This document shows, one piece after another, positions 1-64,000 of a DNA stretch of 64,000 nucleotides; position 1 is the first letter of the stretch, and the number at the start of each line of letters is the position of its first letter. The stretch is from positions 317,336 through 381,335 of the IMG/VR virus record IMGVR_UViG_3300009709_000001; one strand, given 5' to 3'. This DNA is from a virus (lineage: Duplodnaviria; Heunggongvirae; Uroviricota; Caudoviricetes). The notes below the pieces were generated by a model. The model did not search any database and was not told the origin of the DNA. It saw only the letters and a list, made by a program, of their open reading frames with translations. A program made the translations under genes and the position numbers.

Positions 1-52
1 CAGTTCGTCGAGATGATCTTCGATACATGTGACAAGGCAATAATAGAAGACT

Positions 53-238
53 TTATCCTTCGTCATCATCGGGCATCCATTCGATCGTTACCTTGATGGT
101 TCCTTTGGAAATTCCCCATTCGTCTGCCGGTACCTTGCTCATAACCGGATTATAGGATTCGCTCAAAGCTTCGCTGACATCCTGTTCGATATCAATGATA
201 CCTTCGCCGCAATAGGAACGTTCAAAGATTTTGATCAT
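53..238 (-). CDS. hypothetical protein (61 aa)
   Basis: ORF track; its ATG (236-238) overlaps the stop of the upstream 59-aa ORF (ATGA). Confidence 0.5.
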   Translation of the reverse strand: MIKIFERSYCGEGIIDIEQDVSEALSESYNPVMSKVPADEWGISKGTIKVTIEWMPDDDEG

Positions 239-414
239 ACTCTAACTCCAAGCAAGTTGTGATCTGCAAGGCGAGGTCTCGTGTTACCTGAATTGAAAAC
301 TCCTCTGGGGCCAAGGATAAATCCTGTCGGAGTTTTACAATAGGAACACACCACCGGTCCCGATCTGGGGAGTGTCAGAGGCGCACCGCAAGGTTTGCAT
401 TCTTTTTGCATCAT
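235..414 (-). CDS. small zinc-ribbon protein (59 aa, below ORF-track cutoff)
   Basis: Hand translation of minus strand: MMQKECKPCGAPLTLPRSGPVVCSYCKTPTGF...; CxxC...CxxC; fills the 239-410 gap; ATGA overlaps with both neighbours. Confidence 0.55.
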   Translation of the reverse strand: MMQKECKPCGAPLTLPRSGPVVCSYCKTPTGFILGPRGVFNSGNTRPRLADHNLLGVRV

Positions 415-671
415 GATAGCAGATACCGGTGGAACTGATCTTGGTCTACTTCGTAGTCGTAGAGCAGCAGGAAATGTAGTTGATCTTCGGCGCGATCGAA
501 CACGAGCACTTTGTGATTATCGATGAGACGAACATTGTATTTTTTCAACACAGCCTCAACATTATCCCATCCATTTAGCCAATGAACGGTCATGAAGGTT
601 CTCCACCACCGTGGACATTCCCCTAATGAGTTGTCGCCAAGATAGAGAGTGTACCCGGGTGTCTTGGTCAT
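411..671 (-). CDS. hypothetical protein (86 aa)
   Basis: ORF 411..704 trimmed to the ATG at 669-671, which overlaps the stop of 668..946 (ATGA). Confidence 0.5.
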   Translation of the reverse strand: MTKTPGYTLYLGDNSLGECPRWWRTFMTVHWLNGWDNVEAVLKKYNVRLIDNHKVLVFDRAEDQLHFLLLYDYEVDQDQFHRYLLS

Positions 672-946
672 TCTTGTTCCTTGTAGGAGCCGTGCACCGG
701 ACACACATCGCCAAAATCTTCAAGGGAAAAATCTTCCCAGAATTTCGGATAATACCGGTCCTCTTCTGCAAGATAATACGTTCCGTATTTCTTAATCAGA
801 TCAAGATCGGTAATTTCTTTGTTGTGGAGCTTTACACAATCGGCAAGGTACTCGTTGTGCTTGGCAATGATCGGTGCTTGGGCCTTGGCCGCGGCCGCGC
901 GGGTCGCATCATCATAGCGGCGAGTTTTACCAAATCGTTTGGGCAT
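668..946 (-). CDS. hypothetical protein (92 aa)
   Basis: ORF track; co-directional array; no motif recognised. Confidence 0.5.
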   Translation of the reverse strand: MPKRFGKTRRYDDATRAAAAKAQAPIIAKHNEYLADCVKLHNKEITDLDLIKKYGTYYLAEEDRYYPKFWEDFSLEDFGDVCPVHGSYKEQE

Positions 947-1637
947 GGTGTTCCCTTAAAACCGAGTTTGACCATTGATAATAGTAACCGACCGAACCTT
1001 TAAGTCCCATTTTCTTTAGTGCTAAATTCGAACTACCTGTTTCGATATACAAACCCAAGAACTCATCTTTTCTCTTATCTAATTCAGCAAATTTTTTGTT
1101 ATCCTTTTTTCTACACTCTTTGCCACAGGTAAATTTTTTTACAGAATGTAGGAATTCGCAACCACAAACCCGACAAGTTTGAAAAGAATTATCAAAATCG
1201 TTAACTCTACCCTTAAGCCATCTCTGATCTAAATAAATCTGAATTTCAGAAATCTTTATCTTTTTATTCTCTCTTAGATTTCTATTATAGATCCAACAAG
1301 TTCCAAATTGGGAATTATTTTCACCACTCGATGATTCTTTAATCGATGTCTTGGCCCACTGATAAATTCTTCCCGTAAATCTTACTTGCTCCGATGACGA
1401 ACATTTTGCCATCATAATAGCTGCCCAGGCCAGTTTAGCATTTAATGGGTTTGCCTTACTCAATAGAAGATGTGCAACATAGTGTTCTTTTGCGGTTAGT
1501 TCTACAAGATTATTTAGATTGTCGGTTCCGCCCATGCACCGCGGAATAATATGATGCCTTTCGCGATACACTTCGTCGGATAAAACTCTGTCTTTTGCTT
1601 TTTCTATGAGATTATTGTATACTTTTTGATAATCCAA
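927..1637 (-). CDS. HNH homing endonuclease (236 aa)
   Basis: HNH core RERHHIIPRCMGGTDNLNNLVELTAKEHYVAHLLL; very AT-rich; first codon is TTG; paralog of 14903, 28365 and 46924 genes. Confidence 0.8.
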   Translation of the reverse strand: MDYQKVYNNLIEKAKDRVLSDEVYRERHHIIPRCMGGTDNLNNLVELTAKEHYVAHLLLSKANPLNAKLAWAAIMMAKCSSSEQVRFTGRIYQWAKTSIKESSSGENNSQFGTCWIYNRNLRENKKIKISEIQIYLDQRWLKGRVNDFDNSFQTCRVCGCEFLHSVKKFTCGKECRKKDNKKFAELDKRKDEFLGLYIETGSSNLALKKMGLKGSVGYYYQWSNSVLREHHAQTIW

Positions 1638-1638
1638 A

Positions 1639-1671
1639 ATACTTCTACTCCTATGATGGAAGTAGAAGTAT
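1639..1671 (-). promoter_or_regulatory. 11-bp perfect hairpin abutting the HNH start codon (RBS-occluding candidate)
   Basis: atacttctact (1639-1649) pairs with agtagaagtat (1661-1671), 11-nt loop; on the mRNA the only AGGAG lies at the loop/3' arm junction and the TTG start is 1 nt after the stem. Confidence 0.5.
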
Positions 1672-1681
1672 TTATCATTTT

Positions 1682-1760
1682 TGGTACCCCGGACAGGATT
1701 CGAACCTGCATTGACTCCATTACACTTCTACGCTTTAGAAGAGCGCTGTGGTACCGAGGT
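1682..1760 (-). tRNA. tRNA-like gene, 76 nt + encoded CCA; possible anticodon UCU (Arg); non-canonical D region
   Basis: Hand fold of minus strand: acceptor ACCTCGG/CCGGGGT (7 bp, one G-U), T arm GCAGG-TTCGAAT-CCTGT, discriminator A, CCA; only 5-bp/7-nt-loop arm is GCGCT-CTTCTAA-AGCGT, displaced 12 nt toward the 5' end; no canonical D arm found. Confidence 0.5.
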
Positions 1761-1768
1761 CTGAATTA

Positions 1769-2107
1769 TTATCTAAAAGCGAGAATAACTTTCTGTTTGA
1801 TTTCCATGAGGCGCATCGGACTCATCTTTGCCCGATAACACACCTCCAGCATTTCGTATTCTCTATCGCGAATTGGGGCGATCTTATGTTCTTTCCCCGA
1901 AAGCTTCAGGAATGTTTCGTACTCGCCATCAAGGCGAATAAGCATTCCGGTTCCCTCGTATACATAGAACATCGCACCACCACGAATTAGGGTCGAATTC
2001 CCTTTTATATCATATTCGGTGATTTCGATGTCTACGTAATCCTTCAACAATTCGTAGCAACCTGCAGGAAGCTCCCGAACTGCCGAAGCACGAGCGAAGT
2101 AAATCAT
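1769..2107 (-). CDS. hypothetical protein (112 aa)
   Basis: ORF 1769..2179 trimmed to ATG 2105-2107, which overlaps the stop of the 37-aa ORF (ATGA); stop lies 8 nt before the tRNA-like 5' end. Confidence 0.5.
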   Translation of the reverse strand: MIYFARASAVRELPAGCYELLKDYVDIEITEYDIKGNSTLIRGGAMFYVYEGTGMLIRLDGEYETFLKLSGKEHKIAPIRDREYEMLEVCYRAKMSPMRLMEIKQKVILAFR

Positions 2108-2217
2108 TGCATGAGCAGCGGGGCGACAGCCATGCACAACAGTTCGGTATTGGCACCGTAAGCAGTACGATACCACCAAACGGCCATGTAGTTGAGTGCA
2201 TCCAGGATTGTGTCCAT
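2104..2217 (-). CDS. small hydrophobic protein (37 aa, below ORF-track cutoff)
   Basis: Hand translation MDTILDALNYMAVWWYRTAYGANTELLCMAVAPLLMQ; AAGGAG 7 nt upstream of ATG; own TTGACA-17-TAAAAT promoter. Confidence 0.55.
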   Translation of the reverse strand: MDTILDALNYMAVWWYRTAYGANTELLCMAVAPLLMQ

Positions 2218-2239
2218 GATCTTGCTCCTTGTTGCCTAC

Positions 2240-2268
2240 ATTTTATTGTAGGTTTAGAAAGTTGTCAA
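2240..2268 (-). promoter_or_regulatory. sigma70-type promoter TTGACA-17-TAAAAT
   Basis: Minus strand cgctcatTTGACAactttctaaacctacaaTAAAATgtagg; -35 overlaps stop of 2265..2609; ~22-nt leader with AAGGAG before the 37-aa ORF. Confidence 0.65.
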
Positions 2269-2609
2269 ATGAGCGCGGCGAGCACATCGGCATCGTCTAC
2301 GAAGTTGCCGTACGAGATATCCTTGATAGCACCGGGATTAGCACCGATGCTGGTAAACCATTCATGCCAGTCCGTCATCACTGCATGGATGTCACCCTGT
2401 TCAACTTCGTAGGTATCCATCTCGATACCCGAAGTGACATCGCTGGTTACCAGCGCACCGCCACCATATTTCGCTTCCATACGGCCGACCTGTTCGATCA
2501 TATCATCCACCACAATGGCAGAAGGATTGTCGAGCTTGAAGCCAAAGATGTACTCAGTGCCATCATCAAGATCGGCATCGTAGAAAGAGAAAGAGAAAGG
2601 AATTGTCAT
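2265..2609 (-). CDS. hypothetical acidic protein (114 aa)
   Basis: ORF track; 1-nt overlap with upstream gene. Confidence 0.55.
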   Translation of the reverse strand: MTIPFSFSFYDADLDDGTEYIFGFKLDNPSAIVVDDMIEQVGRMEAKYGGGALVTSDVTSGIEMDTYEVEQGDIHAVMTDWHEWFTSIGANPGAIKDISYGNFVDDADVLAALI

Positions 2610-2872
2610 TATTTTACTCCAAAAATTCGTTCAAAGATAGGGCGTACACGGCGATGATATTTTTCTTCGCGCTGCCGGAGATTCAACCATTTCCTATTGT
2701 CCCACACCGGATCGTCGCCGTGTTTCTCTTCTTGGCGCCTGAACCAGAAGTGTGCCTGATATTTTGACCACCACATGATGGCGCCGTCGCAGGAATTCAC
2801 CGTTTTACTGATCCCGCCGGGGCCGGAAAGTGTAACAGCAACCTTCGGTTTAACTTTGATTTTGTCGCGCAT
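2609..2872 (-). CDS. hypothetical protein (87 aa)
   Basis: ORF track; 1-nt overlaps on both sides. Confidence 0.55.
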   Translation of the reverse strand: MRDKIKVKPKVAVTLSGPGGISKTVNSCDGAIMWWSKYQAHFWFRRQEEKHGDDPVWDNRKWLNLRQREEKYHRRVRPIFERIFGVK

Positions 2873-3075
2873 TACAACACCATCAGGACGAAGGCGAGAA
2901 TGAGTTGAAGAAGTAGGATTACAATCTTCATAAATCCATAGCCAGCCGCGATGGAAATGATCTGCAATTTGGTGCTGAGTTGCGAAGCACCAGTTTCACT
3001 CATGATGTAACGGCCGGCATAGAAGCCGCCAACAACCATAAGTACCAGAGAAAAGAGGGCAAATGCAAGTTCCAT
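2872..3075 (-). CDS. small two-TM membrane protein (67 aa)
   Basis: ORF 2872..3123 trimmed to MELAFALFSLVLMVVGGFY...; ATG 3073-3075 follows the stop of the 56-aa ORF by 1 nt; two hydrophobic helices. Confidence 0.55.
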   Translation of the reverse strand: MELAFALFSLVLMVVGGFYAGRYIMSETGASQLSTKLQIISIAAGYGFMKIVILLLQLILAFVLMVL

Positions 3076-3076
3076 A

Positions 3077-3247
3077 TTAATCTTTCGGGATGATGTAAAC
3101 GGCATGGCCGCTATAGTTGCCAATCATCCAATCCTCCATCACCTCATTGTGGGAGAACTGGTATGCTGTGGCACCAAAGGTAGCCACAACATTCAATTTC
3201 TCTTCAGTCTGAATATAGACTTTGATATCATCTAAGCGCATTCGCAT
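3077..3247 (-). CDS. hypothetical protein (56 aa, below ORF-track cutoff)
   Basis: Hand translation MRMRLDDIKVYIQTEEKLNVVATFGATAYQFSHNEVMEDWMIGNYSGHAVYIIPKD; fills the 3124-3227 gap. Confidence 0.45.
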   Translation of the reverse strand: MRMRLDDIKVYIQTEEKLNVVATFGATAYQFSHNEVMEDWMIGNYSGHAVYIIPKD

Positions 3248-3629
3248 CAATCAACTCTTTCAGTTTCTTATGTTGTTGTTGATTCCAGCCCATCGTTGCT
3301 TCACTCTGCACAAATTTCTCTTCAATCCAGACGTTAGGAATTTCCCATAATGACCGATAATTACCGTCGGTAAATCCGTAACGGTAATCTTGTGGCATGC
3401 GACGAACATTCAACCAGCCACAGTGACCAGTGATTGAGGTATACCAGACATGAGCTTTGTCGTATCTCGGTACAGACATGACCACATGTCCACGTTGCCA
3501 ACCAGTAGTGGTTGTATCACATTGCACCTTAAGCATGCAATCAACAGAAGCAACAATCGGACTGGCCGGCAAGTACCATGCCCCGGGGACAATGTCCCAT
3601 AGCAGAAGAGACTTGTGTTTCTTGCTCAC
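3228..3629 (-). CDS. hypothetical protein (133 aa)
   Basis: ORF track; 4-nt overlap with upstream gene. Confidence 0.55.
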   Translation of the reverse strand: MSKKHKSLLLWDIVPGAWYLPASPIVASVDCMLKVQCDTTTTGWQRGHVVMSVPRYDKAHVWYTSITGHCGWLNVRRMPQDYRYGFTDGNYRSLWEIPNVWIEEKFVQSEATMGWNQQQHKKLKELIDANALR

Positions 3630-4252
3630 AGCTTCTCCAAAAGCCGGCCCAGCAATGCATCCATTTCTTCTTCGGTGTAGCGAAGGTATGCATTGGGCGT
3701 CGGAATTGTGTCGCCGAAATCCGTCTTAGTGAAGATGCGCGAACGTTCCTTCACTGTGGGAAACTCGAACACCATGAACGATGTGAGTTGCGTGGGATCG
3801 TTTTCCACGCTGTGAATTTCGGTGTGGCCCTGGAAGTGCATGTCACCGGGACCCAACACTTGCGTATCGTGTACGCGCAAGCCCCTCTTCGTAACCAGTT
3901 CCAGTTTGATCTTCTTTTCCTTGTTGTCCGGATGCAGTGCCGACGTGAGTGCGTAGATGTTGTAGTCATCCCGCTCGTTATCGAGCTTGTAGACAGTGTT
4001 CGTGATGGTGCCGTGGAGCACCAGAATCTGGCTGTCATACAGGTGGTTGTGGATGTTGACTGCGCGCGTCTGCAGTTCGTCTTGCGGCTCCACGATATAA
4101 AGCCGAATAGTGTGCTCCGGAGTGAACTCGAAGCACACGTAATTCAGACCGGGAAAATGGAAATTCTTGATGGACAGATCACAGATCCGTTTCAGATTGT
4201 GTTTGCGCTGGAGTGCAATCCATTGCTTCCAAAAAATCGTGGACTGGTTCAT
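3626..4252 (-). CDS. cupin-fold metalloprotein-like (208 aa)
   Basis: Two cupin-type motifs: VNIHNHLYDSQILVLHG and GPGDMHFQGHTEIHSVEN; start moved to ATG 4252 (CAGGAG upstream) because the promoter -10 lies inside the longer ORF. Confidence 0.5.
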   Translation of the reverse strand: MNQSTIFWKQWIALQRKHNLKRICDLSIKNFHFPGLNYVCFEFTPEHTIRLYIVEPQDELQTRAVNIHNHLYDSQILVLHGTITNTVYKLDNERDDYNIYALTSALHPDNKEKKIKLELVTKRGLRVHDTQVLGPGDMHFQGHTEIHSVENDPTQLTSFMVFEFPTVKERSRIFTKTDFGDTIPTPNAYLRYTEEEMDALLGRLLEKL

Positions 4253-4282
4253 CACAAACTCCTGAACTAATAGGTTGCATGC

Positions 4283-4311
4283 ATTGTAACGCATGCAAGA
4301 CGGTGTGTCAA
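4283..4311 (-). promoter_or_regulatory. sigma70-type promoter TTGACA-17-TACAAT
   Basis: Minus strand gcacTAATTGACAcaccgtcttgcatgcgtTACAATgcatgc; directly follows the stop of 4312..4731. Confidence 0.7.
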
Positions 4312-4731
4312 TTAGTGCAAGATAGGCGGTTTGCCTAGCCGAGTGGATTCTGGAAAAAGGTTATCAACCGCGTCTTTCAAATCCAAATCATCAAGTGTAA
4401 TATCGCTCATTTCATCAAGAAAGTCTTTCTCGATATTCTCCAGCATTTCAGTCTGCTGGCGTTCTTGGCGAAGAATCATTCGAAGAATATTCTTGGCATG
4501 ATCTTCGGTTAAATCCTGAACGAAGTAAGGAACTGCATCCGCGGTGATCCAAATCTCATCTCTATATTCCTTGCCATCGCCATGGGCGATATAGGTCTTA
4601 TGTTCTTGCCATTCGACCGTATATTCTTCGGTTTTGAGATTCTTTCGAATATCGATGAACCATTTATCTTCGGCGATCAATGGAGCAACGAATGCCTTCA
4701 TTTCTTCATAGACAAGGAATGTCTTTTTCAT
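4312..4731 (-). CDS. hypothetical protein (139 aa)
   Basis: ORF track; 1-nt overlap with upstream gene. Confidence 0.55.
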   Translation of the reverse strand: MKKTFLVYEEMKAFVAPLIAEDKWFIDIRKNLKTEEYTVEWQEHKTYIAHGDGKEYRDEIWITADAVPYFVQDLTEDHAKNILRMILRQERQQTEMLENIEKDFLDEMSDITLDDLDLKDAVDNLFPESTRLGKPPILH

Positions 4732-5093
4732 TATAGTTCCTTATAATTCTTTTCAATCCAGTTTGCAATCTTCTTGAAGCTTACACCGCTATCATTTGCA
4801 TCGACAAGAGATTCATACACATTGCCGGAAATAGTAAGATCATCGGCGACTGAACCTTCACCGTTGTCCATCATAGCCCAGTCCCTAACTTCAAGCGGAA
4901 GAATTGCACTCTCTCCGAGATAAAAACGAGGTTGGGATTGTTCCCTGGCAATTTTCGGATGTGCCTGTGCATGTAGATTACACAGAACACCTAGACAACA
5001 GAACCCTTCGTCATTTCGAAGAGCACCTTCGGTCTTTTTGTATTCACCACTACGAAGTGCTTTCACCCACTTTTCTGCAATCTTCTTTTTCAT
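4731..5093 (-). CDS. hypothetical protein (120 aa), KWVKALRSGEY...CCLGVLC type
   Basis: ORF track; N-terminal pattern KWVKALRSGEYKKTEGALRNDEGFCCLGVLCNL recalls a widespread phage protein of unknown function (from memory). Confidence 0.55.
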   Translation of the reverse strand: MKKKIAEKWVKALRSGEYKKTEGALRNDEGFCCLGVLCNLHAQAHPKIAREQSQPRFYLGESAILPLEVRDWAMMDNGEGSVADDLTISGNVYESLVDANDSGVSFKKIANWIEKNYKEL

Positions 5094-5394
5094 TATTGTT
5101 TTCCTCTGTGTAACCTAGTGCTTTCAACATATTATCGCACCATTGTTTCGATTCTTCTAGTGTTTCGCCCTCTAGGCCATAGCACCAATCGAGCCATTCA
5201 TCCCATTTATATTCGACGTATTTTCCACCGTCTTCAAAGTATCCGACATCCTCACGATGATATGCAGCACGGATTCGAACTCGAGGTGTCTTCTCGATAA
5301 GAGCGACACGAGTTTCTACACGGTCAGGATCGGCACCAGAAATAGTCCGAACTACGAAACCATCACATTGAATCCATGGGCTGATTTTTTGCAT
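5050..5394 (-). CDS. hypothetical protein (114 aa)
   Basis: ORF track; only ATG available is 5 nt downstream of a consensus -10 (leaderless layout). Confidence 0.55.
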   Translation of the reverse strand: MQKISPWIQCDGFVVRTISGADPDRVETRVALIEKTPRVRIRAAYHREDVGYFEDGGKYVEYKWDEWLDWCYGLEGETLEESKQWCDNMLKALGYTEENNNEKEDCRKVGESTS

Positions 5395-5399
5395 ACTTA

Positions 5400-5428
5400 A
5401 TTATATGTGAGTTCTCTGGAAAAGTCAA
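5400..5428 (-). promoter_or_regulatory. sigma70-type promoter TTGACT-17-TATAAT, ATG 5 nt after -10
   Basis: Minus strand aagTTGACTtttccagagaactcacaTATAATtaagtATGCAAAAA. Confidence 0.7.
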
Positions 5429-5600
5429 CTTGATTAAGAATAGTGTTTCGTCAATCAAGTTGTTGCCTAAAGGCAACACTTCTTCGAAAATGAAGAATTG
5501 GACGGCGTTTGACTCAAAAGTGTTGGTTCTGAGCAACAAAACGCTCTAATGTTTCAATGATTTTCGTTGTGATCTGATCAGATTTCGAATGAGTTTCGTG

Positions 5601-6176
5601 TCATTCTTCGTCATCAAATTTCGGCTTTGTAGTTCGGAAGAGGACCTCATATTCCATGTCTGATATCTGGCGCATCCTCTCATGTTTTTCGCATAAGACC
5701 TTGGTGCCGGGCATGTTTACCATTTTTCCGGGTGAACCACAATCTTCACAGATTCTTTTCGACATACTCTGCGCCATAAGCAGATAATAACCATGTTCGT
5801 CGGTGCCGTTTAACATACCGATTCTTAATGTACCGAACTTTTGACGAACGCTAGTAATGGTCGGAAGTTCAGCGCGGAATTCCTCTAATCTCTTTTCTTG
5901 TCCGATAATTAACTCTCGAAGGTTACCTGAATCCTTCACATCAGTCTTTTCGCATTCTTCTCGGTAATATTCAAGTCGATTTTCGACCTGCTGTACCTTA
6001 TGATAAATTGTTTCGAAAAAGGTTTCTAGAATACCTGCCCATCCCGGGCCAACTGCAAAATGATCTATATCTGATTTCTCGAATAGATAGGGCCATTGAA
6101 AGACAAAGGGTTCTATTTCTAGATCTGGAATATTATCAGAGCTCATATTGGGTAGATTTGGTAGACGATTAGGCAC
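5601..6176 (-). CDS. hypothetical protein (191 aa) with C-terminal Cys cluster
   Basis: ORF track (first codon GTG at 6176; alternative ATG at 6146); C-terminal CEDCGSPG...LCEKH. Confidence 0.55.
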   Translation of the reverse strand: MPNRLPNLPNMSSDNIPDLEIEPFVFQWPYLFEKSDIDHFAVGPGWAGILETFFETIYHKVQQVENRLEYYREECEKTDVKDSGNLRELIIGQEKRLEEFRAELPTITSVRQKFGTLRIGMLNGTDEHGYYLLMAQSMSKRICEDCGSPGKMVNMPGTKVLCEKHERMRQISDMEYEVLFRTTKPKFDDEE

Positions 6177-6272
6177 ATAGGCACGTTTTCTGTGCGGGAT
6201 TTTCCCGCAGGATTCCTGTGCAAGATTCCAAATCCTGCGTCCAAATCTGATCTGGAAATCTAGGTCAGAAAG

Positions 6273-6734
6273 TTACGCTAGAACTGGACATAGGATACTA
6301 TAGACCGGTGTCTTCTTTCCGTAGTTATAGAAGTTGTCTTTTGTATTCCCGAATTCTTTTGAATGAATTGGTGCATCTTTATTACTCGGGAACTTCGGGC
6401 CATTGAAATACATCTCATAAACTGCAGACATGATGCCAGTCTTACAGTTCATTACAACACCCTTCATCATGCTCGTGACCATAATTGTCTTACCATCGAC
6501 GTTAATGGTTGTAGGCTTGTCGAGTGTGATTAAAAAGTCGCCGCCCGAAATGACTGTATGGTCAACATAGGTTGCGATTAGTGTTGAAGAATCGAAATAG
6601 AGATGTTCACCATTCTTAGAAACAAGACCGTAAACTTCTTTCCATTCCGGTTCAGGAAAAATGAGACCGGCTGTAGCATAAATGCCGACAACAGCGAGAC
6701 CAAGGCAACATAAGATCTTATTCAGTTTTGACAT
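6273..6734 (-). CDS. secreted or membrane-anchored protein (153 aa)
   Basis: N-terminal hydrophobic segment ILCCLGLAVVGIYATAGLIF. Confidence 0.55.
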   Translation of the reverse strand: MSKLNKILCCLGLAVVGIYATAGLIFPEPEWKEVYGLVSKNGEHLYFDSSTLIATYVDHTVISGGDFLITLDKPTTINVDGKTIMVTSMMKGVVMNCKTGIMSAVYEMYFNGPKFPSNKDAPIHSKEFGNTKDNFYNYGKKTPVYSILCPVLA

Positions 6735-7059
6735 ACTTCTTTCTCACTCCATCGGCAATTTGAGCAACCGTTATATTTACATCGATACGCTCAATGACAA
6801 TACGATTGCAGGCCAACTTCATCAGCAATGCTTCACCCGGATCCATCTTGGCATGATAGATGGTAACCAAGCCTTCGTTGCTTCTATTTGCTATGTTTTC
6901 GATGCCGACCTTATATGCATCTTGCACCGTTTGTATGCGATATGGAATGTTTCTTTGTGTAAGGTAAACACCTACATCAAAGCCGTCTGTCCATGGCTCC
7001 AGAATTTTGTAATTCAGAAGGGCCACAGGCTCCGGAAAAAGTTCTTCACGTTCAGCCAT
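6718..7059 (-). CDS. hypothetical protein (113 aa)
   Basis: ORF track; co-directional array. Confidence 0.5.
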   Translation of the reverse strand: MAEREELFPEPVALLNYKILEPWTDGFDVGVYLTQRNIPYRIQTVQDAYKVGIENIANRSNEGLVTIYHAKMDPGEALLMKLACNRIVIERIDVNITVAQIADGVRKKYVKTE

Positions 7060-7355
7060 GGTCTATTTTTTAGAATTGTTACGCCATTGAACAGCATCTT
7101 GAGTGCTGTCATATCTTCATCATCACCAAGAATGACGAAGGTGTAAACCACATATTCGTATGTCCAATTTTCGGGAACTGTGGATCCGTAGGTTACAAAC
7201 CCTACCGCACGCTCAACCTTCTTTGGAATATAATCGAATGGGATCAGCTCTTGCGAGTAATCCGCACTTACACTATAGGCAATACCTTTGCCCTTAAGGT
7301 AAGTGACCATTTCTGTATCATCGCCACTATCAAGTGCAAAGGTAATCCATTTCAT
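7014..7355 (-). CDS. hypothetical protein (113 aa)
   Basis: ORF track; contains ILGDDEDMTALKMLF, a weak match to the EEDA-helix motif. Confidence 0.5.
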   Translation of the reverse strand: MKWITFALDSGDDTEMVTYLKGKGIAYSVSADYSQELIPFDYIPKKVERAVGFVTYGSTVPENWTYEYVVYTFVILGDDEDMTALKMLFNGVTILKNRPWLNVKNFFRSLWPF

Positions 7356-7570
7356 AGTTCTCTAATCTTTCCGGCTGTACAAGCCAATCTTAAGAAAAGC
7401 AATTCGTATTTGGTTAGTTCAACTTCATACTCGATAAACATAGTGAGTATCAAATCTTTTACGGTGCCACGCGAATTGGGTTTTTCTCGTTTCACACCGA
7501 GAAGAGCCAAAGTGGACTTTAGTTCTTCGTGGTGTGTATCTTCAATAATGATGTGGTATCTTTTCTTCAT
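7352..7570 (-). CDS. hypothetical protein (72 aa)
   Basis: ORF track; 4-nt overlap downstream, 1-nt upstream. Confidence 0.5.
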   Translation of the reverse strand: MKKRYHIIIEDTHHEELKSTLALLGVKREKPNSRGTVKDLILTMFIEYEVELTKYELLFLRLACTAGKIREL

Positions 7571-7890
7571 CAGGGTGTGGGTGGGAGGCCATCGACCTTA
7601 ACAGTGATCTTGACCTTGTGTCGTTCGTCTTGTGCTGCTTCTTCGGCAAGCTCTTCTTCTGTACGGGCACGGCGAATCTTCAGATGCTTCATGCCCAGAC
7701 GGAAAGTCAGTGCTGCCTCGGGGTCCATCTCGATAACAGATTCGAGATCGGAATAGCGAGGATCATCGGGATTAACAACCTTGTGCTTTTCGACAACGTT
7801 GTATTCTTCTTCGTTCAGGCGTTGGAGCACTTCATCGAATTTACGCTTATCGCCCTGTTCGTAAGTGAAGGTGTAGTTAGTCCAAGTCAT
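7570..7890 (-). CDS. hypothetical protein (106 aa)
   Basis: ORF track; 4-nt overlap with upstream gene. Confidence 0.55.
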   Translation of the reverse strand: MTWTNYTFTYEQGDKRKFDEVLQRLNEEEYNVVEKHKVVNPDDPRYSDLESVIEMDPEAALTFRLGMKHLKIRRARTEEELAEEAAQDERHKVKITVKVDGLPPTP

Positions 7891-8126
7891 TGTGTTTCCT
7901 TTAGGTTTCCGATAGTCCTAGTAAAATTCATGCAACCATTCAATGGGAAGATTATTTTCATTGCTATTGCATCTTCGCTATCCATTTGCACTGAATACAG
8001 ATAATTTCCTGCACTCATATCAACCGACAGTCGACTATATTCGAGATTGTGGCTTGTTAAAAACTGTTCAAATTCATCACCACGTGGAATTTGAATTTTA
8101 ATGAAGTACCTCGATTTCAAGCTCAT
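7887..8126 (-). CDS. hypothetical protein (79 aa)
   Basis: ORF track; QMDSEDAIAMKIIF is a weak EEDA-helix match. Confidence 0.5.
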   Translation of the reverse strand: MSLKSRYFIKIQIPRGDEFEQFLTSHNLEYSRLSVDMSAGNYLYSVQMDSEDAIAMKIIFPLNGCMNFTRTIGNLKETQ

Positions 8127-8359
8127 TTGATAAATTTATTGAAATATTCGGTTAATGTAAATTTGGTGCTGTCAGCCTTATCATTGATTGAATCAATGAT
8201 CTTCTGCTTTCTCATTGCAGCCTGTTCTTCCTCTAATTCCTTCAACATGGTCTCCTTGAAGATAGGCATTTCGTAATCATAGAAATATTTTGATATCTCA
8301 ATCGACTTCTTAAGACGGATTGTCTCGGAATCAAATACTCGCGGTAATAAGATAATCAC
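8123..8359 (-). CDS. hypothetical protein (78 aa)
   Basis: ORF track; 4-nt overlap downstream. Confidence 0.5.
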   Translation of the reverse strand: MIILLPRVFDSETIRLKKSIEISKYFYDYEMPIFKETMLKELEEEQAAMRKQKIIDSINDKADSTKFTLTEYFNKFIK

Positions 8360-8549
8360 CGTACTTCAACTTTAACCAGACCGCAGCATCTTCCGGGCAG
8401 GTAAAAGTCAATAATGTAAATCCTGTCTTCGTCTTATGAAAAAATGTAGCACTGGTTACAATGCCATCCGAATACAGATCATAACAATCGGCAATGAACG
8501 ATCCATGTACCCTAGAGTTTGTTGGTAATCCGAAATCTTGTGTTATCAT
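8331..8549 (-). CDS. hypothetical protein (72 aa)
   Basis: ORF track; FTCPEDAAVWLKLKY is a weak EEDA-helix match. Confidence 0.5.
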   Translation of the reverse strand: MITQDFGLPTNSRVHGSFIADCYDLYSDGIVTSATFFHKTKTGFTLLTFTCPEDAAVWLKLKYGDYLITASI

Positions 8550-9322
8550 TTTTCTTGTTCTCTAACCAATTGTTCCATGTCGAGAATACGAGTTCGTGTA
8601 TTGCGACTACCTAATAAGATTAGGATACGCTTACCGACAGAGGAATTCATTATCATTACTAGGCATCCACCTGCTGCATTGGTAAAACCAGTCTTTGATA
8701 GGATGATGCTAAATTTCGAAGTAAGTGGATTGGTGTTATGAACACTAATCAACCTGCCTTGCGCCCTAATTTGTGCTGCCGGTAAACTTGACAATTCAGT
8801 AATAACCGAATTATTAGCAGCAACCAACAGCATCTTCAACAGATCCCGAGCAGTGCTTACGTTACCGTAATCAAGGCCTGTGGGTTCATAAAATTTCGTA
8901 TCGTGCATCTCCAACGTTGATGCACGTTCGTTCATCTTCTCTACACAGTTCTCGAGATTCAGGCAAAGAATTTGTGCAGCGAAATTATCAGATCTAACAA
9001 GAGCAAGTGTGAGTAATTCCTTTCGGGTGAGCTGTGTCACCTTACGCGGAATTGTCGAACTTACTTCCCTTGTCTTCAGAATGTTAAGCTCTTCATTTAG
9101 ATCCTGCTCGCTTGCAAGAATACCAATCATTAACTTACTGATTGATGCAATGGATCTAACCTCATTGCCATCCTTCTCGGTAAGGATATTACCGGAGTCA
9201 TCAGCAACAAGGTAGCTCTTCGCACTAAATGTAGGAATAGGTATAGGCTTGGGTTTCTTAGCCGCGTAAGCATTGCCAGTGGCAAGGGCCAGTGTGCAGG
9301 CGATTGTTACCAAGGCTCTCAT
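8546..9322 (-). CDS. secreted D-alanyl-D-alanine carboxy/endopeptidase (peptidase S11, PBP-type)
   Basis: Signal peptide MRALVTIACTLALATGNAYA; SxxK (ASISKLM), SxN (RSDNFAA) and KTG (SKTGFT) in canonical order; start set to ATG 9322 because a promoter lies inside the longer ORF (8546..9346). Confidence 0.8.
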   Translation of the reverse strand: MRALVTIACTLALATGNAYAAKKPKPIPIPTFSAKSYLVADDSGNILTEKDGNEVRSIASISKLMIGILASEQDLNEELNILKTREVSSTIPRKVTQLTRKELLTLALVRSDNFAAQILCLNLENCVEKMNERASTLEMHDTKFYEPTGLDYGNVSTARDLLKMLLVAANNSVITELSSLPAAQIRAQGRLISVHNTNPLTSKFSIILSKTGFTNAAGGCLVMIMNSSVGKRILILLGSRNTRTRILDMEQLVREQEK

Positions 9323-9328
9323 GTTTAT

Positions 9329-9357
9329 AGCATAACACGAGCGCATAGGTTTGTCAA
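9329..9357 (-). promoter_or_regulatory. sigma70-type promoter TTGACA-17-TATGCT, ATG 6 nt after -10
   Basis: Minus strand TAATTGACAaacctatgcgctcgtgtTATGCTataaacATGAGAGCC; -35 directly follows the stop of 9358..9741. Confidence 0.65.
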
Positions 9358-9741
9358 TTAACCCGTAATAAGTCCACTATCTGGTGAGTTCCATAAAGGC
9401 CCAACAGAAACAGGCCCGTATGTCTTCACAGGTGCAGTCATCGTTGTTCCATCATCTAATCTAAAACTTAGGTGACCTGCACGGTTACAGATATCTAGAA
9501 AGTTATCAGTCACCTCAACCATAAATGTTCCTTCTTCCGGAGACAATAAAATGAGTTGACGCATCTTGAACTGTACCGAAGCTGGATTCTTTGGATACCA
9601 GTTAATGGATATAATCCTATCCAGGTCTGTTCCTAATAACCTGAAGTAACTTGGAATGCCGCTTGTGATAACAATGCCGACAAGGCCTGAGCCTTCATAC
9701 GGACTGGAGGGTAATGCCTGGATGCGAGAAATGACTGTCAT
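9358..9741 (-). CDS. hypothetical protein (127 aa)
   Basis: ORF track; 4-nt overlap with upstream gene. Confidence 0.55.
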   Translation of the reverse strand: MTVISRIQALPSSPYEGSGLVGIVITSGIPSYFRLLGTDLDRIISINWYPKNPASVQFKMRQLILLSPEEGTFMVEVTDNFLDICNRAGHLSFRLDDGTTMTAPVKTYGPVSVGPLWNSPDSGLITG

Positions 9742-10076
9742 CTATTATTTATCTGCAAATTATTGTTCCAGTCATAAGAGCCCGATCGAGAAATACCTTT
9801 TCGAAGCTCGAGTGTTCTTTCTTTACTAAGGAAAACTATTCTATCGGATTTTAACCTATTAAATTCCTCGTCAGTTATTAGAGGAACATTATGGCCCCAG
9901 CGAAGCTTTACATATAGGTCGAATCCCTCAGCAGATTCAATAATCCATCCATTGGACCAATCATCAAGTTTTAGATGGCCACGGCCTGTTAACTCTGCAC
10001 TAACACAGACGAGCATACCCGAATAGTCTTCTTCGAGAAGACTAATCTGAGAACTCTTTAGGTAATAGTAGCTCAT
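9738..10076 (-). CDS. hypothetical protein (112 aa)
   Basis: ORF track; 4-nt overlaps on both sides. Confidence 0.55.
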   Translation of the reverse strand: MSYYYLKSSQISLLEEDYSGMLVCVSAELTGRGHLKLDDWSNGWIIESAEGFDLYVKLRWGHNVPLITDEEFNRLKSDRIVFLSKERTLELRKGISRSGSYDWNNNLQINNR

Positions 10077-10357
10077 TTCTTTGTTCTATACTTGTCTTTA
10101 AGCTCGTCGGGAATATAAGAGATTCGCATTCGTTCAGCAAGCCAACTGTTTTGCAACCTAATCATAGTTGCTGTTTCGGAATTAATCTTGCCCCATGTAT
10201 GCCAATAGGTCGTACCATAAGAATCGTCCTGATCTTGTTCTTCGGATATATCAGTACGTTCTAACTGAAATTCATCTTGTAACATTCTAACTTCATGTGC
10301 CATTTCTAGCGCTTCAGCAGCCGTACACATGAATTCGACAAGTACAAATTCTTTCAT
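10073..10357 (-). CDS. hypothetical protein (94 aa)
   Basis: ORF 10073..10477 trimmed to ATG 10355-10357, which overlaps the stop of 10354..10689 (ATGA). Confidence 0.5.
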   Translation of the reverse strand: MKEFVLVEFMCTAAEALEMAHEVRMLQDEFQLERTDISEEQDQDDSYGTTYWHTWGKINSETATMIRLQNSWLAERMRISYIPDELKDKYRTKK

Positions 10358-10689
10358 TCTATTTCTACATATTTGATCTGTATCAATCGTCGGTTGACTA
10401 TCGAACAAGTCGGTGAATAAACTCGACCACGTACTTCGAAATTTTCTATCCTTAGAATTTCGATTGCCCGTGTGCAAGAAATTGACTTGTTCAAGGTTAC
10501 ATTAAGGATTATATCTCGATTATCGTACGATAAATCGAGGCTCTCGATACTCTCCCCAGAGTTCTTGAGCAAGGTTGGTTTCAACAGTGTCTTTTCGGGA
10601 TCGTCATTAATTAACCAGTTCAGGGTAACAACGGTTAACATTAATGACAGGACAACGGTTACCACCCCGTTGCCCAAGAACTTAGTCAT
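10354..10689 (-). CDS. membrane-anchored protein (111 aa)
   Basis: N-terminal TM GVVTVVLSLMLTVVTLNWLI; GGAGAG upstream of ATG. Confidence 0.55.
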   Translation of the reverse strand: MTKFLGNGVVTVVLSLMLTVVTLNWLINDDPEKTLLKPTLLKNSGESIESLDLSYDNRDIILNVTLNKSISCTRAIEILRIENFEVRGRVYSPTCSIVNRRLIQIKYVEIE

Positions 10690-10706
10690 ATTTCTCTCCG
10701 GAAATT

Positions 10707-11204
10707 TTATAGGTTGCAGCTCTTATAGAAATCTTGTAGGTTGGTGTTGAAATCCCGGAGATCGAAAACTGTACGGCGGCGAACGTTGTCAGTGCCTGTC
10801 CATTCAAAGCTAATGGTGCGACCAGTTTTCATGGCTTGCATCATCTGCTTTGTAGATAGGAGCGATTTCATCAGCAGGGGACCATTCTGCTCCCAGGGAC
10901 CATGATCAACGATACGACCGTCAACCTTAACCTCTGGCATTTGCGGAATGTTGCCGATAAGTGTGTTCCAATACAGCGCGATTATCGGCTCTGCTGAGTT
11001 GCCCGGTTTTGTAGAGCAAATCATCCTAAGCCCGGTAACGAACTTTTCATTCTTACCGATTTGTGTGCCGGCTGCACTGACGTGATAAATGAATCCCACA
11101 GTTGCCCTGTCCATATCCTTCACTTCGGTAAGAGTCCAGCCCGTTTGTGCTGACGCTGCAAGCGAAGTAATGGAAAGTAGGAGAGCTGCAAAGACTTTTC
11201 TCAC
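10707..11204 (-). CDS. secreted protein (165 aa)
   Basis: GTG start at 11204 with GAGG 8 nt upstream; signal peptide VRKVFAALLLSITSLAASA/QT; own promoter. Confidence 0.6.
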   Translation of the reverse strand: MRKVFAALLLSITSLAASAQTGWTLTEVKDMDRATVGFIYHVSAAGTQIGKNEKFVTGLRMICSTKPGNSAEPIIALYWNTLIGNIPQMPEVKVDGRIVDHGPWEQNGPLLMKSLLSTKQMMQAMKTGRTISFEWTGTDNVRRRTVFDLRDFNTNLQDFYKSCNL

Positions 11205-11228
11205 GATAGAACCTCTGAAATTTGTAAT

Positions 11229-11258
11229 ATTGTAACTTATAATTACCTGTAAAGTCAA
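11229..11258 (-). promoter_or_regulatory. sigma70-type promoter TTGACT-18-TACAAT
   Basis: Minus strand tgTTGACTttacaggtaattataagtTACAATattac, in the divergent AT-rich gap 11205-11296. Confidence 0.65.
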
Positions 11259-11296
11259 CAGCATAAGAATAAATAACAACATACTTATCGAGAATC

Positions 11297-12355
11297 ATGT
11301 CACAACACGTCTATATCCTTCATAATGAATCTAATGACTATGTCGTTAAAGAAATCTGCAGACGGACAATTGTAAATTCTAGGTATTTTTGCGAAAATCT
11401 AGAACTTACTGAGGATGATTTAATCTATCTGGCCGAACATAGCCCTTCAGATTATTTCTATGTTATTTCGACTAACTATGATCTCGATATTACGTTAAAT
11501 GCATTCGATTACAAGCCACCTGCCTGGGACGGACATTACCTGCATATTTGGCCTGGCGACAATATTCGACTATACAGCAAATACTCGGTACTAGAAAGTC
11601 CCGATAGATATACCGATAAACGATTGTTCGAGGGTAAAGCCGAATTAAAGAGGATGGATAATGTTGTGGCAAAGCATCCAACATTCGATATCATCTTCCT
11701 TAGCTACGACGAGTCATTCGCCGATCAGCATTTTCATGAACTCTCTAGCCGCTATCGTCGTGCCAAGAGAGTTCATGGTGTGAAAGGAATATACGAAGCG
11801 CATAAAGAGGCGGCACGCATTGCCGAAACAGATATGTTCTATGTTGTCGATGCAGATGCCAGAATTTTAGATAGCTTCGATTTTGATTGTTATCATCTGC
11901 ATAGTTTAGATAGGCAATCTGTTCATGTCTGGACATCAAGCAATCCAGTAAATCATCTAAAATACGGATATGGTGGTGTAAAACTATTTCCGACTAAAGC
12001 ACTCAGAAACTACACCGGGTCGCCGATTGATTTTACCACAAGTGTTTCGAATGGATTTAAAGTCATGGATGAAGTCAGTAACCTTACATATTTCAATACC
12101 GACCCATTCTCAACTTGGCGAAGTGCATTTAGAGAATGTACCAAACTTGCCGCTGGATTAATTCGTAATCAAGATCATACCGAAACAGAACACAGACTTA
12201 ATATCTGGTGTACTGTTGGCGATGGGGAGTATGGAGAGTTTGCGCTAATGGGCGCAAATGAGGGAAGGGATTTTGGAACGAAAAACGCTAATCATCCCGA
12301 TATGCTCAGGATGATTAACGACTATACTTGGCTGGAAGATCGATTTAGTTCTTAA
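11297..12355 (+). CDS. GT-A-like glycosyltransferase candidate (352 aa)
   Basis: IIFLSYDESFADQHF (SYNE-like) followed by FYVVDADARILD (DxD-type); one of only three plus-strand genes that is not a homing endonuclease; assignment tentative. Confidence 0.35.
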   Translation: MSQHVYILHNESNDYVVKEICRRTIVNSRYFCENLELTEDDLIYLAEHSPSDYFYVISTNYDLDITLNAFDYKPPAWDGHYLHIWPGDNIRLYSKYSVLESPDRYTDKRLFEGKAELKRMDNVVAKHPTFDIIFLSYDESFADQHFHELSSRYRRAKRVHGVKGIYEAHKEAARIAETDMFYVVDADARILDSFDFDCYHLHSLDRQSVHVWTSSNPVNHLKYGYGGVKLFPTKALRNYTGSPIDFTTSVSNGFKVMDEVSNLTYFNTDPFSTWRSAFRECTKLAAGLIRNQDHTETEHRLNIWCTVGDGEYGEFALMGANEGRDFGTKNANHPDMLRMINDYTWLEDRFSS

Positions 12356-12687
12356 CAGTGAAAGCCGAGATATTTCTCAACTAACTCATTAATGTCTCTT
12401 TCGAGTTTTTCGGTATTGATGAATACCTTAATATCTCGCATCTTCTTGAATGTTTCTTCCATCACTTCCCAGTTCGCATCTTTGTTAACTGGAATTGGAT
12501 GGGTCAATTCGCTACCGCTAAGTTCAACAACATTACCATCATAATACTGCACCAAAATGTGTTCGATGTATTTTGCTGGAATTTCTTTAGCATCTACTTC
12601 TTTCACAATCCGGTCAAAGACTGATGGTTTAGCTATTCTGCTAATAGCCTTGTCGAGATTAAAGCTCGTTGTCCTTTTCGATGGCAT
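12352..12687 (-). CDS. hypothetical protein (111 aa)
   Basis: ORF track; 1-nt overlap with upstream GIY-YIG gene. Confidence 0.55.
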   Translation of the reverse strand: MPSKRTTSFNLDKAISRIAKPSVFDRIVKEVDAKEIPAKYIEHILVQYYDGNVVELSGSELTHPIPVNKDANWEVMEETFKKMRDIKVFINTEKLERDINELVEKYLGFHC

Positions 12688-13223
12688 TAAATAATCTCCT
12701 TATTTTTCTTGGCATTTTTATTGCCAATTTTTGCTAGAGATAATTTCTTTCTATGCTCATCGGACATATTCTTGGTCGCTAACGACAATTTGTCTTTTTG
12801 GGCTTGAGACATAGGGGGCCTGGATTTACCGATTAAACTATTAGAAATATTCTTTTTAGTCTCCTCGGATCTTATAGCACCGAGATGTCTTTGAGAAATT
12901 TTTTCCTTCGATTCTCTAGTATGCTTATATCCGGATGTTCCTTCGACGCCGTTGGTAAAATTCCAAAGTGTTCCTGTTTCTAGATCACGACGACCAAAAA
13001 TTGATATTAAACATTCTTCGAGAAAGAATGAATGTTCTTCGTCCAGTGCATTTATAATTTCGATATTGACGGAAAATCCCGAATCTATAATCTTTTGTTT
13101 TCTAGATTCGACATTTTTATTTTTATCGACTTTAAATCTTCTACCTGTCCCCTTACCGACATAGAATGGCTCATTATTTCTTGTCGGATCTCTAAGAATA
13201 TAGGTAAAGAATTTCTTTGCCAT
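12687..13223 (-). CDS. GIY-YIG homing endonuclease (178 aa)
   Basis: FFTYILRDPTRNNEPFYVGKGTGRR; four NUMOD3-like repeats (HTRESKEKIS, RSEETKKNIS, MSQAQKDKLS, MSDEHRKKLS); AT-rich. Confidence 0.8.
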   Translation of the reverse strand: MAKKFFTYILRDPTRNNEPFYVGKGTGRRFKVDKNKNVESRKQKIIDSGFSVNIEIINALDEEHSFFLEECLISIFGRRDLETGTLWNFTNGVEGTSGYKHTRESKEKISQRHLGAIRSEETKKNISNSLIGKSRPPMSQAQKDKLSLATKNMSDEHRKKLSLAKIGNKNAKKNKEII

Positions 13224-13255
13224 GGTTATCTCCCGTTTACCATATATTTATATGG

Positions 13256-13284
13256 AAAACATGGTTGAATAACAACCATGTTTT
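13256..13284 (-). terminator. hairpin terminator (12-bp stem)
   Basis: aaaacatggttg-aataa-caaccatgtttt, 4 nt after the stop of 13288..14055; A/T tracts form the stem ends, so it could act in both directions. Confidence 0.6.
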
Positions 13285-13287
13285 GGG

Positions 13288-14055
13288 TCAGGCTTTCGCT
13301 GCGCGTTCAGCATCTCTCTTGAGCTTGGCCGCAACCTTAGCATCAAGAGTAGCTTCGGCCTTTTGTACCTTAGCTTCGGCAGCTTTACGTTGATCGCGTT
13401 CACGACGCTTTTGCTTCTGCTCTTCAAGCTTCTGCGCCTTGATTTCTTCCGGCAATGCTGGACGACCACGACCCGGAATAAGTTCCGGATCCAAAGCATA
13501 CGCTTCTTCCCTTAGGGCATCGGCTTTGGCTTCAAGAGCCTGTGCTTCGGTAATGATCTTCTTTGCTCTTGCAACCGGATCAGTCATCAAGCGTGCTGCT
13601 TCTTCGGCGGCCGCAGCCTTTTCAGCCGGAGTACGAGTATCTTCCACTTTAGGTGGAAGAGTCTCGCCACGTTGCTGCGCCATGTACTGATCAACCTTCT
13701 TATCGATTGTTGCATTGATAAGGGCTAGAGGTACTGACTGTCCTGGAAGCGGAACCATTGTTACATTAGCTACCGGCTCCTTACGCAGGAATCCACGTTG
13801 GTGAAGCGAAGTAAGGCAGTTCGTGCCATCCGGGAATGTTCTACGATTTAGAACTTCATAGAAGTTATTCGTTTCTGCAGCTTCTTTCGAATTTAGTGTT
13901 TGAATGACAAAGTCATGGTAACTGTCAGGTAATCTTTCTGTCTCAACGATAAGGCAATGCGAATCGTCGGTTGGAAGAGTTCTGAACACTACAGCTACAC
14001 GTACTCCGGTGTTTACAAGCATCCCGGAGTGCTTTTTGAGGCCTTCAATTGCCAT
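13288..14055 (-). CDS. hypothetical protein (255 aa) with Ala/Lys/Glu-rich coiled-coil tail
   Basis: ORF track; globular N-terminal ~120 aa, then a long charged helical region. Confidence 0.6.
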   Translation of the reverse strand: MAIEGLKKHSGMLVNTGVRVAVVFRTLPTDDSHCLIVETERLPDSYHDFVIQTLNSKEAAETNNFYEVLNRRTFPDGTNCLTSLHQRGFLRKEPVANVTMVPLPGQSVPLALINATIDKKVDQYMAQQRGETLPPKVEDTRTPAEKAAAAEEAARLMTDPVARAKKIITEAQALEAKADALREEAYALDPELIPGRGRPALPEEIKAQKLEEQKQKRRERDQRKAAEAKVQKAEATLDAKVAAKLKRDAERAAKA

Positions 14056-14064
14056 ATTACTCCT

Positions 14065-14487
14065 TTATCCAATGACCGATGCCGGCACATTTGGAAATTT
14101 TCTTTTTAGTTCTTCTCTGAGCTTTGGCTTAACATTGTTTTCGAAATTCTCTTGCACCTTGGCAATACTTGGTGGCCTCGGTGAGAATGGCGCCATAACA
14201 ATCGGCTCGGCCCTTACCCTGATTAAATAATCGATGAGCATATTATTCAACCCATTGTGGGTCATGGCCATATTCATAAGTAAGACTTGAGTGTGCTCAT
14301 CTTCATAATCTAGACTTATAGCCATATAGTAATGTTCGACCCTAACATGCTCACTATGCTCATATTCGTCATCCGTAAGGGTTACTCGATATGAACCAAC
14401 ATTAACGGTTAGATTATTTGCTTCGAAAAAGCATTTAATCAATTCGATGTTTTGTGGTGTTGCGATAATAGTGGTATTCTTAATCAT
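14065..14487 (-). CDS. hypothetical protein (140 aa)
   Basis: ORF track; GGAG upstream of ATG. Confidence 0.55.
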   Translation of the reverse strand: MIKNTTIIATPQNIELIKCFFEANNLTVNVGSYRVTLTDDEYEHSEHVRVEHYYMAISLDYEDEHTQVLLMNMAMTHNGLNNMLIDYLIRVRAEPIVMAPFSPRPPSIAKVQENFENNVKPKLREELKRKFPNVPASVIG

Positions 14488-14516
14488 GTTACTCCATGGG
14501 GCTGAAGCTCCATCGA

Positions 14517-14810
14517 TTACTCTGCTTCTGCGGTTGCGGTTGCGGTTGCTTCAGCTTCTTTTTCCTTGGCCTGTACGCTCTCGACGTATGCAAGGAAGCC
14601 GGCAAGCTTGTTATAAGCCTCGCCAACTTGTGAAAGCTCGGCAGCTTGGAATGCGCCACGACGCGATGCCAAATCGACAATACGTGCTAGGACCTGGAGG
14701 TCAGAAACAGAGAGTTGAACTGGTTCGAGCGAAGCAGTTGCTGGTGCGTTTTCAGCAGCGGTTACAGTTTCTTGTACTTCAGGGACAGCCTTCTTGGTAT
14801 TCTTAGCCAT
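14517..14810 (-). CDS. hypothetical protein (97 aa)
   Basis: ORF 14517..14822 trimmed to MAKNTKK (GGAGA 5 nt upstream of ATG 14810). Confidence 0.55.
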   Translation of the reverse strand: MAKNTKKAVPEVQETVTAAENAPATASLEPVQLSVSDLQVLARIVDLASRRGAFQAAELSQVGEAYNKLAGFLAYVESVQAKEKEAEATATATAEAE

Positions 14811-14902
14811 TGTTTTCTCCATATGTGGTTTAATAATCTACCGTTTTTATTTAGCTGAATTTGCTAAAATCACCCATAATATTGATAATTATCTGGACGA
14901 TT

Positions 14903-15439
14903 TTACAAAGAATACAGCAATGCAGTGATTATAGCGGAATCTTTGGCTTTCTGCAAGTCTAACCAATATTTCTTCCAATATAAATCAACTTCTTCGGGAG
15001 TTTTGAATGGCCGTTGTTTATAGGTGGTATTTCTAAGAGCTTCAGCCCTTTTAGCAATATGCTCGGGTGTTTGTTTACGACCGCGATTAGCATTACCTAT
15101 CTTTTTCTTGTGTTGTTCGGATTTTGGCTTGTCTTTGTGAAGTTTTGAGATTTCTTCAGCCACACGATTTCTTAACCATCCGTACATTTTATTCCTTTTT
15201 ACTTTTCCATCTTTGGACATTCTAACCAATGCGAAAATAAGATATGGATGTTCCGGATATATACGAACTAATAACCTATGTGCAAGCCAATGTTCTTCGG
15301 CTGTTAGTTTAACGATATTTTCGGGATCATCTGTGCCACCTATGCATCGTGGAATTATATGATGCTTTTCGCAATATCCGATAATTTCACGTGATTTGGC
15401 ACATTCGATGAGTTTATTGTATGCTTCTTGATATTTCAT
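14903..15439 (-). CDS. HNH homing endonuclease (178 aa)
   Basis: HHIIPRCIGGTDDPENIVKLTAEEHWLAHRLL; N-terminus MKYQEAYNKLIE parallels MDYQKVYNNLIE of the 927 gene, so the start is set to ATG 15439 (track start 15472 is TTG). Confidence 0.8.
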   Translation of the reverse strand: MKYQEAYNKLIECAKSREIIGYCEKHHIIPRCIGGTDDPENIVKLTAEEHWLAHRLLVRIYPEHPYLIFALVRMSKDGKVKRNKMYGWLRNRVAEEISKLHKDKPKSEQHKKKIGNANRGRKQTPEHIAKRAEALRNTTYKQRPFKTPEEVDLYWKKYWLDLQKAKDSAIITALLYSL

Positions 15440-15501
15440 AACTTGAGATAATACCAGTGGATCTACATCCAAGCCGGCAATTTGGTAAATAATCAGTGCT
15501 C

Positions 15502-15534
15502 AAAAATAAAAAAGGACTGCGCCAACAGTCCTTT
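15502..15534 (-). terminator. rho-independent terminator
   Basis: Minus strand aaaggactg-ttggcg-cagtccttt followed by tttatttttg. Confidence 0.75.
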
Positions 15535-15667
15535 GCGAGTAACAGAAGTGAACTATCCTAAGGGATATGCAGTAAGGCCTTCGTTTAACATACCAGGCCC
15601 TACCACCTTTTGTACTCAAAGTTATTTATCATAAATGTTTCTAGTATTTATCAACATATAGAATCAA

Positions 15668-15695
15668 CCAAGAGAAAGCGCCCCGCGGGGCGCTT
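15668..15695 (-). terminator. GC-rich hairpin terminator after HNH gene 15697..16305
   Basis: aagcgccc-cgcg-gggcgctt starts 1 nt after the stop, followed on the minus strand by tctcttggtt. Confidence 0.6.
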
Positions 15696-15696
15696 G

Positions 15697-16305
15697 TTAG
15701 TCGGAATCCTTATTACTGGGTTCCCGAAGGCGTTGCCTGGGTACATTCACCACATGGATGAGATGCTCGGGCCAATCCACATAGTATGCCCATTCCGGTT
15801 CACGAATTTGAAGTGGCATCGTTTTCTTCTTTGCCAGTATCTCGTAGTAAGTCGGAACATGCGGCATCTTCTTAGGAACAATCTTTGCATTGTCGCCCTT
15901 GGTGCTGTTACAGTCCTTGCAAGCGGTGCAAATATTTTTCCAGTTGGATTTACCACCCATAGACGCAGGGACTACGTGGTCCAGCGTGAGCTCATTCACT
16001 TTGGCTTTTCCGCGGTTTTCCTTGCAATGCTTAGTGATTTGCAGCTGGCACGTGTAGTCGTCACGCAGGTAAATGTTGCCACGTGAATACTTCACCTTCT
16101 TATCCCATGAAACGTGCTTGACCATCATGACAATAGAAGGTACCTTGATCTCAAGCTTTTGAGACTTGATAACCCAGTCGTCGTATTCCTTAACAACCCT
16201 AACCTTACCATTATAGAGCATGTGCAATGCTCGTGCGGCAGGAATCACTGAGAAAGGACTCAGTGACATCGGTTGGCCGTCGGCATTAAGCAGTAATGTA
16301 TCCAT
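15697..16305 (-). CDS. HNH endonuclease (202 aa, McrA-like core)
   Basis: LTLDHVVPASMGGKSNWKNICTACKDCNSTKG. Confidence 0.75.
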   Translation of the reverse strand: MDTLLLNADGQPMSLSPFSVIPAARALHMLYNGKVRVVKEYDDWVIKSQKLEIKVPSIVMMVKHVSWDKKVKYSRGNIYLRDDYTCQLQITKHCKENRGKAKVNELTLDHVVPASMGGKSNWKNICTACKDCNSTKGDNAKIVPKKMPHVPTYYEILAKKKTMPLQIREPEWAYYVDWPEHLIHVVNVPRQRLREPSNKDSD

Positions 16306-16380
16306 AAAGCACCATTATAGTTAGGGAGTTTTAATTCTTGTACCAGTATACGGGAACGTATACTGAAAGGTTAATTGGAG

Positions 16381-16611
16381 TTATCCAATTAATTCAAGGT
16401 AGTCTTGAAATTCGGGCGGGAGTCCGCGTAGACGAAGAGCAACAGCATCTTCTTGTTTTTCGAAATCGACAGTCATGGCATTACGTTCGACTTTATAGAC
16501 GACTTGTTGCTCACAAATCTGATCTACCCAATCCTTGAAGAATAATTCAACTAATAATTTCTTATCAGTCTCGATATTCTCTTTAGTCTTGAATAGTATG
16601 GATGTTCGCAC
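16381..16611 (-). CDS. hypothetical protein (76 aa)
   Basis: ORF track (TTG at 16614); GTG at 16611 has AGGAG 7 nt upstream; FEKQEDAVALRLRG is a weak EEDA-helix match. Confidence 0.5.
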   Translation of the reverse strand: MRTSILFKTKENIETDKKLLVELFFKDWVDQICEQQVVYKVERNAMTVDFEKQEDAVALRLRGLPPEFQDYLELIG

Positions 16612-16643
16612 CAATAGTCTCCTATTGATGCTATTTATCCTTA

Positions 16644-16931
16644 TCAGGATGGAGAAATGAGAAGCTTTAGATTTATGGCCGAAATAACAGCCTCGGCTTC
16701 GATGCGATATGCATCTCTTTGCTCTGCATCGTTATCTGTTGTACCATTCCACAAGGAATCGAATACACGATCCTTTGCATCATCTAGTGCATTGGTCGGA
16801 AGCCTTTTTAAGCTTTCACCAATCATTTGACCAAGTGCCTTGGTTACGTCCCTGTCCCATCGAGTGCGTGCAATCTTCTTTGCAACGAAATCGATAAATT
16901 CTTGATCTGTTGGGAGTAGGTATCCTGACAT
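16644..16931 (-). CDS. hypothetical protein (95 aa)
   Basis: ORF track; 1-nt overlap upstream. Confidence 0.55.
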   Translation of the reverse strand: MSGYLLPTDQEFIDFVAKKIARTRWDRDVTKALGQMIGESLKRLPTNALDDAKDRVFDSLWNGTTDNDAEQRDAYRIEAEAVISAINLKLLISPS

Positions 16932-17122
16932 TAATTCTTTTCCTTAGGTGTATGTTCGACTAGCCATGTAGTCGTATCGCGATAAATTCCCCTGATCGCG
17001 AATTTGGTAAATCCGTCTTCATCTAATACATGATCCCACCAACATGGTAGAAGTATCGAAAGAAGAATAACTCCGAAAGCGAGTCTAATGACTAGCCCTT
17101 CGGTGTGTGTTCTGTTAGCCAC
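16931..17122 (-). CDS. small membrane protein (63 aa), paralog of 17092..17298
   Basis: TM LAFGVILLSILLPCWW; C-terminus WLVEHTPKEKN matches WLTEHTPKG of its neighbour. Confidence 0.55.
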   Translation of the reverse strand: MANRTHTEGLVIRLAFGVILLSILLPCWWDHVLDEDGFTKFAIRGIYRDTTTWLVEHTPKEKN

Positions 17123-17298
17123 TTACAGATGTCCTTATTTATTTCAGAGATCCGCAAGGCCATGCTATCTACGAAATAGGAAAACTGCTTTTGATGCACA
17201 GCCGCACGTTGGGAAGATGCGGGGTCGTAATACCACACACCGAACAAAAACATGGACCACACACCGAACAAAAACATGGCAACTAGAAAGTATTTCAT
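17092..17298 (-). CDS. small membrane protein (68 aa), paralog of 16931..17122
   Basis: Trimmed to MKYFLVAMFLFGVW...; contains a 24-bp in-frame tandem duplication. Confidence 0.55.
   Translation of the reverse strand: MKYFLVAMFLFGVWSMFLFGVWYYDPASSQRAAVHQKQFSYFVDSMALRISEINKDICKWLTEHTPKG
17233..17279. repeat. 24-bp period tandem duplication (2 copies) inside a TM segment
   Basis: ccacacaccgaacaaaaacatgg at 17233-17255 and 17257-17279; encodes the duplicated FGVW(S/Y)MFL-type segment. Confidence 0.85.
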
Positions 17299-17299
17299 A

Positions 17300-17800
17300 T
17301 CAATAGTCGTAAGATCTGTCGGGATCGAAACCGTACTCAAGAACAATTGCAGTACGTTCCGGAGGAGTTAGGCCCCATTTGCCCTCTGCAAAACTGCGGG
17401 CGTTAAGCAACGAAATATTTGCTTTTAGCGCGTGTAAATCTGCAATTTTACGCGAGTTAAGCGCGCTGTAATAATGCCGCGCTATGTTGAGCTCACGCGC
17501 ATTTGCGTTGACCCAAATCGCGGTTGTTGTGTTGGGATTGGCTTTGACATATTCGTTGAGCAGCTCAACTGCATCGCCGTAATACGGTTCTTCGACTCGG
17601 CAAATCTGTGGAGTGTCACCATTGGGCAACTCAACCCAATAACGTGTACCTGAACCACCTGCGCCCAAAGGAATGTTATATTCCTCCGAACGAATGGTCA
17701 GAATCTTGTTCATTTCCAGCTCTGTGAACTTGGGAGTTATGCTTTCCAGCGCAACATCCTCTCTCACGAACAACGGAGCATTTTCAAGGCGTTGTAACAC
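17300..17800 (-). CDS. hypothetical protein (166 aa)
   Basis: ORF track. Confidence 0.55.
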   Translation of the reverse strand: MLQRLENAPLFVREDVALESITPKFTELEMNKILTIRSEEYNIPLGAGGSGTRYWVELPNGDTPQICRVEEPYYGDAVELLNEYVKANPNTTTAIWVNANARELNIARHYYSALNSRKIADLHALKANISLLNARSFAEGKWGLTPPERTAIVLEYGFDPDRSYDY

Positions 17801-18218
17801 TTTTATCCTTGCATTGAAGACCAGTGATATCCGGATACACCTTTACAAACTTGTCATCAGCAATATCACCGATAAACCAAGTATTGTTCGAAGTTTTGTA
17901 GAAGTTGATACCTTCAACAAAGTACCACCCGATCAACTTATCCGGCTCACTGGTATCGTTGAACAACAGGAAGAAGGCACGTTCACGTGCACCGTCAACA
18001 CAGACCTTGGACATACGTGCATACGGTCGCACCATTGCATCGAGCATTTGTTGCGTGGTAGGCTTTTCCACAGGTTCGGCTGCTGGTTGTTCAACTGCCG
18101 ATGCAGCAGCTTCTACCTTGGCCACTTCCTTAGGCTTATCATCAGAGCAGCCGCTCATAGCGGCAGTCACCAATGCAACATTGAGTGCGGTAAGGATGAT
18201 TGTTTTTAACGGCTTCAT
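17784..18218 (-). CDS. lipoprotein (144 aa)
   Basis: Trimmed to MKPLKTIILTALNVALVTAAMSGC (lipobox-like AMSGC). Confidence 0.6.
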   Translation of the reverse strand: MKPLKTIILTALNVALVTAAMSGCSDDKPKEVAKVEAAASAVEQPAAEPVEKPTTQQMLDAMVRPYARMSKVCVDGARERAFFLLFNDTSEPDKLIGWYFVEGINFYKTSNNTWFIGDIADDKFVKVYPDITGLQCKDKSVTTP

Positions 18219-18230
18219 ATATCTCGTAAG

Positions 18231-18252
18231 AATGGGGCATTTCTGCCCCATT
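18231..18252 (-). terminator. 9-bp hairpin after VWA gene (weak T tract)
   Basis: aatggggca-tttc-tgccccatt, 4 nt downstream of the stop of 18257..19456. Confidence 0.45.
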
Positions 18253-18256
18253 GTGT

Positions 18257-19456
18257 TTACCTATTGTTTTGGGGCGAATGGTTGTCCGGCTCGTACCAAG
18301 CAGTCATACCAAACGGTGCGACCAGCCGTCGTTGCGTATCGCCGTGGATGAGGAACAGAGTGTCGCAGTAATTCTCGTCACCCCAGCTACCGCAAGGATA
18401 GCCGTCAGTCATCACGATGAAGCGTTCCGGCATCACATCATTTTCCTTCATGTAATCCCAGTTCACTGTGAAGTCGGTACCGCCACCACCCTTCAGATCG
18501 TAGGTATCGATGTCATCGATATTTTCCGGCGTAAAGATCTGCGGGTTGTAAACGCGAGTGTCGAATGTCCAAACGGTAAGCTTGAAGTCCATGAACTGTT
18601 CCATGATGCCCTTGACTTCGCCGAGCAAGTCACGCAGCATGTCTTCAGACATAGAACCCGATGCGTCAATTGCCACAGCGGCCTCGACACGTACATCTTC
18701 CTTCGTACCCGGCAGGTAGATGCCGCTCGACTGAGACTTACGCGAGCAGCGACTCCAGGTGAAGTCATTGCGAATCATCGACTGAATCTTCATGTTCAGG
18801 ATTTCACGCCAATCCATCTGCGGATTGGTCAAATCCTTCAGCATGCGCTTCACACCTGCAGGCACATTGCCAGCGCCAGCTGCCTTCGAAGCTTGCATCA
18901 CGGCAGCACGGATCTCGTCGCCCAGGATACGGCGTTCTTCCTCTGTCATCGGCTCACCCTTGCCATCGCCTGGCTCCAAGTGGATGTCGAATTCGGGGAA
19001 CTTCTGGCTCGGGTCCTTCATTAGGGCTTCGTACACTTCTTCAGCGAACATACCCTTGAACTTGGGATCGAAGCAGGCAGTCACACCAGATGTCTTGGGG
19101 TCGGGGATCTTACCGACACTGTTCTCGTGGAGTTCCCAGTTGATGACGTAGTCGGCAGCAGCGTTCCAAGCCTTCGGCTTACGCGAACCACGACGACCCA
19201 TGTGGTCATAGACGCAGTGTTCCACTTCGTGCGCAACCAAGAAAATCGTTTCTTGTTTGTTCAACTTCAGAATGAAGTTGCGATTGAAGTAGAAACTGCG
19301 ACCATCGGTGGCAGCAGTGGGGCACCAGCCATCGGGATCGTCGGTAGCGTCCTTCAGAATCAAGCGAGTGGCCAACGTGCCCCAGAACGGCTGTTGCAGA
19401 AGAAGAGAGATGCGTGCTCGCGTCAGCTGTTCAAATGCTTTTTCCTGATCGGTCAT
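18257..19456 (-). CDS. VWA-domain protein with N-terminal HExxH metallopeptidase-like region (MoxR partner, CobT-like)
   Basis: AHEVEHCVYDH (HExxH) and MIDAS AIDASGSMS (DxSxS); GC-rich; own promoter and hairpin. Confidence 0.8.
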   Translation of the reverse strand: MTDQEKAFEQLTRARISLLLQQPFWGTLATRLILKDATDDPDGWCPTAATDGRSFYFNRNFILKLNKQETIFLVAHEVEHCVYDHMGRRGSRKPKAWNAAADYVINWELHENSVGKIPDPKTSGVTACFDPKFKGMFAEEVYEALMKDPSQKFPEFDIHLEPGDGKGEPMTEEERRILGDEIRAAVMQASKAAGAGNVPAGVKRMLKDLTNPQMDWREILNMKIQSMIRNDFTWSRCSRKSQSSGIYLPGTKEDVRVEAAVAIDASGSMSEDMLRDLLGEVKGIMEQFMDFKLTVWTFDTRVYNPQIFTPENIDDIDTYDLKGGGGTDFTVNWDYMKENDVMPERFIVMTDGYPCGSWGDENYCDTLFLIHGDTQRRLVAPFGMTAWYEPDNHSPQNNR

Positions 19457-19483
19457 AAATTTCCTTATTTGTTGCTTAATTAC

Positions 19484-19513
19484 ACTGTAGCATCACCATT
19501 GACGGACTGTCAA
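19484..19513 (-). promoter_or_regulatory. sigma70-type promoter TTGACA-18-TACAGT
   Basis: Minus strand cccTTTGACAgtccgtcaatggtgatgcTACAGTgtaat; AAGGA before ATG 19456. Confidence 0.6.
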
Positions 19514-19731
19514 AGGGTAGCAAACTTGAGTGCGAAGAGTGTGGCTGTCTCTTCATTCTCAAACTCAATATATGGTGTCCCAAAATGGTCAATCATTCCG
19601 TACTCTGCCTTCATTTTTCTCCAGAACTCCTTAACCTCTTCAGAATCAATATCACCATTGGTTCCATAGATGCTGACATAGTTATTCCAGGCTTTGCCAA
19701 ATTGACCTTCGTATACATTCACGAGATGCAT
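19510..19731 (-). CDS. EEDA-helix small protein family member (73 aa)
   Basis: C-terminus YIEFENEETATLFALKFATL. Confidence 0.6.
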   Translation of the reverse strand: MHLVNVYEGQFGKAWNNYVSIYGTNGDIDSEEVKEFWRKMKAEYGMIDHFGTPYIEFENEETATLFALKFATL

Positions 19732-19741
19732 TTTATTCTTA

Positions 19742-19963
19742 TTATGTCCATTTTAGGAGGAAGATTGTTACATCCTCCTCGGTTTCAAATTCGAGTTTAT
19801 GTCGATCAACAACTCTGATACATTTGATGTCTCTGAATGCTCGTTCAAGGCCTCCTTTGCCATCGAATTGAACTTGATCGACAAAGTTAGACCATGCGTT
19901 ATTATTCTTTTCGGAGGCCTTGGGACCGGTAACAGTTAGGTATCGAGACATTATACTGACCAC
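19742..19963 (-). CDS. EEDA-helix small protein family member (73 aa)
   Basis: C-terminus LEFETEEDVTIFLLKWT. Confidence 0.6.
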   Translation of the reverse strand: MVSIMSRYLTVTGPKASEKNNNAWSNFVDQVQFDGKGGLERAFRDIKCIRVVDRHKLEFETEEDVTIFLLKWT

Positions 19964-20169
19964 CTCAGAAGAAATGCAGTTGCATCCTCATCTTCTTCAA
20001 ATTCAATATATGGTGTGTCCCACAAATTATGTCCACCGAATTTTGCCAACTCTTCGAAGATGTCGTAGTAGGGTGTCGGACTATTTTCCGAAATATAATC
20101 ACGAAATCTTAACCATTCGGTTCGGTGTAAACCACCATTGACTATATCTAATCTTGTTGTCATGCCCAT
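19951..20169 (-). CDS. EEDA-helix small protein family member (72 aa)
   Basis: C-terminus YIEFEEDEDATAFLLRWSV. Confidence 0.6.
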   Translation of the reverse strand: MGMTTRLDIVNGGLHRTEWLRFRDYISENSPTPYYDIFEELAKFGGHNLWDTPYIEFEEDEDATAFLLRWSV

Positions 20170-20357
20170 CTGAGCTTGAAGATCAATTCCTGTTCTTCAG
20201 ACTGGAACGGAATTTTTAGCCAATTAATATTCGTACCTAGGTTGAATTGTCGACCTTGATCAACTAACCAGGCCTCGTATTCAAGGCCAGTACCGCCAAT
20301 ATACTTACGAAAATAATCATAAGCATTTTCGAAATAGGGTTGTATCGGGAGTGCCAT
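20160..20357 (-). CDS. EEDA-helix small protein family member (65 aa)
   Basis: C-terminus IPFQSEEQELIFKLRWA. Confidence 0.6.
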   Translation of the reverse strand: MALPIQPYFENAYDYFRKYIGGTGLEYEAWLVDQGRQFNLGTNINWLKIPFQSEEQELIFKLRWA

Positions 20358-20418
20358 AATTTATATCATATATTTTAACAAAATTAGTTATAGTCTGCAA
20401 GATATAAACATAAATACT

Positions 20419-21405
20419 ATGGTAAATGTATTCTATAAGGAATTTCTAAAGATGAAGACACACAAATGCGAAAATATGACTTGCCAGAATAAATCCGAAA
20501 AGGATAAGTACGGCAATTATAAAAGATACTGCTCGGATGAATGCAAAAAGGTATCGAGATTATTAAAATTCAAAGAAACATATCAACATAAAGATATGGG
20601 TGCAATATTACAAAAACGAAAAGATACATTATTGTCTAAGTATGGTGTCGAGAACGCAGCATGTATATCTGAGGTCAAAGAAAAACTGCGTATAACCACT
20701 ACTAATACCGCGCAAATCCGCACAATAAAAACTAAAGAGACAAACTTAGCACGTTACGGCGTTGAGAGTACAAATTCCCTTGAGTCTGTTCAAGAGAAGA
20801 AAAAGCAAACCTTACTTGAAAGGTACGGCGTAGATCATCAACTTAAAATACCAGGAGTAGCTGCCGAAGTTTCGAAGAAGAATTCGGAAAATGCTAAGGA
20901 GCGACTAGTAAAGTCGAAGAAGACCAATCTTGAAAGATATGGATGTGAAAATCCATCTGCAAACGAAGATATCAAACTCAAAAGAACTGCAACTATGATT
21001 GAACGGTTCGGTGTAGAGAATGCATCGCAGAATGCTAAGGTTCAGTCGAAAAAAGTCAGGGCCGGCTTTAAGACTAAAAAATATACTTTCCCGTCCGGAA
21101 GAATAGACCATGTCCAAGGATATGAACCTTTGGCACTCAGTCAACTTTTACAGGAGGGATATCAAGAAAATGACATTATTACGCTTGATGAATTGATGCC
21201 GGAACTATGGTATCATGAATCGGATGGATCTAAGCGCAGATATTTCCCAGATATTTATATCCCGAAAGAAAATCTATTAATCGAAGTTAAATCCGAATAT
21301 ACTTATCGCGGATTTATTGGTTGGCTAATAACCAACCAATTAAAAGAGCAATGTGCCAGAGATGCTGGATTTAATTATCGACTAATGATAATGGTAAAGA
21401 AATAA
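20419..21405 (+). CDS. repeat-rich PD-(D/E)xK-like homing endonuclease candidate (328 aa)
   Basis: Five ~35-aa modules (KYGVENAAC, RYGVESTNS, RYGVDHQLK, RYGCENPSA, RFGVENASQ); C-terminal YFPDIYIPKENLLIEVKSEYT (D...ExK); AT-rich, antisense to the gene array; alternative start at 20452. Confidence 0.55.
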   Translation: MVNVFYKEFLKMKTHKCENMTCQNKSEKDKYGNYKRYCSDECKKVSRLLKFKETYQHKDMGAILQKRKDTLLSKYGVENAACISEVKEKLRITTTNTAQIRTIKTKETNLARYGVESTNSLESVQEKKKQTLLERYGVDHQLKIPGVAAEVSKKNSENAKERLVKSKKTNLERYGCENPSANEDIKLKRTATMIERFGVENASQNAKVQSKKVRAGFKTKKYTFPSGRIDHVQGYEPLALSQLLQEGYQENDIITLDELMPELWYHESDGSKRRYFPDIYIPKENLLIEVKSEYTYRGFIGWLITNQLKEQCARDAGFNYRLMIMVKK

Positions 21406-21432
21406 AAAAGCCCGGTTTAACCGGGCTTTTTG
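21405..21432. terminator. bidirectional rho-independent terminator
   Basis: aaaaagcccgg-tttaa-ccgggcttttt between convergent genes 20419..21405 (+) and 21484..22710 (-). Confidence 0.8.
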
Positions 21433-21483
21433 TTGATAACTTACTTTGCAAAGGCGTTGTAAGTCATTGATTTTAAAGGATTT

Positions 21484-22710
21484 TCAGTCCTCGAGGATGA
21501 ACTTGCCGTACTTGTCGTGGAACGACTTGAACTGCTTCAGCTCACGGTGGTTGATCGGCAACGAATAGTCCCGCAGCGCGGTCTTGGCTCCCAGAACGAT
21601 CATCTCAGTCTGGAAGTTGTCCATCATGAACTTGAAGAAGTGGTCCACGCACTCGTGCCATTGCTTCATGTCGAAGCCGTCGCCATCGCCCTTGCCGTTG
21701 TTCTGCTTGGCCTTCAGCGACCATTCCTGCAGCGTGTAGCAGAGGCTGATGGTCAGCGAGTACATGGCAGACAGGTCCTTGACGTTCAGCGTCTTTTCCT
21801 TGCCCATCAGCACGTCTTCCGACTTCGGCATCTTCGCCGCAACGCGACGGTGTGCAGTGAACTCGGTAGCGTTGCCTTCACCGACGGTACCTGCCACGAG
21901 GGAGGTGTTCATCGATTCCGGCAGGCTGTCGCTGATCAGCTGGGACACGAAAGTCCAGGAACGCGGCGTAGCGAACGCCTTGTCCGGCGACTTCGGATCG
22001 AAGTCGAACAGCTTCTGCTTGTGGTGCGACAGGAAGCCCACAACGTCCGGGTGAACCTTGGCGCCGATCGCCCACTTCTGCCAGTCTTCGAAGTTCGAAG
22101 TCATCTCGATGTGAACCAGACGGTTTGCCAGCGGGCTGGGCATACGGTAGGTCACGCCCTTGTCGCTGTCGCGGTTACCAGCGCACAGCATGGACACGCC
22201 ATCGGGCAGGTGGTATTCGCCGACACGACGGTTCAGGATGAGCTGGTAAGCAGCAGCCTGCACGCTCGGAGGAGCAGCGTTGATTTCGTCCAGGAACAGG
22301 ATCGCGTTGCTCATGTCGTAAGCGGCGCGGATCGACAGGGCGTATTCGCGAGCAGTTTCAGCTTCTTCGCTGACGTCCTTCTCGTCGAACTTGGCCGCAG
22401 CGGCCTCTGCCTTCTCGACGTCCTTCTTCTTGATGGACTTCGGCAGGTCGGCAGGATGTGCCCACTTCATGGTCTTGGTCTCGACGTCGAAGTAGGGGAT
22501 GCCCTTGATGTCAGTCGGTTCGAGCAGCAGCAAGCGCATGTCGATCACCTTGCGACCGGCCTTTGCGCCGATTTCAGCGATCAGTTCCGATTTGCCAATG
22601 CCCGGGGGACCCCAGATCATTGCGGGGCGGCGCACTTCCATGCAGCGCTCCAGAAGAGTCTTGACGTCCTTCGGACGTTCTTGACGGGAAGTAGAATGAT
22701 TTGCAGCCAT
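21484..22710 (-). CDS. MoxR-type AAA+ ATPase (CobS-like, 408 aa)
   Basis: Walker A GPPGIGKS, Walker B ILFLDEINAA; GC-rich; own promoter and terminator. Confidence 0.85.
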   Translation of the reverse strand: MAANHSTSRQERPKDVKTLLERCMEVRRPAMIWGPPGIGKSELIAEIGAKAGRKVIDMRLLLLEPTDIKGIPYFDVETKTMKWAHPADLPKSIKKKDVEKAEAAAAKFDEKDVSEEAETAREYALSIRAAYDMSNAILFLDEINAAPPSVQAAAYQLILNRRVGEYHLPDGVSMLCAGNRDSDKGVTYRMPSPLANRLVHIEMTSNFEDWQKWAIGAKVHPDVVGFLSHHKQKLFDFDPKSPDKAFATPRSWTFVSQLISDSLPESMNTSLVAGTVGEGNATEFTAHRRVAAKMPKSEDVLMGKEKTLNVKDLSAMYSLTISLCYTLQEWSLKAKQNNGKGDGDGFDMKQWHECVDHFFKFMMDNFQTEMIVLGAKTALRDYSLPINHRELKQFKSFHDKYGKFILED

Positions 22711-22751
22711 GTGTTCTCCAGTTGGCGGGGTTAAAATTGCGTTGTGTCTGT

Positions 22752-22780
22752 ATTATGTCTGCATGCAACGAATGAGTCAA
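22752..22780 (-). promoter_or_regulatory. sigma70-type promoter TTGACT-17-CATAAT
   Basis: Minus strand gccgtTTGACTcattcgttgcatgcagaCATAATacag; ~40-nt leader with GGAGA before ATG 22710. Confidence 0.7.
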
Positions 22781-22806
22781 ACGGCAAATGCAGGTACTTG
22801 GGGAAA

Positions 22807-23478
22807 TTAAGAATAATGACCACCTTTTAGGATTTTCATAATTCGAATTTGGTCTGCTTCGTATTTGGCCTGTGCAGCCTCGAAGTCTTCATCGGCCCAT
22901 TGTTGGGCAAGGCTGGGCCAATCTTCCAAAAAGATAATTACATCCCAGCCCCATTCTTCGTTACCACCTCCCCCACTGGAAGTTTTAATTCCAACAAAGT
23001 TGAGGAGATTACTCATCGGGTAAGAACCAAAATTGGTAGTACGGCTTAGGGAACCTCGACAATAACCAGTCCACCCGGGATAACCGGTAGGTTTGTTCTT
23101 ATCTTGAGCACACCAATTCATGAGTCCCCAATCAGGACGTACATGAGAATTTGATGCATGCTTAAATGATGACATATCGAGCTTGATATTTGATATGTCA
23201 TCATTTGCGTGGAAAAAGTCTCCCCACTTGCCAGCCCTAATTGTATTACACCAATCCATAAGTTGTTTCTGGTGCTTTTGAATCCAGGGGCAGATTTCAT
23301 GAAGGTAACTTACTTCTTTCTTCAGTTCGCGAAGTTCCTTCAGAATGTTCGATACAGTCTTTTCGTACCTTGCTTGTGCTACCCGTTTCTTACGGAGTTC
23401 AAGAAGGTGTTCACCATATTCAGCTCTATCTGTGAATATAGAACCAGTGAAAGGACATTTATTAACGATGATTCTCAT
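22807..23478 (-). CDS. hypothetical protein (223 aa)
   Basis: ORF track; no motif recognised. Confidence 0.55.
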   Translation of the reverse strand: MRIIVNKCPFTGSIFTDRAEYGEHLLELRKKRVAQARYEKTVSNILKELRELKKEVSYLHEICPWIQKHQKQLMDWCNTIRAGKWGDFFHANDDISNIKLDMSSFKHASNSHVRPDWGLMNWCAQDKNKPTGYPGWTGYCRGSLSRTTNFGSYPMSNLLNFVGIKTSSGGGGNEEWGWDVIIFLEDWPSLAQQWADEDFEAAQAKYEADQIRIMKILKGGHYS

Positions 23479-23749
23479 ATTTCAATTTAAAAATCGTTGC
23501 ATGTTCTTCATGAAGAAAATAGAATGAGAATTCGTATCTCCAGACTACATCTTTTGACCAACACCAATCGTCACCAAACTGCTCGTCACAATAGTCGAAT
23601 ATTTCATTAAATTTTAGTCCCGGGACATTGTCAAAAGAGACTTTTGTCCAATCTTGCACCTTTTCTTGCCAATTGTCGGATGTAAGTTCGAATTTAGCAA
23701 CCTTCCGAGCAAGGCTCAGGGCCTTAATATCGGCCATCGTATAACTCAT
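23462..23749 (-). CDS. EEDA-helix small protein family member (95 aa)
   Basis: C-terminus FYFLHEEHATIFKLKYENHR. Confidence 0.55.
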   Translation of the reverse strand: MSYTMADIKALSLARKVAKFELTSDNWQEKVQDWTKVSFDNVPGLKFNEIFDYCDEQFGDDWCWSKDVVWRYEFSFYFLHEEHATIFKLKYENHR

Positions 23750-24087
23750 TTAACCTTCCCGGCTAAGACTTCCCACATCAACTTAGCTTCGGCCTCTTCG
23801 ATAAACGAGGGCCAGATCTCTAAAAGCTTTTCAGGCGAAATTTTGACATAGCCCTTGCGTAGTTTGCTCTCACGCAGCTTGTTTAGGTCATGACCCGTAA
23901 TATCCGCCTTAAACTGCATGGCTTTGCCCCTGCGTCCCCAGAATATGCAGCAGTTATAGCCCCAGTCTTTAGTAGTCCATGCAGCCGCATCGGGTGTGGG
24001 GCGCAAGAAGTAACCCCAGATCTTGTCCGAATTTCCCTCTTGGCACCAACCAATAAACACAAATTCTGTAGTCATAGTGTTATTCAA
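23746..24087 (-). CDS. WGR-domain protein (113 aa)
   Basis: NSDKIWGYF ... FWGRRGKAMQFK ... KLRKGYVKI matches the WGR pattern (recalled from PARP/MolR-type proteins). Confidence 0.6.
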   Translation of the reverse strand: MNNTMTTEFVFIGWCQEGNSDKIWGYFLRPTPDAAAWTTKDWGYNCCIFWGRRGKAMQFKADITGHDLNKLRESKLRKGYVKISPEKLLEIWPSFIEEAEAKLMWEVLAGKVK

Positions 24088-24128
24088 TAGTCATAAGATA
24101 AATATAGTTTAGCAGGAGAATAGAAATT

Positions 24129-24881
24129 ATGCAAGAATTTAAACCAACATGGTTATACATAAAGAAACACAATATCACTGGTTTACAATATTTCGGTAAA
24201 ACAAATAGATATCATCCCGAGAAATATATAGGGTCTGGAAAATACTGGCTAGCGCATTTAAGGGTGCATGGAAAAGATATATCAACAACATGGTGTGAAC
24301 TATTCTTCGACCAGCAAACATTGGTAGAATATGCGCTTAAATTTTCAAAAGAAAATAATATAGCCGAATCAAGTGAATGGGCCAATCTTAAGTTTGAAAA
24401 CGGTCTTGATGGAGGTCACAGTGGCGTGGCAAGGAGCGATGAGACAAAGGAAAAATTATCTAAGAAAAATAGAGGAAAACGACATACAAAGGAAACCAAA
24501 AATAAAATTTCAGATTCCAATAAAGGTAAACATAACATGGTAAGACCTGCAGATGTCGGAGCCAAAATTTCGAAAGCACTGACCGGTAAAAAACGAGGTC
24601 CAATGCCAGATGAAACAAAAAGAAAAATTGGTGATGCAAATAAAGGAAAACCTTCATCAAAGAAGGGTATACCAATGCCAGATGAAACAAAAAGAAAAAT
24701 TGGTGATGCAAATAAAGGAAAACCTTCATCAAAGAAGGGTATACCTAGGTCAGCTATTGATAAAGATAAAATCAGAAAAGGCCAAGAAAATGTACCCGAA
24801 ATAACTTGCCCACACTGTCATATTTCAAATAAACCCGGATGTATGAAAAGATGGCACTTTGATAATTGTAAAAAGAAATAA
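24129..24881 (+). CDS. GIY-YIG-type (Seg-like) homing endonuclease (250 aa)
   Basis: WLYIKKHNITGLQYFGKTN; NUMOD3-like repeats (RSDETKEKLS, HTKETKNKIS, PMPDETKRKIG x2); C-terminal CPHC...KRWHFDNC zinc finger; AGGAGA RBS. Confidence 0.75.
   Translation: MQEFKPTWLYIKKHNITGLQYFGKTNRYHPEKYIGSGKYWLAHLRVHGKDISTTWCELFFDQQTLVEYALKFSKENNIAESSEWANLKFENGLDGGHSGVARSDETKEKLSKKNRGKRHTKETKNKISDSNKGKHNMVRPADVGAKISKALTGKKRGPMPDETKRKIGDANKGKPSSKKGIPMPDETKRKIGDANKGKPSSKKGIPRSAIDKDKIRKGQENVPEITCPHCHISNKPGCMKRWHFDNCKKK
24600..24744. repeat. perfect 72-bp tandem duplication (2 copies) inside the endonuclease gene
   Basis: caatgccagatgaaacaaaaagaaaaattggtgatgcaaataaaggaaaaccttcatcaaagaagggtatac at 24601-24672 and 24673-24744; duplicates 24 aa PMPDETKRKIGDANKGKPSSKKGI. 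Confidence 0.95.
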
Positions 24882-24903
24882 GGTGACTTAGTCACCTTAT
24901 TTA
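24879..24903. terminator. bidirectional hairpin terminator
   Basis: taaggtgac-tta-gtcacctta (9 bp); T-rich flank on the minus strand (tttcttttt), weaker (ttt) on the plus strand; lies between convergent genes. Confidence 0.65.
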
Positions 24904-24921
24904 GATTGACGTCAACTGGCT

Positions 24922-25545
24922 TTAGAAGAACAAGCCGCCGAATGCAATGCAGATAATCGTCAGGACGAGCATGACCCAGAAGCCAAGCCATTCGCCGTCG
25001 GTTTTGAGGTCGCCAAAGCTCTTCGGGATGCGAATCAGCTTCGTGCCCTTGAAGAATCCACCCAGGTACGAATATTCCACCTTCTCGTAACGGGCAGTGA
25101 ACAGGCGCTTGTAGATCACACGCACCATCGTCAGGCCCACCGTCAAGAAGATCACACCGTAGAGTGCCTTCATCAGCGCTGCACCAGCGACCTTCCAGAT
25201 GATGATCAGTGCGGTCAGCTTACCCGCGTCAGACTTGAGGAAGTCATTTATCGTGACATTCAGTTCCTTGGCTGCGATGCCCATGGCCTTGGCAAAGCCT
25301 TCGGCTGCGGCAGCGGCCTGTTGGCCCCAGGTTGCAGCGAGTGTCATTGTGGCACCCACATCCTTGGCGGGCGCAGCAGCATCGGCGACACCCTTGGCCT
25401 GTTGTGCGACGATCTGGGCAGCGTGTGCCTTCAGGTCTGCGATCTGGGCATCGGACAGACCCGATGTATCGATATTCGTGCTAGCCGCGAAAGAGGTTGC
25501 GGCGCACAGTGCGAGTGCCATACCGGCGATCATTTTGCGAAACAT
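24922..25545 (-). CDS. membrane protein with signal peptide (207 aa), GC-rich
   Basis: MFRKMIAGMALALCAATSFAAS; C-terminal TMs (LTALIIIWKVAGAALM, GVIFLTVGLTMV, LGFWVMLVLTIICIAFGGLFF); AAGGA RBS. Confidence 0.65.
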   Translation of the reverse strand: MFRKMIAGMALALCAATSFAASTNIDTSGLSDAQIADLKAHAAQIVAQQAKGVADAAAPAKDVGATMTLAATWGQQAAAAAEGFAKAMGIAAKELNVTINDFLKSDAGKLTALIIIWKVAGAALMKALYGVIFLTVGLTMVRVIYKRLFTARYEKVEYSYLGGFFKGTKLIRIPKSFGDLKTDGEWLGFWVMLVLTIICIAFGGLFF

Positions 25546-25583
25546 GGTTTTCCTTTCAGAACAAAGTTTTAACTGACAAATGC

Positions 25584-25613
25584 ATTATAGGGCCACCAGG
25601 GCCCTATAGTCAA
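25584..25613 (-). promoter_or_regulatory. sigma70-type promoter TTGACT-18-TATAAT whose spacer is a 9-bp hairpin
   Basis: Minus strand cagTTGACTatagggccctggtggcccTATAATgcatttg; tatagggcc/ggccctata stem spans the spacer and -10. Confidence 0.65.
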
Positions 25614-25641
25614 CTGAGTTTTACGTCAATTGGAACTGGTT

Positions 25642-26820
25642 TTACCAGTCGCTGCTGCCGGAATCGCTGCTGGAGCTGCTGCCGGAGTCGGACGAACCCC
25701 AGCTGCTGCCGCTGTCGCTGCTCGAACTGGACCAGCTGCTGGAACGGCTGCTGCTGTCGTCATCGTCACGGCTGGACGAATAGCTCGGAGCAGGGGCCGG
25801 CGCGTAGTACGGTGCAGGGGCGGGAGCCGGTTCCGGGGCAGAGCTGGAGCTGAACTCGGAAGTACCACCCCACTCGGCGTCGTCCTTGGCCGAGCTGCTG
25901 AAGGTCGGTGCAGGTGCCGTGATCACGGGCGGGGTGTACGTCGAAGCACTCGAACTGTAGTCACTGGTGCCCGAGGATTCCTCGCGGCGTCGACGAGTCA
26001 CAGTGTCATCATCATGACGATGACGGAGCGCATCGCTGATCATGTTGCCAGCAACCACACCACCTGCCACTGCCACACCCGTTTCCAGAGCCGACGGACC
26101 GGTATGGACCACGGTCGGAGGAACATAGGTGGGTGCCGGAGGAGCCGTATAGGTGCGCGACGGACGGGACCATGCAGCCGGGCTCGGTGCCGGAGGCGTC
26201 GAATAGGTGCTGCGAGTGGTACCCATACCGCTACTGGCCGTGGTCACAGAGGAGGGAGCCGAGGTAGCGGTTGCAGTCACAGGACTGGAGAAGTCGACGC
26301 CACCGTCTTCAGACTTGGTCCGGCGATACCAGTAGTAGCCCAGGCCACCCAGCGTGAACAGGAACAGCAGAACCAGGAACTTGGAACCGAACGAGCTGCC
26401 TTCATCGGCCGGCTTCGTTACCGCCACGGGTTGTGCCTGCACTTGAGGTGCAGCTTGGACGACCACGGGAGGAGGGGGCGGCACATAGGCCTGGACCACC
26501 GGCTGACGGGCGCCGGCGATGTCGCGTTCCATCTTGGCGAACAGGCGCGAACCGAGCACGTCACCCTTGTGATCGTATGCGCGGACGGCGTCCAGTTCAC
26601 GCTGGGCGAGATTGGGGTCTCGTTCCAGACACATGATCGTTGCCGCATTCAGCAGGTGAGCGCGAGCGCTATCCGGGCGCGACACCAGGATCTCATTCAC
26701 GTAATTGCGCGCTTGGGCGCAGTTGCCGTTTTCCAGGGCGGATTCGACCTGCTTCGGACTGGGGAGGGCCATTGCGGTCGCAGACAGCAAGGCAAGGGAA
26801 AGGGACAGAATACGCTTCAT
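25642..26820 (-). CDS. signal peptide + helical-repeat (TPR-like) domain + TM + Ser/Pro/Thr-rich tail (392 aa), GC-rich
   Basis: MKRILSLSLALLSATAMA; TM FLVLLFLFTLGGLGYYWY; tail ends SSSSDSGSSDW; AAGGAG 6 nt before ATG. Confidence 0.65.
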   Translation of the reverse strand: MKRILSLSLALLSATAMALPSPKQVESALENGNCAQARNYVNEILVSRPDSARAHLLNAATIMCLERDPNLAQRELDAVRAYDHKGDVLGSRLFAKMERDIAGARQPVVQAYVPPPPPVVVQAAPQVQAQPVAVTKPADEGSSFGSKFLVLLFLFTLGGLGYYWYRRTKSEDGGVDFSSPVTATATSAPSSVTTASSGMGTTRSTYSTPPAPSPAAWSRPSRTYTAPPAPTYVPPTVVHTGPSALETGVAVAGGVVAGNMISDALRHRHDDDTVTRRRREESSGTSDYSSSASTYTPPVITAPAPTFSSSAKDDAEWGGTSEFSSSSAPEPAPAPAPYYAPAPAPSYSSSRDDDDSSSRSSSWSSSSSDSGSSWGSSDSGSSSSSDSGSSDW

Positions 26821-26838
26821 GTGTAGCTCCTTGGGGGT

Positions 26839-26865
26839 GAAAACTGGGGCCCCGAAGGGCCCCAG
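26839..26865 (-). terminator. rho-independent terminator
   Basis: Minus strand ctggggccc-ttcg-gggccccag followed by ttttc, 3 nt after the stop of 26869..27966. Confidence 0.8.
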
Positions 26866-26868
26866 GGG

Positions 26869-27966
26869 TCAGATTGCAGCCATCCAGTCGTAGTTGGCGC
26901 GGCCGTACACCTCACGGGTGAACACCACGACCGTCTGCGCCGGCGTACCTTCGTCGACCACGTAAGTGAACGTACCCGCTTCCGGTTCGATGCGCTTCAG
27001 GTGCTTCGGATTCAGCTCCAGGGTGAAGCTGTCGTCCTTGTCTTCCGGGCAGCCGGCCGACTCGCCAACGCTGATGTTCAGCTCTTCGCTGGCCACCGGG
27101 CTTCCGCGCCACGTGTCGGGGTAGATGCGGTTGGTGTCGATCGCCTTGCCTTCGCGGATGATGCTGACCTTGTGGCGCATGCTGCTGTCGGCGAACGGTT
27201 TCGCGTTGAGCAGTTCCAGCACTTGGTGCGGCGTCTCGTTGTAGCGGTTCATGTCTTCGACCAGCGCCTTCAGCATGTCGAAGTTGAAGCTTTCGTACAG
27301 CATGGCCAGACGGCAGATCGTCGGGATGTGCGTCTTGTCGTTGAGGCGATCGTTGCAGTATTCTTCGATGAACGCTGCGTCGATGCCCTTGTACTCCAGG
27401 CAGTAGAAGACACGACCCGGCCGATTGCGCATGTGGCTGTTGACGCGGTACTTGTCGTTGCAGGTCAGGATGAACAGCTTCTTGCTCGGGAACACGCCGT
27501 CGAGCAGGGTCAGGATAGCTTCCTGTTCCTTTTCGCCGAACACCTTCTCGAACTCGTCGAACACGACCACGCACGGCTGGTTGATGTTCTGAATGAAGGC
27601 GTTGAAGCCGTCACCGCAGAAGTCGCTGTTGATGACCAGGACGGGCATGTTGTGCGCTTCAACCGCGTTCTTGGCGATGAGCTTGGCCAACATCGTCTTG
27701 CCCGAACCCTTTTCGCCGGTCAGCAGCACACCAGTGCTGTTCGGGCGATCGAGGAAGGTGCTCATGATGCGATCAGCACGGCCGTGGATGTTGCCGTAGA
27801 TCTTGCCGTCGATGTTGAAGTTGTTGATGGGCTTCAAGAAGAAGCCTCGGCCCGGCATTGCACCGACCGTGTACGTGCCCGGGGGCAGCGTCTCGTGCAT
27901 GTCGAGCGCCGCTTTCGGGGTGGGGAAAAACAAGCCGCCTTCGCGGGAGAAAATGGTGCTACTCAT
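26869..27966 (-). CDS. AAA+ ATPase (365 aa), GC-rich
   Basis: Walker A LLTGEKGSGKT, Walker B VVVFDEFEK. Confidence 0.8.
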   Translation of the reverse strand: MSSTIFSREGGLFFPTPKAALDMHETLPPGTYTVGAMPGRGFFLKPINNFNIDGKIYGNIHGRADRIMSTFLDRPNSTGVLLTGEKGSGKTMLAKLIAKNAVEAHNMPVLVINSDFCGDGFNAFIQNINQPCVVVFDEFEKVFGEKEQEAILTLLDGVFPSKKLFILTCNDKYRVNSHMRNRPGRVFYCLEYKGIDAAFIEEYCNDRLNDKTHIPTICRLAMLYESFNFDMLKALVEDMNRYNETPHQVLELLNAKPFADSSMRHKVSIIREGKAIDTNRIYPDTWRGSPVASEELNISVGESAGCPEDKDDSFTLELNPKHLKRIEPEAGTFTYVVDEGTPAQTVVVFTREVYGRANYDWMAAI

Positions 27967-28021
27967 CGCTTCTTTCTTGGTTGCGGGATAAATCCCTGGT
28001 TAAATTTGTTTAACAGTCTCT

Positions 28022-28050
28022 ATTTTATGCAGACGCGTGCGGTGACGCAA
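28022..28050 (-). promoter_or_regulatory. sigma70-type promoter TTGCGT-17-TAAAAT
   Basis: Minus strand cagTTGCGTcaccgcacgcgtctgcaTAAAATagag. Confidence 0.55.
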
Positions 28051-28056
28051 CTGATT

Positions 28057-28287
28057 TTATAGGTTGTAGTTTCTGATCCAGGAAGCCGTTTCTTCGTTGT
28101 CGGTATACAACATAATTTTCGAATGCGGATCGTAACCCTGCTTTTCGATAATATATGTTTTCGAATCAACGGAATCCTTCAGAGAGCGGAAGAAATCCGC
28201 CATTTCCAAAAGATTCTCCATATTGATCTGGCCAAAGTTGAAACCAAACTTGGCCTTCCGTGCTTTCACTTCAACAAAGACACTCAT
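28057..28287 (-). CDS. hypothetical protein (76 aa)
   Basis: ORF track; YTDNEETASWIRNYNL is a weak EEDA-helix match. Confidence 0.5.
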   Translation of the reverse strand: MSVFVEVKARKAKFGFNFGQINMENLLEMADFFRSLKDSVDSKTYIIEKQGYDPHSKIMLYTDNEETASWIRNYNL

Positions 28288-28364
28288 AGCGTACCCACCA
28301 CAGTTTCATCTTTTAATTTCCAAATGCCATCGCCAATTATTGGTCCAAAAAGATAAATAAACAT

Positions 28365-29192
28365 ATGAATACTCCATTTCTAAATAACAAATATACTGCC
28401 CGATATTATAAAATTATTAATACCGTTTTAGAATTAAATCGAAAGAAATTAAAAAGAAATAACCCTGATTACAGGTATTATGAATTGCATCATATTATTC
28501 CCAAATCATTAGGTGGTGACAATTCTTCTGCAAATCTTATACCTTTGACACCAAGGGAACATTATATATGCCACCTTTTACTCACCCGAATGACTGAAGG
28601 TAAAAATAGATATAAGATGCTCTGTGCATTCAACAGAATAACAAATAGAGGCCAGGCAGAAATTAAAAATTCTAGATTATATAATTCTATTCGAGAAGAC
28701 TTTTCGAAATCGCAGGCCGAAAATTATAAAGGTGATAAAAATCATTTTTATGGAAAGACTCACACAAAAGAAATCAGAGATTATTTAGCTGAGGTATGTC
28801 CACGATTCGGTAAAGATAATGGCAATTTTGGTAAATCATTATCTCAATCACAAAAAGATGCAATTTCGAAAAGTAATAAATCCAGAAAAATTATACCTCC
28901 ACCTCCGCAACTCGGTTCAAAAAATCATTTTTCTAAGATTTATAAAATAATCGACCCAACCGGTAATAAATTTACAATAAAATGCATGAGTGAATTTTGT
29001 GAAAGAAACAATCTTTGTAGTCGAACAATGATTTTATTTAAGGACAAAGGAAAAATTCCTGAATTGCAATTCGAACGAGAATATCGTGTAAAGAATCTCC
29101 AAGCAAAGAAGAACTGTGAAGGTTATTCTATTATTTCAATGACCTCGCCCCTTGGTCCTTTTCCATCAATCGACCATACAGTTACCGGATAA
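28365..29192 (+). CDS. HNH homing endonuclease (275 aa)
   Basis: LHHIIPKSLGGDNSSANLIPLTPREHYICHLLL; a 70-nt sample at the 5' end is 23% G+C by hand count; 3' end overlaps the macro-domain gene by 70 nt (convergent). Confidence 0.8.
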   Translation: MNTPFLNNKYTARYYKIINTVLELNRKKLKRNNPDYRYYELHHIIPKSLGGDNSSANLIPLTPREHYICHLLLTRMTEGKNRYKMLCAFNRITNRGQAEIKNSRLYNSIREDFSKSQAENYKGDKNHFYGKTHTKEIRDYLAEVCPRFGKDNGNFGKSLSQSQKDAISKSNKSRKIIPPPPQLGSKNHFSKIYKIIDPTGNKFTIKCMSEFCERNNLCSRTMILFKDKGKIPELQFEREYRVKNLQAKKNCEGYSIISMTSPLGPFPSIDHTVTG

Positions 29193-29626
29193 GTAACTGT
29201 TTCTTCAATAATGCTCTTAATTATATTCCACGAACCTCCGCCGAGGCCAGCACCAATAAACGGAATATGAATTTCCTTGGGTTGAAGATCTGCCATGCTT
29301 TCGAAGCCAGCATTTAGGTAATCCTCAACTTGTTGAAAACAAGTCTGAACTGCGTCATAACTTGTATGACGACCTGGACCACCAAACCCGTCTTGTGTCA
29401 CGGCATTCCAAATCTTGAGATTGATCGTTGCCAGAGATGGATATGCATTACCGAGTTTAAGCTTACCGGCTTCATATAGCTCACGGTAATCAAGATACAC
29501 ACTCGGATAAAGATTCTTGACTCCGAGCGCAACACCCGAACCCATCACACCTTGTGCGTTACAACCATGGACAATATGTCCGGCTGTGACATTGAACAAA
29601 TTACCGGTTTTGACTTGGATCTTCAT
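29123..29626 (-). CDS. macro-domain protein (ADP-ribose binding/hydrolase type, 167 aa)
   Basis: GHIVHGCNAQGVMGSGVALGVK and FIGAGLGGG. Confidence 0.8.
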   Translation of the reverse strand: MKIQVKTGNLFNVTAGHIVHGCNAQGVMGSGVALGVKNLYPSVYLDYRELYEAGKLKLGNAYPSLATINLKIWNAVTQDGFGGPGRHTSYDAVQTCFQQVEDYLNAGFESMADLQPKEIHIPFIGAGLGGGSWNIIKSIIEETVTYPVTVWSIDGKGPRGEVIEIIE

Positions 29627-29636
29627 TTCTTACCTT

Positions 29637-30092
29637 TCAGTATTCGGCAGGACCTTCTTCGATCTCGGGACGAACAATTTCGACACGAGCGCAATACTTC
29701 TCTTTCCACGACTTGTAAGCTTCCTTGACAAAGCCGTCCGGATCATTGCGATGTGCTTCCTTATATTCTTGGCGTTTCTCACTAAACCAAGACATTAGCG
29801 CTACGAAGCCTATTGCAAGGCCAAGGACAGCGATGACACCCATGGCGAGCTGGGCAACCTCGCTGAAGATGAACATGCCATACCAGAGGCTGAAACCGAT
29901 GCCAACAAGTATTTGCGACACGACAAAAGATGCAAGAGTTACACCGAGCAGAATAAGCCCGATTGTCAACAATGAAAACAGGAAGTATCTTGTGTAGGAA
30001 CAAATATCCACAAGGTCACGATCGCGTGCCGGTGTATATTTGTAAATCATCTTGTAATGCCAGCTATCGGGGCTAAACTTGAGAGTTTTCAT
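29637..30092 (-). CDS. multi-pass membrane protein (151 aa)
   Basis: Trimmed to MKTLKFSPDSW (ATG 30092 overlaps upstream stop, TAATG); several hydrophobic helices. Confidence 0.55.
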   Translation of the reverse strand: MKTLKFSPDSWHYKMIYKYTPARDRDLVDICSYTRYFLFSLLTIGLILLGVTLASFVVSQILVGIGFSLWYGMFIFSEVAQLAMGVIAVLGLAIGFVALMSWFSEKRQEYKEAHRNDPDGFVKEAYKSWKEKYCARVEIVRPEIEEGPAEY

Positions 30093-30544
30093 TATTCGAT
30101 CCTTTGGTTGAGTGTTTTGGTTACATCTTCGATCAGAATGTCCTCGGGGATCCATTCGACCTTGTGACTTTCGTACACACGGGTATAGAACTCGCTGCTG
30201 CCGAACAGATCGTGCACAAATTCATGAGCACAATCACCGAAGTCTTCGGTGTCGAGATATTCGGCAATGTTCTCATCGGGCATTGCTTCCGGAGGATGCC
30301 TCTTGAATAGTGTGCGCATTGCAGCAACGTAGGTCTTTTGCTCCCTGTCATTAGGCTCATACATATTACCGAAACCAGCCGGCCAGTTGTTCTTCGATTT
30401 GTGTAGAAGGGCAAGTTCGACCAACAACTTGACTTGAGGAAGAGTAAGACCTTCGGTAATGGTTGTGTTGTAACTATCACCGTCATTTTCCCATGACGTG
30501 ACAGTCAATCGGTAACCCTTAGGGATTCGTGTTTGGACGCTCAT
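30092..30544 (-). CDS. hypothetical protein (150 aa)
   Basis: ORF track; 4-nt overlap upstream. Confidence 0.55.
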   Translation of the reverse strand: MSVQTRIPKGYRLTVTSWENDGDSYNTTITEGLTLPQVKLLVELALLHKSKNNWPAGFGNMYEPNDREQKTYVAAMRTLFKRHPPEAMPDENIAEYLDTEDFGDCAHEFVHDLFGSSEFYTRVYESHKVEWIPEDILIEDVTKTLNQRIE

Positions 30545-30759
30545 TTCTTACCTTTCAGTTTTTCTACTACCTTTTCCATATCGTATAATGCCTTGCATTC
30601 AGGTGGCATACCGATACTTCCTACGACTGCCATACAAGTGGTGCAGCGATAACTGATTCCACTTGAGATATCGAATTCTGCAATACTTCCACAGAGCAAC
30701 TCGATGTCAGGCTCATTACTCGGTTCTATATAAGACCAATCAGGATTTGATTTCCACAT
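30541..30759 (-). CDS. small Cys-rich protein (72 aa)
   Basis: ORF track; CGS...CTTC...PEC. Confidence 0.5.
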   Translation of the reverse strand: MWKSNPDWSYIEPSNEPDIELLCGSIAEFDISSGISYRCTTCMAVVGSIGMPPECKALYDMEKVVEKLKGKK

Positions 30760-30762
30760 CTT

Positions 30763-31035
30763 TTATAAATTCTTTCCGGAGAGTTTCGCAATTATTTGTT
30801 CTTCTTCAATAAATTTCTTCGCTTCGGTTATGAACGTAAGTAGCTCATTCGGACTTACCTTAGTGCTTAGGCTGAAATTACCCTGAGACATAATCAGTTC
30901 GCCATTGCTCTTGATTGCTATTCTAACATCCTTACTGGCATAACCAGTACTTGCATCACACTGTTGGACTTCAATGCCGATTCGATCGGATTGACCTTCC
31001 ATCTCATTAACCGTTAAATACCGTACAGTTGTCAT
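30763..31035 (-). CDS. hypothetical protein (90 aa)
   Basis: ORF track. Confidence 0.55.
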   Translation of the reverse strand: MTTVRYLTVNEMEGQSDRIGIEVQQCDASTGYASKDVRIAIKSNGELIMSQGNFSLSTKVSPNELLTFITEAKKFIEEEQIIAKLSGKNL

Positions 31036-31112
31036 TGTGTTTGTGTGCGTGTGGCGTTGCGTATTGTGCGTTGGAATTTAACGTTAAAACCGTGCAATTT
31101 AGCGTGGCTGCT

Positions 31113-31307
31113 TTAGATTCTGCCCTGTAGCTTTAAAAAGGTATAGCGCTCTTGCAAAGCTTCGTTAAACTCTTCGAGTGTCCAACCCCTCATTTCGCAA
31201 ATCTTGGTTAGTACTGCCGCATCTGTTATCGACGTGTTCATTCGATAAATTGCAAGTTCATTTCGCAATACATCAAAATCACACTTTACAATAGGTGAAT
31301 GGTCCAT
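31113..31307 (-). CDS. hypothetical protein (64 aa)
   Basis: ORF track. Confidence 0.5.
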   Translation of the reverse strand: MDHSPIVKCDFDVLRNELAIYRMNTSITDAAVLTKICEMRGWTLEEFNEALQERYTFLKLQGRI

Positions 31308-31334
31308 GCAACATTATTGCACGGACCATCGAAA

Positions 31335-31359
31335 ACTACAACAGGGCCAAGGGCCCTGT
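31335..31359 (-). terminator. rho-independent terminator of the SPFH operon
   Basis: Minus strand acagggcc-ctt-ggccctgt followed by tgtagttttc, 5 nt after the stop at 31365. Confidence 0.7.
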
Positions 31360-31364
31360 GTTTC

Positions 31365-32612
31365 TTAGCGCTTGTTGGTTGCTGCGCCGCCCTTGACCGA
31401 CAAGTCGATGCCCATTTCACGAGCAGTCTTTGCCGTCATCAGGTCCACCAGATCAGTTGCACGGCTGGCCGAACCACCCGAACCCGATGCGCCCATCACC
31501 ACTTGCGGGCTCCAAGCACCCGGTTGTGCCTTCTCGATCGCCGCTGCGTACAGGCCGTTGATCTTGACCAGCGCTTCCAGCTTCTTGTCCAGTTGACCGT
31601 CAGCTTCCATGACCAGGCGCTTGCGAGTTGCTTCACCTTCACCGCGCAGCACTTCAGACTTCTTGAACGCTTCTGCTTCCTTGACTTGCGCTTCCGCGAT
31701 CGTCACTCGAGCTTGGGCTTCAGCAATCGTCTTCGCAGCCAGGGTCTTTTGTTCCCATTCGGCCTTGGCAGCGTTTGCCTTACCTTGAGCTTCGGCAGTC
31801 AGCGTATCCTGGTCGGCCTTCTTCGCAGTTGCGATGGCCACCACAGCCGCGTTCGTTGCCGCCTGTTGTTCCTGAATCTGCTTCTCGACACGGTCCTCGT
31901 ACTTGAAGCCCGAGATCGTCATCGGCAGCATCTGCACGTTGTACTTCTGCACATAGCTGGCCTGAGCACGCAGCGGAGCACCCTTTTCATCCTTGATGAT
32001 CTCGGTGACCGTCATGTCCTTTTCCACACCAGCGATGTCCTTGGCACGAACCACCACGCTTCGCGTCTTGTAGACGCCGTTCAGCGTTTGATCGTTCATG
32101 ATCTGCAGGAGTTCGTTGCGACGACCAGCTGCCGATTCGAACGAAGTCATCGTCGGACCGGAGAAGGTTGCAGCCGATTCCATGGAGCGTCGGATGGCTT
32201 GCAGCTCGAAGGCTTCGGCCGAACGGAACTCCTTGTGGATCTCGATCACGTCTTTCGGCGTCAGGGGCATCAGCCACGAGATGGAGCCGCAGAGTGCCGC
32301 GTTACCGCCGTCATAGAAACGAATCGCCAGACCAGCGGATGCTTGCGCATGAGCTTTGTCAGTGTCGTTCTTGGCGCAGGCCGGGTCGATGAACTTCAGT
32401 TCGTTACGACGCGGGTACTTGGTGACAGTGCCGAAGCCTTGCCATTTCCAGCCCGGGTCGGTATATACCGCCAGTTCGCCCGACATCGGGCTTTGGATCA
32501 CCATGATCTCCGATGCATCCAGGTTCTCCACCAGCATGGGCGCCGAGATCATCAGGAACAGGGCCACGAAAGCGGCACTGCCGCCAATCAAAACACGTTT
32601 CAAGGACATCAT
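31365..32612 (-). CDS. SPFH/band-7-like membrane protein (415 aa)
   Basis: N-terminal TM GGSAAFVALFLMISAPML, ~250-aa domain, then a long Ala/Glu/Lys coiled coil; family assigned from overall pattern, not one motif. Confidence 0.55.
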   Translation of the reverse strand: MMSLKRVLIGGSAAFVALFLMISAPMLVENLDASEIMVIQSPMSGELAVYTDPGWKWQGFGTVTKYPRRNELKFIDPACAKNDTDKAHAQASAGLAIRFYDGGNAALCGSISWLMPLTPKDVIEIHKEFRSAEAFELQAIRRSMESAATFSGPTMTSFESAAGRRNELLQIMNDQTLNGVYKTRSVVVRAKDIAGVEKDMTVTEIIKDEKGAPLRAQASYVQKYNVQMLPMTISGFKYEDRVEKQIQEQQAATNAAVVAIATAKKADQDTLTAEAQGKANAAKAEWEQKTLAAKTIAEAQARVTIAEAQVKEAEAFKKSEVLRGEGEATRKRLVMEADGQLDKKLEALVKINGLYAAAIEKAQPGAWSPQVVMGASGSGGSASRATDLVDLMTAKTAREMGIDLSVKGGAATNKR

Positions 32613-32857
32613 TCCTTCTTCTCCAGTTGTGCCTTACGGCGGTTGATTTCATCCAGTTCTTCGCGAAGGTGAACGTATTCACGCGCTTCTTCGAGCTCGT
32701 GCTCGGCAGCGTCGACCTTCACCTTCTGCTCCGTATCCTTGCGGAAATTCGGGAAAAGAGGAGTGCCGTACGCCAGCGGCAGACCGACTTGGGTTACGAA
32801 TAGAATCGCAACGCCAAACAGGGCGGCCAAAATCAGCAAATCAAGCAAAACAATCAT
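32609..32857 (-). CDS. small TM + coiled-coil protein (82 aa)
   Basis: MIVLLDLLILAALFGVAILFV; AGGAGA RBS; stop overlaps the SPFH ATG (ATGA). Confidence 0.6.
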   Translation of the reverse strand: MIVLLDLLILAALFGVAILFVTQVGLPLAYGTPLFPNFRKDTEQKVKVDAAEHELEEAREYVHLREELDEINRRKAQLEKKE

Positions 32858-32902
32858 TTTTCCATCTCCTGCGGCGCAAGCAAAATTGTTGACCGCAAAT
32901 GC

Positions 32903-32930
32903 ATTATAACAGTTACAGGAAGTGGGTCAA
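32903..32930 (-). promoter_or_regulatory. sigma70-type promoter TTGACC-16-TATAAT
   Basis: Minus strand ccagTTGACCcacttcctgtaactgtTATAATgcatttg; shares TATAATGCATTTG with the 25584 promoter. Confidence 0.65.
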
Positions 32931-33292
32931 CTGGCTTGCTTAGTGAGCCAGCCAAAAGATAGAATTTTAATTTCACGTTTTGCCTTTAGCATGCCGTGTT
33001 CTACCAAATCCGGACGAAATAGTGTAAATCTCCACCATCGTCGACATTTACCCAAAACATACATTCGATCACCCACAAAATTTCGACCTTCGAAAACGAA
33101 ATTAATTCGATGATGATTGTAGCCGGGCTTCACGGGATCCTTGTGCGTAGGCACAGACACCCCTTCTGGGATTTTGAGGAGGTAAAGATCGCATTTGAAA
33201 AATTCAGAAATCCAAAGCGGCATTTTAAAGTAACCGCTTCCTTGTCGACCTTCAATCCATTTAAAGCTCATCAGCCAGATCCTCAAGTTCAC
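32927..33292 (-). CDS. hypothetical protein (121 aa)
   Basis: ORF track; start uncertain (32-nt overlap with upstream gene). Confidence 0.5.
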   Translation of the reverse strand: MNLRIWLMSFKWIEGRQGSGYFKMPLWISEFFKCDLYLLKIPEGVSVPTHKDPVKPGYNHHRINFVFEGRNFVGDRMYVLGKCRRWWRFTLFRPDLVEHGMLKAKREIKILSFGWLTKQAS

Positions 33293-34337
33293 GAATCAAC
33301 GTAACAAGGGTACCATCCTTGCACTTGTTGAATACATTGTCGATTGTCCAATCGGCACCCGAATAGAAGACATGACTTGTCTTTCCAGACTTAATCACAT
33401 CTTCAATGCAATCGTAAATAGCCTGGTCGTCGTCTCTGAATGTATCACTCTTTAGCGCATCCAACGCCAAATTGGCAAGGTTTCGAGATTCCGCGAAATC
33501 TCTATTTGCCTTGTAACTCAAGAACATATAGTATCCTGTTCTTAGATACCTATCCTTTTTAATGGTATTCTCGATTGCTGTAGCCAAGCAATAATCGATA
33601 ACTCCCGCTTTTTCTCCGGGAACCGCTTTCTGTACTTCATCCAGGATGTTTACCCCGGCTTGCATCAATGTTGCAACAAGGCGCGGATTTCCCAGGATTT
33701 TCTTGTTAACAGTTTCGGTATCTTTTTCGATGCGAGCCTTCTTATCAGCTTCTCTAGTTTCAGTAAGCCAACGAGCATAGTTTCTCTCGTATTCCTGCAA
33801 CTGGTATCTGATTGAGGGAAGATTAGTTTTCGGAACTGTTCGATTCAAGTCGCCGATATAACCTGCAGTATGTGTGATCTGCTTTTTTGTGCGGCTACGA
33901 GAGGTGGGATATTCATAGGTGCTGTAATTCGGAGTAACACCCAGACGTGTCATAATTTCAGTAACACGCTCGACAATCTTCTTATTGTGATCAGCAAGAG
34001 GAATATTTTCGAGTTCAATGACCTCGATGTGAGCTTTCTGTGCTGCGATGGCAGCCAATACTTGCTTATCAATCTCTTCAAGACTAGTTCGTGTCCTAGG
34101 TCCCCATTGACTTGATGATTTCGGCTCATACAATTCCCGATAATCGGGAAGACTATTAACCGCATCTTTTAGTGGTAAAAATCCAACATTTTCGTCGAAT
34201 CCTGCAATTTTCTCTGCCTTGGCGAACTCACGTGTGACACGATCGCGCAAATCGACAAGTTTATCAAAGATTTGGTTCAATTCGGGATCAGTGCCGTACT
34301 TGAAGGGATTATCTTTTTTGGTAATTGGAAGTGTCAT
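33261..34337 (-). CDS. hypothetical protein (358 aa)
   Basis: ORF track; no motif recognised. Confidence 0.6.
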   Translation of the reverse strand: MTLPITKKDNPFKYGTDPELNQIFDKLVDLRDRVTREFAKAEKIAGFDENVGFLPLKDAVNSLPDYRELYEPKSSSQWGPRTRTSLEEIDKQVLAAIAAQKAHIEVIELENIPLADHNKKIVERVTEIMTRLGVTPNYSTYEYPTSRSRTKKQITHTAGYIGDLNRTVPKTNLPSIRYQLQEYERNYARWLTETREADKKARIEKDTETVNKKILGNPRLVATLMQAGVNILDEVQKAVPGEKAGVIDYCLATAIENTIKKDRYLRTGYYMFLSYKANRDFAESRNLANLALDALKSDTFRDDDQAIYDCIEDVIKSGKTSHVFYSGADWTIDNVFNKCKDGTLVTLIRELEDLADEL

Positions 34338-34340
34338 ATG

Positions 34341-34586
34341 TCACCAGGTAAGTCTAAGTTTTGTAATCAGTTCTGCTTGAGGGTGATTGATTAGCGGGAG
34401 TGGTAAACCAAACGGGCAATGGTCTCTTAGAAGAACGACATTCGTACAATAGTCGGAACCGTTATATACGGTAGTACCCCAGATATTCACAAACTCAAAA
34501 CCGATTGGAAATGTGGCTGCTTCAGCTGGGGTAATCAGTGCAAGTGTTTCATCCCATTTTATCATTTTGCTTTGAGGCTTCTTCAA
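34341..34586 (-). CDS. hypothetical protein (81 aa)
   Basis: ORF track; start uncertain. Confidence 0.5.
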   Translation of the reverse strand: MKKPQSKMIKWDETLALITPAEAATFPIGFEFVNIWGTTVYNGSDYCTNVVLLRDHCPFGLPLPLINHPQAELITKLRLTW

Positions 34587-34833
34587 ATAGCTCGTCTATC
34601 GTCCATCCATTATCGGAATAATAATTATGCCATTCTGATGACGGGCGCCCATGCGGCAATGGAGTTTTATCATTGTTAAGACGAGCCCACATCCTGATAA
34701 TCATTTGTATTCTGGATTCTCTTGAGCTACGGGCGAATATTGTCTGCGATACATGATCCACAACTTCAAGGAATGGAGTACGTGTCAGAAGACGAAATGT
34801 CTTCTCTTCCGGAGTTTCATTTTCGCGAACCAT
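34549..34833 (-). CDS. TFxxLxRTPF/GWT small protein family member (94 aa)
   Basis: KTFRLLTRTPFLEV ... DNGWTIDELFEEA. Confidence 0.6.
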   Translation of the reverse strand: MVRENETPEEKTFRLLTRTPFLEVVDHVSQTIFARSSRESRIQMIIRMWARLNNDKTPLPHGRPSSEWHNYYSDNGWTIDELFEEASKQNDKMG

Positions 34834-35131
34834 TTTTGGTGAACAATTCTTTATCTTCGTGTAATGGCAAGGTCACTCTACGCCGGCATTCATTTACAGT
34901 ATCAAACCATGTCCAATTGTGCTTTGCTAGAAATTCAGGACAAGAAAGTCTTGTCAGATTTTCTGTGGGATTACCCGAATACGACCAACGATAAACAATA
35001 TCGTCGAGTGTATAGTTTCCATAGTGGCAAAATTCCTTGATATAATCAGCAATCATTATCTCAAATGGGGTTCGTGTCAACGCCTCAAATGTATCGTCGA
35101 CTGTCGGGACCTTTTTACGAAATGGCCACAT
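34817..35131 (-). CDS. TFxxLxRTPF/GWT small protein family member (104 aa)
   Basis: DTFEALTRTPFEIM ... KHNWTWFDTVNEC. Confidence 0.6.
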   Translation of the reverse strand: MWPFRKKVPTVDDTFEALTRTPFEIMIADYIKEFCHYGNYTLDDIVYRWSYSGNPTENLTRLSCPEFLAKHNWTWFDTVNECRRRVTLPLHEDKELFTKNGSRK

Positions 35132-35313
35132 TACCGTGTATTGGAGTAATAGCCTTCAAGCCATGCAAAAAATTCATCAGTACCGTATTCGTATGGAATA
35201 GCACCAAGGCGAATTAGTTCCTGCATGTCCTTTTCAACAGGATTGTGGACAGCGTAAATAAAGCCTTCCTTCCAGGCTTGATATTCACGTGTCCCTTCGA
35301 CATAACTACTCAT
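35131..35313 (-). CDS. hypothetical protein (60 aa)
   Basis: ORF track; 1-nt overlap downstream. Confidence 0.5.
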   Translation of the reverse strand: MSSYVEGTREYQAWKEGFIYAVHNPVEKDMQELIRLGAIPYEYGTDEFFAWLEGYYSNTR

Positions 35314-35566
35314 TATTATCCTTTTTATATTTTACAGATTCATCTAACAATTCCCGAAATGTCCATCCATGTGATTTATAAAATTCAATCATTTTAACGG
35401 ACGGCCAACAATTGTCAGACGATAGTGTCCAATTTGTATAATGTCGACTCCAACCCCCGATAACCTCATCAATACTAGATCTCGGTGAATATCGAGAAAT
35501 TGCATATTCTATCACCTTAATAAAAGGTGTTCGTCTCAAGGTATTGAATGTATCATCTTCTGACAT
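35306..35566 (-). CDS. TFxxLxRTPF/GWT small protein family member (86 aa)
   Basis: DTFNTLRRTPFIKV ... SHGWTFRELLDES. Confidence 0.6.
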   Translation of the reverse strand: MSEDDTFNTLRRTPFIKVIEYAISRYSPRSSIDEVIGGWSRHYTNWTLSSDNCWPSVKMIEFYKSHGWTFRELLDESVKYKKDNNE

Positions 35567-35618
35567 ACATATTCTGAAAAATTAGCACTCGAGAAAATAC
35601 CCATCTATAAGAATTGGA

Positions 35619-36884
35619 TTAGCCCTTGACACATAACACCTGCTTCAAGGTGTGTACAACCTTGACCAAGTCAGTTTGGCTGAGCATCACATCGTCAATG
35701 GACTTATAGGCTGCCGGACTTTCGTCAATCATGCCTTCGTCCTTACGGCATTCCACACCTGCAGTGGCCGCCACGTGTTCTTCAACCGTAATTTCCTTCT
35801 TTGCTTTGGAACGGCTCATCTTGCGTCCTGCACCATGGCTGCATGAGCAGAAGCTTTCAACATTACCCAGGCCTTCAACGATGAAGCTCTTTGCACCCAT
35901 CGAGCCCGGGATGATGCCCAACTCACCAGCTTGTGCGCTTACCGCGCCCTTACGAGTAACGATCACGTTTTCACCAAAGTGAACTTCTTCGTTGATGTAG
36001 TTGTGGTGGCAATTGATAGCTTCCTTCGTGATCTTGAAGACAGGAAGATGACGAGTCAGCGCCGTAATAACCAGTTCCAACATTGCGTCACGGTTGCGAC
36101 GTGCGTATTCCTGCGCCCAGCTCATTGCCTCGACATAATCGTCGTAATGTTGGCTACCTTCCTGCAAGTAAGCCAGATCCTTGTTCGGAAGAACAATCTT
36201 CTGTTCTTCAGCGTCTTTCTGTGCCAGCTCGATAAAGTAACGACCGATTGCATTACCAATGCCGCGAGAACCACTGTGGAGCATAATCCACACATCGTTG
36301 TTTTCATCGATGCACAGTTCGATGAAGTGATTGCCTCCGCCCAACGAACCGAGCTGAGTACGCGCCTTCTTTTCAGCGTCCTTGACCATCTTGTCGATGC
36401 CAGGATGCTTTGCAACGATTGCTTCCAGGCCAGTCTTCAGATTCTTGAACTGGTTGTTCAGAACGGTGCGTGTATTTTGATGACCCTTGCCATTCAAACG
36501 GTCGGTACTGTGTTCGTCGAACCCAACAGGCACCATCAATTCGATTTCGGAACGAACCTTGTGCAGATTGTCCGGAAGCTGATCAGCAGTCAAGCTGGTA
36601 CGACATGCAATCATGCCGCAACCAATATCAACGCCAACAGCCGCAGGAATTACAGTGCCGTGCGTTGCAAGCACCGTACCAACAGTAGAACCAGTACCAA
36701 CGTGTACGTCCGGCATCGCAGCCACGTGCTTAAATACAAAAGGCAGTTTGGTAATGCTGCGAAGTTGATCGATCGCGCCGGATTCGACGGGGACGTGCTT
36801 AGTCCACATTTTCACATCAACAAGGTCTCCTCGAATTAAATTATATGGGAGATATTTCTCATCATTAATATCTTCTTGCATCAT
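35619..36884 (-). CDS. rtcB: RtcB RNA 3'-phosphate ligase (421 aa)
   Basis: HSGSRGIGN, CHHNY and CSCSHGAGR motifs; full length. Confidence 0.95.
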   Translation of the reverse strand: MMQEDINDEKYLPYNLIRGDLVDVKMWTKHVPVESGAIDQLRSITKLPFVFKHVAAMPDVHVGTGSTVGTVLATHGTVIPAAVGVDIGCGMIACRTSLTADQLPDNLHKVRSEIELMVPVGFDEHSTDRLNGKGHQNTRTVLNNQFKNLKTGLEAIVAKHPGIDKMVKDAEKKARTQLGSLGGGNHFIELCIDENNDVWIMLHSGSRGIGNAIGRYFIELAQKDAEEQKIVLPNKDLAYLQEGSQHYDDYVEAMSWAQEYARRNRDAMLELVITALTRHLPVFKITKEAINCHHNYINEEVHFGENVIVTRKGAVSAQAGELGIIPGSMGAKSFIVEGLGNVESFCSCSHGAGRKMSRSKAKKEITVEEHVAATAGVECRKDEGMIDESPAAYKSIDDVMLSQTDLVKVVHTLKQVLCVKG

Positions 36885-37558
36885 TTTTCCTTACAATTAT
36901 CGAAATGCCATCTTTTCATTTGGCTATTACCGCCAATTTTACCACAATATGGGCACTCAATTTTTATACGAGGAACTCTCATTTTTATTTTTTGTTCCTC
37001 GCTCATTGGTCTATTTTTACTAAATGGTTCTCTACCTTTGTTAGCCAAAGAAATTTTATTTTTCGTTTCTTGAGTTGTAATATGCCCCTTCAGGGAATTG
37101 GATCGTTTTATATTTTCTTCTATTGAAGGTTTTCTACCGGGTACACCTTTCTTAGATTTCGAAATTTTTTCTTTTGTAGAGGCTAAACACGGGCCGGTAC
37201 TCTTTCCAATTTTTGCTACAGACATTTTGGACTTGGCGGCTTCAGAATGTTTTCTTCCACCCGGACCTTCGCCGCCATCTGTTAGATTAAGCAACGGACC
37301 TTTACCGAGATCTTTTCTTCCAAATTTAGAAATAAGTTCTTCCTCAATTAAGTGCGCCAGTTCTTCATCGAGGCCAGAATAAATACCAATAATCGGAATA
37401 ATTTGGTTTCTTTCCATTAATTTTAATCGTTGTATTAATGGATGTTTTCCTTTTCTCTTTAAATGACTCCATGCACGACTATCTCTGCCTTTACCGACAT
37501 ATATCGGTTCATTATTTCGAGAAGGATCGTAGTAGATATAGGTGTAATAATTATTCAT
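36881..37558 (-). CDS. GIY-YIG homing endonuclease (225 aa)
   Basis: YYTYIYYDPSRNNEPIYVGKGRDSRAWSH; NUMOD3-like repeats; C-terminal CPYC...KRWHFDNC zinc finger; stop overlaps the rtcB ATG (ATGA). Confidence 0.8.
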   Translation of the reverse strand: MNNYYTYIYYDPSRNNEPIYVGKGRDSRAWSHLKRKGKHPLIQRLKLMERNQIIPIIGIYSGLDEELAHLIEEELISKFGRKDLGKGPLLNLTDGGEGPGGRKHSEAAKSKMSVAKIGKSTGPCLASTKEKISKSKKGVPGRKPSIEENIKRSNSLKGHITTQETKNKISLANKGREPFSKNRPMSEEQKIKMRVPRIKIECPYCGKIGGNSQMKRWHFDNCKEK

Positions 37559-37573
37559 TACACTATTTATCTA

Positions 37574-37663
37574 TCAGATAAGGTCAACAAGGTCGCCCTT
37601 GATCACGTTATAGAGGTAATCACCAACTTCGTCTTCGTCAATCTTCACTTGCTCAGTCATCAT
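37574..37663 (-). CDS. possible acidic micro-protein (29 aa)
   Basis: Hand translation MMTEQVKIDEDEVGDYLYNVIKGDLVDLI; ATG overlaps the stop of 37660..38082 (ATGA); fills the 100-nt gap. Confidence 0.3.
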   Translation of the reverse strand: MMTEQVKIDEDEVGDYLYNVIKGDLVDLI

Positions 37664-38082
37664 ATACCTTTCAATCGTTCAATGATGCGCTTTTCGCGCT
37701 CGTCGTAAACTTTCTCAGCCAACGTCATCATTGGCGCTTCCATCTTTATAATTGTACTGCAAACCGTTGTGTCGCTATACATGGTATCAGTGGTTTTTTG
37801 AATATTAGTCTCGAGAGTCGTTACTTCGGCCTGTTCGAATATACAATCTTTTAGAAGATGTTGACCATCCCATGTGCTGACACGATAGAGAGTGCTATCG
37901 ATATATTCCTCTGCCTCAAAGATACCTTCGTCAGCATCTCTCCAATGGCCACGCGCCTTCTGTAGTTTACGACCACGAGAACCATACAACGTTACATTCC
38001 ACAATACCCGGTTAGTTTTCGTATTTCTAATTCGAAATCTACGTTCGACTTCCTTAACCCGAACTGTTTTCTTAACCGTCAT
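37660..38082 (-). CDS. hypothetical protein (140 aa)
   Basis: ORF track; 4-nt overlap upstream. Confidence 0.55.
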   Translation of the reverse strand: MTVKKTVRVKEVERRFRIRNTKTNRVLWNVTLYGSRGRKLQKARGHWRDADEGIFEAEEYIDSTLYRVSTWDGQHLLKDCIFEQAEVTTLETNIQKTTDTMYSDTTVCSTIIKMEAPMMTLAEKVYDEREKRIIERLKGI

Positions 38083-38351
38083 CTTAATCTCTGGACGATT
38101 AAATCTTGCCGGATATCATCGACAATCTCCAGAATCCATCTCTCGCTCGGAACTTCTGTAAATTCGTATGCAAGAATTTGATGGTCGGAAAAATCTATCT
38201 CGACATTATTTTTGATCTGTTGTTCAATCCAATATTTTACTTCATGATAGTCCGAGGGCTCTACATGATAGGTGTAATGCGGACCGTTCCAATGATTTAG
38301 GATTGCAAATTCGTCAGTTGAGCGTTTTCTGATCTTGTAATATTTAAGCAT
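38079..38351 (-). CDS. hypothetical protein (90 aa)
   Basis: ORF track. Confidence 0.55.
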   Translation of the reverse strand: MLKYYKIRKRSTDEFAILNHWNGPHYTYHVEPSDYHEVKYWIEQQIKNNVEIDFSDHQILAYEFTEVPSERWILEIVDDIRQDLIVQRLR

Positions 38352-38676
38352 TCTTTCTTTTAAGTTTTTCTGCCACGGCTTCTAGGGACGCTTCTTCGAT
38401 TAGACTTTTTGCTGTTTCCGAAGGTTCGCGCACCTCCCAAGTCCATGTCTCAACTTCGAAATCATCTGCGAAGTCGATTTTCGAACATAGAGTTAGAAGA
38501 CGTTTTAGGTGGTCTATTGTTATTGCTTTACACACCGGCCTTGCATCATTACCGAATTGGGCATGAAGGCCATAATCCCCAATAGTTTTCTGCCAACGAG
38601 CTTTGGATATCTTTCCAGCTTTAAAAGCTGGAAAGATATTTTCCCGTCGACTTACGCTTAATCGCGTAATATTCAA
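38344..38676 (-). CDS. hypothetical protein (110 aa)
   Basis: ORF track; 4-nt overlap upstream. Confidence 0.55.
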   Translation of the reverse strand: MNITRLSVSRRENIFPAFKAGKISKARWQKTIGDYGLHAQFGNDARPVCKAITIDHLKRLLTLCSKIDFADDFEVETWTWEVREPSETAKSLIEEASLEAVAEKLKRKNA

Positions 38677-39281
38677 CCCTCGACTTCGTCAGCGCCATCG
38701 GCCATTTCCTTCTTCATGCGATCGATATTATCCTGAAGAATTTTGGCAACAAAGTCGTTAAAAGTCATATCTGCTTCATGAGCCAATTTCATTGCAGACA
38801 ACATCACATCGTCTTCCAGATTGATTTCAACCATGATGCGTGTATCGTAGGGTTCGCCTCGATACAATGCCGATGCCTTTTCCAACACGTCGGCAGCTAC
38901 TTCAAGATCAATGTATTTTCTTCCATCGATACTTTCTTCCGGATTTTGATTTCGTTCTTTGTGTTCGTTGAAGAGTGCTTCCTTGAAATCAGGACGGACC
39001 CAACGATACTCTCGATTATTGGCATAATCCCATATTTCCATCTCATACACAATATGCGAGCGCGTATCGTATACGACACTGATGCTACGACCATCAGCGT
39101 GTTTGCCGTCCCAATATTCCATGTGCATTGCATTCGGGCCATAACAATCGAACAAGAATGCATCACCCGTGGTGGCATCGTAATTGATGGTTTCCAGAAA
39201 GTCGGTAAGAGTAATCATGATTTTCAAAGTCCTAAAATTGGTGAAGTCAATATTGACACCCCTGCCAATTATTGACTTCAC
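38673..39281 (-). CDS. hypothetical protein (202 aa)
   Basis: ORF track; alternative start at MITLTDF (39218). Confidence 0.55.
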   Translation of the reverse strand: MKSIIGRGVNIDFTNFRTLKIMITLTDFLETINYDATTGDAFLFDCYGPNAMHMEYWDGKHADGRSISVVYDTRSHIVYEMEIWDYANNREYRWVRPDFKEALFNEHKERNQNPEESIDGRKYIDLEVAADVLEKASALYRGEPYDTRIMVEINLEDDVMLSAMKLAHEADMTFNDFVAKILQDNIDRMKKEMADGADEVEG

Positions 39282-39319
39282 ACTTATTACCTACAACTAT
39301 AATGCATCTTCAAGAAAAC

Positions 39320-40312
39320 TTAAAGAGTGCGCTTTTCAATATATTCATCAACCTCAAGTTTGGTAAACACTCGTGGCTCGATTTCTTTAAAGCTTGTTTC
39401 AGTCGCTTTGTAGAATTTCCAATTTTCGAGTTCAATGCAGGTTAATCCTGCCCAGCCCGGCGGAGGTGCAGAATAATCACCATACGGTGTACTTGTTGTA
39501 GGAACCGAAGCATATGCACAGGTATCGATATTAGTTTGACCATCCAATGTTAATGGATGCATCATAATAGTGTGGCCCGAAATAATATGCGACAATTCCG
39601 GATTAAAGTTATTAAGGCGCGGTCTGTATGCAACAAGTTTCTTTATCACATGACTTCTATCCGATGTATCATTTTTGTAGAACGGCATATAAAGGGCACG
39701 ATTCCACAAGAATGCATCACCATCGCCGGCGGTAATCTTAGCAAGAGCTTCGACATTGGATGCCTGTGATAATCTTTCATCGGTGATCTTACCTACGTTA
39801 AGTGGTAATTCCGCATGCAGAATATGATACTTTTTGCCTGCCCTTGTATTCACTGTGATGAGATATGGCATCTCATCAACAAGTTCTAACAAATCGATAA
39901 CTTCTTGATTTTCAGTAGTTGGATATCTGTGAGCAGGATCGTTATTCGGTAATTTGCTCGCCATATAATCGTTTACTGCTTCAGCTCCCCAGAAGCCACC
40001 GTTCTGAAACCAGTATCTACCCATGTATCCGCCGTCGAAGCACGATTGCATGAGTTGTTCATGATTGGCAAGAACAGGATGGAACCAGGGCTGACGAAGT
40101 AACTCTAGGCACTTCTTGCTTTCTGGTCCACGGTCGATTAAATCGCCTACAGAAAACATTCTATCCACTGTAGGATCGAAGTTTATGTTTTTCAGAAGAT
40201 TTTCAAATACGCGATATGCGCCGTGCAAATCGCCTATAACAAAGTCTCGTCCTTTCTCATTCGCCTGAAACGTCTTCAGGGGAAATTTCATTGTCGCTGC
40301 CATCCTTGTCAT
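39320..40312 (-). CDS. Ser/Thr protein phosphatase-family metallophosphoesterase (330 aa)
   Basis: VIGDLHGAY, SVGDLIDRGPES, LANHEQ, SGHT; start ambiguous (ATGs at 40312, 40303, 40291). Confidence 0.85.
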   Translation of the reverse strand: MTRMAATMKFPLKTFQANEKGRDFVIGDLHGAYRVFENLLKNINFDPTVDRMFSVGDLIDRGPESKKCLELLRQPWFHPVLANHEQLMQSCFDGGYMGRYWFQNGGFWGAEAVNDYMASKLPNNDPAHRYPTTENQEVIDLLELVDEMPYLITVNTRAGKKYHILHAELPLNVGKITDERLSQASNVEALAKITAGDGDAFLWNRALYMPFYKNDTSDRSHVIKKLVAYRPRLNNFNPELSHIISGHTIMMHPLTLDGQTNIDTCAYASVPTTSTPYGDYSAPPPGWAGLTCIELENWKFYKATETSFKEIEPRVFTKLEVDEYIEKRTL

Positions 40313-41183
40313 TTTCTTCTTCTTTTTCTTCTTCTTGTTTCTTGAGCTTGTTAATCGCTCTTTGTAATTGCTTCGACTGTGTAGATTTACCAGTTAGCAT
40401 TTCAGCTGTCAAGTCAAGCATCATGACTTCTCTGAGTGTATCGTCCATTTCCCAATCGCTTAAAGCATTCTTTTCGGACATACCCGCAATGAAAAGTGCC
40501 CATTGCTTAACCGTGAGCTTGGATTTAGCAATGTTGTCTACCGTTAGCAACTTGATGATATCGGGATGCTTTCTGATAACTTCACGAATGTCAGTCTTAG
40601 TCGAGCATGTCGATGCATACTTAATGAAGACTTCTTTAAATTTCTCGTCATGCTTAATAAGCTTCAACCAGAAATTAGCATAAGTGGAAAAGCCGGTAAA
40701 ATCAGTAATGTGCTTATCGAATACCCATTTATTGGATTGAATAAGTGTACTAAGGTCACCTGATGTCAGTTTCGATGGTACAGGCTGGCCAGCATCAAGA
40801 ATTCTCTTTGGAATCTGTGCAAATAGGTTACCCTGTGCTCTAACACCCATTCCTTTGTAAAGATCTATATCAAAATATTTCTTTGGATCCTTAGCCATTA
40901 GTCTCGATTTTTGTGCGTCGGATAAGACTTCAAGTTCCTTGGTGGTTAATGTGATTAGCTTACTAGCCGAAACATTCACACCTTCGATTGCATAAACCTT
41001 TTCTCCAATACTAGAAAACTTAATCTTACTAGCCACTTCCGGCACATTGTTAAGGAGCGCAATCTTTTCACTTAGTGATAGATTTGTGAATGAAAATAAT
41101 TCAGGCTGAGACTTAGCCAATTCCACAATGTCCTTTAAGCATCCTGATAAGATACTCTTTGTCGATCCATAATAGTAACTCAT
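40257..41183 (-). CDS. hypothetical protein (308 aa) with acidic C-terminus
   Basis: ORF track; 4-nt overlap upstream. Confidence 0.6.
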   Translation of the reverse strand: MSYYYGSTKSILSGCLKDIVELAKSQPELFSFTNLSLSEKIALLNNVPEVASKIKFSSIGEKVYAIEGVNVSASKLITLTTKELEVLSDAQKSRLMAKDPKKYFDIDLYKGMGVRAQGNLFAQIPKRILDAGQPVPSKLTSGDLSTLIQSNKWVFDKHITDFTGFSTYANFWLKLIKHDEKFKEVFIKYASTCSTKTDIREVIRKHPDIIKLLTVDNIAKSKLTVKQWALFIAGMSEKNALSDWEMDDTLREVMMLDLTAEMLTGKSTQSKQLQRAINKLKKQEEEKEEENDKDGSDNEISPEDVSGE

Positions 41184-41638
41184 AGCAATCCTTTTCTTGT
41201 TCTTCTAGCTATTTCTTTTTTGTATTGTTTCGGAGGAAGCTTCTGCCCATCAATCCAGTATTGTTTTGGTCCACCCGGATCTTCAATGGCAGGTCCATCA
41301 AGTCGATGGAGCTTTCCGTCCTTCATCCAAATCTTTGTGTCTTTGTGTATAATCGCCGGACCACCTTCACGGTGTCTTATGCCGTGAATATACCATTCTT
41401 CAATTTCATATTTGAAACCGATGTAGGCAGGGCCATATACGCGATGATAACGTCCTTCATCATCACGATACGCAATATCTTTAGGGTGTTCGTCTGTGTT
41501 ATGATTCCACCAGTACCACCGGTTAAAATCACTTCTCCAGGCGTCCCCTCCATAGCCGCCGTATAGGCCGCCTCGGGGATCTTCGTATCGTTTTTCTAGT
41601 GTTAGACGTTCAAAAAGTGCATCAAGATTCTCGTCCAT
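41180..41638 (-). CDS. MORN-repeat-variant-like protein (152 aa)
   Basis: Repeats of the type hR.dGPA...W..dGk: YHRVYGPAYI, RHREGGPAIIHKDTKIWMKDGKLHRLDGPAIE, YWIDGQKL; ATG 6 nt after a consensus -10. Confidence 0.5.
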   Translation of the reverse strand: MDENLDALFERLTLEKRYEDPRGGLYGGYGGDAWRSDFNRWYWWNHNTDEHPKDIAYRDDEGRYHRVYGPAYIGFKYEIEEWYIHGIRHREGGPAIIHKDTKIWMKDGKLHRLDGPAIEDPGGPKQYWIDGQKLPPKQYKKEIARRTRKGLL

Positions 41639-41644
41639 GCTTTA

Positions 41645-41673
41645 ATTATAGCATACTTTTCAATATCTGTCAA
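41645..41673 (-). promoter_or_regulatory. perfect consensus sigma70 promoter TTGACA-17-TATAAT, ATG 6 nt after -10
   Basis: Minus strand ccTAATTGACAgatattgaaaagtatgcTATAATtaaagcATGGACGAA. Confidence 0.75.
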
Positions 41674-42040
41674 TTAGGAAACAGTTCTCCAAGAACTGTT
41701 CAATTCCACCGCAGAGTTTTACGGTCATTGCATCCATTTCAGAAAAGAGTATAAGACGACGAGATGTAAAGAAGTAAGGATATTCCATATTAGCCATACC
41801 TGCATGGTGCCTGGCTTTAATTGTTTCTGGAATCTCGAAACTATAGACTGTGAAAATTCGCTTCAGGATAAGAAATCCCGAGTATGTCAACCTTAAGCCA
41901 TCTCTGTGATGAAAAATACGTTGATGGAGTTGTTCATCATTAAGTTCGGCCGCTTCTGCATTCTGTTTGCGGACCTCTTCAAAAATGGCCAACTTGAGTG
42001 GTGTCATAATCGTATTTATATTCTCGTTCTGTTCGGACAT
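41660..42040 (-). CDS. hypothetical protein (126 aa)
   Basis: ORF track. Confidence 0.55.
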   Translation of the reverse strand: MSEQNENINTIMTPLKLAIFEEVRKQNAEAAELNDEQLHQRIFHHRDGLRLTYSGFLILKRIFTVYSFEIPETIKARHHAGMANMEYPYFFTSRRLILFSEMDAMTVKLCGGIEQFLENCFLIDRY

Positions 42041-42059
42041 TTTTTAGATAAATAGTGAT

Positions 42060-42428
42060 ATGAAACTTCGCGAAATTCTACTAGAACACATGGTAACGCA
42101 CTTGCTCGAATTATGCAAACGTGAACTAGAAATTGATCAATTTCCTCAAATACAGCTTATCAACGAGCCAACAACTCGTAGCGGCACATCATTCGGCGAA
42201 TTTGACGGAAATATTGTGGTAGTTATTAAGGGAAGACACCCGATGGATGTTATGAGAACTCTTGCACACGAGTTGGTGCACTGGAAACAAAGAGTTGAAA
42301 ATTTGGAACTAGATGGTTCCGATGGAAGTGATACCGAAAATCAGGCAAATGCGATTGCCGGTATCATAATGCGAAAATTCGGGCAAATGTATCCCGAATA
42401 TTTCTTTGAAACTCTTCCAAAATCTTAA
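42060..42428 (+). CDS. small HExxH-motif protein (122 aa), putative metallopeptidase-like
   Basis: TLAHELVHWKQ; occupies a gap in the minus-strand array. Confidence 0.45.
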   Translation: MKLREILLEHMVTHLLELCKRELEIDQFPQIQLINEPTTRSGTSFGEFDGNIVVVIKGRHPMDVMRTLAHELVHWKQRVENLELDGSDGSDTENQANAIAGIIMRKFGQMYPEYFFETLPKS

Positions 42429-42721
42429 TCGTCACTTTCGGTACACAATGTACCTTCGATTAACTTGTAGACTGCAAAGTCTTCGGTCTTGAACATCTTA
42501 TTCAATCTTTCTGCAAGGTTGAAAGCATGTCCCGAATTTGAAAAACTAACCTTCTTGTATTTTGGTCCCGGATAAGATATCAGGTGGCTGAGTGTTCTTA
42601 GATTGATTGGTTTACCTTGATAGAAAACCGCATAGATAGCTTCGGCCTCTAAAACTTGCTCAGCCTTGTAAGTTTTGGAATTAACATTCTCTAGAATGAT
42701 ATTTGGTTTAGGTCTTGCCAC
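42425..42721 (-). CDS. hypothetical protein (98 aa)
   Basis: ORF track. Confidence 0.5.
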   Translation of the reverse strand: MARPKPNIILENVNSKTYKAEQVLEAEAIYAVFYQGKPINLRTLSHLISYPGPKYKKVSFSNSGHAFNLAERLNKMFKTEDFAVYKLIEGTLCTESDD

Positions 42722-42804
42722 TTCAATGTCTCCTTTATAGTAGTATTTATCTGATCGGAATGAAAAACACTCCGGTTGAAATAAATACTAAACTGGGAGA
42801 AACT

Positions 42805-43041
42805 ATGAAGTTATACGAATTGGCTGAAGGTTATTGGAAAAATATCGACATTGCTCGACAGGAAAGACCTGCTCCGCCATCTGTGTTAAACAAGCCTAAA
42901 AGATTTCATGTTCTTATCAATGGTAAGGTTTGGAAGAAAAATGGAGAACCTGTAGAATTTACTTCACAGGGATCAGCTCAACGTGCAGCCGATACTATTC
43001 GTACACGTCGTAACATTACCACTCAGGTTGTTCCGGCTTAA
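42805..43041 (+). CDS. hypothetical basic protein (78 aa)
   Basis: ORF 42715..43041 trimmed to MKLYELAEGYW (GGAGA 5 nt upstream of ATG 42805). Confidence 0.5.
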   Translation: MKLYELAEGYWKNIDIARQERPAPPSVLNKPKRFHVLINGKVWKKNGEPVEFTSQGSAQRAADTIRTRRNITTQVVPA

Positions 43042-43429
43042 GTGGTCCACCTAGCACCAGCTCCCCACGCATTTTCATAATCGAAATTTGCATCAAGAAC
43101 TCTTCTGCAATAGAAGATCCACATTTACCAAGAAACTTATCGTTTTCTATAACTCTGAAATTTTTCGACTTATCGGCTAACTCTTGAGTTAGTTCTTCGA
43201 AGTCGTCTACCTTTTCGATTGTAATAGATTTACCAATCTTACCGTAGAACTTGTAATAGATCTTGTCTGGCTTACGGAACTTACGATTTACTTCGTCCCA
43301 GTAATCATAAACCATCTTGTCCTGATCTTTAGGCACGAAGTATCCCCAAAAGGAACCCTTGTTCGCATCCTTGCGAATGCCAACCCATTTAAGATCAATA
43401 TAACCGTTAATCGATAAAGGATCCGCCAT
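43016..43429 (-). CDS. WGR-like protein (137 aa), tentative
   Basis: NKGSFWGYFV ... FYGKIGKSITIEK parallels NSDKIWGYF ... FWGRRGKAMQFK of 23746..24087. Confidence 0.4.
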   Translation of the reverse strand: MADPLSINGYIDLKWVGIRKDANKGSFWGYFVPKDQDKMVYDYWDEVNRKFRKPDKIYYKFYGKIGKSITIEKVDDFEELTQELADKSKNFRVIENDKFLGKCGSSIAEEFLMQISIMKMRGELVLGGPLKPEQPEW

Positions 43430-43607
43430 CTAATATCTTCGGTGTTGTCGATACTTCTTTGACTACAACTTGGGCTGGCTTTTTAGCCTGTTCAACAAGT
43501 GCATCAATTTCGGTTAACAAATTCCTAGCCTCCGTAACTGTCATTCTGTATTCGGGAACACCTTTAGATATATTCTTTAGGCGAGTTCTTAGTTTTTCAA
43601 TTTCCAT
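43407..43607 (-). CDS. hypothetical protein (66 aa)
   Basis: ORF track. Confidence 0.5.
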   Translation of the reverse strand: MEIEKLRTRLKNISKGVPEYRMTVTEARNLLTEIDALVEQAKKPAQVVVKEVSTTPKILDGGSFID

Positions 43608-43947
43608 ATTGTCGTCCCTGTAATACCGAGAATGTCATATCGATGACTGTATCCTCGAGTAGATTCCAGACTTCGCCTAACGGATGTGAAATTCCTTCGT
43701 GCGAAATATCTTCATAGATCTGTTTCAGATTGAAGATTTCGGCTCTAATATTTTTCAGACCAAAATTCTGCAGAGATCCGAGTGATTTGCAATACGATAC
43801 CGTACCGTTAACAAGTCCAACCATGTAAGATTGAAATAGCTGATCTTTTATGATATTACCGCATGATCCGGTTGGTCTAAAGATGAGGACGTGCAACTCC
43901 TCATCTCCATCCATTCTACGACCAATGAAATCAATTTTATAATGCAT
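43597..43947 (-). CDS. hypothetical protein (116 aa)
   Basis: ORF track. Confidence 0.55.
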   Translation of the reverse strand: MHYKIDFIGRRMDGDEELHVLIFRPTGSCGNIIKDQLFQSYMVGLVNGTVSYCKSLGSLQNFGLKNIRAEIFNLKQIYEDISHEGISHPLGEVWNLLEDTVIDMTFSVLQGRQYGN

Positions 43948-44233
43948 CTTTCAACACTTTCATCGAAAGTTGTATTTCGATATCGCGTATTACCTCTGGA
44001 AAGCTCGACTTAATTCTTTCCATCGAAATATCTTTCCAGCCCTGCGTTAATTTTGTAGATCTTGTCGATCTCGGTATTTCAAAGGACCAATGAATTCTAT
44101 TCATATGCATGTGGGCCGATTTGCATTCACCGTAGACACGATAAGCATCTTGTCCGACTGTAATCGTTCCATAGAGATGATGCTTCCCGCGTTGATCGCG
44201 TTTATGCACCATCCATACTAACGACCAGCTCAT
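43937..44233 (-). CDS. WGR-like protein (98 aa), tentative
   Basis: KLTQGWKDISMERIKSSFPEV parallels KLRKGYVKISPEKLLEIWPSF of 23746..24087. Confidence 0.4.
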   Translation of the reverse strand: MSWSLVWMVHKRDQRGKHHLYGTITVGQDAYRVYGECKSAHMHMNRIHWSFEIPRSTRSTKLTQGWKDISMERIKSSFPEVIRDIEIQLSMKVLKDAL

Positions 44234-44727
44234 TTCTTGCTGTTATTTTCTTTACGAAGTTTGTTCAACGCCAAACGCATTTCTGCTTCGGTCTTAAACG
44301 GACCGGCATATTCGTATGTTTGTAGAGTTGAGTATTTCGGGCAATGTGCAGGCATCCAATTCTTAGGGAAATGGAGACAGTAATAACCGGCACTGTAATA
44401 AACATCACTTGTCGGCTTCTTGCTGAACAATGGCAATTTATTTCCTTTGATGATTACTTCATGTGGGCTATCGAAATCTACAGGATAACCATTGATGAAA
44501 TAATCCTTCTTTACTTCTTCTTCGGGTTCGACAGCAACAACATTGTCGAATACATTTTCCTTGAAGTAACCATTTACGTCTTTCTGGGAGAGGAACAATT
44601 TCTTTTCACCCTTTACCATCAGGACATACTGATCTCTAATTTCCGACAGAAGACCAATTCGCATCTCTTCTGTGTCGCCCAATACTAACCAGCTCTTTTC
44701 TGTTATTGGTTTTAGTTTTACCGTCAT
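44230..44727 (-). CDS. hypothetical protein (165 aa)
   Basis: ORF track; 4-nt overlaps on both sides. Confidence 0.55.
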   Translation of the reverse strand: MTVKLKPITEKSWLVLGDTEEMRIGLLSEIRDQYVLMVKGEKKLFLSQKDVNGYFKENVFDNVVAVEPEEEVKKDYFINGYPVDFDSPHEVIIKGNKLPLFSKKPTSDVYYSAGYYCLHFPKNWMPAHCPKYSTLQTYEYAGPFKTEAEMRLALNKLRKENNSKK

Positions 44728-44924
44728 TTGATCTCGATTATAGATTCTTTCTTAATACATACCATATCTTGACTATGTGTCAAGATGGCGTAACCCTGCA
44801 GGTCGGTACACTGTCTTCTAAATTTTGAATAAGGACTATCCCTTAGGTCACCGCGTTCAGCACGAGCAAAGCTCAAGCCAGCCAGAATAAGAACTAACAA
44901 TAGAACACCGACTGCAGATTTCAT
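44724..44924 (-). CDS. small secreted/membrane protein (66 aa)
   Basis: MKSAVGVLLLVLILAGLSFA. Confidence 0.55.
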   Translation of the reverse strand: MKSAVGVLLLVLILAGLSFARAERGDLRDSPYSKFRRQCTDLQGYAILTHSQDMVCIKKESIIEIK

Positions 44925-45976
44925 TATACATACCTAGATTTTAGCATTGGCATGAACTTCTCAGAGTGATTGCCAATTCTTTGCAGATCCCATTTACCAC
45001 AGAAGCGCATAAATCCCATACCAATCTCGATTGCCGGCACTGGTGGACGATTTACTGTTTCATTGATGATAGCTAAGCTCGATGCTTTAATATCTGCAGG
45101 GATTTCAGAAAGATCAATGAGCTTCTTATTCAGCTCGTATCTTTCTTTAACACGCTGCTCGACATCATTATGATCGACCCATTTCTGCAACATGAAATTG
45201 TTCCATGCGTATCCCTTACCATTCATGTCACCGTAGGCTTCGCGAATACCGACAGTAGTCTTGGTACCCTTTTCACGAACACCGGGATATGCACTGAAAA
45301 TGTTATCGGTATTATCACCACGAATGCACTTTAGGAACAATGCATATTCATACCATTTGTCTTCGCATACAAATGTCGGATCTTTCTTACCTACTTTAAT
45401 CTTCGCCTGGCTGGTAACAGTAAACGATAACTTATTGCCGTCATCGTCATATACACCATCTTGTTTGATCAGGATATCCTTAACCGGATCGTATAATGTT
45501 ACATTCGGGAAACGCAACAACTGGAAGAAGTCTGAATCTGAACTAACCAGAATGTGCTTATCATCTGGATGCGCTTCAATAAAGATTGCAATCATATCAT
45601 CAGCTTCGGCAACTGGATTGCGCAGAACTGTGATATTGGTCTTTGTTGATAAGAATTCAACGAAATCGTCAAATGCTTCCACCGCGATCATGTGATCTTC
45701 TTGTTCTTTCGGTGTCTGCTTGGCAAAGGTGACTGCTCTATTCAGTTTATATTCTGGATAGATATTCCTGCGCCAAGAACGACCTTCCATGTAAAACACG
45801 GTATGCGTACCACCCCACTTGTTATACTCCTTTTTCATGGAGTTAAAGATCATGTGGAGTGCCATACCGATAGCACTATCCAAACCCAACGAAGGGTTGG
45901 TCATATTAATCTGTCTATGAAACAGATTACTGCCGTCGGTATGAATAAAAACGTGTGGCTTTTTCTCTTCAGTCAT
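44924..45976 (-). CDS. 5'-3' exonuclease / RNase H (FEN-type, T4 RNase H-like, 350 aa)
   Basis: HTDGSNLFHR, YPEYKLNR, AEADDMIA, SSDSDFFQL. Confidence 0.8.
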   Translation of the reverse strand: MTEEKKPHVFIHTDGSNLFHRQINMTNPSLGLDSAIGMALHMIFNSMKKEYNKWGGTHTVFYMEGRSWRRNIYPEYKLNRAVTFAKQTPKEQEDHMIAVEAFDDFVEFLSTKTNITVLRNPVAEADDMIAIFIEAHPDDKHILVSSDSDFFQLLRFPNVTLYDPVKDILIKQDGVYDDDGNKLSFTVTSQAKIKVGKKDPTFVCEDKWYEYALFLKCIRGDNTDNIFSAYPGVREKGTKTTVGIREAYGDMNGKGYAWNNFMLQKWVDHNDVEQRVKERYELNKKLIDLSEIPADIKASSLAIINETVNRPPVPAIEIGMGFMRFCGKWDLQRIGNHSEKFMPMLKSRYV

Positions 45977-46247
45977 TAGCGAAATGTTCCCTCATTGCCT
46001 TGTACTGTTCCGGATGTGAACGCCAGTACATGGTATAGGCCTTATGTCCGGCATTGTAGTATCTATCGAAAATACGGCCACGAACTCTTTCGCTGCGAAC
46101 TTTGTGACCAATATTACCAGGACACTGATGTGTTCTATGCTCGAGAAGCTTGTCCCGAACTGTTCGATTGCATCCAATTCTGTTCTTAAAAGGAACGTGA
46201 CTTGTAGTGCCGATTTTGGCTGCTGTATGTGCGTTTACCGAAATCAT
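45969..46247 (-). CDS. hypothetical basic protein (92 aa)
   Basis: ORF track. Confidence 0.5.
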   Translation of the reverse strand: MISVNAHTAAKIGTTSHVPFKNRIGCNRTVRDKLLEHRTHQCPGNIGHKVRSERVRGRIFDRYYNAGHKAYTMYWRSHPEQYKAMREHFAND

Positions 46248-46882
46248 TTGTAACCCTTTCTTCCGTCCTTAAAGACTTCTGTTTCAAAACTCCAGCGTTT
46301 CATGGCTTCAAGGTTTGCTTCCGAATCAGCAGTGAAATCACCAGTACCATCAAATTCTTCGAGTGCTACGTTTCTGCATACTTCCATAAACCATTGGTTT
46401 ACCAGATGATCAGCAGATGGGCCTACATATCCTTCAGACTTTAGCTTTTCAACAAAAGCATCGTTCCAGTCTAATTCAAAACTACCTTCGAGTGATGTAG
46501 ACTTACCGAAGTCCATATGTACCACCGTAACCCACGGCTCTCCCTTAAGTGTAGCACATTTTTTAGAATATTCTGTATCCCCAATTGAGCCTTCACGAAA
46601 GTCAAGTTCCGCCTTTGCTAAGGCACGAAGTTTATCGTCCTTAATCAAATCTAACAATCCATGTTCGTATTCTGACCTTGTGATCTTGGCATACTTCAGC
46701 CTGAGGTCTAACATTCTCTGATTGAAGTCTTCCGATGACATTTCATCTTGGCGAATTTGGAGTAATTTTTCTTCTCTCTCAAATCCAGTAAGCTCGTATT
46801 CAGCTTTAGCAGTCTCTCTTGTCTTTCCGGCTAGGCCCCAACTATAGGGCCACCAGGAAAAAGGAATTAATCGTTTAGACAT
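46244..46882 (-). CDS. hypothetical protein (212 aa)
   Basis: ORF track. Confidence 0.6.
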   Translation of the reverse strand: MSKRLIPFSWWPYSWGLAGKTRETAKAEYELTGFEREEKLLQIRQDEMSSEDFNQRMLDLRLKYAKITRSEYEHGLLDLIKDDKLRALAKAELDFREGSIGDTEYSKKCATLKGEPWVTVVHMDFGKSTSLEGSFELDWNDAFVEKLKSEGYVGPSADHLVNQWFMEVCRNVALEEFDGTGDFTADSEANLEAMKRWSFETEVFKDGRKGYK

Positions 46883-46923
46883 TATTTCAGCTCCCAGAAA
46901 CTTATGCGTTGATAAATATATTT

Positions 46924-47592
46924 ATGATCAATATTCATTTTTATAAAACATTTTTAGGTAACAAATACTCGAAATGGTATTTGTCTATTATTGTTGCTGC
47001 ACAATCGAAAAATCGTAAAAAATCCGAAGATTGCTATTACGAGCGTCATCATATTATACCCAAATCTATAAATCCTGAGATTTCGAACTTAAAATTAAAT
47101 CCCTGGAATGGAGTATTACTAACCGCGAAAGAGCATTTCATTTGTCATCTTCTTCTTACAAAAATGGCTATAGGAAAAGATAAGAATAAGATGATTTATG
47201 CATTATGGAATCTACGTAATCAGAAAACTAAATCTCAGGACCAGAGATTTACCTCAAATCTATACAACGTATACAAGAAACAGATGCAAGAAGCATTATC
47301 TGTAGATCGAAAAGGTAAATCTCTGGAAGAACGATACGGGATTACTCGTGCATCGGAGATTAAAGCATCCTACCGCACAAGAATCCCTCGTGGGAAAGTT
47401 TCCAATGAAGAAAAGGGTAAACTTTCTGAAAATATGAAAACTCTTCATCAAACCCGGCCTTGGAAAAGATTTATGCAAACCAACGGTGTTCTTCCAAAAA
47501 ATACCTGCCCGCATTGTAATAAAACAATGGATGTCGGTAATTATGGAAGATATCACGGGGACAAATGTAAATTACGCGAGATTAGCAAATAG
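46924..47592 (+). CDS. HNH homing endonuclease (222 aa)
   Basis: RHHIIPKSINPEISNLKLNPWNGVLLTAKEHFICHLLL; C-terminal CPHC...YHGDKC zinc finger; first ATG is 46924 (track start 46909 is TTG); 3' end overlaps the QueE 3' end by 21 nt. Confidence 0.8.
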   Translation: MINIHFYKTFLGNKYSKWYLSIIVAAQSKNRKKSEDCYYERHHIIPKSINPEISNLKLNPWNGVLLTAKEHFICHLLLTKMAIGKDKNKMIYALWNLRNQKTKSQDQRFTSNLYNVYKKQMQEALSVDRKGKSLEERYGITRASEIKASYRTRIPRGKVSNEEKGKLSENMKTLHQTRPWKRFMQTNGVLPKNTCPHCNKTMDVGNYGRYHGDKCKLREISK

Positions 47593-48453
47593 ATGCATTT
47601 GCATTTGCATTCTGTAACCGTGCTCCATACAATATCTACCCACGTATTCGTGATTTTCTTGTATCTTCTGCATATTTAATAATCCCGGTTCGAAGAAATT
47701 AATAACTTCATCAACAGTTGAGCGCTCATCCATTGTGATATTGCCTTTTTCGTTGTGTAGAATTTTAATCTTCTGTGGAAGGCTGTTATACACATTCATC
47801 GGGCTAAGATATACTTCCTTAGTAGGATTATTTCTTTTCCACTCATGTGCCCATTCCGGAATTTGATTGTATGGGCTATCTGTTTCGGCACTAACGACAA
47901 ACTTCAAGCAATCTGCTCTTTCCAAAATTTGTTTGGTAGGAGAAAGATACTTAGTAGCCACACCATTCTTTTCAGCACATTTCGGGCTGCAAACGAGTGT
48001 AACACCTTCAGGAATAGGAAGATTTACAGTACCATTGCTTTCGATTTGTACTGCTCTGAAGTTAGGAACTTGTCTTTCTAGGAATGCTGTAAGGTTTGAT
48101 TGTAGTGTGGGTTCACCACCTGTAATAACCATAACAATGTTCGGGAAACTATATGCCTTCTTATCTGGATGTGCCCAAATAGGTGCTACACCACCTTTGT
48201 CTTCCCAATATTTATAGATCGTGTCACCTACCTTCTTTTCCAGTTCTTCATAAGTCATCCAATCTCCATCATCGAAGAATGTATCACAGAAAGAACAAGC
48301 TAGGTTACATTTTGTCAATCTAATGAATAGTGCAGGAGAACCGGCGTATGGACCCTCGCCTTGAAGTGTAAAGAACATACTTGTAACAAATAAACTATTC
48401 TCTGGTGCATCTTTGAAAAATTTCTGGCCAATAATTTGGTTAGTTCCGAACAT
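47572..48453 (-). CDS. queE: 7-carboxy-7-deazaguanine synthase QueE-like radical SAM enzyme (293 aa)
   Basis: TLQGEGPYAG followed by CNLACSFCDT (CxxxCxxC). Confidence 0.8.
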   Translation of the reverse strand: MFGTNQIIGQKFFKDAPENSLFVTSMFFTLQGEGPYAGSPALFIRLTKCNLACSFCDTFFDDGDWMTYEELEKKVGDTIYKYWEDKGGVAPIWAHPDKKAYSFPNIVMVITGGEPTLQSNLTAFLERQVPNFRAVQIESNGTVNLPIPEGVTLVCSPKCAEKNGVATKYLSPTKQILERADCLKFVVSAETDSPYNQIPEWAHEWKRNNPTKEVYLSPMNVYNSLPQKIKILHNEKGNITMDERSTVDEVINFFEPGLLNMQKIQENHEYVGRYCMEHGYRMQMQMHLFANLA

Positions 48454-48985
48454 CTATTAATTCCTTCATTTCGTTTAGTGATAGAAATAACTTTTCACAG
48501 CTAAAACCATCTTTCTTATATTTGCTATTTTCTAAACACCAGCTTCTTATTGTTGTGTGATAAACACCGTAGAATTTGGCAGCGTGTTCTAGGGATGGAA
48601 ATTTTCCGTCTAGTGTGGTTACCAACATTTTCCATCCTTTTGCATCATCTCTGTCAATTTTGCCGAGAGAACACTCAACTTCTGGAACAACATATTCTCT
48701 AGAAAGGTAATTTATTGCACTTTGTAGAAGAGAAATATCATCCTTGAATAACCCGAGTGCGGTGTTGCAGTCAGTGCATAGTAGACCTCTGATTTTTCCA
48801 GATACATGATTATGATCAACTGCTAGATCTCTTCCGCAATAGTCGACTTGCTGGCAGATGCAACAGACACCATTTTGATCGGATTTTATTGCTTCATATT
48901 GATCGTAGTTTATTCCAAACTTCAAAAGAAGCCCATTTTTCTTTCTTCTTTTTTTAGATCTTTCCGGTGTATTAATTATTCCCAT
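48440..48985 (-). CDS. Endonuclease VII-type (HNH-like) homing endonuclease candidate (181 aa)
   Basis: CCICQ...LAVDHNHVSGKIRGLLCTDCNTALG; C-terminal HTH-like tail; AT-rich. Confidence 0.75.
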   Translation of the reverse strand: MGIINTPERSKKRRKKNGLLLKFGINYDQYEAIKSDQNGVCCICQQVDYCGRDLAVDHNHVSGKIRGLLCTDCNTALGLFKDDISLLQSAINYLSREYVVPEVECSLGKIDRDDAKGWKMLVTTLDGKFPSLEHAAKFYGVYHTTIRSWCLENSKYKKDGFSCEKLFLSLNEMKELIDVRN

Positions 48986-48991
48986 AAAAAT

Positions 48992-49018
48992 CTCCTTGTT
49001 TCTTATTTATACAAGGAG
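48992..49018 (-). promoter_or_regulatory. hairpin sequestering the Shine-Dalgarno of the EndoVII-type gene
   Basis: mRNA CTCCTTG-tataaataagaaa-CAAGGAG-attttt-ATG; the 3' arm contains the AAGGAG RBS. Confidence 0.55.
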
Positions 49019-49023
49019 CTGGT

Positions 49024-49049
49024 AAACACTATAGAAATCTATAGTGTTT
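49024..49049 (-). terminator. 11-bp hairpin overlapping the stop of 49048..49629
   Basis: aaacactatag-aaat-ctatagtgttt; T tract lies within the stem end. Confidence 0.5.
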
Positions 49050-49629
49050 ATTCATCGGTCCCTTTTAACTTTTCAATAATTTTAGAGGATTCCAGCATGA
49101 AAGTCAAGTCATCTGCTGTCAGGGCGCCTTTCTCCTTCGCAAACCGAATTACATCTTCAAAGACTTGATCTCGAATCTTACATTTCAGAGCGTGACTAAT
49201 ACCGAGTTTATTTTCGACACTAAAATTCAGCATCTTTTCAAATTGTCGGGATGCTTCATTGACATCTACTTCGGGCGCCCATTCGACTGATCCATCCTTA
49301 TTCAGACGAACAAGTTCTTTACCTGCGGCAGAATAGATTGTCAACAATGTCTTATCAGTTGCTGAGCTGCTGAATACATATGAAGAAGCTGGCGGAGACG
49401 CCGGCATTGTAAACCAACTCGACGAAACTCCTACGCCACCAGTAAGAATACCACTTGTGAACATTCCGCTGCTACTACCGGTAGTAGTGATCGAGCCCAT
49501 ATTAATTCCCGATGATCCTACTGCACCGACATTAGTCATTGGTGTTCCACTTGCATTACCTGTTGGTGCTGGTGGTACTACATTATTCAACGGAGTCTCT
49601 TGTCTTTTCTTAAAATATTTTTCAAACAT
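49048..49629 (-). CDS. hypothetical protein (193 aa) with Gly/Ser/Thr-rich N-terminal half
   Basis: ORF track. Confidence 0.55.
   Translation of the reverse strand: MFEKYFKKRQETPLNNVVPPAPTGNASGTPMTNVGAVGSSGINMGSITTTGSSSGMFTSGILTGGVGVSSSWFTMPASPPASSYVFSSSATDKTLLTIYSAAGKELVRLNKDGSVEWAPEVDVNEASRQFEKMLNFSVENKLGISHALKCKIRDQVFEDVIRFAKEKGALTADDLTFMLESSKIIEKLKGTDE
49079..49107 (-). promoter_or_regulatory. internal sigma70-type promoter TTGACT-17-TAAAAT upstream of the EndoVII-type gene
   Basis: Minus strand gacTTGACTttcatgctggaatcctcTAAAATtattg, inside the 3' end of 49048..49629. Confidence 0.5.
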
Positions 49630-49913
49630 TATTCCTCCTTGCCAGCTGCCGGTCCATTAACCAGTGCTAGAATAGTTTGATATGCATCATATGCTTCCTT
49701 GAGTGCTGGATATTTCTCATGTAACTCAAGGTGCGGATGTAGAATTAGAAGCCGTGTCTCAATATTGCTGAGGCGTGCTTCTATTTGTGCAAGATTTTCT
49801 TGCGTCTTATCGGTTGTCGTTGTCCAATAAGCGGTTGTGCCTGTGCTGCCGCTCATCAGAACATTGCCAAGTGCACCGTAATTTGTCGGAAGTATTGAAT
49901 TTGTTGTACTCAT
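49629..49913 (-). CDS. hypothetical protein (94 aa)
   Basis: ORF track; 1-nt and 4-nt overlaps. Confidence 0.55.
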   Translation of the reverse strand: MSTTNSILPTNYGALGNVLMSGSTGTTAYWTTTTDKTQENLAQIEARLSNIETRLLILHPHLELHEKYPALKEAYDAYQTILALVNGPAAGKEE

Positions 49914-50188
49914 TTTGAAAACCTTATTTTGAAAACTAATGCATCTTCAGGATTTTCAAAGCCCACGAAGACTATTACATTTCCGTGATTGCTGAGCACT
50001 TTCACATCTGCTGACCCCGACGTATTATCGTGGAGCCAGTAGAGCAATTCTAAATACATTTCCTGCTGATACGGAAACTTGATTATAGTTCTGAATTTTT
50101 CGTCGAAGTTAACCACTAATGGTTCCGGCTCCAGACTTACTGTCGGTTGCTTCCGGAACATATTCCAAAGTTGCGCCATTTTCCCCAT
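49910..50188 (-). CDS. EEDA-helix small protein family member (92 aa)
   Basis: C-terminus VFVGFENPEDALVFKIRFSK; start uncertain (overlaps the QueD-like 3' end). Confidence 0.55.
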   Translation of the reverse strand: MGKMAQLWNMFRKQPTVSLEPEPLVVNFDEKFRTIIKFPYQQEMYLELLYWLHDNTSGSADVKVLSNHGNVIVFVGFENPEDALVFKIRFSK

Positions 50189-50495
50189 CTTCGCTAACCT
50201 CTACGGAAATTTTACGATTTGGATAGGTCTTGCTGATGTAGTCAATTAAGTCTTCAGCAAGCATTTCGCAACTCTTGAAATCTACCTGCAATGTTGCTTC
50301 GGAATACAGAGCTTCGAGTTCTCTCTTAAATAGGATGAACTCGATATCCCTGTCATTGTGAAATACTTCCACTGTAACCCTGAAGTGGAAAATATGTCTG
50401 TGTGGATGTTTTAGAAATTCTACACCTTCTGGTGCATCGGGATACCTATGAATCCCTTCTTTCTGAAATGTTACGAAAATTGTCCGTGAAATCAT
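50109..50495 (-). CDS. queD: QueD/6-pyruvoyl-tetrahydropterin synthase-like protein (128 aa)
   Basis: TFQKEGIHRYPDAPEGVEFLKHPHRHIFHFRVTVEV aligns by eye with the E. coli QueD N-terminus ([30 protein letters not shown], from memory). Confidence 0.55.
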   Translation of the reverse strand: MISRTIFVTFQKEGIHRYPDAPEGVEFLKHPHRHIFHFRVTVEVFHNDRDIEFILFKRELEALYSEATLQVDFKSCEMLAEDLIDYISKTYPNRKISVEVSEDGENGATLEYVPEATDSKSGAGTISG

Positions 50496-50701
50496 TTTAT
50501 TCTTTTTGTCTTAACCTTATACCTAGATTTGAATTCCATCTTCTTTAATTTCCGATAGTATTCTTCGAAAGTATATGGTCGAAAAATCATTGCCGCACCA
50601 ACTGGTGCAAAGCTTGTCTTGTCTTCATGCCACAGAGAAACTAAGCGTCCACTTAGTTTCTCTATGATATATAACTTCTCTGCTTCGGCACGAGTTGTCA
50701 T
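50492..50701 (-). CDS. hypothetical protein (69 aa)
   Basis: ORF track; 4-nt overlap downstream. Confidence 0.5.
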   Translation of the reverse strand: MTTRAEAEKLYIIEKLSGRLVSLWHEDKTSFAPVGAAMIFRPYTFEEYYRKLKKMEFKSRYKVKTKRIK

Positions 50702-51583
50702 TTACTTCTTCTTAGATGCCGCCTTTTTCGCACCCGATTCTTGGGTTTCGGTCGTGCCATCTGCATGAGCATAGAGATCAGCGACTTCCTGCTTCGTCGA
50801 GCTTCCTTGCGAAAGAACAACTTCACTCTTGACTTCTTCATCCGCTTCAGCCTTTAGTTGAGAAGGTGAGGTTGGGTCAAGGCCGAGAGATGCATCGTTC
50901 TGCACGGGTGTCTCGGCCTTCTCAACAGCCTTAACCTGCTTTGCGATCAAATCACTCGGATCGATGTAAGTAATCTCTCGTTCTGGCTCCTTGCGAACAA
51001 CATATGGAGGCATCGGTGTAGGTAATACATCATGAGACGGTGATGCAGAGATATTAACCTGACCGGTAACATCTTCATCAGTCACATAATCTTGCCAATC
51101 AGTGAAACGATTGCTGTCGGTTAATTCAGTGAAATGCCTGCACCATACACCTGGATTAGTTGCCTTGAAATCAATATCATCGATCTTAACCGTTAGATTA
51201 GGACTAGACATTTCGATCTTAGGAATACGAACACTGAGCAAGGGCACGAATAAACGAGATTGCCATACACCAGCACTGAAGATGTTTAAGACATCCTTAT
51301 GTTGATGTGCCTGATAATCGATTGTTACCCAAAAACCACGATCGAGCAAGTGTGTTGCAAGATCATTCCAATTCTTGTTTTCGACATCAGAATTTGCCTC
51401 AACATCAAATGAATGATTTGCGCCAAGGAATACATGCTGTACCTTATATTGGCGAGCATATTTTTCCACTTCTTGTGGACTCTGATATCCGACTACAAAG
51501 AGTGTCTTTTTCGAGTATGCCGGAGTATGTTCAACTTCCGGTCCAATGAAATATTTTGTTTTTTCGTGTCCTGCTCTATTCAT
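50702..51583 (-). CDS. hypothetical protein (293 aa): unknown N-domain + acidic/Lys-rich disordered tail
   Basis: ORF track; no motif recognised; embedded in the deazaguanine gene set. Confidence 0.6.
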   Translation of the reverse strand: MNRAGHEKTKYFIGPEVEHTPAYSKKTLFVVGYQSPQEVEKYARQYKVQHVFLGANHSFDVEANSDVENKNWNDLATHLLDRGFWVTIDYQAHQHKDVLNIFSAGVWQSRLFVPLLSVRIPKIEMSSPNLTVKIDDIDFKATNPGVWCRHFTELTDSNRFTDWQDYVTDEDVTGQVNISASPSHDVLPTPMPPYVVRKEPEREITYIDPSDLIAKQVKAVEKAETPVQNDASLGLDPTSPSQLKAEADEEVKSEVVLSQGSSTKQEVADLYAHADGTTETQESGAKKAASKKK

Positions 51584-51592
51584 AATTTCCTT

Positions 51593-52783
51593 TTAGTATT
51601 TTTCGCGGCCGACGTGCTTTCTATAATCTAGTCCGTTTCGTGCCCACTGTGCGCCGTTACCCTTTTCGCCACCCTCAAGGATATCGATGGTACGGTCAAT
51701 TGTTCCATTCTGCCAATCGCTGACTGCACCAGTTGTAAACTTTGCAGGATTGTTCAGCATTGCGGTTAGCTTTGCTGCGGCATCATCTAAGCTCCACGGA
51801 ATATACAAGTTATTCGCATTATTTGCGAACACTTCCGGGAAACTACGATAAGCTGGGAACAAGGTCAGTGTTCCAAATGTGTCGGCTTCGCTAACAGTGT
51901 TACTTACCCAATCTTGAAGGGCACAGTTGAATAAAACGACACTGTCTGCGACAATTTCGTAATAATCGTTCTTCTTCAGACCGGTATAGACCTTGAAATT
52001 AGCAGTTCCGCTAGATTCCAGGTATTTCGCAAACTCGATGTTTTGCGGATTGTTGCTCTTCAATTCAGGATGTCCAGTCACTACCGCAAATTCCACATCA
52101 GGGTGTGTCTTGAACATTTTCTGTGCGAGCTGCATATAGAAGTCGGGTTGCTTCTCATCATCCCAACGAGCTGCAAACACGACACGTTGTTCACGCGAGG
52201 TAATTGGCTTGATGTACTCAACACGTTCAAGCACTTCTTCTTTGCCAAACGGAAGACCAGTAACATAGATAGGTGCCTTGAATCCTGCGATACGCAGATT
52301 AGCAACCATTTCTTCACTTGCCACAAGGATGCCCGATACAAATTCGTCGATCATCAACTCATAGTTACGCATCCAATGACCCATTCCTTCGCGGTTAACG
52401 AAATCATCGGGATCAATGGATTGTGCAAGACAACGAACATAAACCTTCGGACGATACTTCTTAGGCACCTGGTCCATGATGTACGGTAAACATTCAATGC
52501 CTGGAGTAAACATATCTTCGTAGAAGATAACGTCATTACTTGTGACTTTACCTTCCTTCATCAGCTTGATCAGATTTGCAGTCTGCATCATGCTGTAATA
52601 TGTTCGACCGTGTGCATCAAGTACACTACCGGTAACAATGTTCTTGTCGGCAGTTAATTCTGCACCTTTGACAATCTCGTAGTCGATGCCACGAGCTTGA
52701 AATACACGTTCATTCCAGTCTTGGAGTTGCAGTGTGTATCGAGCTTCGTATGCTTCCAAGCCCATATAGAACAGTTTTTTCAT
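51593..52783 (-). CDS. GT-B-like glycosyltransferase candidate (396 aa)
   Basis: Trimmed to MKKLFYMGLEAY (ATGA overlap with upstream stop); C-terminal half RVVFAARWDDEKQPDFY ... VSEADTFGTLTLFP resembles a GT-B Rossmann domain; size similar to T4 alpha-glucosyltransferase; tentative. Confidence 0.4.
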   Translation of the reverse strand: MKKLFYMGLEAYEARYTLQLQDWNERVFQARGIDYEIVKGAELTADKNIVTGSVLDAHGRTYYSMMQTANLIKLMKEGKVTSNDVIFYEDMFTPGIECLPYIMDQVPKKYRPKVYVRCLAQSIDPDDFVNREGMGHWMRNYELMIDEFVSGILVASEEMVANLRIAGFKAPIYVTGLPFGKEEVLERVEYIKPITSREQRVVFAARWDDEKQPDFYMQLAQKMFKTHPDVEFAVVTGHPELKSNNPQNIEFAKYLESSGTANFKVYTGLKKNDYYEIVADSVVLFNCALQDWVSNTVSEADTFGTLTLFPAYRSFPEVFANNANNLYIPWSLDDAAAKLTAMLNNPAKFTTGAVSDWQNGTIDRTIDILEGGEKGNGAQWARNGLDYRKHVGREKY

Positions 52784-53151
52784 AGGTCTTCCTTGTTGAT
52801 TCCCCATTTTACTTTAAGTGTATGTATATCGTCAAAGGGGCCAGTCATTGGCTGCACTCCGAGAAGTTCATCGGCAATAATGTTAGGCATAATTCGATTA
52901 ATCATTGGAATTCTTATACCCTTAGGCTTTGGAGGGGCCTTAAGTTTTTCGATAATCTTTTCAGCCTCAATTTCCTCTGTTGTCATACCCGCAAGACGCA
53001 ATTCTTCTGCAGCCTCTGCATCAATCTTTTCGGCAAAAATCCTGGCTTGTTCTTCCAGCATATACTTGACGATATCATTATTACTACTGGTAATCGAATC
53101 TATTAATTCTTTCTTGGATTCGTTCCAGTTTTCGAATAATTTCTTTGTCAT
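52780..53151 (-). CDS. 123-aa protein carrying a T4 gp23-type capsid motif
   Basis: INRIMPNIIADELLGVQPMTGP versus T4 gp23 VRRAIPNLIAFDICGVQPMNSP (from memory). Confidence 0.5.
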   Translation of the reverse strand: MTKKLFENWNESKKELIDSITSSNNDIVKYMLEEQARIFAEKIDAEAAEELRLAGMTTEEIEAEKIIEKLKAPPKPKGIRIPMINRIMPNIIADELLGVQPMTGPFDDIHTLKVKWGINKEDL

Positions 53152-53432
53152 TTCGACATTCTCAATACATAGGCCACGGCATCGGGTCCGTCGAGTTTAA
53201 TTGACGCGTCGCTATAAATCTGATATCCTGCCTCGGGCATCCAACCATAGCCAGACTTGGCAAGTGGCTTTACCTTGATTGTTTTCGGACTAATTGTAGT
53301 GACCTTGCTGACGATTAATTGGTTTTGTCTAGCAAATGCTACTGTATCGCCTAATTTTAGTTCAGTACCTAGAAGATCTTTTTGGACTAACGGTTCTTTC
53401 TTTTTTCTTGTTGTTTTTATTTCTTCAGTCAC
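53148..53432 (-). CDS. hypothetical protein (94 aa)
   Basis: ORF track. Confidence 0.55.
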   Translation of the reverse strand: MTEEIKTTRKKKEPLVQKDLLGTELKLGDTVAFARQNQLIVSKVTTISPKTIKVKPLAKSGYGWMPEAGYQIYSDASIKLDGPDAVAYVLRMSK

Positions 53433-53445
53433 TTACCTACTTTCC

Positions 53446-53913
53446 TTAAATCCAGGTACCCTCTCTCGATACCTTGTTATCAATACCTGCCAATTTATTC
53501 ATCGTTTTTTGCTGATTTGCAAATTCAGTTTCTTGATCGATGCGCTTCTTTAGATATGTTCTAATCACGTCACGATGATACCAAATGAATTCTTCATATT
53601 TGGATAGACCATTACATGGACAACACAATACGAAATTAATGCCATTGATAATACGACCTGATACTGCATCGCTGTCGTAATGCAAGATCACTTTATCAGG
53701 ACTTTCTTTATATCGAAACTCGCAATGTTCTGCCCAGTTCTTTTCATCTTCTTCGTCACACTCAGACCAACCCCAATCGACATTGACGCACAAATGTTCA
53801 CGTCCGCACCAATTGCAATCCATCTGATAAGAACCGTGGCCAGGTTCTGCTTCACGGCAGGCATCTAAAAAAAGCTCCGTTGGAGCTTTTGGGCAATCTT
53901 TAGGATTTTTCAT
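53446..53913 (-). CDS. Cys/Trp-rich hypothetical protein (155 aa)
   Basis: ORF track; CNWCGREHLC ... LCCPC. Confidence 0.55.
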   Translation of the reverse strand: MKNPKDCPKAPTELFLDACREAEPGHGSYQMDCNWCGREHLCVNVDWGWSECDEEDEKNWAEHCEFRYKESPDKVILHYDSDAVSGRIINGINFVLCCPCNGLSKYEEFIWYHRDVIRTYLKKRIDQETEFANQQKTMNKLAGIDNKVSREGTWI

Positions 53914-54145
53914 GTCCGTCCTTTATAATATCGAATATAGTGCTCTTATACTCGTATTCAGTCGCAAAGAATATCTTGTTCATGATCATATCAAATCTTG
54001 TCCAATAGGGTTGATGAACTTGTTTTCTTAGTACAAATTCTAACCAAACTGTTTCTTTGTCATTGATCTTAACTGGATGCCAAGCAAACCAGCGGTGCCA
54101 TACTAAGCGTGGATTTTCTGACGGATTATAAACTTTCCATCTCAT
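53900..54145 (-). CDS. hypothetical protein (81 aa)
   Basis: ORF track. Confidence 0.5.
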   Translation of the reverse strand: MRWKVYNPSENPRLVWHRWFAWHPVKINDKETVWLEFVLRKQVHQPYWTRFDMIMNKIFFATEYEYKSTIFDIIKDGHEKS

Positions 54146-54978
54146 GGTTCAAAGTCCTTTGCCTGCTCGTGTGTTCTTTTAAAGCCGGATGCAGTCTTGT
54201 GGCCACCGCCTCCAAAGATTTCGGCAATCTCAGCAACATTCATACCTTCTGCAGTCGAACGTAGACCAAATTCTCTATGTGTGGCAGTGTCGTAATAATA
54301 CGCTGCGAAAGGCTCGTTTTTCGCCAAAATTGAGCAAATATCAGAACCAAACTGATAGGGAACGTTAGCAGCTGGAACATTAAACCCTGCAATATTCAGA
54401 CGTCTAACGACAACGCCAAGTAATTCCTTGACATTTTTCATGTTGGCACGCTCGATAGCTGTACCATCTCTGATTTGCTCTTCAATGCTTTGTTCCGCAA
54501 TCATGTCCCAGTTTTCGAAGTTGTATTCGTAGCTGAAAATGCTCGCGTTGACTTCACGGCAGCCCGGAATTAAAAACTTCCAACGATCCCTATCATCGAC
54601 ATAGCGGATAAACGGTGGAACTTCTAGATCCTTGAAGAAATACTTCCAAGCCAGCATTGCACCGCTTTCAGTATTCTTTGGACTGTAGAAAGATTCGAAT
54701 TTAGGATCCGAAAAACCTTCCATGTCACGAATTGCTGTTTCGTGATGGTCAATGTGAATAACCTGTTTTGCGTCACGAACAATTTGTTCCATGATCGGAC
54801 GCTTATAGCTGAAGTCGACGATGTAGACAATCTTGTCTTTTACATCAGGCGGCTCTTCTTTGTAGACGCCAGGATGATATACAATACTTTCATCCTTGCC
54901 GTGTGCTGCTCTGACTACCCATGCAGCAGTAAATCCATCAATGCATTTGCCGTGATAGATACATACAATTCCACTCAT
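54142..54978 (-). CDS. DHH/DHHA1-family phosphoesterase (278 aa)
   Basis: HGKCIDGFTAAW, HIDHHETA, FGGGGHKTASGF. Confidence 0.8.
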   Translation of the reverse strand: MSGIVCIYHGKCIDGFTAAWVVRAAHGKDESIVYHPGVYKEEPPDVKDKIVYIVDFSYKRPIMEQIVRDAKQVIHIDHHETAIRDMEGFSDPKFESFYSPKNTESGAMLAWKYFFKDLEVPPFIRYVDDRDRWKFLIPGCREVNASIFSYEYNFENWDMIAEQSIEEQIRDGTAIERANMKNVKELLGVVVRRLNIAGFNVPAANVPYQFGSDICSILAKNEPFAAYYYDTATHREFGLRSTAEGMNVAEIAEIFGGGGHKTASGFKRTHEQAKDFEP

Positions 54979-55175
54979 TTGTTCCCGGCTCCGTGGCTCT
55001 GTGCGATAAACGCCTTCAACTCAGCTTCATGTGCCCTCATGAATTGCTCAGCGATAAGAAGGGAAATTCCGGTGGTTCCACCGATTACCTTCGTTGCTAT
55101 ATGTGCTTCTTGCGCTTCTTGCAGGGCGGTAAACACCTCCCCTACAGTTAGCGGATATTGAGCTAGATTTCTCAT
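54975..55175 (-). CDS. hypothetical protein (66 aa)
   Basis: ORF track; 4-nt overlaps. Confidence 0.5.
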   Translation of the reverse strand: MRNLAQYPLTVGEVFTALQEAQEAHIATKVIGGTTGISLLIAEQFMRAHEAELKAFIAQSHGAGNK

Positions 55176-55396
55176 TTCTTTCCTTTGTGTCGAACCCGTG
55201 ATTCGCGCCTAATCTTTTTCGGCATAACATAAAAGTCGGGTTTCATACCAGAAATTAGAGAATGAGAATAAATCATCCCGTTCATCATACCATGCATGTA
55301 CTGGGAGGGTTCACTTGCGGAGGACTGTAAACAATCCTCCTGTATGCCCATCATTTCCTCTAATTTTTTCAGGCGCTTTTGCAGCTCGTCATTCAT
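55172..55396 (-). CDS. hypothetical protein (74 aa; start uncertain)
   Basis: ORF 55172..55477 trimmed to MNDELQKRLKKLEE to limit the overlap with the DpdA-like gene; no clear RBS. Confidence 0.4.
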   Translation of the reverse strand: MNDELQKRLKKLEEMMGIQEDCLQSSASEPSQYMHGMMNGMIYSHSLISGMKPDFYVMPKKIRRESRVRHKGKK

Positions 55397-56954
55397 CGAT
55401 CTTAGAATGATCATCTTGACCTTGATCTGCCATTTCTTCACCAGATGGTGTTTCAGCACGATGGCCATCGATATCACCCCACATTACTGTGTTGGTCATT
55501 GTAGTAGTGGTTTTCTTATCGCCAAAACTTACAAAGTCGAGGAATTTCTGATTCTCTGCCAACATATTGTAAGGGTCTTTGTTGGAAGGGTCAAGTAATT
55601 CCTCAACAAAGGAGTTGAAATACAAAATTGAGTTTGGAACAAAGTTACTAATCGGTGTACTGCTCTTTTTATCACCGGGGCGATAATCTTTCCAACTAAT
55701 TTTAGGCTTCAAAATATATTCGATGTCTGCAAGACGATTAATTTCTTGCACAGCCTGAATATGATTGTATACATTATGTGCCATGACAAGAGCATAAGTG
55801 GTTGTATCCCAACTTGTCTTGCCTTCTTTGCCATGCTTGTTCAAATCGCCGGGCCCCATCACACACATATCAGATGCGTATAATCTTTCCATAATCGGTC
55901 CTTGGAACGGCATTGCAATTTTCTTATCTTTCAAATCCTTGCTATCAATGCCCCTGCCCATCGCATAGGTAAGTTGATCGGGTTTGAAATAATTGTAATT
56001 GTAGGAGAGTGCATAACCACCAGCCGCAACAAAAGGTGATGCAGCGTCGAAGCTGATATTGATATTAGGATTATCGTATTTCTTCAACAGACGCTCGATA
56101 CTAGACAAATAACATGCCCAATCTAAACGACCAATACCCAGAAAGTGAATCCAATCTTTACCCTCTAACAGTCCATCTCTGCGCAAGTCAAGAATACGTT
56201 CAAGAACAGTTTTCATGTTCTTCATGTTGATACCTGCAAATGCCCAACCTTCTAATGTTCTATCCTTGGAATAGCCCATAGCTTCAACACTCGATGGAAT
56301 ACTGAAGTGTTTTACTGTTTCATACCAATCACGAGAATTGCTATTATCACTACCCGAAAGAACATTAAGAAACTTAGTTGCTCCCGGAACCCGATTCTTC
56401 ATGAAATAATGCAAATTGTATTCGGTAACATCCAGACAGTCCTGAAACTTAGTAAGTCCAGTTTTTGCACTCAATGGTGGAAGAGCAGCAAATGCCGGCA
56501 CGTCCAATGTCATTGACCAATCAGCAGTATGTTCTAGGTAACGTAGAATTTCTTCACGTAGCTTATCACCTGCGTCTGTCATGACTGTTGACCAATCAAG
56601 CTTAATAACGCCGGTTGCAATCTGGAAGCCGCCAGAGTCGCCAATCAGTACGGTGTCATCTCCACGCTTGTGAATCATCGGTTCACGATCGTCACAACGT
56701 GATAAATTTCTATCAGCATGTCCTGCTGAATACAAACCCCACTTGTAGTGAAAATAACTATCTTCTGATTTTAGGAAATCGAGTCCTTGAATACCATATT
56801 CAAATTTTTCAGGCACACGTTCTTTCGGTACAAAGTTCTCGTCTGCAAGATCTTTACCGAGATGAGTGGTATAAAAACCACTAATGGCGGGAAGGTATTT
56901 TGCCCAACCGCCTTCGATATGTCTTTCGGTAAAATCTACTCTATTTTTTGTCAT
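55389..56954 (-). CDS. dpdA: DpdA-like tRNA-guanine-transglycosylase-family protein (521 aa), putative DNA 7-deazaguanine transglycosylase
   Basis: LIGDSGGFQIATG (TGT DSGGFQ), WSMTLDVPAF, WIHFLGIGRLDW. Confidence 0.7.
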   Translation of the reverse strand: MTKNRVDFTERHIEGGWAKYLPAISGFYTTHLGKDLADENFVPKERVPEKFEYGIQGLDFLKSEDSYFHYKWGLYSAGHADRNLSRCDDREPMIHKRGDDTVLIGDSGGFQIATGVIKLDWSTVMTDAGDKLREEILRYLEHTADWSMTLDVPAFAALPPLSAKTGLTKFQDCLDVTEYNLHYFMKNRVPGATKFLNVLSGSDNSNSRDWYETVKHFSIPSSVEAMGYSKDRTLEGWAFAGINMKNMKTVLERILDLRRDGLLEGKDWIHFLGIGRLDWACYLSSIERLLKKYDNPNINISFDAASPFVAAGGYALSYNYNYFKPDQLTYAMGRGIDSKDLKDKKIAMPFQGPIMERLYASDMCVMGPGDLNKHGKEGKTSWDTTTYALVMAHNVYNHIQAVQEINRLADIEYILKPKISWKDYRPGDKKSSTPISNFVPNSILYFNSFVEELLDPSNKDPYNMLAENQKFLDFVSFGDKKTTTTMTNTVMWGDIDGHRAETPSGEEMADQGQDDHSKIDE

Positions 56955-57153
56955 ATATTTCTTGTACTTTGGCTATCAGTAATTCAACTGTCCAACCGTG
57001 TTTTGCGATAGTGTCTAATGCACCAGATGGAAACCATACAGATTCATCCTGCCGAACTTCGTATAAGCGACCATATTTGGCTATCATCTCTGTGTGCAGA
57101 GTATGAAAGCTTGATCTCTTTAATCGTTCGAATGTAAGGTCAATGTCTTCCAT
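56941..57153 (-). CDS. TFxxLxRTPF/GWT small protein family member (70 aa)
   Basis: LTFERLKRSSFHTL ... KHGWTVELLIAKV. Confidence 0.55.
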   Translation of the reverse strand: MEDIDLTFERLKRSSFHTLHTEMIAKYGRLYEVRQDESVWFPSGALDTIAKHGWTVELLIAKVQEIYDKK

Positions 57154-57371
57154 TATTCTTGAATTGGCACTATTTGAAAGATCCTATATTTAGATTTGTT
57201 CGGGAACATTGGATCTTTTTTCTGGTTTGCATTTAGGAAATCTCTTGATGATTTTGCACGGTGAAGTGTTCCGTGAAATATTTCACCACCACTTGTGTAA
57301 AAACCAACCTCAGAATTGGGGTTGGTTTCGTCCCAGAGAAATCCTAATGCGAAATATGCATTATCGTTCAT
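57153..57371 (-). CDS. hypothetical protein (72 aa)
   Basis: ORF 57153..57431 trimmed to MNDNAYFALGFLW (ATG 57371, 1 nt after the clamp stop). Confidence 0.5.
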   Translation of the reverse strand: MNDNAYFALGFLWDETNPNSEVGFYTSGGEIFHGTLHRAKSSRDFLNANQKKDPMFPNKSKYRIFQIVPIQE

Positions 57372-57372
57372 C

Positions 57373-58125
57373 TTAGCTCTTGCTTGCTGGAAGAATGTAG
57401 GAATACTTACCAATGCCACTATCGATCTCAATCTTCATTGCACCCATGTCTGAGAAGTACATGGTTGTATCCTTGGCAGTTTCGCTCAACTTCAAAATGC
57501 TGAGAACTTGTGCAAGAGGCCAAGACCACTGATGCTTTAAGCTACCGGTAACATTTTCGGCAAACGGAACAACAGTTCTATCAGTTGGACCTGTACCTAC
57601 AGAGAAGTTCAATGTGTTATTTGCATCGACACTTGCAATGAAGCGCTTTTCAAATCCACCCAATACACCCGAGAAGTAAGAAAGTTCTGCAATCTTCTTC
57701 TTTTCTGGAGTTACAGTCAGATTCCAAGTTGCACCCTTGAATGGCGGAACTTTAATCTGCTCACTAACCATAGCTTCACTCATAAAGCGATAGTTAGATA
57801 CGTGGCCTGTGCCGCTTGCGAATTTGATTTCAGTTGGCATTACATCGCCATTGCGTGTTTCTGTAACGACTTCGACCTTTGCTTTATCTCCAGCAAATGG
57901 TGGGAAGTCGATATAACCCTTGAGAATGCCCATTCTGGACAATCCAATAGTTTTATCAAGTCCATCGATTGGTTGATACATGCTGCCGAAAATAACGACA
58001 GTCTTATCAGCATCGATTGCTTCAATCTTTGCATCGTTAGCTTCGCCAACGATTTTAACCATATCAATAAAGCCCAGCGAACTGGTGTGCTTCACGATAT
58101 CTTTCATGTTATCTAAAATGCTCAT
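57373..58125 (-). CDS. putative sliding clamp (gp45-like, 250 aa)
   Basis: Size and position immediately downstream of PolB, own promoter; no diagnostic motif, so tentative. Confidence 0.4.
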   Translation of the reverse strand: MSILDNMKDIVKHTSSLGFIDMVKIVGEANDAKIEAIDADKTVVIFGSMYQPIDGLDKTIGLSRMGILKGYIDFPPFAGDKAKVEVVTETRNGDVMPTEIKFASGTGHVSNYRFMSEAMVSEQIKVPPFKGATWNLTVTPEKKKIAELSYFSGVLGGFEKRFIASVDANNTLNFSVGTGPTDRTVVPFAENVTGSLKHQWSWPLAQVLSILKLSETAKDTTMYFSDMGAMKIEIDSGIGKYSYILPASKS

Positions 58126-58165
58126 AGTTGTTCCTTATGTTTCTAGTATTTCTACAGCTTTTCAC

Positions 58166-58194
58166 AGTTTAAAGACTTTCAGCGCGAAAGTCAA
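58166..58194 (-). promoter_or_regulatory. sigma70-type promoter TTGACT-17-TAAACT
   Basis: Minus strand aaaTTTGACTttcgcgctgaaagtcttTAAACTgtg; the spacer pairs with the PolB 3' end (ttcagcgcg/cgcgctgaa). Confidence 0.6.
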
Positions 58195-58199
58195 ATTTT

Positions 58200-61151
58200 T
58201 CAAAACGCGCTGAAGTCGAATAATGTTTCAAGGTGTGCGTGTTCTTTATTAGTTCTCGAAAGATCCCAATTCAAAACACCTAGAAGATTCTTAACCTTCT
58301 GATCGACAATCGAACCCATCATTTCATCACTGTCAAATGGGAGGTTCAAGAACCAATCTGGTAAATGGGCTTCATCAACCGGATATGCAATGCTACTCAA
58401 ATTGTTTTCGGCATTGATCTTGAGTTTACAAACAATAATCTTCTGTCCGTCAATAATCCTCATTGCATGCTGGTCACGATGAATTTCTTTCAATCGATTC
58501 CACGCAAGGCTTGCTGTAACGTGTCCTGGTACATGCAAGTTACCGACTGTAATACCTTTTGCTTTCTGAATACCTGCAAGTTCAATCTTATCACGATAGT
58601 GAGTTAGCTTGTTAACTGCTCGCGGAGTTCCTTGTTTCCAAGGCTTCAAATCTTCAAACTGTTCTTTAAACAGGCGAATTTTCTCAATAACGGCATTTTC
58701 GCCCTTGTCTAGTAGAGTATCAAGTAAGATCTCAGACAAGAATTTTTGCACGAATTTAGGTGTATCTGCACGCTTCAAATCGAGACCCATAGCCTTGACT
58801 TTACCCGGCTTTCCGTCGACATCATATCTAATGCCGTCCTTATCGTACATCAAGCAAGCATATCTCTTCTTAACAATCCAAATACCTGTTTCGGACACAG
58901 TTTCACGAGACGATGCAATAACACCAGTCGAACGCTTTTGTGGCACATTCAATTTCTTGTTCAAGAACTCGGGGAATGTAGCAGAAACTGCTTTTGCCAA
59001 ATCATTGTAAAGATCGACAATGCTTTCCTTTGTCCACATAATATCACCACGTGCAATTTCTTCACGTAGAATTGGATATGCAGAGAAATAGCACGAGTCC
59101 GTATCACCATAAACAATTGCCTTGCCGTAATGATTATATTCACCAGCAATCATTTCATTTGTCTGAGCTGCCATGTGCTTCGTGATTGTACGACCAGTAA
59201 GCGTTGTGGATTGTCCTAGACGTTGATCGAAGAATCGACTACCTGCATTCAACAAAGCGCCGTATGCCGAGTTCAAGTTAATCTTCTTAACGAGCTGACG
59301 TTTGTCCCAGAAGCCAACAATACGCTTCAAATCCTTTTGATCGCGATGAATTGCTTTACCGTCCTTGACCATAAGGTTGTGTTGATTCATGTACTGAACA
59401 ACTCTCTTCTTATGACCTTCGGCGATAATTTCCTTCAGTTTCTTCGGCTTGTACGATTCCGATTCTGAATAGGGATTAGCCTTCAATTCTACATCACTGA
59501 TATCATCATTTGTGAACAATTCTGCCGGAACTAGAGTACCTTCAATTTTGGAGTTATCCTGAATGTCTTCATAGTTGGTCATAATACCTTGAAGCGTCTT
59601 ACGCTCGGTATACCAACGTGTCAGAATTCCCGGAATAATACCGTCAATATCTGTTCTAAAGATTGTACCGTTTGCACTGATACACCATGGCTGTCCACTC
59701 TTGAAAATCAAGTCATGCAATTCCTTGCCAGTGACTTCAAATTCAGAGCCGTCTTCCATATCAAGAGTTAGCTTATTGGCAATATCTTGATTATAAAAGT
59801 CTTCCATTTCTAGAACGTTGAATCTATCGTTCCACCAGTTAGCGAATGTGTATTTCGCACCTTTCTTTTCCCAAATGCCGATTGCATCGTTTGTACGATC
59901 TAGACGAATCTGTCCAACAATTGTTTCTGGACTCATATTCAGTGCTCTAAGAACCGACGGATACAGAGACTTCATGTCAGTTGAACCAATCCAGCGATGG
60001 AATCCCTTTCTTGGAGTTGCAACCCAGCCACCTGCAGCACGATTTGCTTCTTCGTCGCTACCACGCTTCTTATCTGGACAGATAAGTCCGCGATTGTGTG
60101 CTTCGACAAGTACAGCCTGGTCAGTAACTGCAACCGCACCCATTGTGGTCTGAATTAGAACACAGTTGGCATGTGCAATCGAATTTGCAAGATCCATGAA
60201 CTGGAGCTTCTTATCTAATCGATCAAGAAGTCGCGTATCCTGGATGTTATACTGTAAGAACTGCTCAAAGTCGTCATTGTAGAGTTCGTCAAGCGTACCT
60301 TCGTATTGTACCTTAGTTTCGTTAAGTTCAATTTCCGAGATAGCATTCAACGCATAACTATGTCTTTCTTCATAGTTGTATTTCTTGTAAAGCTGAAGAT
60401 AATCAACGTGAACACGACCAATAAGGTCGTAAGTTGGTTGAGTCTTGCCGCCGCGTTCAAATTCACGAACTTTAGGTTGCTGGTCCCACAGACAAAGTCT
60501 GCGAGCTTCATGCTTACCAAGAACACGCTTGATACGATTTACAACATAAGGAATATCGTATGCTTCACTATTCCATCCACTAAGAATGTCTGCATCTTCG
60601 ACAACGTCAATGAATGCATTAAGCATGTCTGCTTCGTTCTTGAATAGAACTACATTACCTACCTTATTTGCAATTTCATTAGCTTCATCCCAGGTCAATG
60701 TCTCTGGTGGCAATGCCAAGCAGATAATTTCATCTAGCCATTGCAGATGAACAGAAATTGAAGTGATGTAATTTAGTGCTTCGCTTGCTTCTGACCAGCC
60801 CGACTCTTTATCAAAGCTGGTTTCAATGTCGAAGAATGCAATGTTAAGGGAAGGAGCATCTTGCCCCTGATAATTGTGTTCAATACAGCGGAAGATTGGA
60901 TCTACATCCGATTCCCATGTTTTCGTATTGCTTGCCACAGTTTTCATTAGCTTCTGCTTTTCAGCATAGGTGCGTGGCGCTACCTTTTTTACGGAATTAC
61001 CGTAGATGGTCTTATTAAGACCCTTCGGGTCATTAATGAAGAAGTGATAGTCAGGTTGGAATTCCCGGTAAACTCTCTTACCGTTAACACGTTCAACAAT
61101 TTTGATTACTTCGCTATCACCGCCTCTTTTGAACAAGGCGTCAATATACAT
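58200..61151 (-). CDS. family B DNA polymerase (T4 gp43-like, 983 aa)
   Basis: Exo I FFDIETS, Exo II WNSEAYDIPY, Exo III YNIQDTRLL, motif A DMKSLYPS, motif B KINLNSAYG, motif C YGDTDS; uninterrupted. Confidence 0.97.
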   Translation of the reverse strand: MYIDALFKRGGDSEVIKIVERVNGKRVYREFQPDYHFFINDPKGLNKTIYGNSVKKVAPRTYAEKQKLMKTVASNTKTWESDVDPIFRCIEHNYQGQDAPSLNIAFFDIETSFDKESGWSEASEALNYITSISVHLQWLDEIICLALPPETLTWDEANEIANKVGNVVLFKNEADMLNAFIDVVEDADILSGWNSEAYDIPYVVNRIKRVLGKHEARRLCLWDQQPKVREFERGGKTQPTYDLIGRVHVDYLQLYKKYNYEERHSYALNAISEIELNETKVQYEGTLDELYNDDFEQFLQYNIQDTRLLDRLDKKLQFMDLANSIAHANCVLIQTTMGAVAVTDQAVLVEAHNRGLICPDKKRGSDEEANRAAGGWVATPRKGFHRWIGSTDMKSLYPSVLRALNMSPETIVGQIRLDRTNDAIGIWEKKGAKYTFANWWNDRFNVLEMEDFYNQDIANKLTLDMEDGSEFEVTGKELHDLIFKSGQPWCISANGTIFRTDIDGIIPGILTRWYTERKTLQGIMTNYEDIQDNSKIEGTLVPAELFTNDDISDVELKANPYSESESYKPKKLKEIIAEGHKKRVVQYMNQHNLMVKDGKAIHRDQKDLKRIVGFWDKRQLVKKINLNSAYGALLNAGSRFFDQRLGQSTTLTGRTITKHMAAQTNEMIAGEYNHYGKAIVYGDTDSCYFSAYPILREEIARGDIMWTKESIVDLYNDLAKAVSATFPEFLNKKLNVPQKRSTGVIASSRETVSETGIWIVKKRYACLMYDKDGIRYDVDGKPGKVKAMGLDLKRADTPKFVQKFLSEILLDTLLDKGENAVIEKIRLFKEQFEDLKPWKQGTPRAVNKLTHYRDKIELAGIQKAKGITVGNLHVPGHVTASLAWNRLKEIHRDQHAMRIIDGQKIIVCKLKINAENNLSSIAYPVDEAHLPDWFLNLPFDSDEMMGSIVDQKVKNLLGVLNWDLSRTNKEHAHLETLFDFSAF

Positions 61152-61402
61152 TAGCCGAGACCTCCAGCCTTGTATAGTTCTTCAAGTTCGTCCCAATCTT
61201 CACGGGCGTCATTCATTCGACCCTTTTGAACGATCTTGATTAGCTTATTCAACTGTGCTGGTTTGACTTCTAGTTCCTCGGCGATTGCCTTCACTGTTTC
61301 ATTGAGACCTTGCTTCAGGTCTTCGCATTCCTGAAGAACTGATACACCATCTTGAACGAGTTGTTTCAGACGTGTGATATTTTCTTGGCTAAGTTTCGCC
61401 AT
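61151..61402 (-). CDS. hypothetical protein (83 aa)
   Basis: ORF track; 1-nt overlap with PolB. Confidence 0.55.
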
Positions 61403-62000
61403 TTTTATTTTTCTCCTGCTCTAATTTTCTTTTAGCCCATCGCTCTTTCATCGATGCACTCTGTTTCATTTTTGCTTCAGGCGTCTGTGGTTGTCCCTTA
61501 TTATAAGGCACTCTACCAGACATATTCTTACTCATTGATTCTTTTGCGGATTCTGTGTGTTTGCGACCCAACATCGGGTGCTGCAATTTAGATCTTGCTT
61601 CGGTTGCTTTTTCATAAACCCAGTCGGGTTGTCTTTTGCCGAAAAATGAGCTATTTTCACCAGAGTGTTGCTGTCTTAATTTTTCTCTAATTTCCGGTGT
61701 TTTAGCATCAGACATTTTCTGTTTGGTTTCAGCAGTATGTTTTCTTCCCGAGGCGCCTTCACCACCGTCGGTTAAATTTCTAAGAATACCTGTTCCGATA
61801 TCTTTTCTGCCATACCAACGAATATATCTTCGTTCTAGTGCAAATGCACCTATTTCTGTAAGATTAGACTCGAGTATAATAATCCGAAATTTATCCGGTG
61901 GGACATTTACAGTATGTCGACCGAGAAATCTTTTACCTGATCCTTTACCGATATAATAAGGAGTATTATCTACTCTAAGATAAGCGTAAACATAGAACAT
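61389..62000 (-). CDS. GIY-YIG homing endonuclease (203 aa)
   Basis: [24 protein letters not shown]; NUMOD3-like repeats ([20 protein letters not shown]). Confidence 0.8.
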
Positions 62001-62021
62001 AAATTACTTACCATTTCAGTA

Positions 62022-62050
62022 AGTATACTCTAGACAACATTGAAAGTCAA
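62022..62050 (-). promoter_or_regulatory. sigma70-type promoter TTGACT-17-TATACT
   Basis: Minus strand actcTTGACTttcaatgttgtctagagTATACTtactg. Confidence 0.65.
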
Positions 62051-62079
62051 GAGTTTCAATGCAAGTCAAAAAAGGGAGA

Positions 62080-62670
62080 TCAGAATCTTCCGTAGGCATC
62101 CCCGGTAATAGGATCGTTGGTTCCCTTATACATATGGGGATCATAGCCGTGAATTGGAGACAATAAACCCTTGGCTTGATTGTCATCACGTACATCACCG
62201 GTAAATCTGTACATTTGGTCAGGCATTACTCGCTTGAACCATTCGACAATTAGCGGTCTAACATCTTGACCGGGCTCTGATTCTTCGATTGACTTGAACT
62301 GATCTGTTAATTCATCGTCATCAATTAGGCCTTCAATAAAAATCGGTGCTATCACAGCAGGGATTGGTTTCTCAAGCATTTTCTTTGCAAGCTCAAAATC
62401 ATCATTTGAGAGTGGCAAACGATGTACTGCTTCAGATAAGGTATTTGACATGCACATTTCCGGAACTAGGCCTTTAAGTTCACGATAATCTGCACGAAGC
62501 TTATCTTTTAGGAATTCTCTGCCGTTAGGAGATGTTCCTGGGTGCATAATCTTATCAACATATCGATCCATGCGTCCTTGGAGCATGTCAATACGCATGG
62601 CTGTTTGCGGCGAGAGGCTACGATCACTCATAGCCCCTTTCGGTAATAATAGTTCTAGAATTCGCATCAT
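62080..62670 (-). CDS. hypothetical protein (196 aa)
   Basis: ORF track. Confidence 0.55.
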   Translation of the reverse strand: MMRILELLLPKGAMSDRSLSPQTAMRIDMLQGRMDRYVDKIMHPGTSPNGREFLKDKLRADYRELKGLVPEMCMSNTLSEAVHRLPLSNDDFELAKKMLEKPIPAVIAPIFIEGLIDDDELTDQFKSIEESEPGQDVRPLIVEWFKRVMPDQMYRFTGDVRDDNQAKGLLSPIHGYDPHMYKGTNDPITGDAYGRF

Positions 62671-62696
62671 GTATTTATCACATGATGCGTCGGTTA

Positions 62697-63068
62697 TTAA
62701 CCGATAGCGAATTCTTCCGCTACGCTTGTAGGAATAAGATCGACATCAAATTCCTTAGCAAATTCAACCAACATTGGAAGAACAAAAACAGTTCCCGGGA
62801 TCGCAAGCAAGAATGCAAAGCGAGTAGAAACCATCAATTCATGTGCTATCTTGTTGGCCTTGGCAATTTCATTTACCGATGCATCACCGGTAGTTGCCTT
62901 CTGATAAATCTGCCACATTTCCTTGCTGTTCTTGGATTCAGCTTGGAAAACGGCCTTAACCTTTTCAAGCAATGCCTTCACATCAGTTTCGTTCTTTGGA
63001 AACTGAGTAAGGTAGCTCGAAGTTACTTTGAAAAATTCTTGTGGGGTCTTTGGAATGGGTCTGAACAT
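62697..63068 (-). CDS. hypothetical protein (123 aa)
   Basis: ORF 62697..63101 trimmed to MFRPIPK (AGGAGA 6 nt upstream of ATG 63068). Confidence 0.55.
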   Translation of the reverse strand: MFRPIPKTPQEFFKVTSSYLTQFPKNETDVKALLEKVKAVFQAESKNSKEMWQIYQKATTGDASVNEIAKANKIAHELMVSTRFAFLLAIPGTVFVLPMLVEFAKEFDVDLIPTSVAEEFAIG

Positions 63069-63169
63069 ATAGTGTCTCCTGTTTATTATTGTGCATTGCA
63101 CGATATTTGTAATGTAGCATATTTACCTCTTGCAGTGCAACATTTCCTTATTACGCGGTAAATATTTGT

Positions 63170-63709
63170 ATGAATACTATCAAATATTGTGCATTACCCG
63201 AATGTGGTAAACCTTTCACTAATTGGAGAAGTTCTTGTTGTTGCAAAAGCCATCAGGGAATCTTTTCGGCTAAAAGTCGACATGGAACACTTGGTAAGCC
63301 TAACATATCAAAAGAGGAATTGAAGATAAAGGCAAAAGATAGAAAAATTCTAAATCAAGAATTTATAGGCCCAAAGAAACCAAAAGAAAAAAGAGTCTAT
63401 ACCAAGAAAGTAAAAACATCTTCCGAATATATAACAATCGAAGAAAGAAAGGCTAAATGGGCAGCTTATATTGCAAATAGGAAGAAGAAAAGGGATCAGT
63501 CAATGCCAGCATGGGCTGACAAAGATAAGATTTTAGAATTCTATATAGAAGCAAGAAAACTTACAAAAGAAACTGGAATACTTCATGAGGTTGATCATAT
63601 TATCCCTTCTAATCATAAGTTAGTCTGTGGTTTACACAATGAGTTTAATCTTCAGATATTAACCAAAGATGAAAATCGTAAGAAAAGTAATAAATTCAAA
63701 ATAGAATAA
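63170..63709 (+). CDS. HNH endonuclease (179 aa)
   Basis: HEVDHIIPSNHKLVCGLHNEFNLQILTKDENRKKSNKF; N-terminal Cys cluster; AT-rich. Confidence 0.8.
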   Translation: MNTIKYCALPECGKPFTNWRSSCCCKSHQGIFSAKSRHGTLGKPNISKEELKIKAKDRKILNQEFIGPKKPKEKRVYTKKVKTSSEYITIEERKAKWAAYIANRKKKRDQSMPAWADKDKILEFYIEARKLTKETGILHEVDHIIPSNHKLVCGLHNEFNLQILTKDENRKKSNKFKIE

Positions 63710-64000
63710 TTATTCCGAAATCCTGAGCGAGCGGAAGACTCTACGAAATAGTTCCTTCTTATCTTTGTCGGATAATAGTGTTGGACACCATTTGAAAAAT
63801 TCTTCAAGCTTACCTTGCTGTGCATACTTTCGCATCTTGGATGCACTAACACCATTTACCTTGCCTGAATTATTTCTGAGGCCGGCCGATTTAACATCTA
63901 ATTCAATGCCCCATTCCTTAGCGTAGGGCATCATTCGTTCTGTAAATTCGGAAACTTGATCACTACCCACAATAAGAATGGCTTTATCGTAATTTTTCGA
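63710..64000 (-). CDS. cytidylyltransferase-superfamily nucleotidyltransferase (NMNAT-like), C-terminal part; continues beyond the window
   Basis: In-frame to the window edge (SKNYDKAILIVGSDQ...); GVSASKMRKY resembles the ISxTxxR motif; its stop abuts the stop of the HNH gene (TAATTA). Confidence 0.45.
   Translation of the reverse strand, partial: SKNYDKAILIVGSDQVSEFTERMMPYAKEWGIELDVKSAGLRNNSGKVNGVSASKMRKYAQQGKLEEFFKWCPTLLSDKDKKELFRRVFRSLRISE

What the first reader, a model, noticed from the sequence alone, without database searches (positions are those of the whole stretch)
1682..1760. tRNA-like gene with canonical acceptor, T arm and CCA but a scrambled core
Seen: the minus strand gives a 76-nt RNA plus an encoded CCA. 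It has a clean 7-bp acceptor stem (ACCUCGG/CCGGGGU) and a textbook T arm (GCAGG-UUCGAAU-CCUGU). The only 5-bp/7-nt-loop arm (GCGCU-CUUCUAA-AGCGU, U33 and A37 correct, anticodon UCU) sits 12 nt too close to the 5' end. No 4-bp D arm with GG can be drawn. A D-loop-like GUGUAAUGG string lies after the anticodon arm rather than before it. The gene starts 8 nt after a protein-gene stop, and 44 nt downstream lies an HNH gene. Inference: it may be a D-arm-less or rearranged tRNA-Arg(UCU), a decoy or repair substrate (RtcB is encoded nearby), or a pseudogene damaged by endonuclease activity.
Basis: partly seen in the sequence, partly recalled or inferred. Interest (0 to 1): 0.5.

Follow-up and report, generated by a model that had tools for sequence, protein, structure and literature searches.

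The report
Phage tRNA-Arg with rewired core
This is a real, conserved phage gene for an arginine tRNA whose D-arm pieces lie on the wrong side of the anticodon arm, one of at least 49 such rewired tRNAs that standard gene finders miss and that I could not find described in the literature.

Summary
Window 1760-1682 (minus strand) encodes a 76-nt tRNA-like RNA plus CCA. It has normal acceptor, anticodon (UCU) and T arms but no D arm in the usual place.

It is not scrambled or decayed. I found 49 distinct relatives in phage contigs. Cultured hosts of such phages include E. coli (phi92, 121Q, Bas93), Pseudomonas (PAK_P2), Klebsiella (Sugarland) and Streptomyces (Francob).

All share one order. The 3 nt after U8-A9-Y pair with 3 nt that follow the anticodon arm, with strong covariation. 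That strand runs straight into a canonical D-loop string (U13 A14 R15 .. G18 G19 N20) and then the T arm.

So the D-stem strands are swapped and the D loop is moved, but every nucleotide of the tertiary core is kept. Position 20 is A in all Arg-anticodon members and U or C in the Ile/CAU members, matching the synthetase identity rules. Positions 15 and 48 covary.

The genes sit in phage tRNA arrays, mostly fill missing anticodons, and often adjoin homing-endonuclease genes.

Best reading: a working tRNA-Arg(UCU) with non-cloverleaf wiring. Expression and charging are untested.

The parts
1754..1760 (-). Acceptor stem, 5' strand (ACCUCGG, tRNA nt 1-7)
   Evidence: All 7 pairs show changes on both sides in the family.
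1752..1753 (-). U8 A9 connector
   Evidence: U8 and A9 are invariant in alignment A2. 49/49 members start this connector with UA.
1748..1751 (-). C + CAC: strand a', spatial equivalent of canonical nt 22-25. CAC pairs with GUG at 1723-1725.
   Evidence: Helix of columns 12-14 with 37-39: 100% paired in A2 and 96.6% in A4, with pair types GC/AU/UA/CG. RNAalifold predicts it de novo.
1747..1747 (-). A, equivalent of nt 26 (junction to the anticodon stem)
   Evidence: parse.
1730..1746 (-). Anticodon arm GCGCU-CUUCUAA-AGCGU. The anticodon UCU is at 1737-1739.
   Evidence: All 5 stem pairs covary.
1726..1729 (-). Linker 1 (AGAA), taking the place of variable-loop nt 44-45
   Evidence: Its length is 3-8 nt in the family, and it varies inversely with linker 2.
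1722..1725 (-). GUG + U: strand b', equivalent of canonical nt 10-13
   Evidence: Covaries with a'.
1716..1721 (-). Relocated D loop AAUGGA = A14 A15 U16 G18 G19 A20. A20 is the main bacterial ArgRS determinant.
   Evidence: U13 A14 is present in 49/49. GG is invariant. Position 20 is A in 44/44 Arg members and U or C in 5/5 others. Canonical Arg tRNAs in the same loci carry the same string. Identity rule from PMC9976931.
1710..1715 (-). Linker 2 (GUCAAU), ending in the U48 equivalent
   Evidence: Positions 15/48 covary: A-U 43, G-C 2, G-G 2.
1693..1709 (-). T arm GCAGG-UUCGAAU-CCUGU
   Evidence: The two loop-proximal G-C pairs (including G53-C61) are invariant in 49/49.
1685..1692 (-). Acceptor stem 3' strand CCGGGGU plus discriminator A73
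1682..1684 (-). Encoded CCA
   Evidence: CCA is encoded in 22/49 family members.
1639..1671 (-). Strong hairpin followed by UUUU: a terminator-like or processing signal after the tRNA
   Evidence: Folding of 1630-1681 gives -18.2 kcal/mol, z = -5.1, with 0/200 shuffles as stable. The simple terminator scan did not call it because it has few G-C pairs.
927..1637 (-). HNH-type homing-endonuclease-like gene, 44 nt downstream of the CCA
   Evidence: Weak HNH_5 hit. NUMOD3-like segment shared with the L029 endonuclease. Endonuclease genes adjoin rewired tRNAs in at least 11 other loci.
1769..2179 (-). Upstream ORF of unknown function. Its stop lies 8 nt before the tRNA, so co-transcription is probable.
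   Evidence: No Pfam hit and no phage tblastn hit.

Best explanation
The locus encodes a working elongator tRNA-Arg(UCU) of a phage-borne structural class in which the tRNA core is wired in a non-cloverleaf order.

Gene order: acceptor 5' strand, U8 A9, [equivalent of nt 22-25], N26, anticodon arm, short linker, [equivalent of nt 10-13 plus D-loop nt 14-20], short linker ending in U48, T arm, acceptor 3' strand, A73, CCA.

Shown here: the 3-bp helix formed by the two D-stem strands extends the anticodon stem. The D-loop string, the nucleotides that normally form U8-A14, R15-Y48 and G18G19-T loop, and the isotype-specific nucleotide 20 are all conserved.

Inferred:
- Each strand keeps the polarity and position of its canonical counterpart.
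- The three new junctions (9->22, 43/44->10, 20->48) join nucleotides that are neighbours in the canonical L-shape, as the established triples 9-[12-23], 45-[10-25], 46-[13-22] and 21-[8-14] indicate. The RNA should therefore fold into a normal L-shape.
- It is probably transcribed with the upstream ORF, cut by RNase P at nt 1, and trimmed to its encoded CCA.
- It is charged by the host ArgRS through A20, C35, U36 and A73, carried by EF-Tu, and used to read AGA (and perhaps AGG). AGA makes up 26% of the Arg codons in this phage window.

The adjacent homing-endonuclease gene probably explains how near-identical copies reached unrelated phages.
For: Family and structure
- The core (nt 7-69) is 87% identical to unannotated sites in Pseudomonas phages PAK_P2 and phiPsa397 and in Limnohabitans phage DC31, and 78% identical to the 121Q site.
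- Pattern scans and a covariance model gave 49 distinct members. Four more cultured phages were confirmed.
- Pair counts: 96.7% of cells are paired against 67.6% in shuffles, and 33.6-46.4% when the partners are slid. 17 of 20 pairs change on both sides. The result holds on 49 sequences.
- The a'/b' helix shows GC21 AU14 UA8 CG6 at one pair and CG21 GC13 AU6 UG2 UA1 at the next. RNAalifold predicts this helix on an unfitted MAFFT alignment.
- DC31's single-sequence minimum-free-energy fold is exactly the proposed structure.

Tertiary and identity nucleotides
- U13 A14 is present in 49/49 and GG is invariant.
- Nt 20 is A in 44/44 Arg-anticodon members (UCU, UCG, ACG, CCG, CCU) and U or C in 5/5 Ile/CAU members.
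- Among the 14 members found by the model alone, so not forced by my search patterns, the split is 9/9 against 0/5 (p about 5e-4 by hand calculation).
- A20 is the main bacterial ArgRS determinant. U20 and A73 are Ile determinants (PMC9976931). All 5 non-Arg members have A73.
- Positions 15/48 are A-U in 43 members and G-C or G-G in the 4 members with G15.
- Canonical Arg and Ile tRNAs in the same loci have the same D-loop strings.

Genomic context
- The rewired genes lie inside phage tRNA arrays and mostly complement the canonical anticodons. L036 has 33 canonical tRNAs, with Arg only as ACG, plus a rewired UCU. L012 has 26 tRNAs plus a rewired UCU. L019 has canonical GCG and CCU plus rewired ACG and CCG. 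The phi92 array has no other annotated tRNA-Arg.
- AGA accounts for 264 of 1012 Arg codons in the window.
- CCA is encoded here, and a strong hairpin follows the gene.
Against: - There are no expression, processing, modification or aminoacylation data. The 3D argument is inference from canonical tRNA geometry and has not been modelled.
- For this window's own sequence, the nearest-neighbour model prefers a different rod-like fold (-24.2 against -14.2 kcal/mol). Here the linker AGAAG pairs with the anticodon-loop CUUCU. The z-score of the minimum-free-energy fold is only -1.8.
- The D-like helix is only 3 bp plus a Y-U mismatch. 5 of 49 members have a non-standard pair next to the anticodon stem.
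- Two contigs (L021, L027) carry both a canonical and a rewired UCU gene, so the rewired form is not always needed.
- The predominance of Arg is partly built in, because my search patterns required GGAGU.
Confidence: 0.7

Rival explanations
1. A tRNA mimic that is not used in translation. It could be a decoy that absorbs a host tRNA-targeting nuclease or other tRNA-binding defence protein, or a dedicated substrate for phage RNA-repair enzymes (RtcB or RNA ligase).
For: The anticodon loop CUUCUAA is canonical and would make good bait. The window encodes RtcB. In L035 an RNA ligase gene (PF09414, 1e-33) lies 42 nt downstream of a rewired tRNA. The unusual body might prevent the RNA from entering translation.
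Against: A decoy has no need for synthetase identity nucleotides that switch with the anticodon (A20 for Arg; U20 and A73 for Ile). It also has no need for eight different anticodons that fill gaps in tRNA arrays, or for a discriminator base plus CCA. RtcB is 34 kb away, and most member loci show no repair gene nearby.
Confidence: 0.12
2. The rearranged gene owes its form mainly to selfish DNA. A homing endonuclease beside it cuts canonical tRNA-Arg genes in competing phages, and the rewired allele persists because it lacks the cleavage site. The RNA may be only marginally functional.
For: Homing-endonuclease-like genes (several HNH families, DUF559+NUMOD3, GIY-YIG) lie within 150 nt in the window, PAK_P2, phiPsa397, DC31, L020, L027 (two), L029, L036, L038, Sugarland and Bas93. 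The PAK_P2 and L020 endonucleases are 58% identical and hold the same position relative to the tRNA. The tRNA core is 87% identical between unrelated phages, while the flanks do not match.
Against: Phage tRNA arrays are generally rich in such endonuclease genes, and I ran no control for enrichment. Many members have no endonuclease neighbour. Strong purifying selection on RNA structure and identity nucleotides indicates selection on the RNA itself, so this reading explains spread better than function.
Confidence: 0.08
3. The transcript is rearranged at the RNA level by cutting and religation, for example with RtcB, to give a canonical cloverleaf tRNA. This would parallel the permuted tRNA genes of red algae.
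For: RtcB is encoded in the window. Permuted tRNA genes that are repaired by processing are known in eukaryotes (own knowledge).
Against: Restoring the canonical order needs an internal transposition: two excisions and three ligations. I saw no processing motif. The a'/b' helix and the 15/48 covariation are selected in the arrangement as encoded. The linker lengths suit the encoded topology.
Confidence: 0.03
4. A decaying tRNA pseudogene or gene fragment, with the apparent arms being leftovers.
For: ARAGORN does not call it. It is the only tRNA-like gene in 64 kb and sits beside an endonuclease gene.
Against: There are 49 distinct sequences across phages of at least four bacterial phyla, with compensatory changes in every helix and invariant functional loops. 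The acceptor stem is intact and CCA is present.
Confidence: 0.02

Closest known systems
Canonical bacterial and phage tRNA-Arg(UCU), including the canonical Arg tRNAs in the same phage arrays
   Same: 7-bp acceptor stem, 5/7/5 anticodon arm with loop CUUCUAA, T arm UUCGAAU, the D-loop string A14 A15 Y16 G18 G19 A20, U8, Y48, and A/G73 plus CCA.
   Different: The order of segments along the chain differs. The 3' D-stem strand comes straight after nt 9. The 5' D-stem strand and D loop come after the anticodon arm. There is no hairpin-type D arm and no nt 21. The variable loop is split into two linkers.
Metazoan mitochondrial D-armless tRNA-Ser(AGY/AGN), anticodon GCU or UCU (PMC7609411, PMC4013460)
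   Same: No D hairpin between nt 9 and the anticodon arm, an extended anticodon helix, and in some animals the same UCU anticodon.
   Different: The mitochondrial tRNAs lose the D loop and the D/T-loop contact and need adapted partners. Here the D-loop nucleotides, GG, the T loop and the synthetase determinant at position 20 are all kept, and the context is bacterial translation.
Circularly permuted tRNA genes of Cyanidioschyzon merolae (own knowledge)
   Same: The gene order departs from the order in a standard tRNA.
   Different: Those genes are whole-molecule circular permutations that processing turns back into a standard cloverleaf. Here the acceptor strands are in normal order and the permutation is internal, so it most likely persists in the mature RNA.
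Class II tRNAs with a long variable arm, such as the tRNA-Leu(UAA) in L017 whose variable arm reads CCGUAAUGGAGU
   Same: Extra nucleotides lie between the anticodon and T arms, and the string GUAAUGGAGU occurs there. This may hint at the evolutionary origin.
   Different: A class II variable arm is a self-contained hairpin beside a normal D arm. Here the extra segment pairs with nt 11-13 and there is no D hairpin.
Viral tRNA-like structures (TYMV type) and engineered D-armless 'mini HisT' (PMC11551756)
   Same: Both show that a tRNA-like shape or function can be reached with non-standard connectivity. Mini HisT shows that E. coli EF-Tu, the ribosome and a synthetase tolerate loss of the D arm.
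   Different: Viral tRNA-like structures are 3' ends of RNA genomes with pseudoknotted acceptor stems. Mini HisT is artificial and lacks D-loop contacts. The present family is natural, free-standing, and keeps the full tertiary nucleotide set.

Membership tests
tRNA (Rfam RF00005, cloverleaf) | 7-bp acceptor stem with discriminator base and CCA end | tested here: met
   All 7 pairs covary in the family.
tRNA (Rfam RF00005, cloverleaf) | 5-bp anticodon stem and 7-nt loop with U33 and purine 37 | tested here: met
   GCGCU-CUUCUAA-AGCGU. The stem covaries.
tRNA (Rfam RF00005, cloverleaf) | 5-bp T stem and UUCRANY T loop with invariant G53-C61 | tested here: met
   The two loop-proximal G-C pairs are invariant in 49/49.
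tRNA (Rfam RF00005, cloverleaf) | D arm: a 3-4-bp stem closing a 7-11-nt loop, placed between nt 9 and nt 26 | tested here: not met
   The Rfam alignment deletes 15 D-arm positions. ARAGORN finds nothing at default or relaxed settings. Only 5 nt separate A9 from the anticodon stem.
tRNA (Rfam RF00005, cloverleaf) | Score at or above the family gathering threshold | tested here: met
   35.2 bits against 29. Relatives score 29.8-44 bits or are missed, while canonical neighbours score 41-73.5 bits, mostly 45 or more.
tRNA (Rfam RF00005, cloverleaf) | Nucleotides of the tertiary core: U8, A14, R15/Y48, G18 G19, T-loop partners | tested here: met
   All are present, though in a relocated segment. 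U13 A14 is 49/49, GG is invariant, and 15/48 covary. Whether the contacts actually form cannot be tested here.
tRNA (Rfam RF00005, cloverleaf) | Aminoacylation and decoding on the ribosome | not testable with these tools
   Needs infected-cell RNA and biochemistry.
Bacterial tRNA-Arg (ArgRS identity set: A20, C35, U/G36, A/G73; PMC9976931) | A20 in the D loop | tested here: met
   GGA at 1718-1716. A follows GG in 44/44 Arg-anticodon members and in 0/5 others.
Bacterial tRNA-Arg (ArgRS identity set: A20, C35, U/G36, A/G73; PMC9976931) | C35, U36 and discriminator A/G73 | tested here: met
   Anticodon UCU and A73.
D-armless mitochondrial-type tRNA | No D helix and no D-loop/T-loop interaction nucleotides | tested here: not met
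   A covarying 3-bp D-like helix and a complete D-loop string are present.
Class II tRNA | Self-contained variable stem-loop in addition to a normal D arm | tested here: not met
   The segment after the anticodon arm covaries with nt 11-13, not with itself, and there is no D hairpin.
Circularly permuted tRNA gene | The 3' half precedes the 5' half, so that the acceptor strands are adjacent in the gene | tested here: not met
   The acceptor 5' and 3' strands are at the two ends, as in a normal gene.
tRNA pseudogene or fragment | No selection for structure: broken helices and no compensatory change | tested here: not met
   96.9% of cells are paired, and 316 cells have changes on both sides against 92 in shuffles.

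The most novel reading that the evidence does not exclude
Phages carry a natural topological isomer of tRNA. It has the same tertiary core and the same partners (host ArgRS or IleRS, EF-Tu, ribosome), but the chain passes through the core in a different order. These would be the first non-cloverleaf tRNAs known to work in bacterial translation. So far the form is seen only for class Ia synthetase substrates (Arg, Ile, CAU). It may spread with homing endonucleases because the rearranged gene no longer carries the target site present in canonical tRNA genes.
Probability: 0.5. Interest if true: 0.88.

Novelty: new variant of a known kind. Interest (0 to 1): 0.8.

Why it matters
[quoted passage not shown] A 2020 review of non-canonical tRNAs lists no phage case (PMC7609411). 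A conserved family that keeps the tertiary core but changes the chain connectivity would show that the cloverleaf order itself is not required. The requirement would be the 3D arrangement.
- **A natural experiment.** The family could test which backbone connections synthetases, RNase P, EF-Tu, modification enzymes and the ribosome actually need.
- **Annotation.** ARAGORN misses these genes entirely. Rfam scores them near or below threshold. GenBank records leave them blank, label them 'tRNA-OTHER' or 'tRNA-Undet', or in 121Q call one tRNA-Leu(taa). Phage tRNA repertoires, and especially AGA/AGG decoding capacity, are therefore under-counted. Phi92, for example, would otherwise have no tRNA-Arg.
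- **Applications and biology.** Such scaffolds could serve as orthogonal tRNAs in synthetic biology. They also raise the question of whether rewiring helps phage tRNAs escape host tRNA-targeting defences or homing-endonuclease attack.

Tried and rejected
- **Near-identical phage DNA:** megablast of window 1-8000 found nothing. tblastn of the upstream ORF found nothing. The phage is known only as a distant relative of the RaK2, Atu_ph07 and Phosso jumbo phages (PolB 40-43% identity).
- **Single-sequence folding:** the window RNA's minimum-free-energy fold is a window-specific alternative and is not conserved. I do not use it as evidence for the structure.
- **MAFFT of all 29 first sequences (A1):** it misaligned the subtype with the 8-nt linker. 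I replaced it with a covariance-model alignment (A4).
- **ARAGORN variants:** default, -ps, -ps80, -mt and -mtmam gave no credible cloverleaf or D-replacement model.
- **In-silico 'un-permutation':** I moved the b'+D-loop segment back to lie after nt 9. ARAGORN then called 41/49 as tRNAs with the right anticodon. But a control with that segment shuffled was still called in 35/49, so the test mostly measures spacing. I discard it as evidence.
- **Simple terminator scan:** it did not flag the hairpin after the gene. Folding shows the hairpin is strong.
- **Literature:** seven full-text searches found no description of this architecture. An eighth attempt failed on syntax. Absence from this library is not proof of novelty.
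- **Cellular genomes:** a scan of 185,579 species genomes gave 5 hits. Three were chance matches and two were MAG contigs with phage-like tRNA arrays.
- **Considered and rejected:** class II tRNA, mitochondrial-type D-armless tRNA, pseudogene, and a YrlA-like RNA (a Ro-like gene lies near the Francob copy, but the element has its own acceptor stem, anticodon and CCA).
Full report
**1. The observation**

- The minus strand from 1760 to 1685 gives a 76-nt RNA, followed by an encoded CCA (1684-1682).
- It has a 7-bp acceptor stem, a textbook T arm, and a 5/7/5 anticodon arm with loop CUUCUAA. That arm begins at nt 15 instead of nt 27.
- The upstream ORF stops 8 nt before nt 1.
- An ORF with an HNH motif starts 44 nt after the CCA.
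- RtcB is present, but 34 kb away.

Rfam's tRNA model matches the site at 35.2 bits (threshold 29; E 0.0011 for the window). It does so only by deleting the D arm and inserting 17 nt before the T arm. ARAGORN finds no tRNA in the whole window. With relaxed or mitochondrial settings it produces only implausible folds.

**2. It is a member of a conserved family**

A sensitive blastn of the element against cultured-phage genomes matched nt 7-69, which includes the odd core.
- It is 87% identical to unannotated sites in Pseudomonas phages (PAK_P2, phiPsa397 and relatives) and Limnohabitans phage DC31.
- It is 78% identical to a site in E. coli jumbo phage 121Q that the record calls tRNA-Leu(taa).

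Pattern scans of IMG/VR and a covariance model built from 18 aligned members recovered 49 distinct sequences. These score 44-97 bits. Ordinary tRNAs in the same loci score 32 bits or less, and no complete match falls between 33 and 44 bits.

The same model confirmed copies in E. coli phages phi92 and Bas93, Klebsiella phage Sugarland and Streptomyces phage Francob. A blastn with one subtype alone hit 158 GenBank phage records. Most are unannotated there, and a few are labelled 'tRNA-OTHER' or 'tRNA-Undet'.

A scan of one genome for each of 185,579 bacterial and archaeal species found only two true copies. Both are on MAG contigs with phage-like tRNA arrays. The family is essentially a phage feature.

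**3. The structure**

All members share one order:
- acceptor 5' strand
- U8 A9 (sometimes one more nucleotide)
- a pyrimidine
- three nucleotides, called a' here
- one nucleotide
- the anticodon arm
- a linker of 3-8 nt
- three nucleotides, called b'
- U A R (N0-3) G G N
- a second linker, mostly 4-9 nt (up to 21), ending almost always in U
- the T arm
- acceptor 3' strand and discriminator base

Strands a' and b' are complementary and covary. The combinations seen are CAC/GUG (window), CGU/GCG, CGG/CCG, CUC/GAG, CGC/GCG, CAG/CUG, CGA/UCG, CCG/CGG, CCC/GGG, and CUU/AAG in Bas93.

On the unfitted MAFFT alignment:
- 96.7% of pair cells are standard pairs, against 67.6% in column shuffles and 33.6-46.4% when partners are slid.
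- 17 of 20 pairs change on both sides.
- The a'/b' helix is 100% paired.

On the 49-sequence model alignment the figures are 96.9% overall and 96.6% for a'/b'. The pair types there are GC21 AU14 UA8 CG6 at one pair and CG21 GC13 AU6 UG2 UA1 at the next. RNAalifold predicts the a'/b' helix on its own. DC31's single-sequence minimum-free-energy fold is exactly this structure.

**4. What the arrangement means**

The string that follows b' reads U-A-A-Y-(U)-G-G-A. It is the same as nt 13-20 of the canonical tRNA-Arg genes in the same phage arrays, whose D arms read N4-AAYUGGAUA-N4. So b'+U corresponds to canonical nt 10-13, followed by A14, R15, G18, G19 and N20. Strand a', with the pyrimidine before it, corresponds to nt 22-25, followed by nt 26 and the anticodon arm.

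In other words, the segment 10-20 has been moved from before the anticodon arm to the middle of the variable loop.

Each strand keeps the 5'-3' direction of its canonical counterpart. The a'/b' helix stacks on the anticodon stem exactly where the D stem does.

From the established tRNA tertiary structure (triples 9-[12-23], 45-[10-25], 46-[13-22], 21-[8-14]; pair 15-48), the three new backbone junctions (9 to 22, 43/44 to 10, 20 to 48) connect nucleotides that are already neighbours. A normal L-shape is therefore sterically plausible. This step is inference; I could not model it.

The two linkers compensate in length. The common combinations are 4+6, 8+4 and 3+9 nt.

**5. Evidence that the relocated segment acts as a real D loop**

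- U13 A14 is present in 49/49 members and GG is invariant.
- Position 15 and the last nucleotide before the T stem behave like the 15-48 pair. A-U occurs in 43 members. The four members with G15 have C or G there, never U (Fisher p = 7e-5). By hand calculation on the 14 members found by the model alone, p is about 0.005.
- The nucleotide after GG is A in all 44 members with an arginine anticodon (UCU 29, UCG 8, ACG 5, CCG 1, CCU 1). It is U or C in the five members with GAU, UAU or CAU.
- A20 is the principal determinant for bacterial ArgRS, with C35, U/G36 and A/G73. U20 and A73 are isoleucine determinants (PMC9976931). All five non-Arg members have A73.
- My search patterns forced GGAGU, so the fair test is again the 14 model-only members: 9/9 Arg with A and 0/5 others, p about 5e-4 by hand calculation.
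- The reverse direction is also informative. The anticodon-free pattern returned rewired genes with arginine anticodons only.

**6. Genomic context**

ARAGORN detects none of the rewired genes. Rfam gives them 29.8-44 bits or misses them, for example 121Q, both L019 copies, three of four in L027, and two of five in L031. Most canonical neighbours score 45-73 bits.

The rewired genes lie inside tRNA arrays, typically next to canonical arginine tRNAs, and mostly supply anticodons the array otherwise lacks.
- L036: 33 canonical tRNAs, with Arg only as ACG, plus a rewired UCU.
- L012: 26 canonical tRNAs, with ACG, plus a rewired UCU.
- L019: canonical GCG and CCU, plus rewired ACG and CCG, as four adjacent genes.
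- phi92: no other annotated tRNA-Arg in the array.
- Only L021 and L027 carry both a canonical and a rewired UCU gene.

In the present window this is the only tRNA-like gene in 64 kb. AGA is the second most used arginine codon: 264 of 1012, or 14.6 per thousand codons. A strong hairpin (-18.2 kcal/mol, z -5.1) followed by UUUU closes the gene.

The phage is a jumbo phage distantly related to RaK2, Atu_ph07 and Phosso (PolB 40-43% identity).

**7. The endonuclease neighbour**

Homing-endonuclease-like genes lie within 150 nt of rewired tRNAs in many loci:
- the window
- PAK_P2, phiPsa397, and DC31 with L016
- L020, L027 (two), L029 (GIY-YIG/NUMOD3), L036 (DUF559+NUMOD3), L038 (HNH, 3e-9)
- Sugarland and Bas93 (HNH_3)

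The PAK_P2 and L020 enzymes are 58% identical and occupy the same position. The DC31 enzyme is 40% identical but lies on the other side of the tRNA.

This fits the known habit of such genes to populate phage tRNA regions. It offers a route by which an 87%-identical tRNA core reached unrelated phages. I did not test whether the association exceeds that for canonical tRNA genes.

**8. Weaknesses**

- Nothing here shows that the RNA is made, processed, modified or charged.
- For the window's own sequence, the nearest-neighbour model prefers a rod-like alternative. There the linker AGAAG pairs with CUUCU of the anticodon loop (-24.2 against -14.2 kcal/mol). That pairing is specific to this copy.
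- The D-like helix is short, and in 5 of 49 members one of its pairs is non-standard.
- The un-permutation test failed its control and is discarded.
- The restriction to Arg, Ile and CAU may reflect how I searched.

**9. Comparison with what is known, and novelty**

The RNA works like a tRNA-Arg, and on most criteria it is one. It fails the defining cloverleaf feature of a D hairpin between nt 9 and nt 26.
- It is not a mitochondrial-type D-armless tRNA, because the D helix and D loop are retained.
- It is not a class II tRNA, because there is no self-contained variable hairpin.
- It is not a circularly permuted gene, because the acceptor strands are in normal order.
- It is not a pseudogene, because it covaries.

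Seven full-text searches found no description of such a tRNA. A 2024 paper states that all known bacterial tRNAs are cloverleaves, and a 2020 review of non-canonical tRNAs has no phage example.

I therefore rate it a new variant of a known kind. It is a tRNA with a new chain topology.
- Confidence that the conserved rewired structure is real: about 0.95.
- Confidence that it is a functional arginine tRNA: about 0.7.

Noticed in passing
window 1726-1741: In this copy only, the linker plus b' (AGAAG) is complementary to CUUCU of the anticodon loop. This gives a competing hairpin that the energy model prefers by about 10 kcal/mol. Close relatives have AGCAG and lack it.
   Followed up: partly
window 35619-36884 (-): Full-length RtcB RNA ligase (Pfam 6e-129), 34 kb from the tRNA.
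   Followed up: partly
window 25600-28100: A GC-rich island (0.61 against about 0.42 elsewhere) with long ORFs open on both strands at 25.6-26.8 kb and 26.9-28.0 kb. It lies within a region (about 11-32 kb) where long ORFs appear on the + strand of an otherwise minus-strand genome.
   Followed up: no
window 18260-19456 (-) and 21487-22710 (-): A DUF2201 metallopeptidase/VWA-like protein and an AAA ATPase lie about 2 kb apart. This pairing resembles MoxR/VWA modules.
   Followed up: no
L003 1495-1576 (Escherichia phage 121Q, KM507819.1 73585-73666): The GenBank record annotates the rewired tRNA-Arg(UCU) as tRNA-Leu(taa). Other records call homologues 'tRNA-OTHER' or 'tRNA-Undet', or leave them blank.
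   Followed up: yes
L035 1075-2094: An RNA ligase gene (PF09414, 1e-33, with an OB-fold domain) starts 42 nt downstream of a rewired tRNA-Arg(UCU).
   Followed up: no
L017 690-767; L021 1848-1919; L027 11904-11979: ARAGORN calls tRNAs with stop-codon anticodons (tca, cta) in three contigs that also carry rewired tRNAs. This suggests phages that recode stop codons.
   Followed up: no
L024 1057-1125; L006 4431-4496: Two other tRNA-like sequences have good acceptor and T arms but cores that fit neither the cloverleaf nor the rewired model (32-33 bits with R1).
   Followed up: no
L010 6424-6703; L005 10374-10454: A tmRNA gene called by ARAGORN, and a short Rfam tmRNA match, both inside phage tRNA arrays.
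   Followed up: no
L048 37-1653 (Streptomyces phage Francob): A Ro-like RNA-binding protein gene lies 1.3 kb upstream of the tRNA array that holds the rewired tRNA.
   Followed up: no
L031 6221-7260: Five rewired tRNAs (GAU, UAU, CAU, UCG, UCU) sit within about 1 kb, interleaved with canonical Asn, Arg(ACG) and Arg(CCU) genes. This is the densest cluster seen, and one of three loci with non-Arg members.
   Followed up: partly

Follow-up and report, generated by a model that had tools for sequence, protein, structure and literature searches.

Phages are known to attack the bacterial cell wall at entry, with virion lysins, and at exit, with endolysins. The P5 lytic enzyme of phage phi6, which reportedly cleaves the D-Ala-mDAP cross-bridge in the peptidoglycan of Gram-negative bacteria, is a virion-associated protein without a signal peptide that serves both entry and lysis, and it is unrelated in fold and family to the S11 peptidases considered here. 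Secreted endolysins also exist (Lys44 of Oenococcus phage fOg44 and the SAR endolysins, e.g., P1 Lyz); these are muramidases or amidases that are encoded in lysis cassettes and expressed late. Among cellular enzymes, PBP7/PbpG (structures 6azi from Enterobacter cloacae and 6muq from Yersinia enterocolitica; NCBIfam model NF008668) is a single-domain protein of the S11 fold with SxxK, SxN, and KTG motifs, a Sec signal peptide, and a periplasmic location. The closest functional analogy to a wall enzyme used early by an invader comes from Bdellovibrio bacteriovorus, whose penicillin-binding-type DD-endopeptidases Bd0816 and Bd3459 are DacB/PBP4-like and belong to another PBP family than the S11 PBP7 type. 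Secreted into the prey periplasm, they de-cross-link the wall, round the cell, and block a second predator (PMC3276566, PMC4686830).

Viral proteins with the S11 fold have already been recorded, in PHROG 5304 ("peptidase"), a longer, 386-position DacA-like profile, and in UniProt as [quoted passage not shown] (A0A6J5TBF9 and others). Both are automatic annotations only, and no functional study was found in the literature on phage PBP7 or S11 proteins, including two jumbo-phage reviews.

Here we describe an S11 gene from a contig of 385,394 bp (i.e., a jumbo phage), analyzed within a 64-kb window (the whole stretch of DNA under study). The features of the locus are as follows.

8546..9322, minus strand: coding sequence, stop codon included, of the S11 (PBP7-like) DD-peptidase precursor (profile, structure, and motif matches)
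9263..9322, minus strand: predicted Sec signal peptide MRALVTIACTLALATGNAYA, codons 1 to 20 (rule-based prediction)
9134..9145, minus strand: SxxK motif, S60-I-S-K63, with the nucleophile Ser and the general-base Lys (alignment with PBP7 structures)
8984..8992, minus strand: SxN motif, S111-D-N113 (alignment with PBP7 structures)
8945..8965, minus strand: cysteine pair C120...C126, flanking a loop between two helices (alignment of 150 homologs and structure model)
8687..8695, minus strand: KTG motif, K210-T-G212 (alignment with PBP7 structures)
9329..9357, minus strand: sigma70-type promoter TTGACA-N17-TATGCT (promoter scan and conservation in related loci)
8331..8549, minus strand: downstream 72-aa open reading frame (ORF), with a start codon that overlaps the stop of the S11 gene (ATGA)
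9358..9741, minus strand: upstream conserved 127-aa ORF, whose stop codon abuts the -35 hexamer

The window encodes a T4-type DNA polymerase (40 to 43% identity to those of Atu_ph07, Phosso, and RaK2), RtcB, an exonuclease, and many homing endonucleases, which confirms that the S11 gene is phage encoded, as the first-pass annotation of this DNA had claimed. No isolate phage matched the region at the nucleotide level, indicating a phage without a close cultured relative.

The S11 gene runs from an ATG at 9322 to a stop codon at 8546 and encodes a 258-aa product; after the predicted cleavage, the mature protein has approximately 238 aa, a mass of 26.2 kDa, and a pI of 9.1. Pfam Peptidase_S11 (PF00768; MEROPS S11) matched residues 30 to 238 with 114.6 bits (E value, 6.7e-33; cutoff, 27.6 bits), a match that is not due to chance. 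The NCBIfam PbpG model (NF008668) scored 120.7 bits over profile positions 21 to 272 of 316, compared with at most 41 bits for the DacA, DacD, and PBP4 models; this falls short of the PbpG equivalog threshold (294 bits), yet no other subfamily came close. Among PDB sequences, the best matches were the PBP7 structures 6muq and 6azi (E value, ~1e-26; ~32% identity). They were also the top matches in a Foldseek search of the PDB with an AlphaFold model (pLDDT, 95.4; pTM, 0.87), with 6azi the best (E value, 6.6e-22; TM score, 0.79), and the top 50 structures were all S11 DD-peptidases of the penicillin-binding alpha/beta fold. Viral structures in the BFVD matched as well (E value, 4e-21; TM score, 0.83; best entry, ~31% identical), and the PHROG 5304 profile was hit at an E value of 5e-19. 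In the model, the protein consists of a single catalytic domain that ends with one helix past the last strand, and it has neither a PBP5-type C-terminal beta-domain nor a membrane anchor. By its profile matches and predicted fold, the product is an intact S11 penicillin-binding-type DD-peptidase that resembles PBP7/PbpG. The family assignment made from the letters alone was thus borne out, and the subtype could be narrowed to PBP7/PbpG-like rather than DacA-, DacD-, or PBP4-like. Because the PbpG model was so far ahead of the others, DD-endopeptidase activity is likelier than DD-carboxypeptidase activity.

The motif residues line up with the catalytic residues of the solved structures 6muq and 6azi. 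S60, K63, S111, N113, K210, and G212 were invariant in an alignment of 112 sequences, and all seven motif residues were invariant across 70 viral and 80 bacterial homologs (n = 150). The complete SxxK/SxN/KTG triad noted in the first-pass annotation is therefore present in the correct order, and conservation of the catalytic Ser and Lys, on which that annotation had made its claim depend, was found in both sequence sets.

Relatives of the gene are widespread in uncultured phages. IMG/VR contained at least 533 stretches that encode such relatives; more than 120 viral protein clusters (clustered at 90% identity) showed 56 to 72% identity to the protein from the window; the recurrence of the same gene in hundreds of uncultured phage contigs indicates that it is real and conserved. 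Its syntenic position was kept in related contigs of about 200 to 390 kb, among them contigs of 326 to 359 kb, and in shorter fragments (15 to 89 kb), where the S11 proteins were 45 to 72% identical to that of the window. The dN/dS ratios of the viral copies (0.04 to 0.19) correspond to strong purifying selection. In a simple tree (midpoint-rooted neighbor joining; 70 best viral and 80 best cellular sequences), the viral copies grouped together as a single clade, separate from their nearest cellular PbpG relatives. A single-protein search of species-representative genomes returned no match; an alignment search of the same genomes recovered cellular homologs with at most 41% identity, all PbpGs and mostly from Betaproteobacteria, and neither search found a host gene or prophage copy. 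A betaproteobacterial host is a weak guess. In the records of the isolate-phage collection searched, no member of the viral S11 clade was found. The best tblastn matches among isolate phages were records named "Acinetobacter phage MD-2021a" (34% identity), and the others were fecal and Listeria "phage" contigs (≤35% identity). The Acinetobacter record that was inspected (H1) is a fragment of a bacterial chromosome, with pbpG among gpmI, atoSC, cysM, and xerD, and was rejected as an instance of phage carriage. The comparison with host genes proposed in the first-pass annotation spoke against recent acquisition of a host housekeeping gene; judged by these sequences, the gene is a member of an old viral clade. 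The clade is a new, uncharacterized viral subfamily of a well-known enzyme family.

A rule-based test (hydrophobicity, charge, and residues at -3 and -1) predicted a type I signal peptide in the S11 protein. Its layout comprises a positive n-region (M-R), a hydrophobic h-region (ALVTIACTLALATG; the rule expects ~10 to 15 residues), and small residues at -3 and -1, with N-A-Y-A preceding the cut and A following it; signal peptidase I is predicted to cleave after A18-Y19-A20, i.e., after MRALVTIACTLALATGNAYA and ahead of AKK. The same test was passed by 65 of the 70 viral homologs, and the remaining five had either start codons miscalled through crude ORF extension or an n-region without K or R. 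The cleavable signal peptide claimed earlier was therefore recovered by rule in this protein and in nearly all of its viral relatives, and we infer that the precursor is exported via Sec to the periplasm. A lipoprotein reading with Cys9 was rejected; T-I-A-C does not fit a lipobox, only eight residues stand ahead of this cysteine, and AxA sites are found in the homologs instead.

Upstream of the gene, a -35 hexamer TTGACA (9357-9352) and a -10 hexamer TATGCT (9334-9329) are separated by a 17-nt spacer with TG ahead of the -10, and six nucleotides lie between the -10 and the ATG at 9322. Promoter-like matches in the region were by themselves not above chance (12 found versus 9.4 expected). The element TTGAC(A/T/C)-N17-TAnnnT, however, stood 5 to 7 nt ahead of the ATG in about 24 to 26 of 30 nonredundant close loci, which differed in spacer sequence, and it also occurred in some loci of the clade at 40% identity; this conservation supports the earlier claim that the gene has its own promoter. 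No Shine-Dalgarno sequence precedes the S11 ATG; across the window, such sequences (AAGGA type) were found for 37 of 102 crude ORFs. With only 6 nt between the -10 and the ATG, transcription is predicted to begin on or beside the A of the start codon and would give a leaderless mRNA, putatively made by the host RNA polymerase. An in-frame ATG farther upstream (9346; 266 aa) falls within the promoter spacer and is not shared by the homologs, which makes 9322 the preferable start. The promoter carries a consensus -35 and differs from the T4 late type. We infer that expression most likely begins early in infection; T4 lysozyme is also transcribed early, and a sigma70-type promoter is no proof of early-only expression. 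Promoter, leaderless start, and signal peptide together make up a conserved, compact expression module.

The reading that we favor, with a probability of roughly 55%, is that a periplasmic PBP7-type enzyme remodels the host wall early in infection, rather than serving terminal lysis. The host RNA polymerase would transcribe the gene from the consensus sigma70 promoter into a leaderless mRNA, most likely early. The 20-residue signal peptide would then route the precursor through Sec, and its cleavage would yield a 26-kDa basic enzyme that would fold in the periplasm and probably form a disulfide between C120 and C126. Through a Ser60 acyl-enzyme mechanism, this enzyme would attack D-Ala-containing peptide bonds of the host sacculus, acting as a DD-endopeptidase whose likeliest target is the D-Ala-mDAP 4-3 cross-link. 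A softer infected-cell wall with fewer cross-links would be expected; this could allow the cell to enlarge, ready the wall for lysis, or flag the cell as occupied. Competitor exclusion and preparation for lysis, both proposed in the first-pass annotation, are suggested by the promoter type, the gene neighborhood, and the Bdellovibrio analogy; the Bdellovibrio enzymes are secreted from outside by a cellular predator, whereas the phage enzyme would be made by the ribosomes of the victim. A role in entry, also proposed there, is unlikely, because a Sec-signal protein expressed from the injected genome would go to the periplasm rather than be packed into virions. Export, bond specificity, timing, and biological role are predictions from the sequence. 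Premature, unchecked cutting of cross-links could damage the host too soon for the phage; dose or activity would then need control, and one might speculate that low translation of the leaderless mRNA supplies it. No ankyrin-type self-protection partner was found beside the phage S11 gene.

A more elaborate version of early remodeling can be proposed, tentatively and with little confidence in the whole. In it, the ancient, virus-specific, compact PBP7-like clade would let large and jumbo phages of aquatic habitats reprogram the wall by de-cross-linking the sacculus within minutes of infection from leaderless transcripts, either marking the cell as occupied and blocking superinfection in the manner of Bdellovibrio or enlarging the cell so that a jumbo-phage burst fits inside, and in a sister clade the enzyme would be wired to a periplasm-sensing CHASE2-domain nucleotide cyclase. 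The CHASE2-cyclase neighbor of that sister clade is absent from the window.

That the enzyme is instead an accessory endolysin exported by Sec is unlikely. It belongs to a peptidoglycan hydrolase family and carries a signal peptide, and like the Sec-exported and SAR endolysins it would reach the wall by host Sec and not through holin holes. In contrast to those enzymes, it is an S11 serine peptidase, a type that to our knowledge is not among the catalytic classes of endolysins, and its gene stands in a replication/early-type region, among replication, nucleotide-metabolism, and homing-endonuclease genes, behind a consensus -35 promoter that is not of the T4 late type. No lysis-gene families were detected among the scanned ORFs of the 64-kb window (of the 385-kb genome; the scan covered mainly the larger ORFs), and no holin, endolysin, or spanin occurred among 143 neighbors in ~36 more distant viral loci. 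The departure from the usual endolysin classes noted in the first-pass annotation is supported. An accessory enzyme might work with a lysis cassette located outside the window. Related phages, however, own a separate Hydrolase_2 (SleB-type) wall hydrolase 8 to 10 kb from the S11 gene; this gene had no tblastn match in the window, and in the present phage it probably lies beyond the window edge. Furthermore, E. coli PBP7 at native levels is not known to lyse cells alone. The immediate neighbors of the S11 gene are the two small ORFs listed above. The downstream 72-aa ORF, which has no Pfam match and a weak homolog in one related contig (L008), is probably cotranscribed and translationally coupled with the S11 gene, and the upstream 127-aa ORF is a neighbor in many, though not all, of the related loci.

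The residues that flank the catalytic motifs bear on another alternative, namely, that the enzyme acts as a DD-carboxypeptidase or with a changed specificity, trimming pentapeptide stems or cutting another D-Ala bond and so starving the host transpeptidases of donors. Position 112 was D in 70 of 70 viral copies and E in 78 of the 80 bacterial PbpGs. The viral clade has F or L at position 114 (R in 79/80 bacterial sequences), P or A at position 216 (E in 77/80), and G at position 219 (R or K in 65/80). The resulting patterns are SDN-F and KTGxxN[PA][AS]GG in viruses versus SEN-R and KTGxxxEAG[RK] in bacteria, and the protein from the window fails the cellular signature (SEN-R; KTG-x-x-x-E-A-G-R/K), which was derived within this analysis from the 80 cellular sequences and has no literature source. 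The loss of R114, E216, and R/K219, three charged active-site neighbors kept by bacterial PbpG, suggests a shifted substrate preference, and bond specificity may accordingly differ from that of PBP7. Single-domain S11 DD-carboxypeptidases (Lmo2812/PBPD2 and Rv2911) are close structural matches, and the single-domain S11 transpeptidase K15 is also a good one. Set against this, both sequence and fold are clearly nearest to the PBP7 endopeptidases, and no carboxypeptidase-specific feature was identified in the protein, so we regard this alternative as doubtful. If it were correct, wall growth and division would be halted, or the wall chemistry met by the lysins of competing phages would be altered.

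The viral enzymes differ from PBP7/PbpG in further respects. C120 was present in 61 of the 70 viral sequences but in only 1 of 80 bacterial ones, and C126 in 69 of 70 compared with 4 of 80; in the model, helices 113-121 and 126-136 bracket the loop between them, and the pair probably forms a disulfide in the periplasm. The viral copies are also compact, with a median of 257 aa versus 340 aa for the nearest (betaproteobacterial) PbpGs; they are ~80 aa shorter, lack the N-terminal linker, and have a shorter C terminus.

A beta-lactam-binding or -hydrolyzing moron that shields the infected host from environmental beta-lactams is very improbable. Pfam Beta-lactamase2 did match the protein (43 bits), and class A beta-lactamases have SDN as their form of the SxN motif. 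The S11 model, however, scored far higher (114.6 bits), no NCBIfam beta-lactamase model matched, the best structural matches were all DD-peptidases, and a lytic jumbo phage would gain little from such protection of its host. Least credible is a passenger without a phage role, either a recently acquired bacterial pbpG or a misbinned bacterial contig: mislabeled records such as H1 show that such artifacts occur, but this reading is already contradicted by the position of the gene among phage genes on a 385-kb contig, the synteny held in phages at 45 to 72% identity, the single viral clade apart from cellular copies, the dN/dS values of 0.04 to 0.19, and a nearest cellular homolog just 41% identical.

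Early remodeling by a PBP7-type enzyme would add a third use of wall enzymes by phages to those at entry and exit: the S11 gene suggests controlled remodeling of cross-links within the periplasm while infection runs, by a penicillin-binding enzyme type hitherto regarded as host housekeeping. Because the gene is widespread in uncultured phages, is absent from the isolate-phage collection searched, and was the subject of no study that we found, it represents an uncharacterized, apparently important function of uncultured large phages. The enzyme family is well understood, and the novelty therefore lies in the biology of its use and not in its mechanism.

Several other proteins of the window had been named as exported in the first-pass annotation and were inspected by eye. 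ORFs 24922 and 25642 have signal-peptide-like N termini, ORF 17784 (annotated as a lipoprotein) has a lipobox-like MSGC, ORF 10707 has a signal-like segment past an internal start, and ORF 6273 resembles a signal anchor. A high-GC island at 25 to 28 kb, considered as a pointer to the host, was uninformative: it had no plasmid match, and its AAA ATPase alone partially matched a known sequence, a gene of a Microbacterium phage.

The predicted 258-aa protein matched Pfam Peptidase_S11 at 114.6 bits (E value, 6.7e-33; cutoff, 27.6 bits), and its full SxxK/SxN/KTG triad bore out the earlier annotation of the gene as an S11 D,D-peptidase. The top sequence matches in the PDB were 6muq (E, 1.7e-26) and 6azi (E, 2.4e-25), both PBP7-type murein DD-endopeptidases; in these alignments, IASISKLM, SDN, and KTGFTNAAG of the phage protein lay opposite IASITKLM, SEN, and KTGFTNQAG or KTGFTNAAG, respectively.

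Coding sequence and catalytic motifs of the S11 gene (window coordinates)
9322 (ATG) to 8546 (stop), minus strand: S11 ORF, 258 aa
9145-9134, minus strand: SxxK motif, S60-I-S-K63
8992-8984, minus strand: SxN motif, S111-D-N113
8695-8687, minus strand: KTG motif, K210-T-G212

The catalytic Ser and Lys (S60 and K63), whose conservation the first-pass annotation had proposed to check, were invariant along with the other motif residues in a 112-sequence alignment and in 70 viral and 80 bacterial homologs. An AlphaFold2 model built from the 112-sequence alignment had a mean pLDDT of 95.4, and Foldseek ranked 6azi first (E, 6.6e-22) and 6muq next (E, 3.7e-21), TM 0.79, above other S11 DD-peptidases. 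The PbpG equivalog model gave 120.7 bits, and the next-best S11 subfamily model gave only 41. Because the PbpG score is under the cutoff of 294 and the motif flanks are altered, the protein is classed by sequence as a PBP7-like member of S11 and not as a PbpG orthologue; its bond preference could differ from that of PbpG.

The N-terminus, MRALVTIACTLALATGNAYA↓AKK (arrow, predicted cleavage), is organized like a Sec signal peptide (n-region, h-region, AxA site). The rule-based test was passed by 65 of the 70 viral homologs, the other 5 having mis-called start codons or an n-region without K or R, so the cleavable signal peptide described earlier holds as a rule-based prediction. Viral proteins are shorter than the nearest cellular PbpGs (median, 257 versus 340 aa), with the signal peptide joined almost directly to the catalytic domain and no C-terminal tail. 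Two cysteines, C120 (61/70 viral versus 1/80 cellular sequences) and C126 (69/70 versus 4/80), stand at either side of the loop joining helices 113-121 and 126-136 in the model, and we read them as a probable periplasmic disulfide. The motif flanks differ consistently: SDN-F/L in the viral clade versus SEN-R in cellular PbpG, and KTG-x-x-N-P/A-A/S-G-G versus KTG-x-x-x-E-A-G-R/K.

That the gene is phage encoded, as first proposed, is supported by its position among phage genes, by synteny, and by at least 533 IMG/VR stretches encoding relatives in a scan with the family alignment. More than 120 clusters (built at 90% identity) of 250- to 275-aa proteins were 56 to 72% identical to the S11 protein, many on contigs of 200 to 390 kb. 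In three such contigs and one 45%-identity relative, gene position and order (AAA ATPase, DUF2201, HNH, a 350-aa gene on the opposite strand, a few small genes, and then S11) were kept, and 19 genes of one related contig, L008, were collinear with the window. The closest cellular proteins among 185,579 species-representative genomes were only 34 to 41% identical and were ordinary long-form PbpGs, chiefly from Betaproteobacteria. A midpoint-rooted neighbor-joining tree built on the catalytic domain placed all 70 viral sequences together in a single clade, apart from the 80 cellular ones. The phylogenetic comparison proposed earlier thus favors separate grouping, provisionally, because sampling was biased towards the query and the tree carries no bootstrap. 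Within the isolate-phage collection, the highest-ranking matches were records of "Acinetobacter phage MD-2021a," which we rejected as phage carriers: the inspected record (INPHARED CAKLQH020000023.1) is a mislabelled bacterial chromosome fragment with gpmI, atoSC, pbpG, cysM, metL, dsbC, xerD, and feoB, and CAKLQF020000026.1, with a near-identical match, is presumably also bacterial.

The window itself is phage DNA. It encodes a 983-aa T4-type DNA polymerase (58200-61151) sharing 40 to 43% identity with the polymerases of jumbo phages Phosso, Atu_ph07, Vibrio phage 2.275.O, and RaK2, together with RtcB, an exonuclease, AAA ATPases, a DUF2201 protein, and a metallophosphatase. A nucleotide search against isolate phages gave no match, and the identical S11 protein is recorded on one JGI contig only (385,394 bp). 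Homing-endonuclease-like genes are unusually dense (seven in 64 kb), and several are missing from syntenic L008.

Homing-endonuclease-like genes, GC-rich island, and candidate envelope ORFs (window coordinates)
927-1637: HNH/NUMOD3
12687-13223: HNH/NUMOD3
14903-15472: HNH/NUMOD3
15697-16305: HNH/NUMOD3
24129-24881: NUMOD3
28365-29192: HNH
36881-37558: HNH/NUMOD3
24922-25545, minus strand: island ORF, signal-peptide-like N-terminus
25642-26820, minus strand: island ORF, signal-peptide-like N-terminus
26869-27966, minus strand: island AAA ATPase
17784-18251, minus strand: candidate envelope ORF, lipobox-like AAMSG↓C behind a hydrophobic stretch
10707-11282, minus strand: candidate envelope ORF, signal-like MRKVFAALLLSITSLAASA↓Q if an internal GTG is the start
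6273-6734, minus strand: candidate envelope ORF, N-terminal membrane-anchor look

Five other exported proteins had been claimed. Signal-like N-termini were found at 24922 and 25642 and a lipobox-like one at 17784; 10707 qualifies only from its internal GTG, and 6273 appears anchor-like. The last three had no match in a Pfam scan. The 3-kb island (25000-28000; GC, 0.54 to 0.66, against 0.30 to 0.38 in its flanks and ~0.41 in the rest of the window) is bracketed by the NUMOD3 and HNH genes and looks like a recent acquisition; part of its ATPase gene has 72% nucleotide identity to an AAA-ATPase gene of Microbacterium phage Pumpernickel.

A consensus scan gave a promoter match directly ahead of the S11 gene.

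9357-9329, coding (minus) strand: sigma70-type promoter, TTGACA-N17-TATGCT

Alone this match means little, because promoter-like matches around the gene are no commoner than in shuffled sequence. The earlier claim of an own promoter stands on conservation: in 30 nonredundant upstream regions of the close clade, ~26 have a sigma70-type promoter, and ~24 of these share TTGAC(A/T/C), a 17-nt spacer, TAnnnT, 5 to 7 nt (mostly 6), and the signal-peptide ATG, while spacers and flanks vary freely between loci. Some members of a 40%-identity sister clade have the identical layout. An in-frame ATG at 9346 (+8 residues) was rejected as the start because it falls within the promoter spacer, leaving 9322. 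With a 6-nt gap between the -10 hexamer and this ATG, transcription would be expected to begin at its A, and the mRNA should be leaderless. No Shine-Dalgarno sequence precedes it; AAGGA-type sites occur at many other window genes. The consensus -35 element points to the host primary sigma factor as the reader, which, by analogy with T4, suggests early transcription. The S11 stop codon and the start codon of a 72-aa ORF overlap (ATGA), which makes coexpression of one or more small genes probable. Two further ORFs follow TTGAC-N17-TATAAT and 5 to 6 nt.

ORFs with an S11-like promoter layout (window coordinates)
Start 5394, promoter end ~5400, minus strand: 114 aa
Start 41638, promoter end ~41645, minus strand: 152 aa

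Leaderless transcription thus seems to serve several genes of this phage. Exact TTGACA-N17-TAnnnT occurs 4 times in the window (0.87 expected), always on the minus strand, which carries most genes. On the ENA contig of the 45%-identity relative (L013), a 297-aa sigma70-family sigma factor (Sigma70_r2 plus r4; 9274-10167) is encoded three genes downstream of S11, a point that matters for assigning the conserved promoter to a particular polymerase holoenzyme; upstream of S11, this contig has an IS605-type OrfB/TnpB gene.

The most economical reading is that an exported, active DD-endopeptidase would leave the host sacculus less cross-linked while infection proceeds. We give wall remodeling as a whole a probability of roughly 0.55; confidence in the molecular identity is far higher. 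The enzyme may exclude competitors, let the cell enlarge for a jumbo-phage burst, or prime the wall for lysis. Entry, also suggested earlier, is disfavored, as a Sec signal peptide speaks against a virion enzyme. The best functional precedent is Bdellovibrio: the DD-endopeptidases that it secretes undo cross-links in the prey wall, make the cell round, and keep a second predator out (PMC3276566, PMC4686830).

Service as an accessory secreted endolysin, to which the predicted export also applies, is unlikely. The surrounding genes concern replication, nucleotide metabolism, and homing endonucleases, with no lysis cassette seen near S11 in the window, and holin, endolysin, and spanin families were absent from 143 neighboring ORFs of ~36 more distant viral loci. 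In related jumbo phages, a candidate endolysin, the Hydrolase_2 (SleB-type) wall hydrolase, is encoded separately, 8 to 10 kb downstream of S11.

Hydrolase_2 genes in related jumbo phages (contig coordinates)
L008, 18378-18998
L010, 18727-19125
L012, 20507 to end

No counterpart was found within the 64-kb window; that of the window phage may lie just past position 1. DD-carboxypeptidase activity or altered specificity is similarly doubtful: the motif flanks leave room for it, and the nearest structures are endopeptidases. Protection against beta-lactams is very improbable. A passenger gene or artefact is more improbable still, as this is a conserved phage gene with dN/dS of 0.04 to 0.19 between close viral pairs.

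Both the S11 enzymes and PBP7 are textbook material, and the gene represents a distinct viral subfamily of this known kind. S11-fold viral-metagenome proteins already appear, under automatic names only, in PHROGs (phrog_5304) and UniProt/BFVD ("DacC [uncultured Caudovirales phage]"). Literature searches turned up no paper on a PBP7 or S11 enzyme from a phage, and such an enzyme goes unmentioned in two broad reviews of jumbo phages. New are the conserved presence in uncultured large phages, the virus-specific features, and the leaderless host-type expression signal.

The window contains no CHASE2-cyclase. In the sister clade (S11 40 to 46% identical; IMG/VR loci L049 to L093), S11 immediately follows, or is at most 3 kb from, a ~680-aa cyclase gene (phrog_35576) with a CHASE2 sensor domain (Pfam, 1.6e-38) and an adenylate/guanylate cyclase domain (Guanylate_cyc, 5e-15), for example, L050:891-2939 (plus strand), followed by S11 at ~L050:2947-3690. 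The pairing occurs in 33 loci, the genes often abutting as if in one operon; other neighbors include radical SAM, DUF4337, fatty-acid desaturase, Hsp70, and dCMP deaminase genes.
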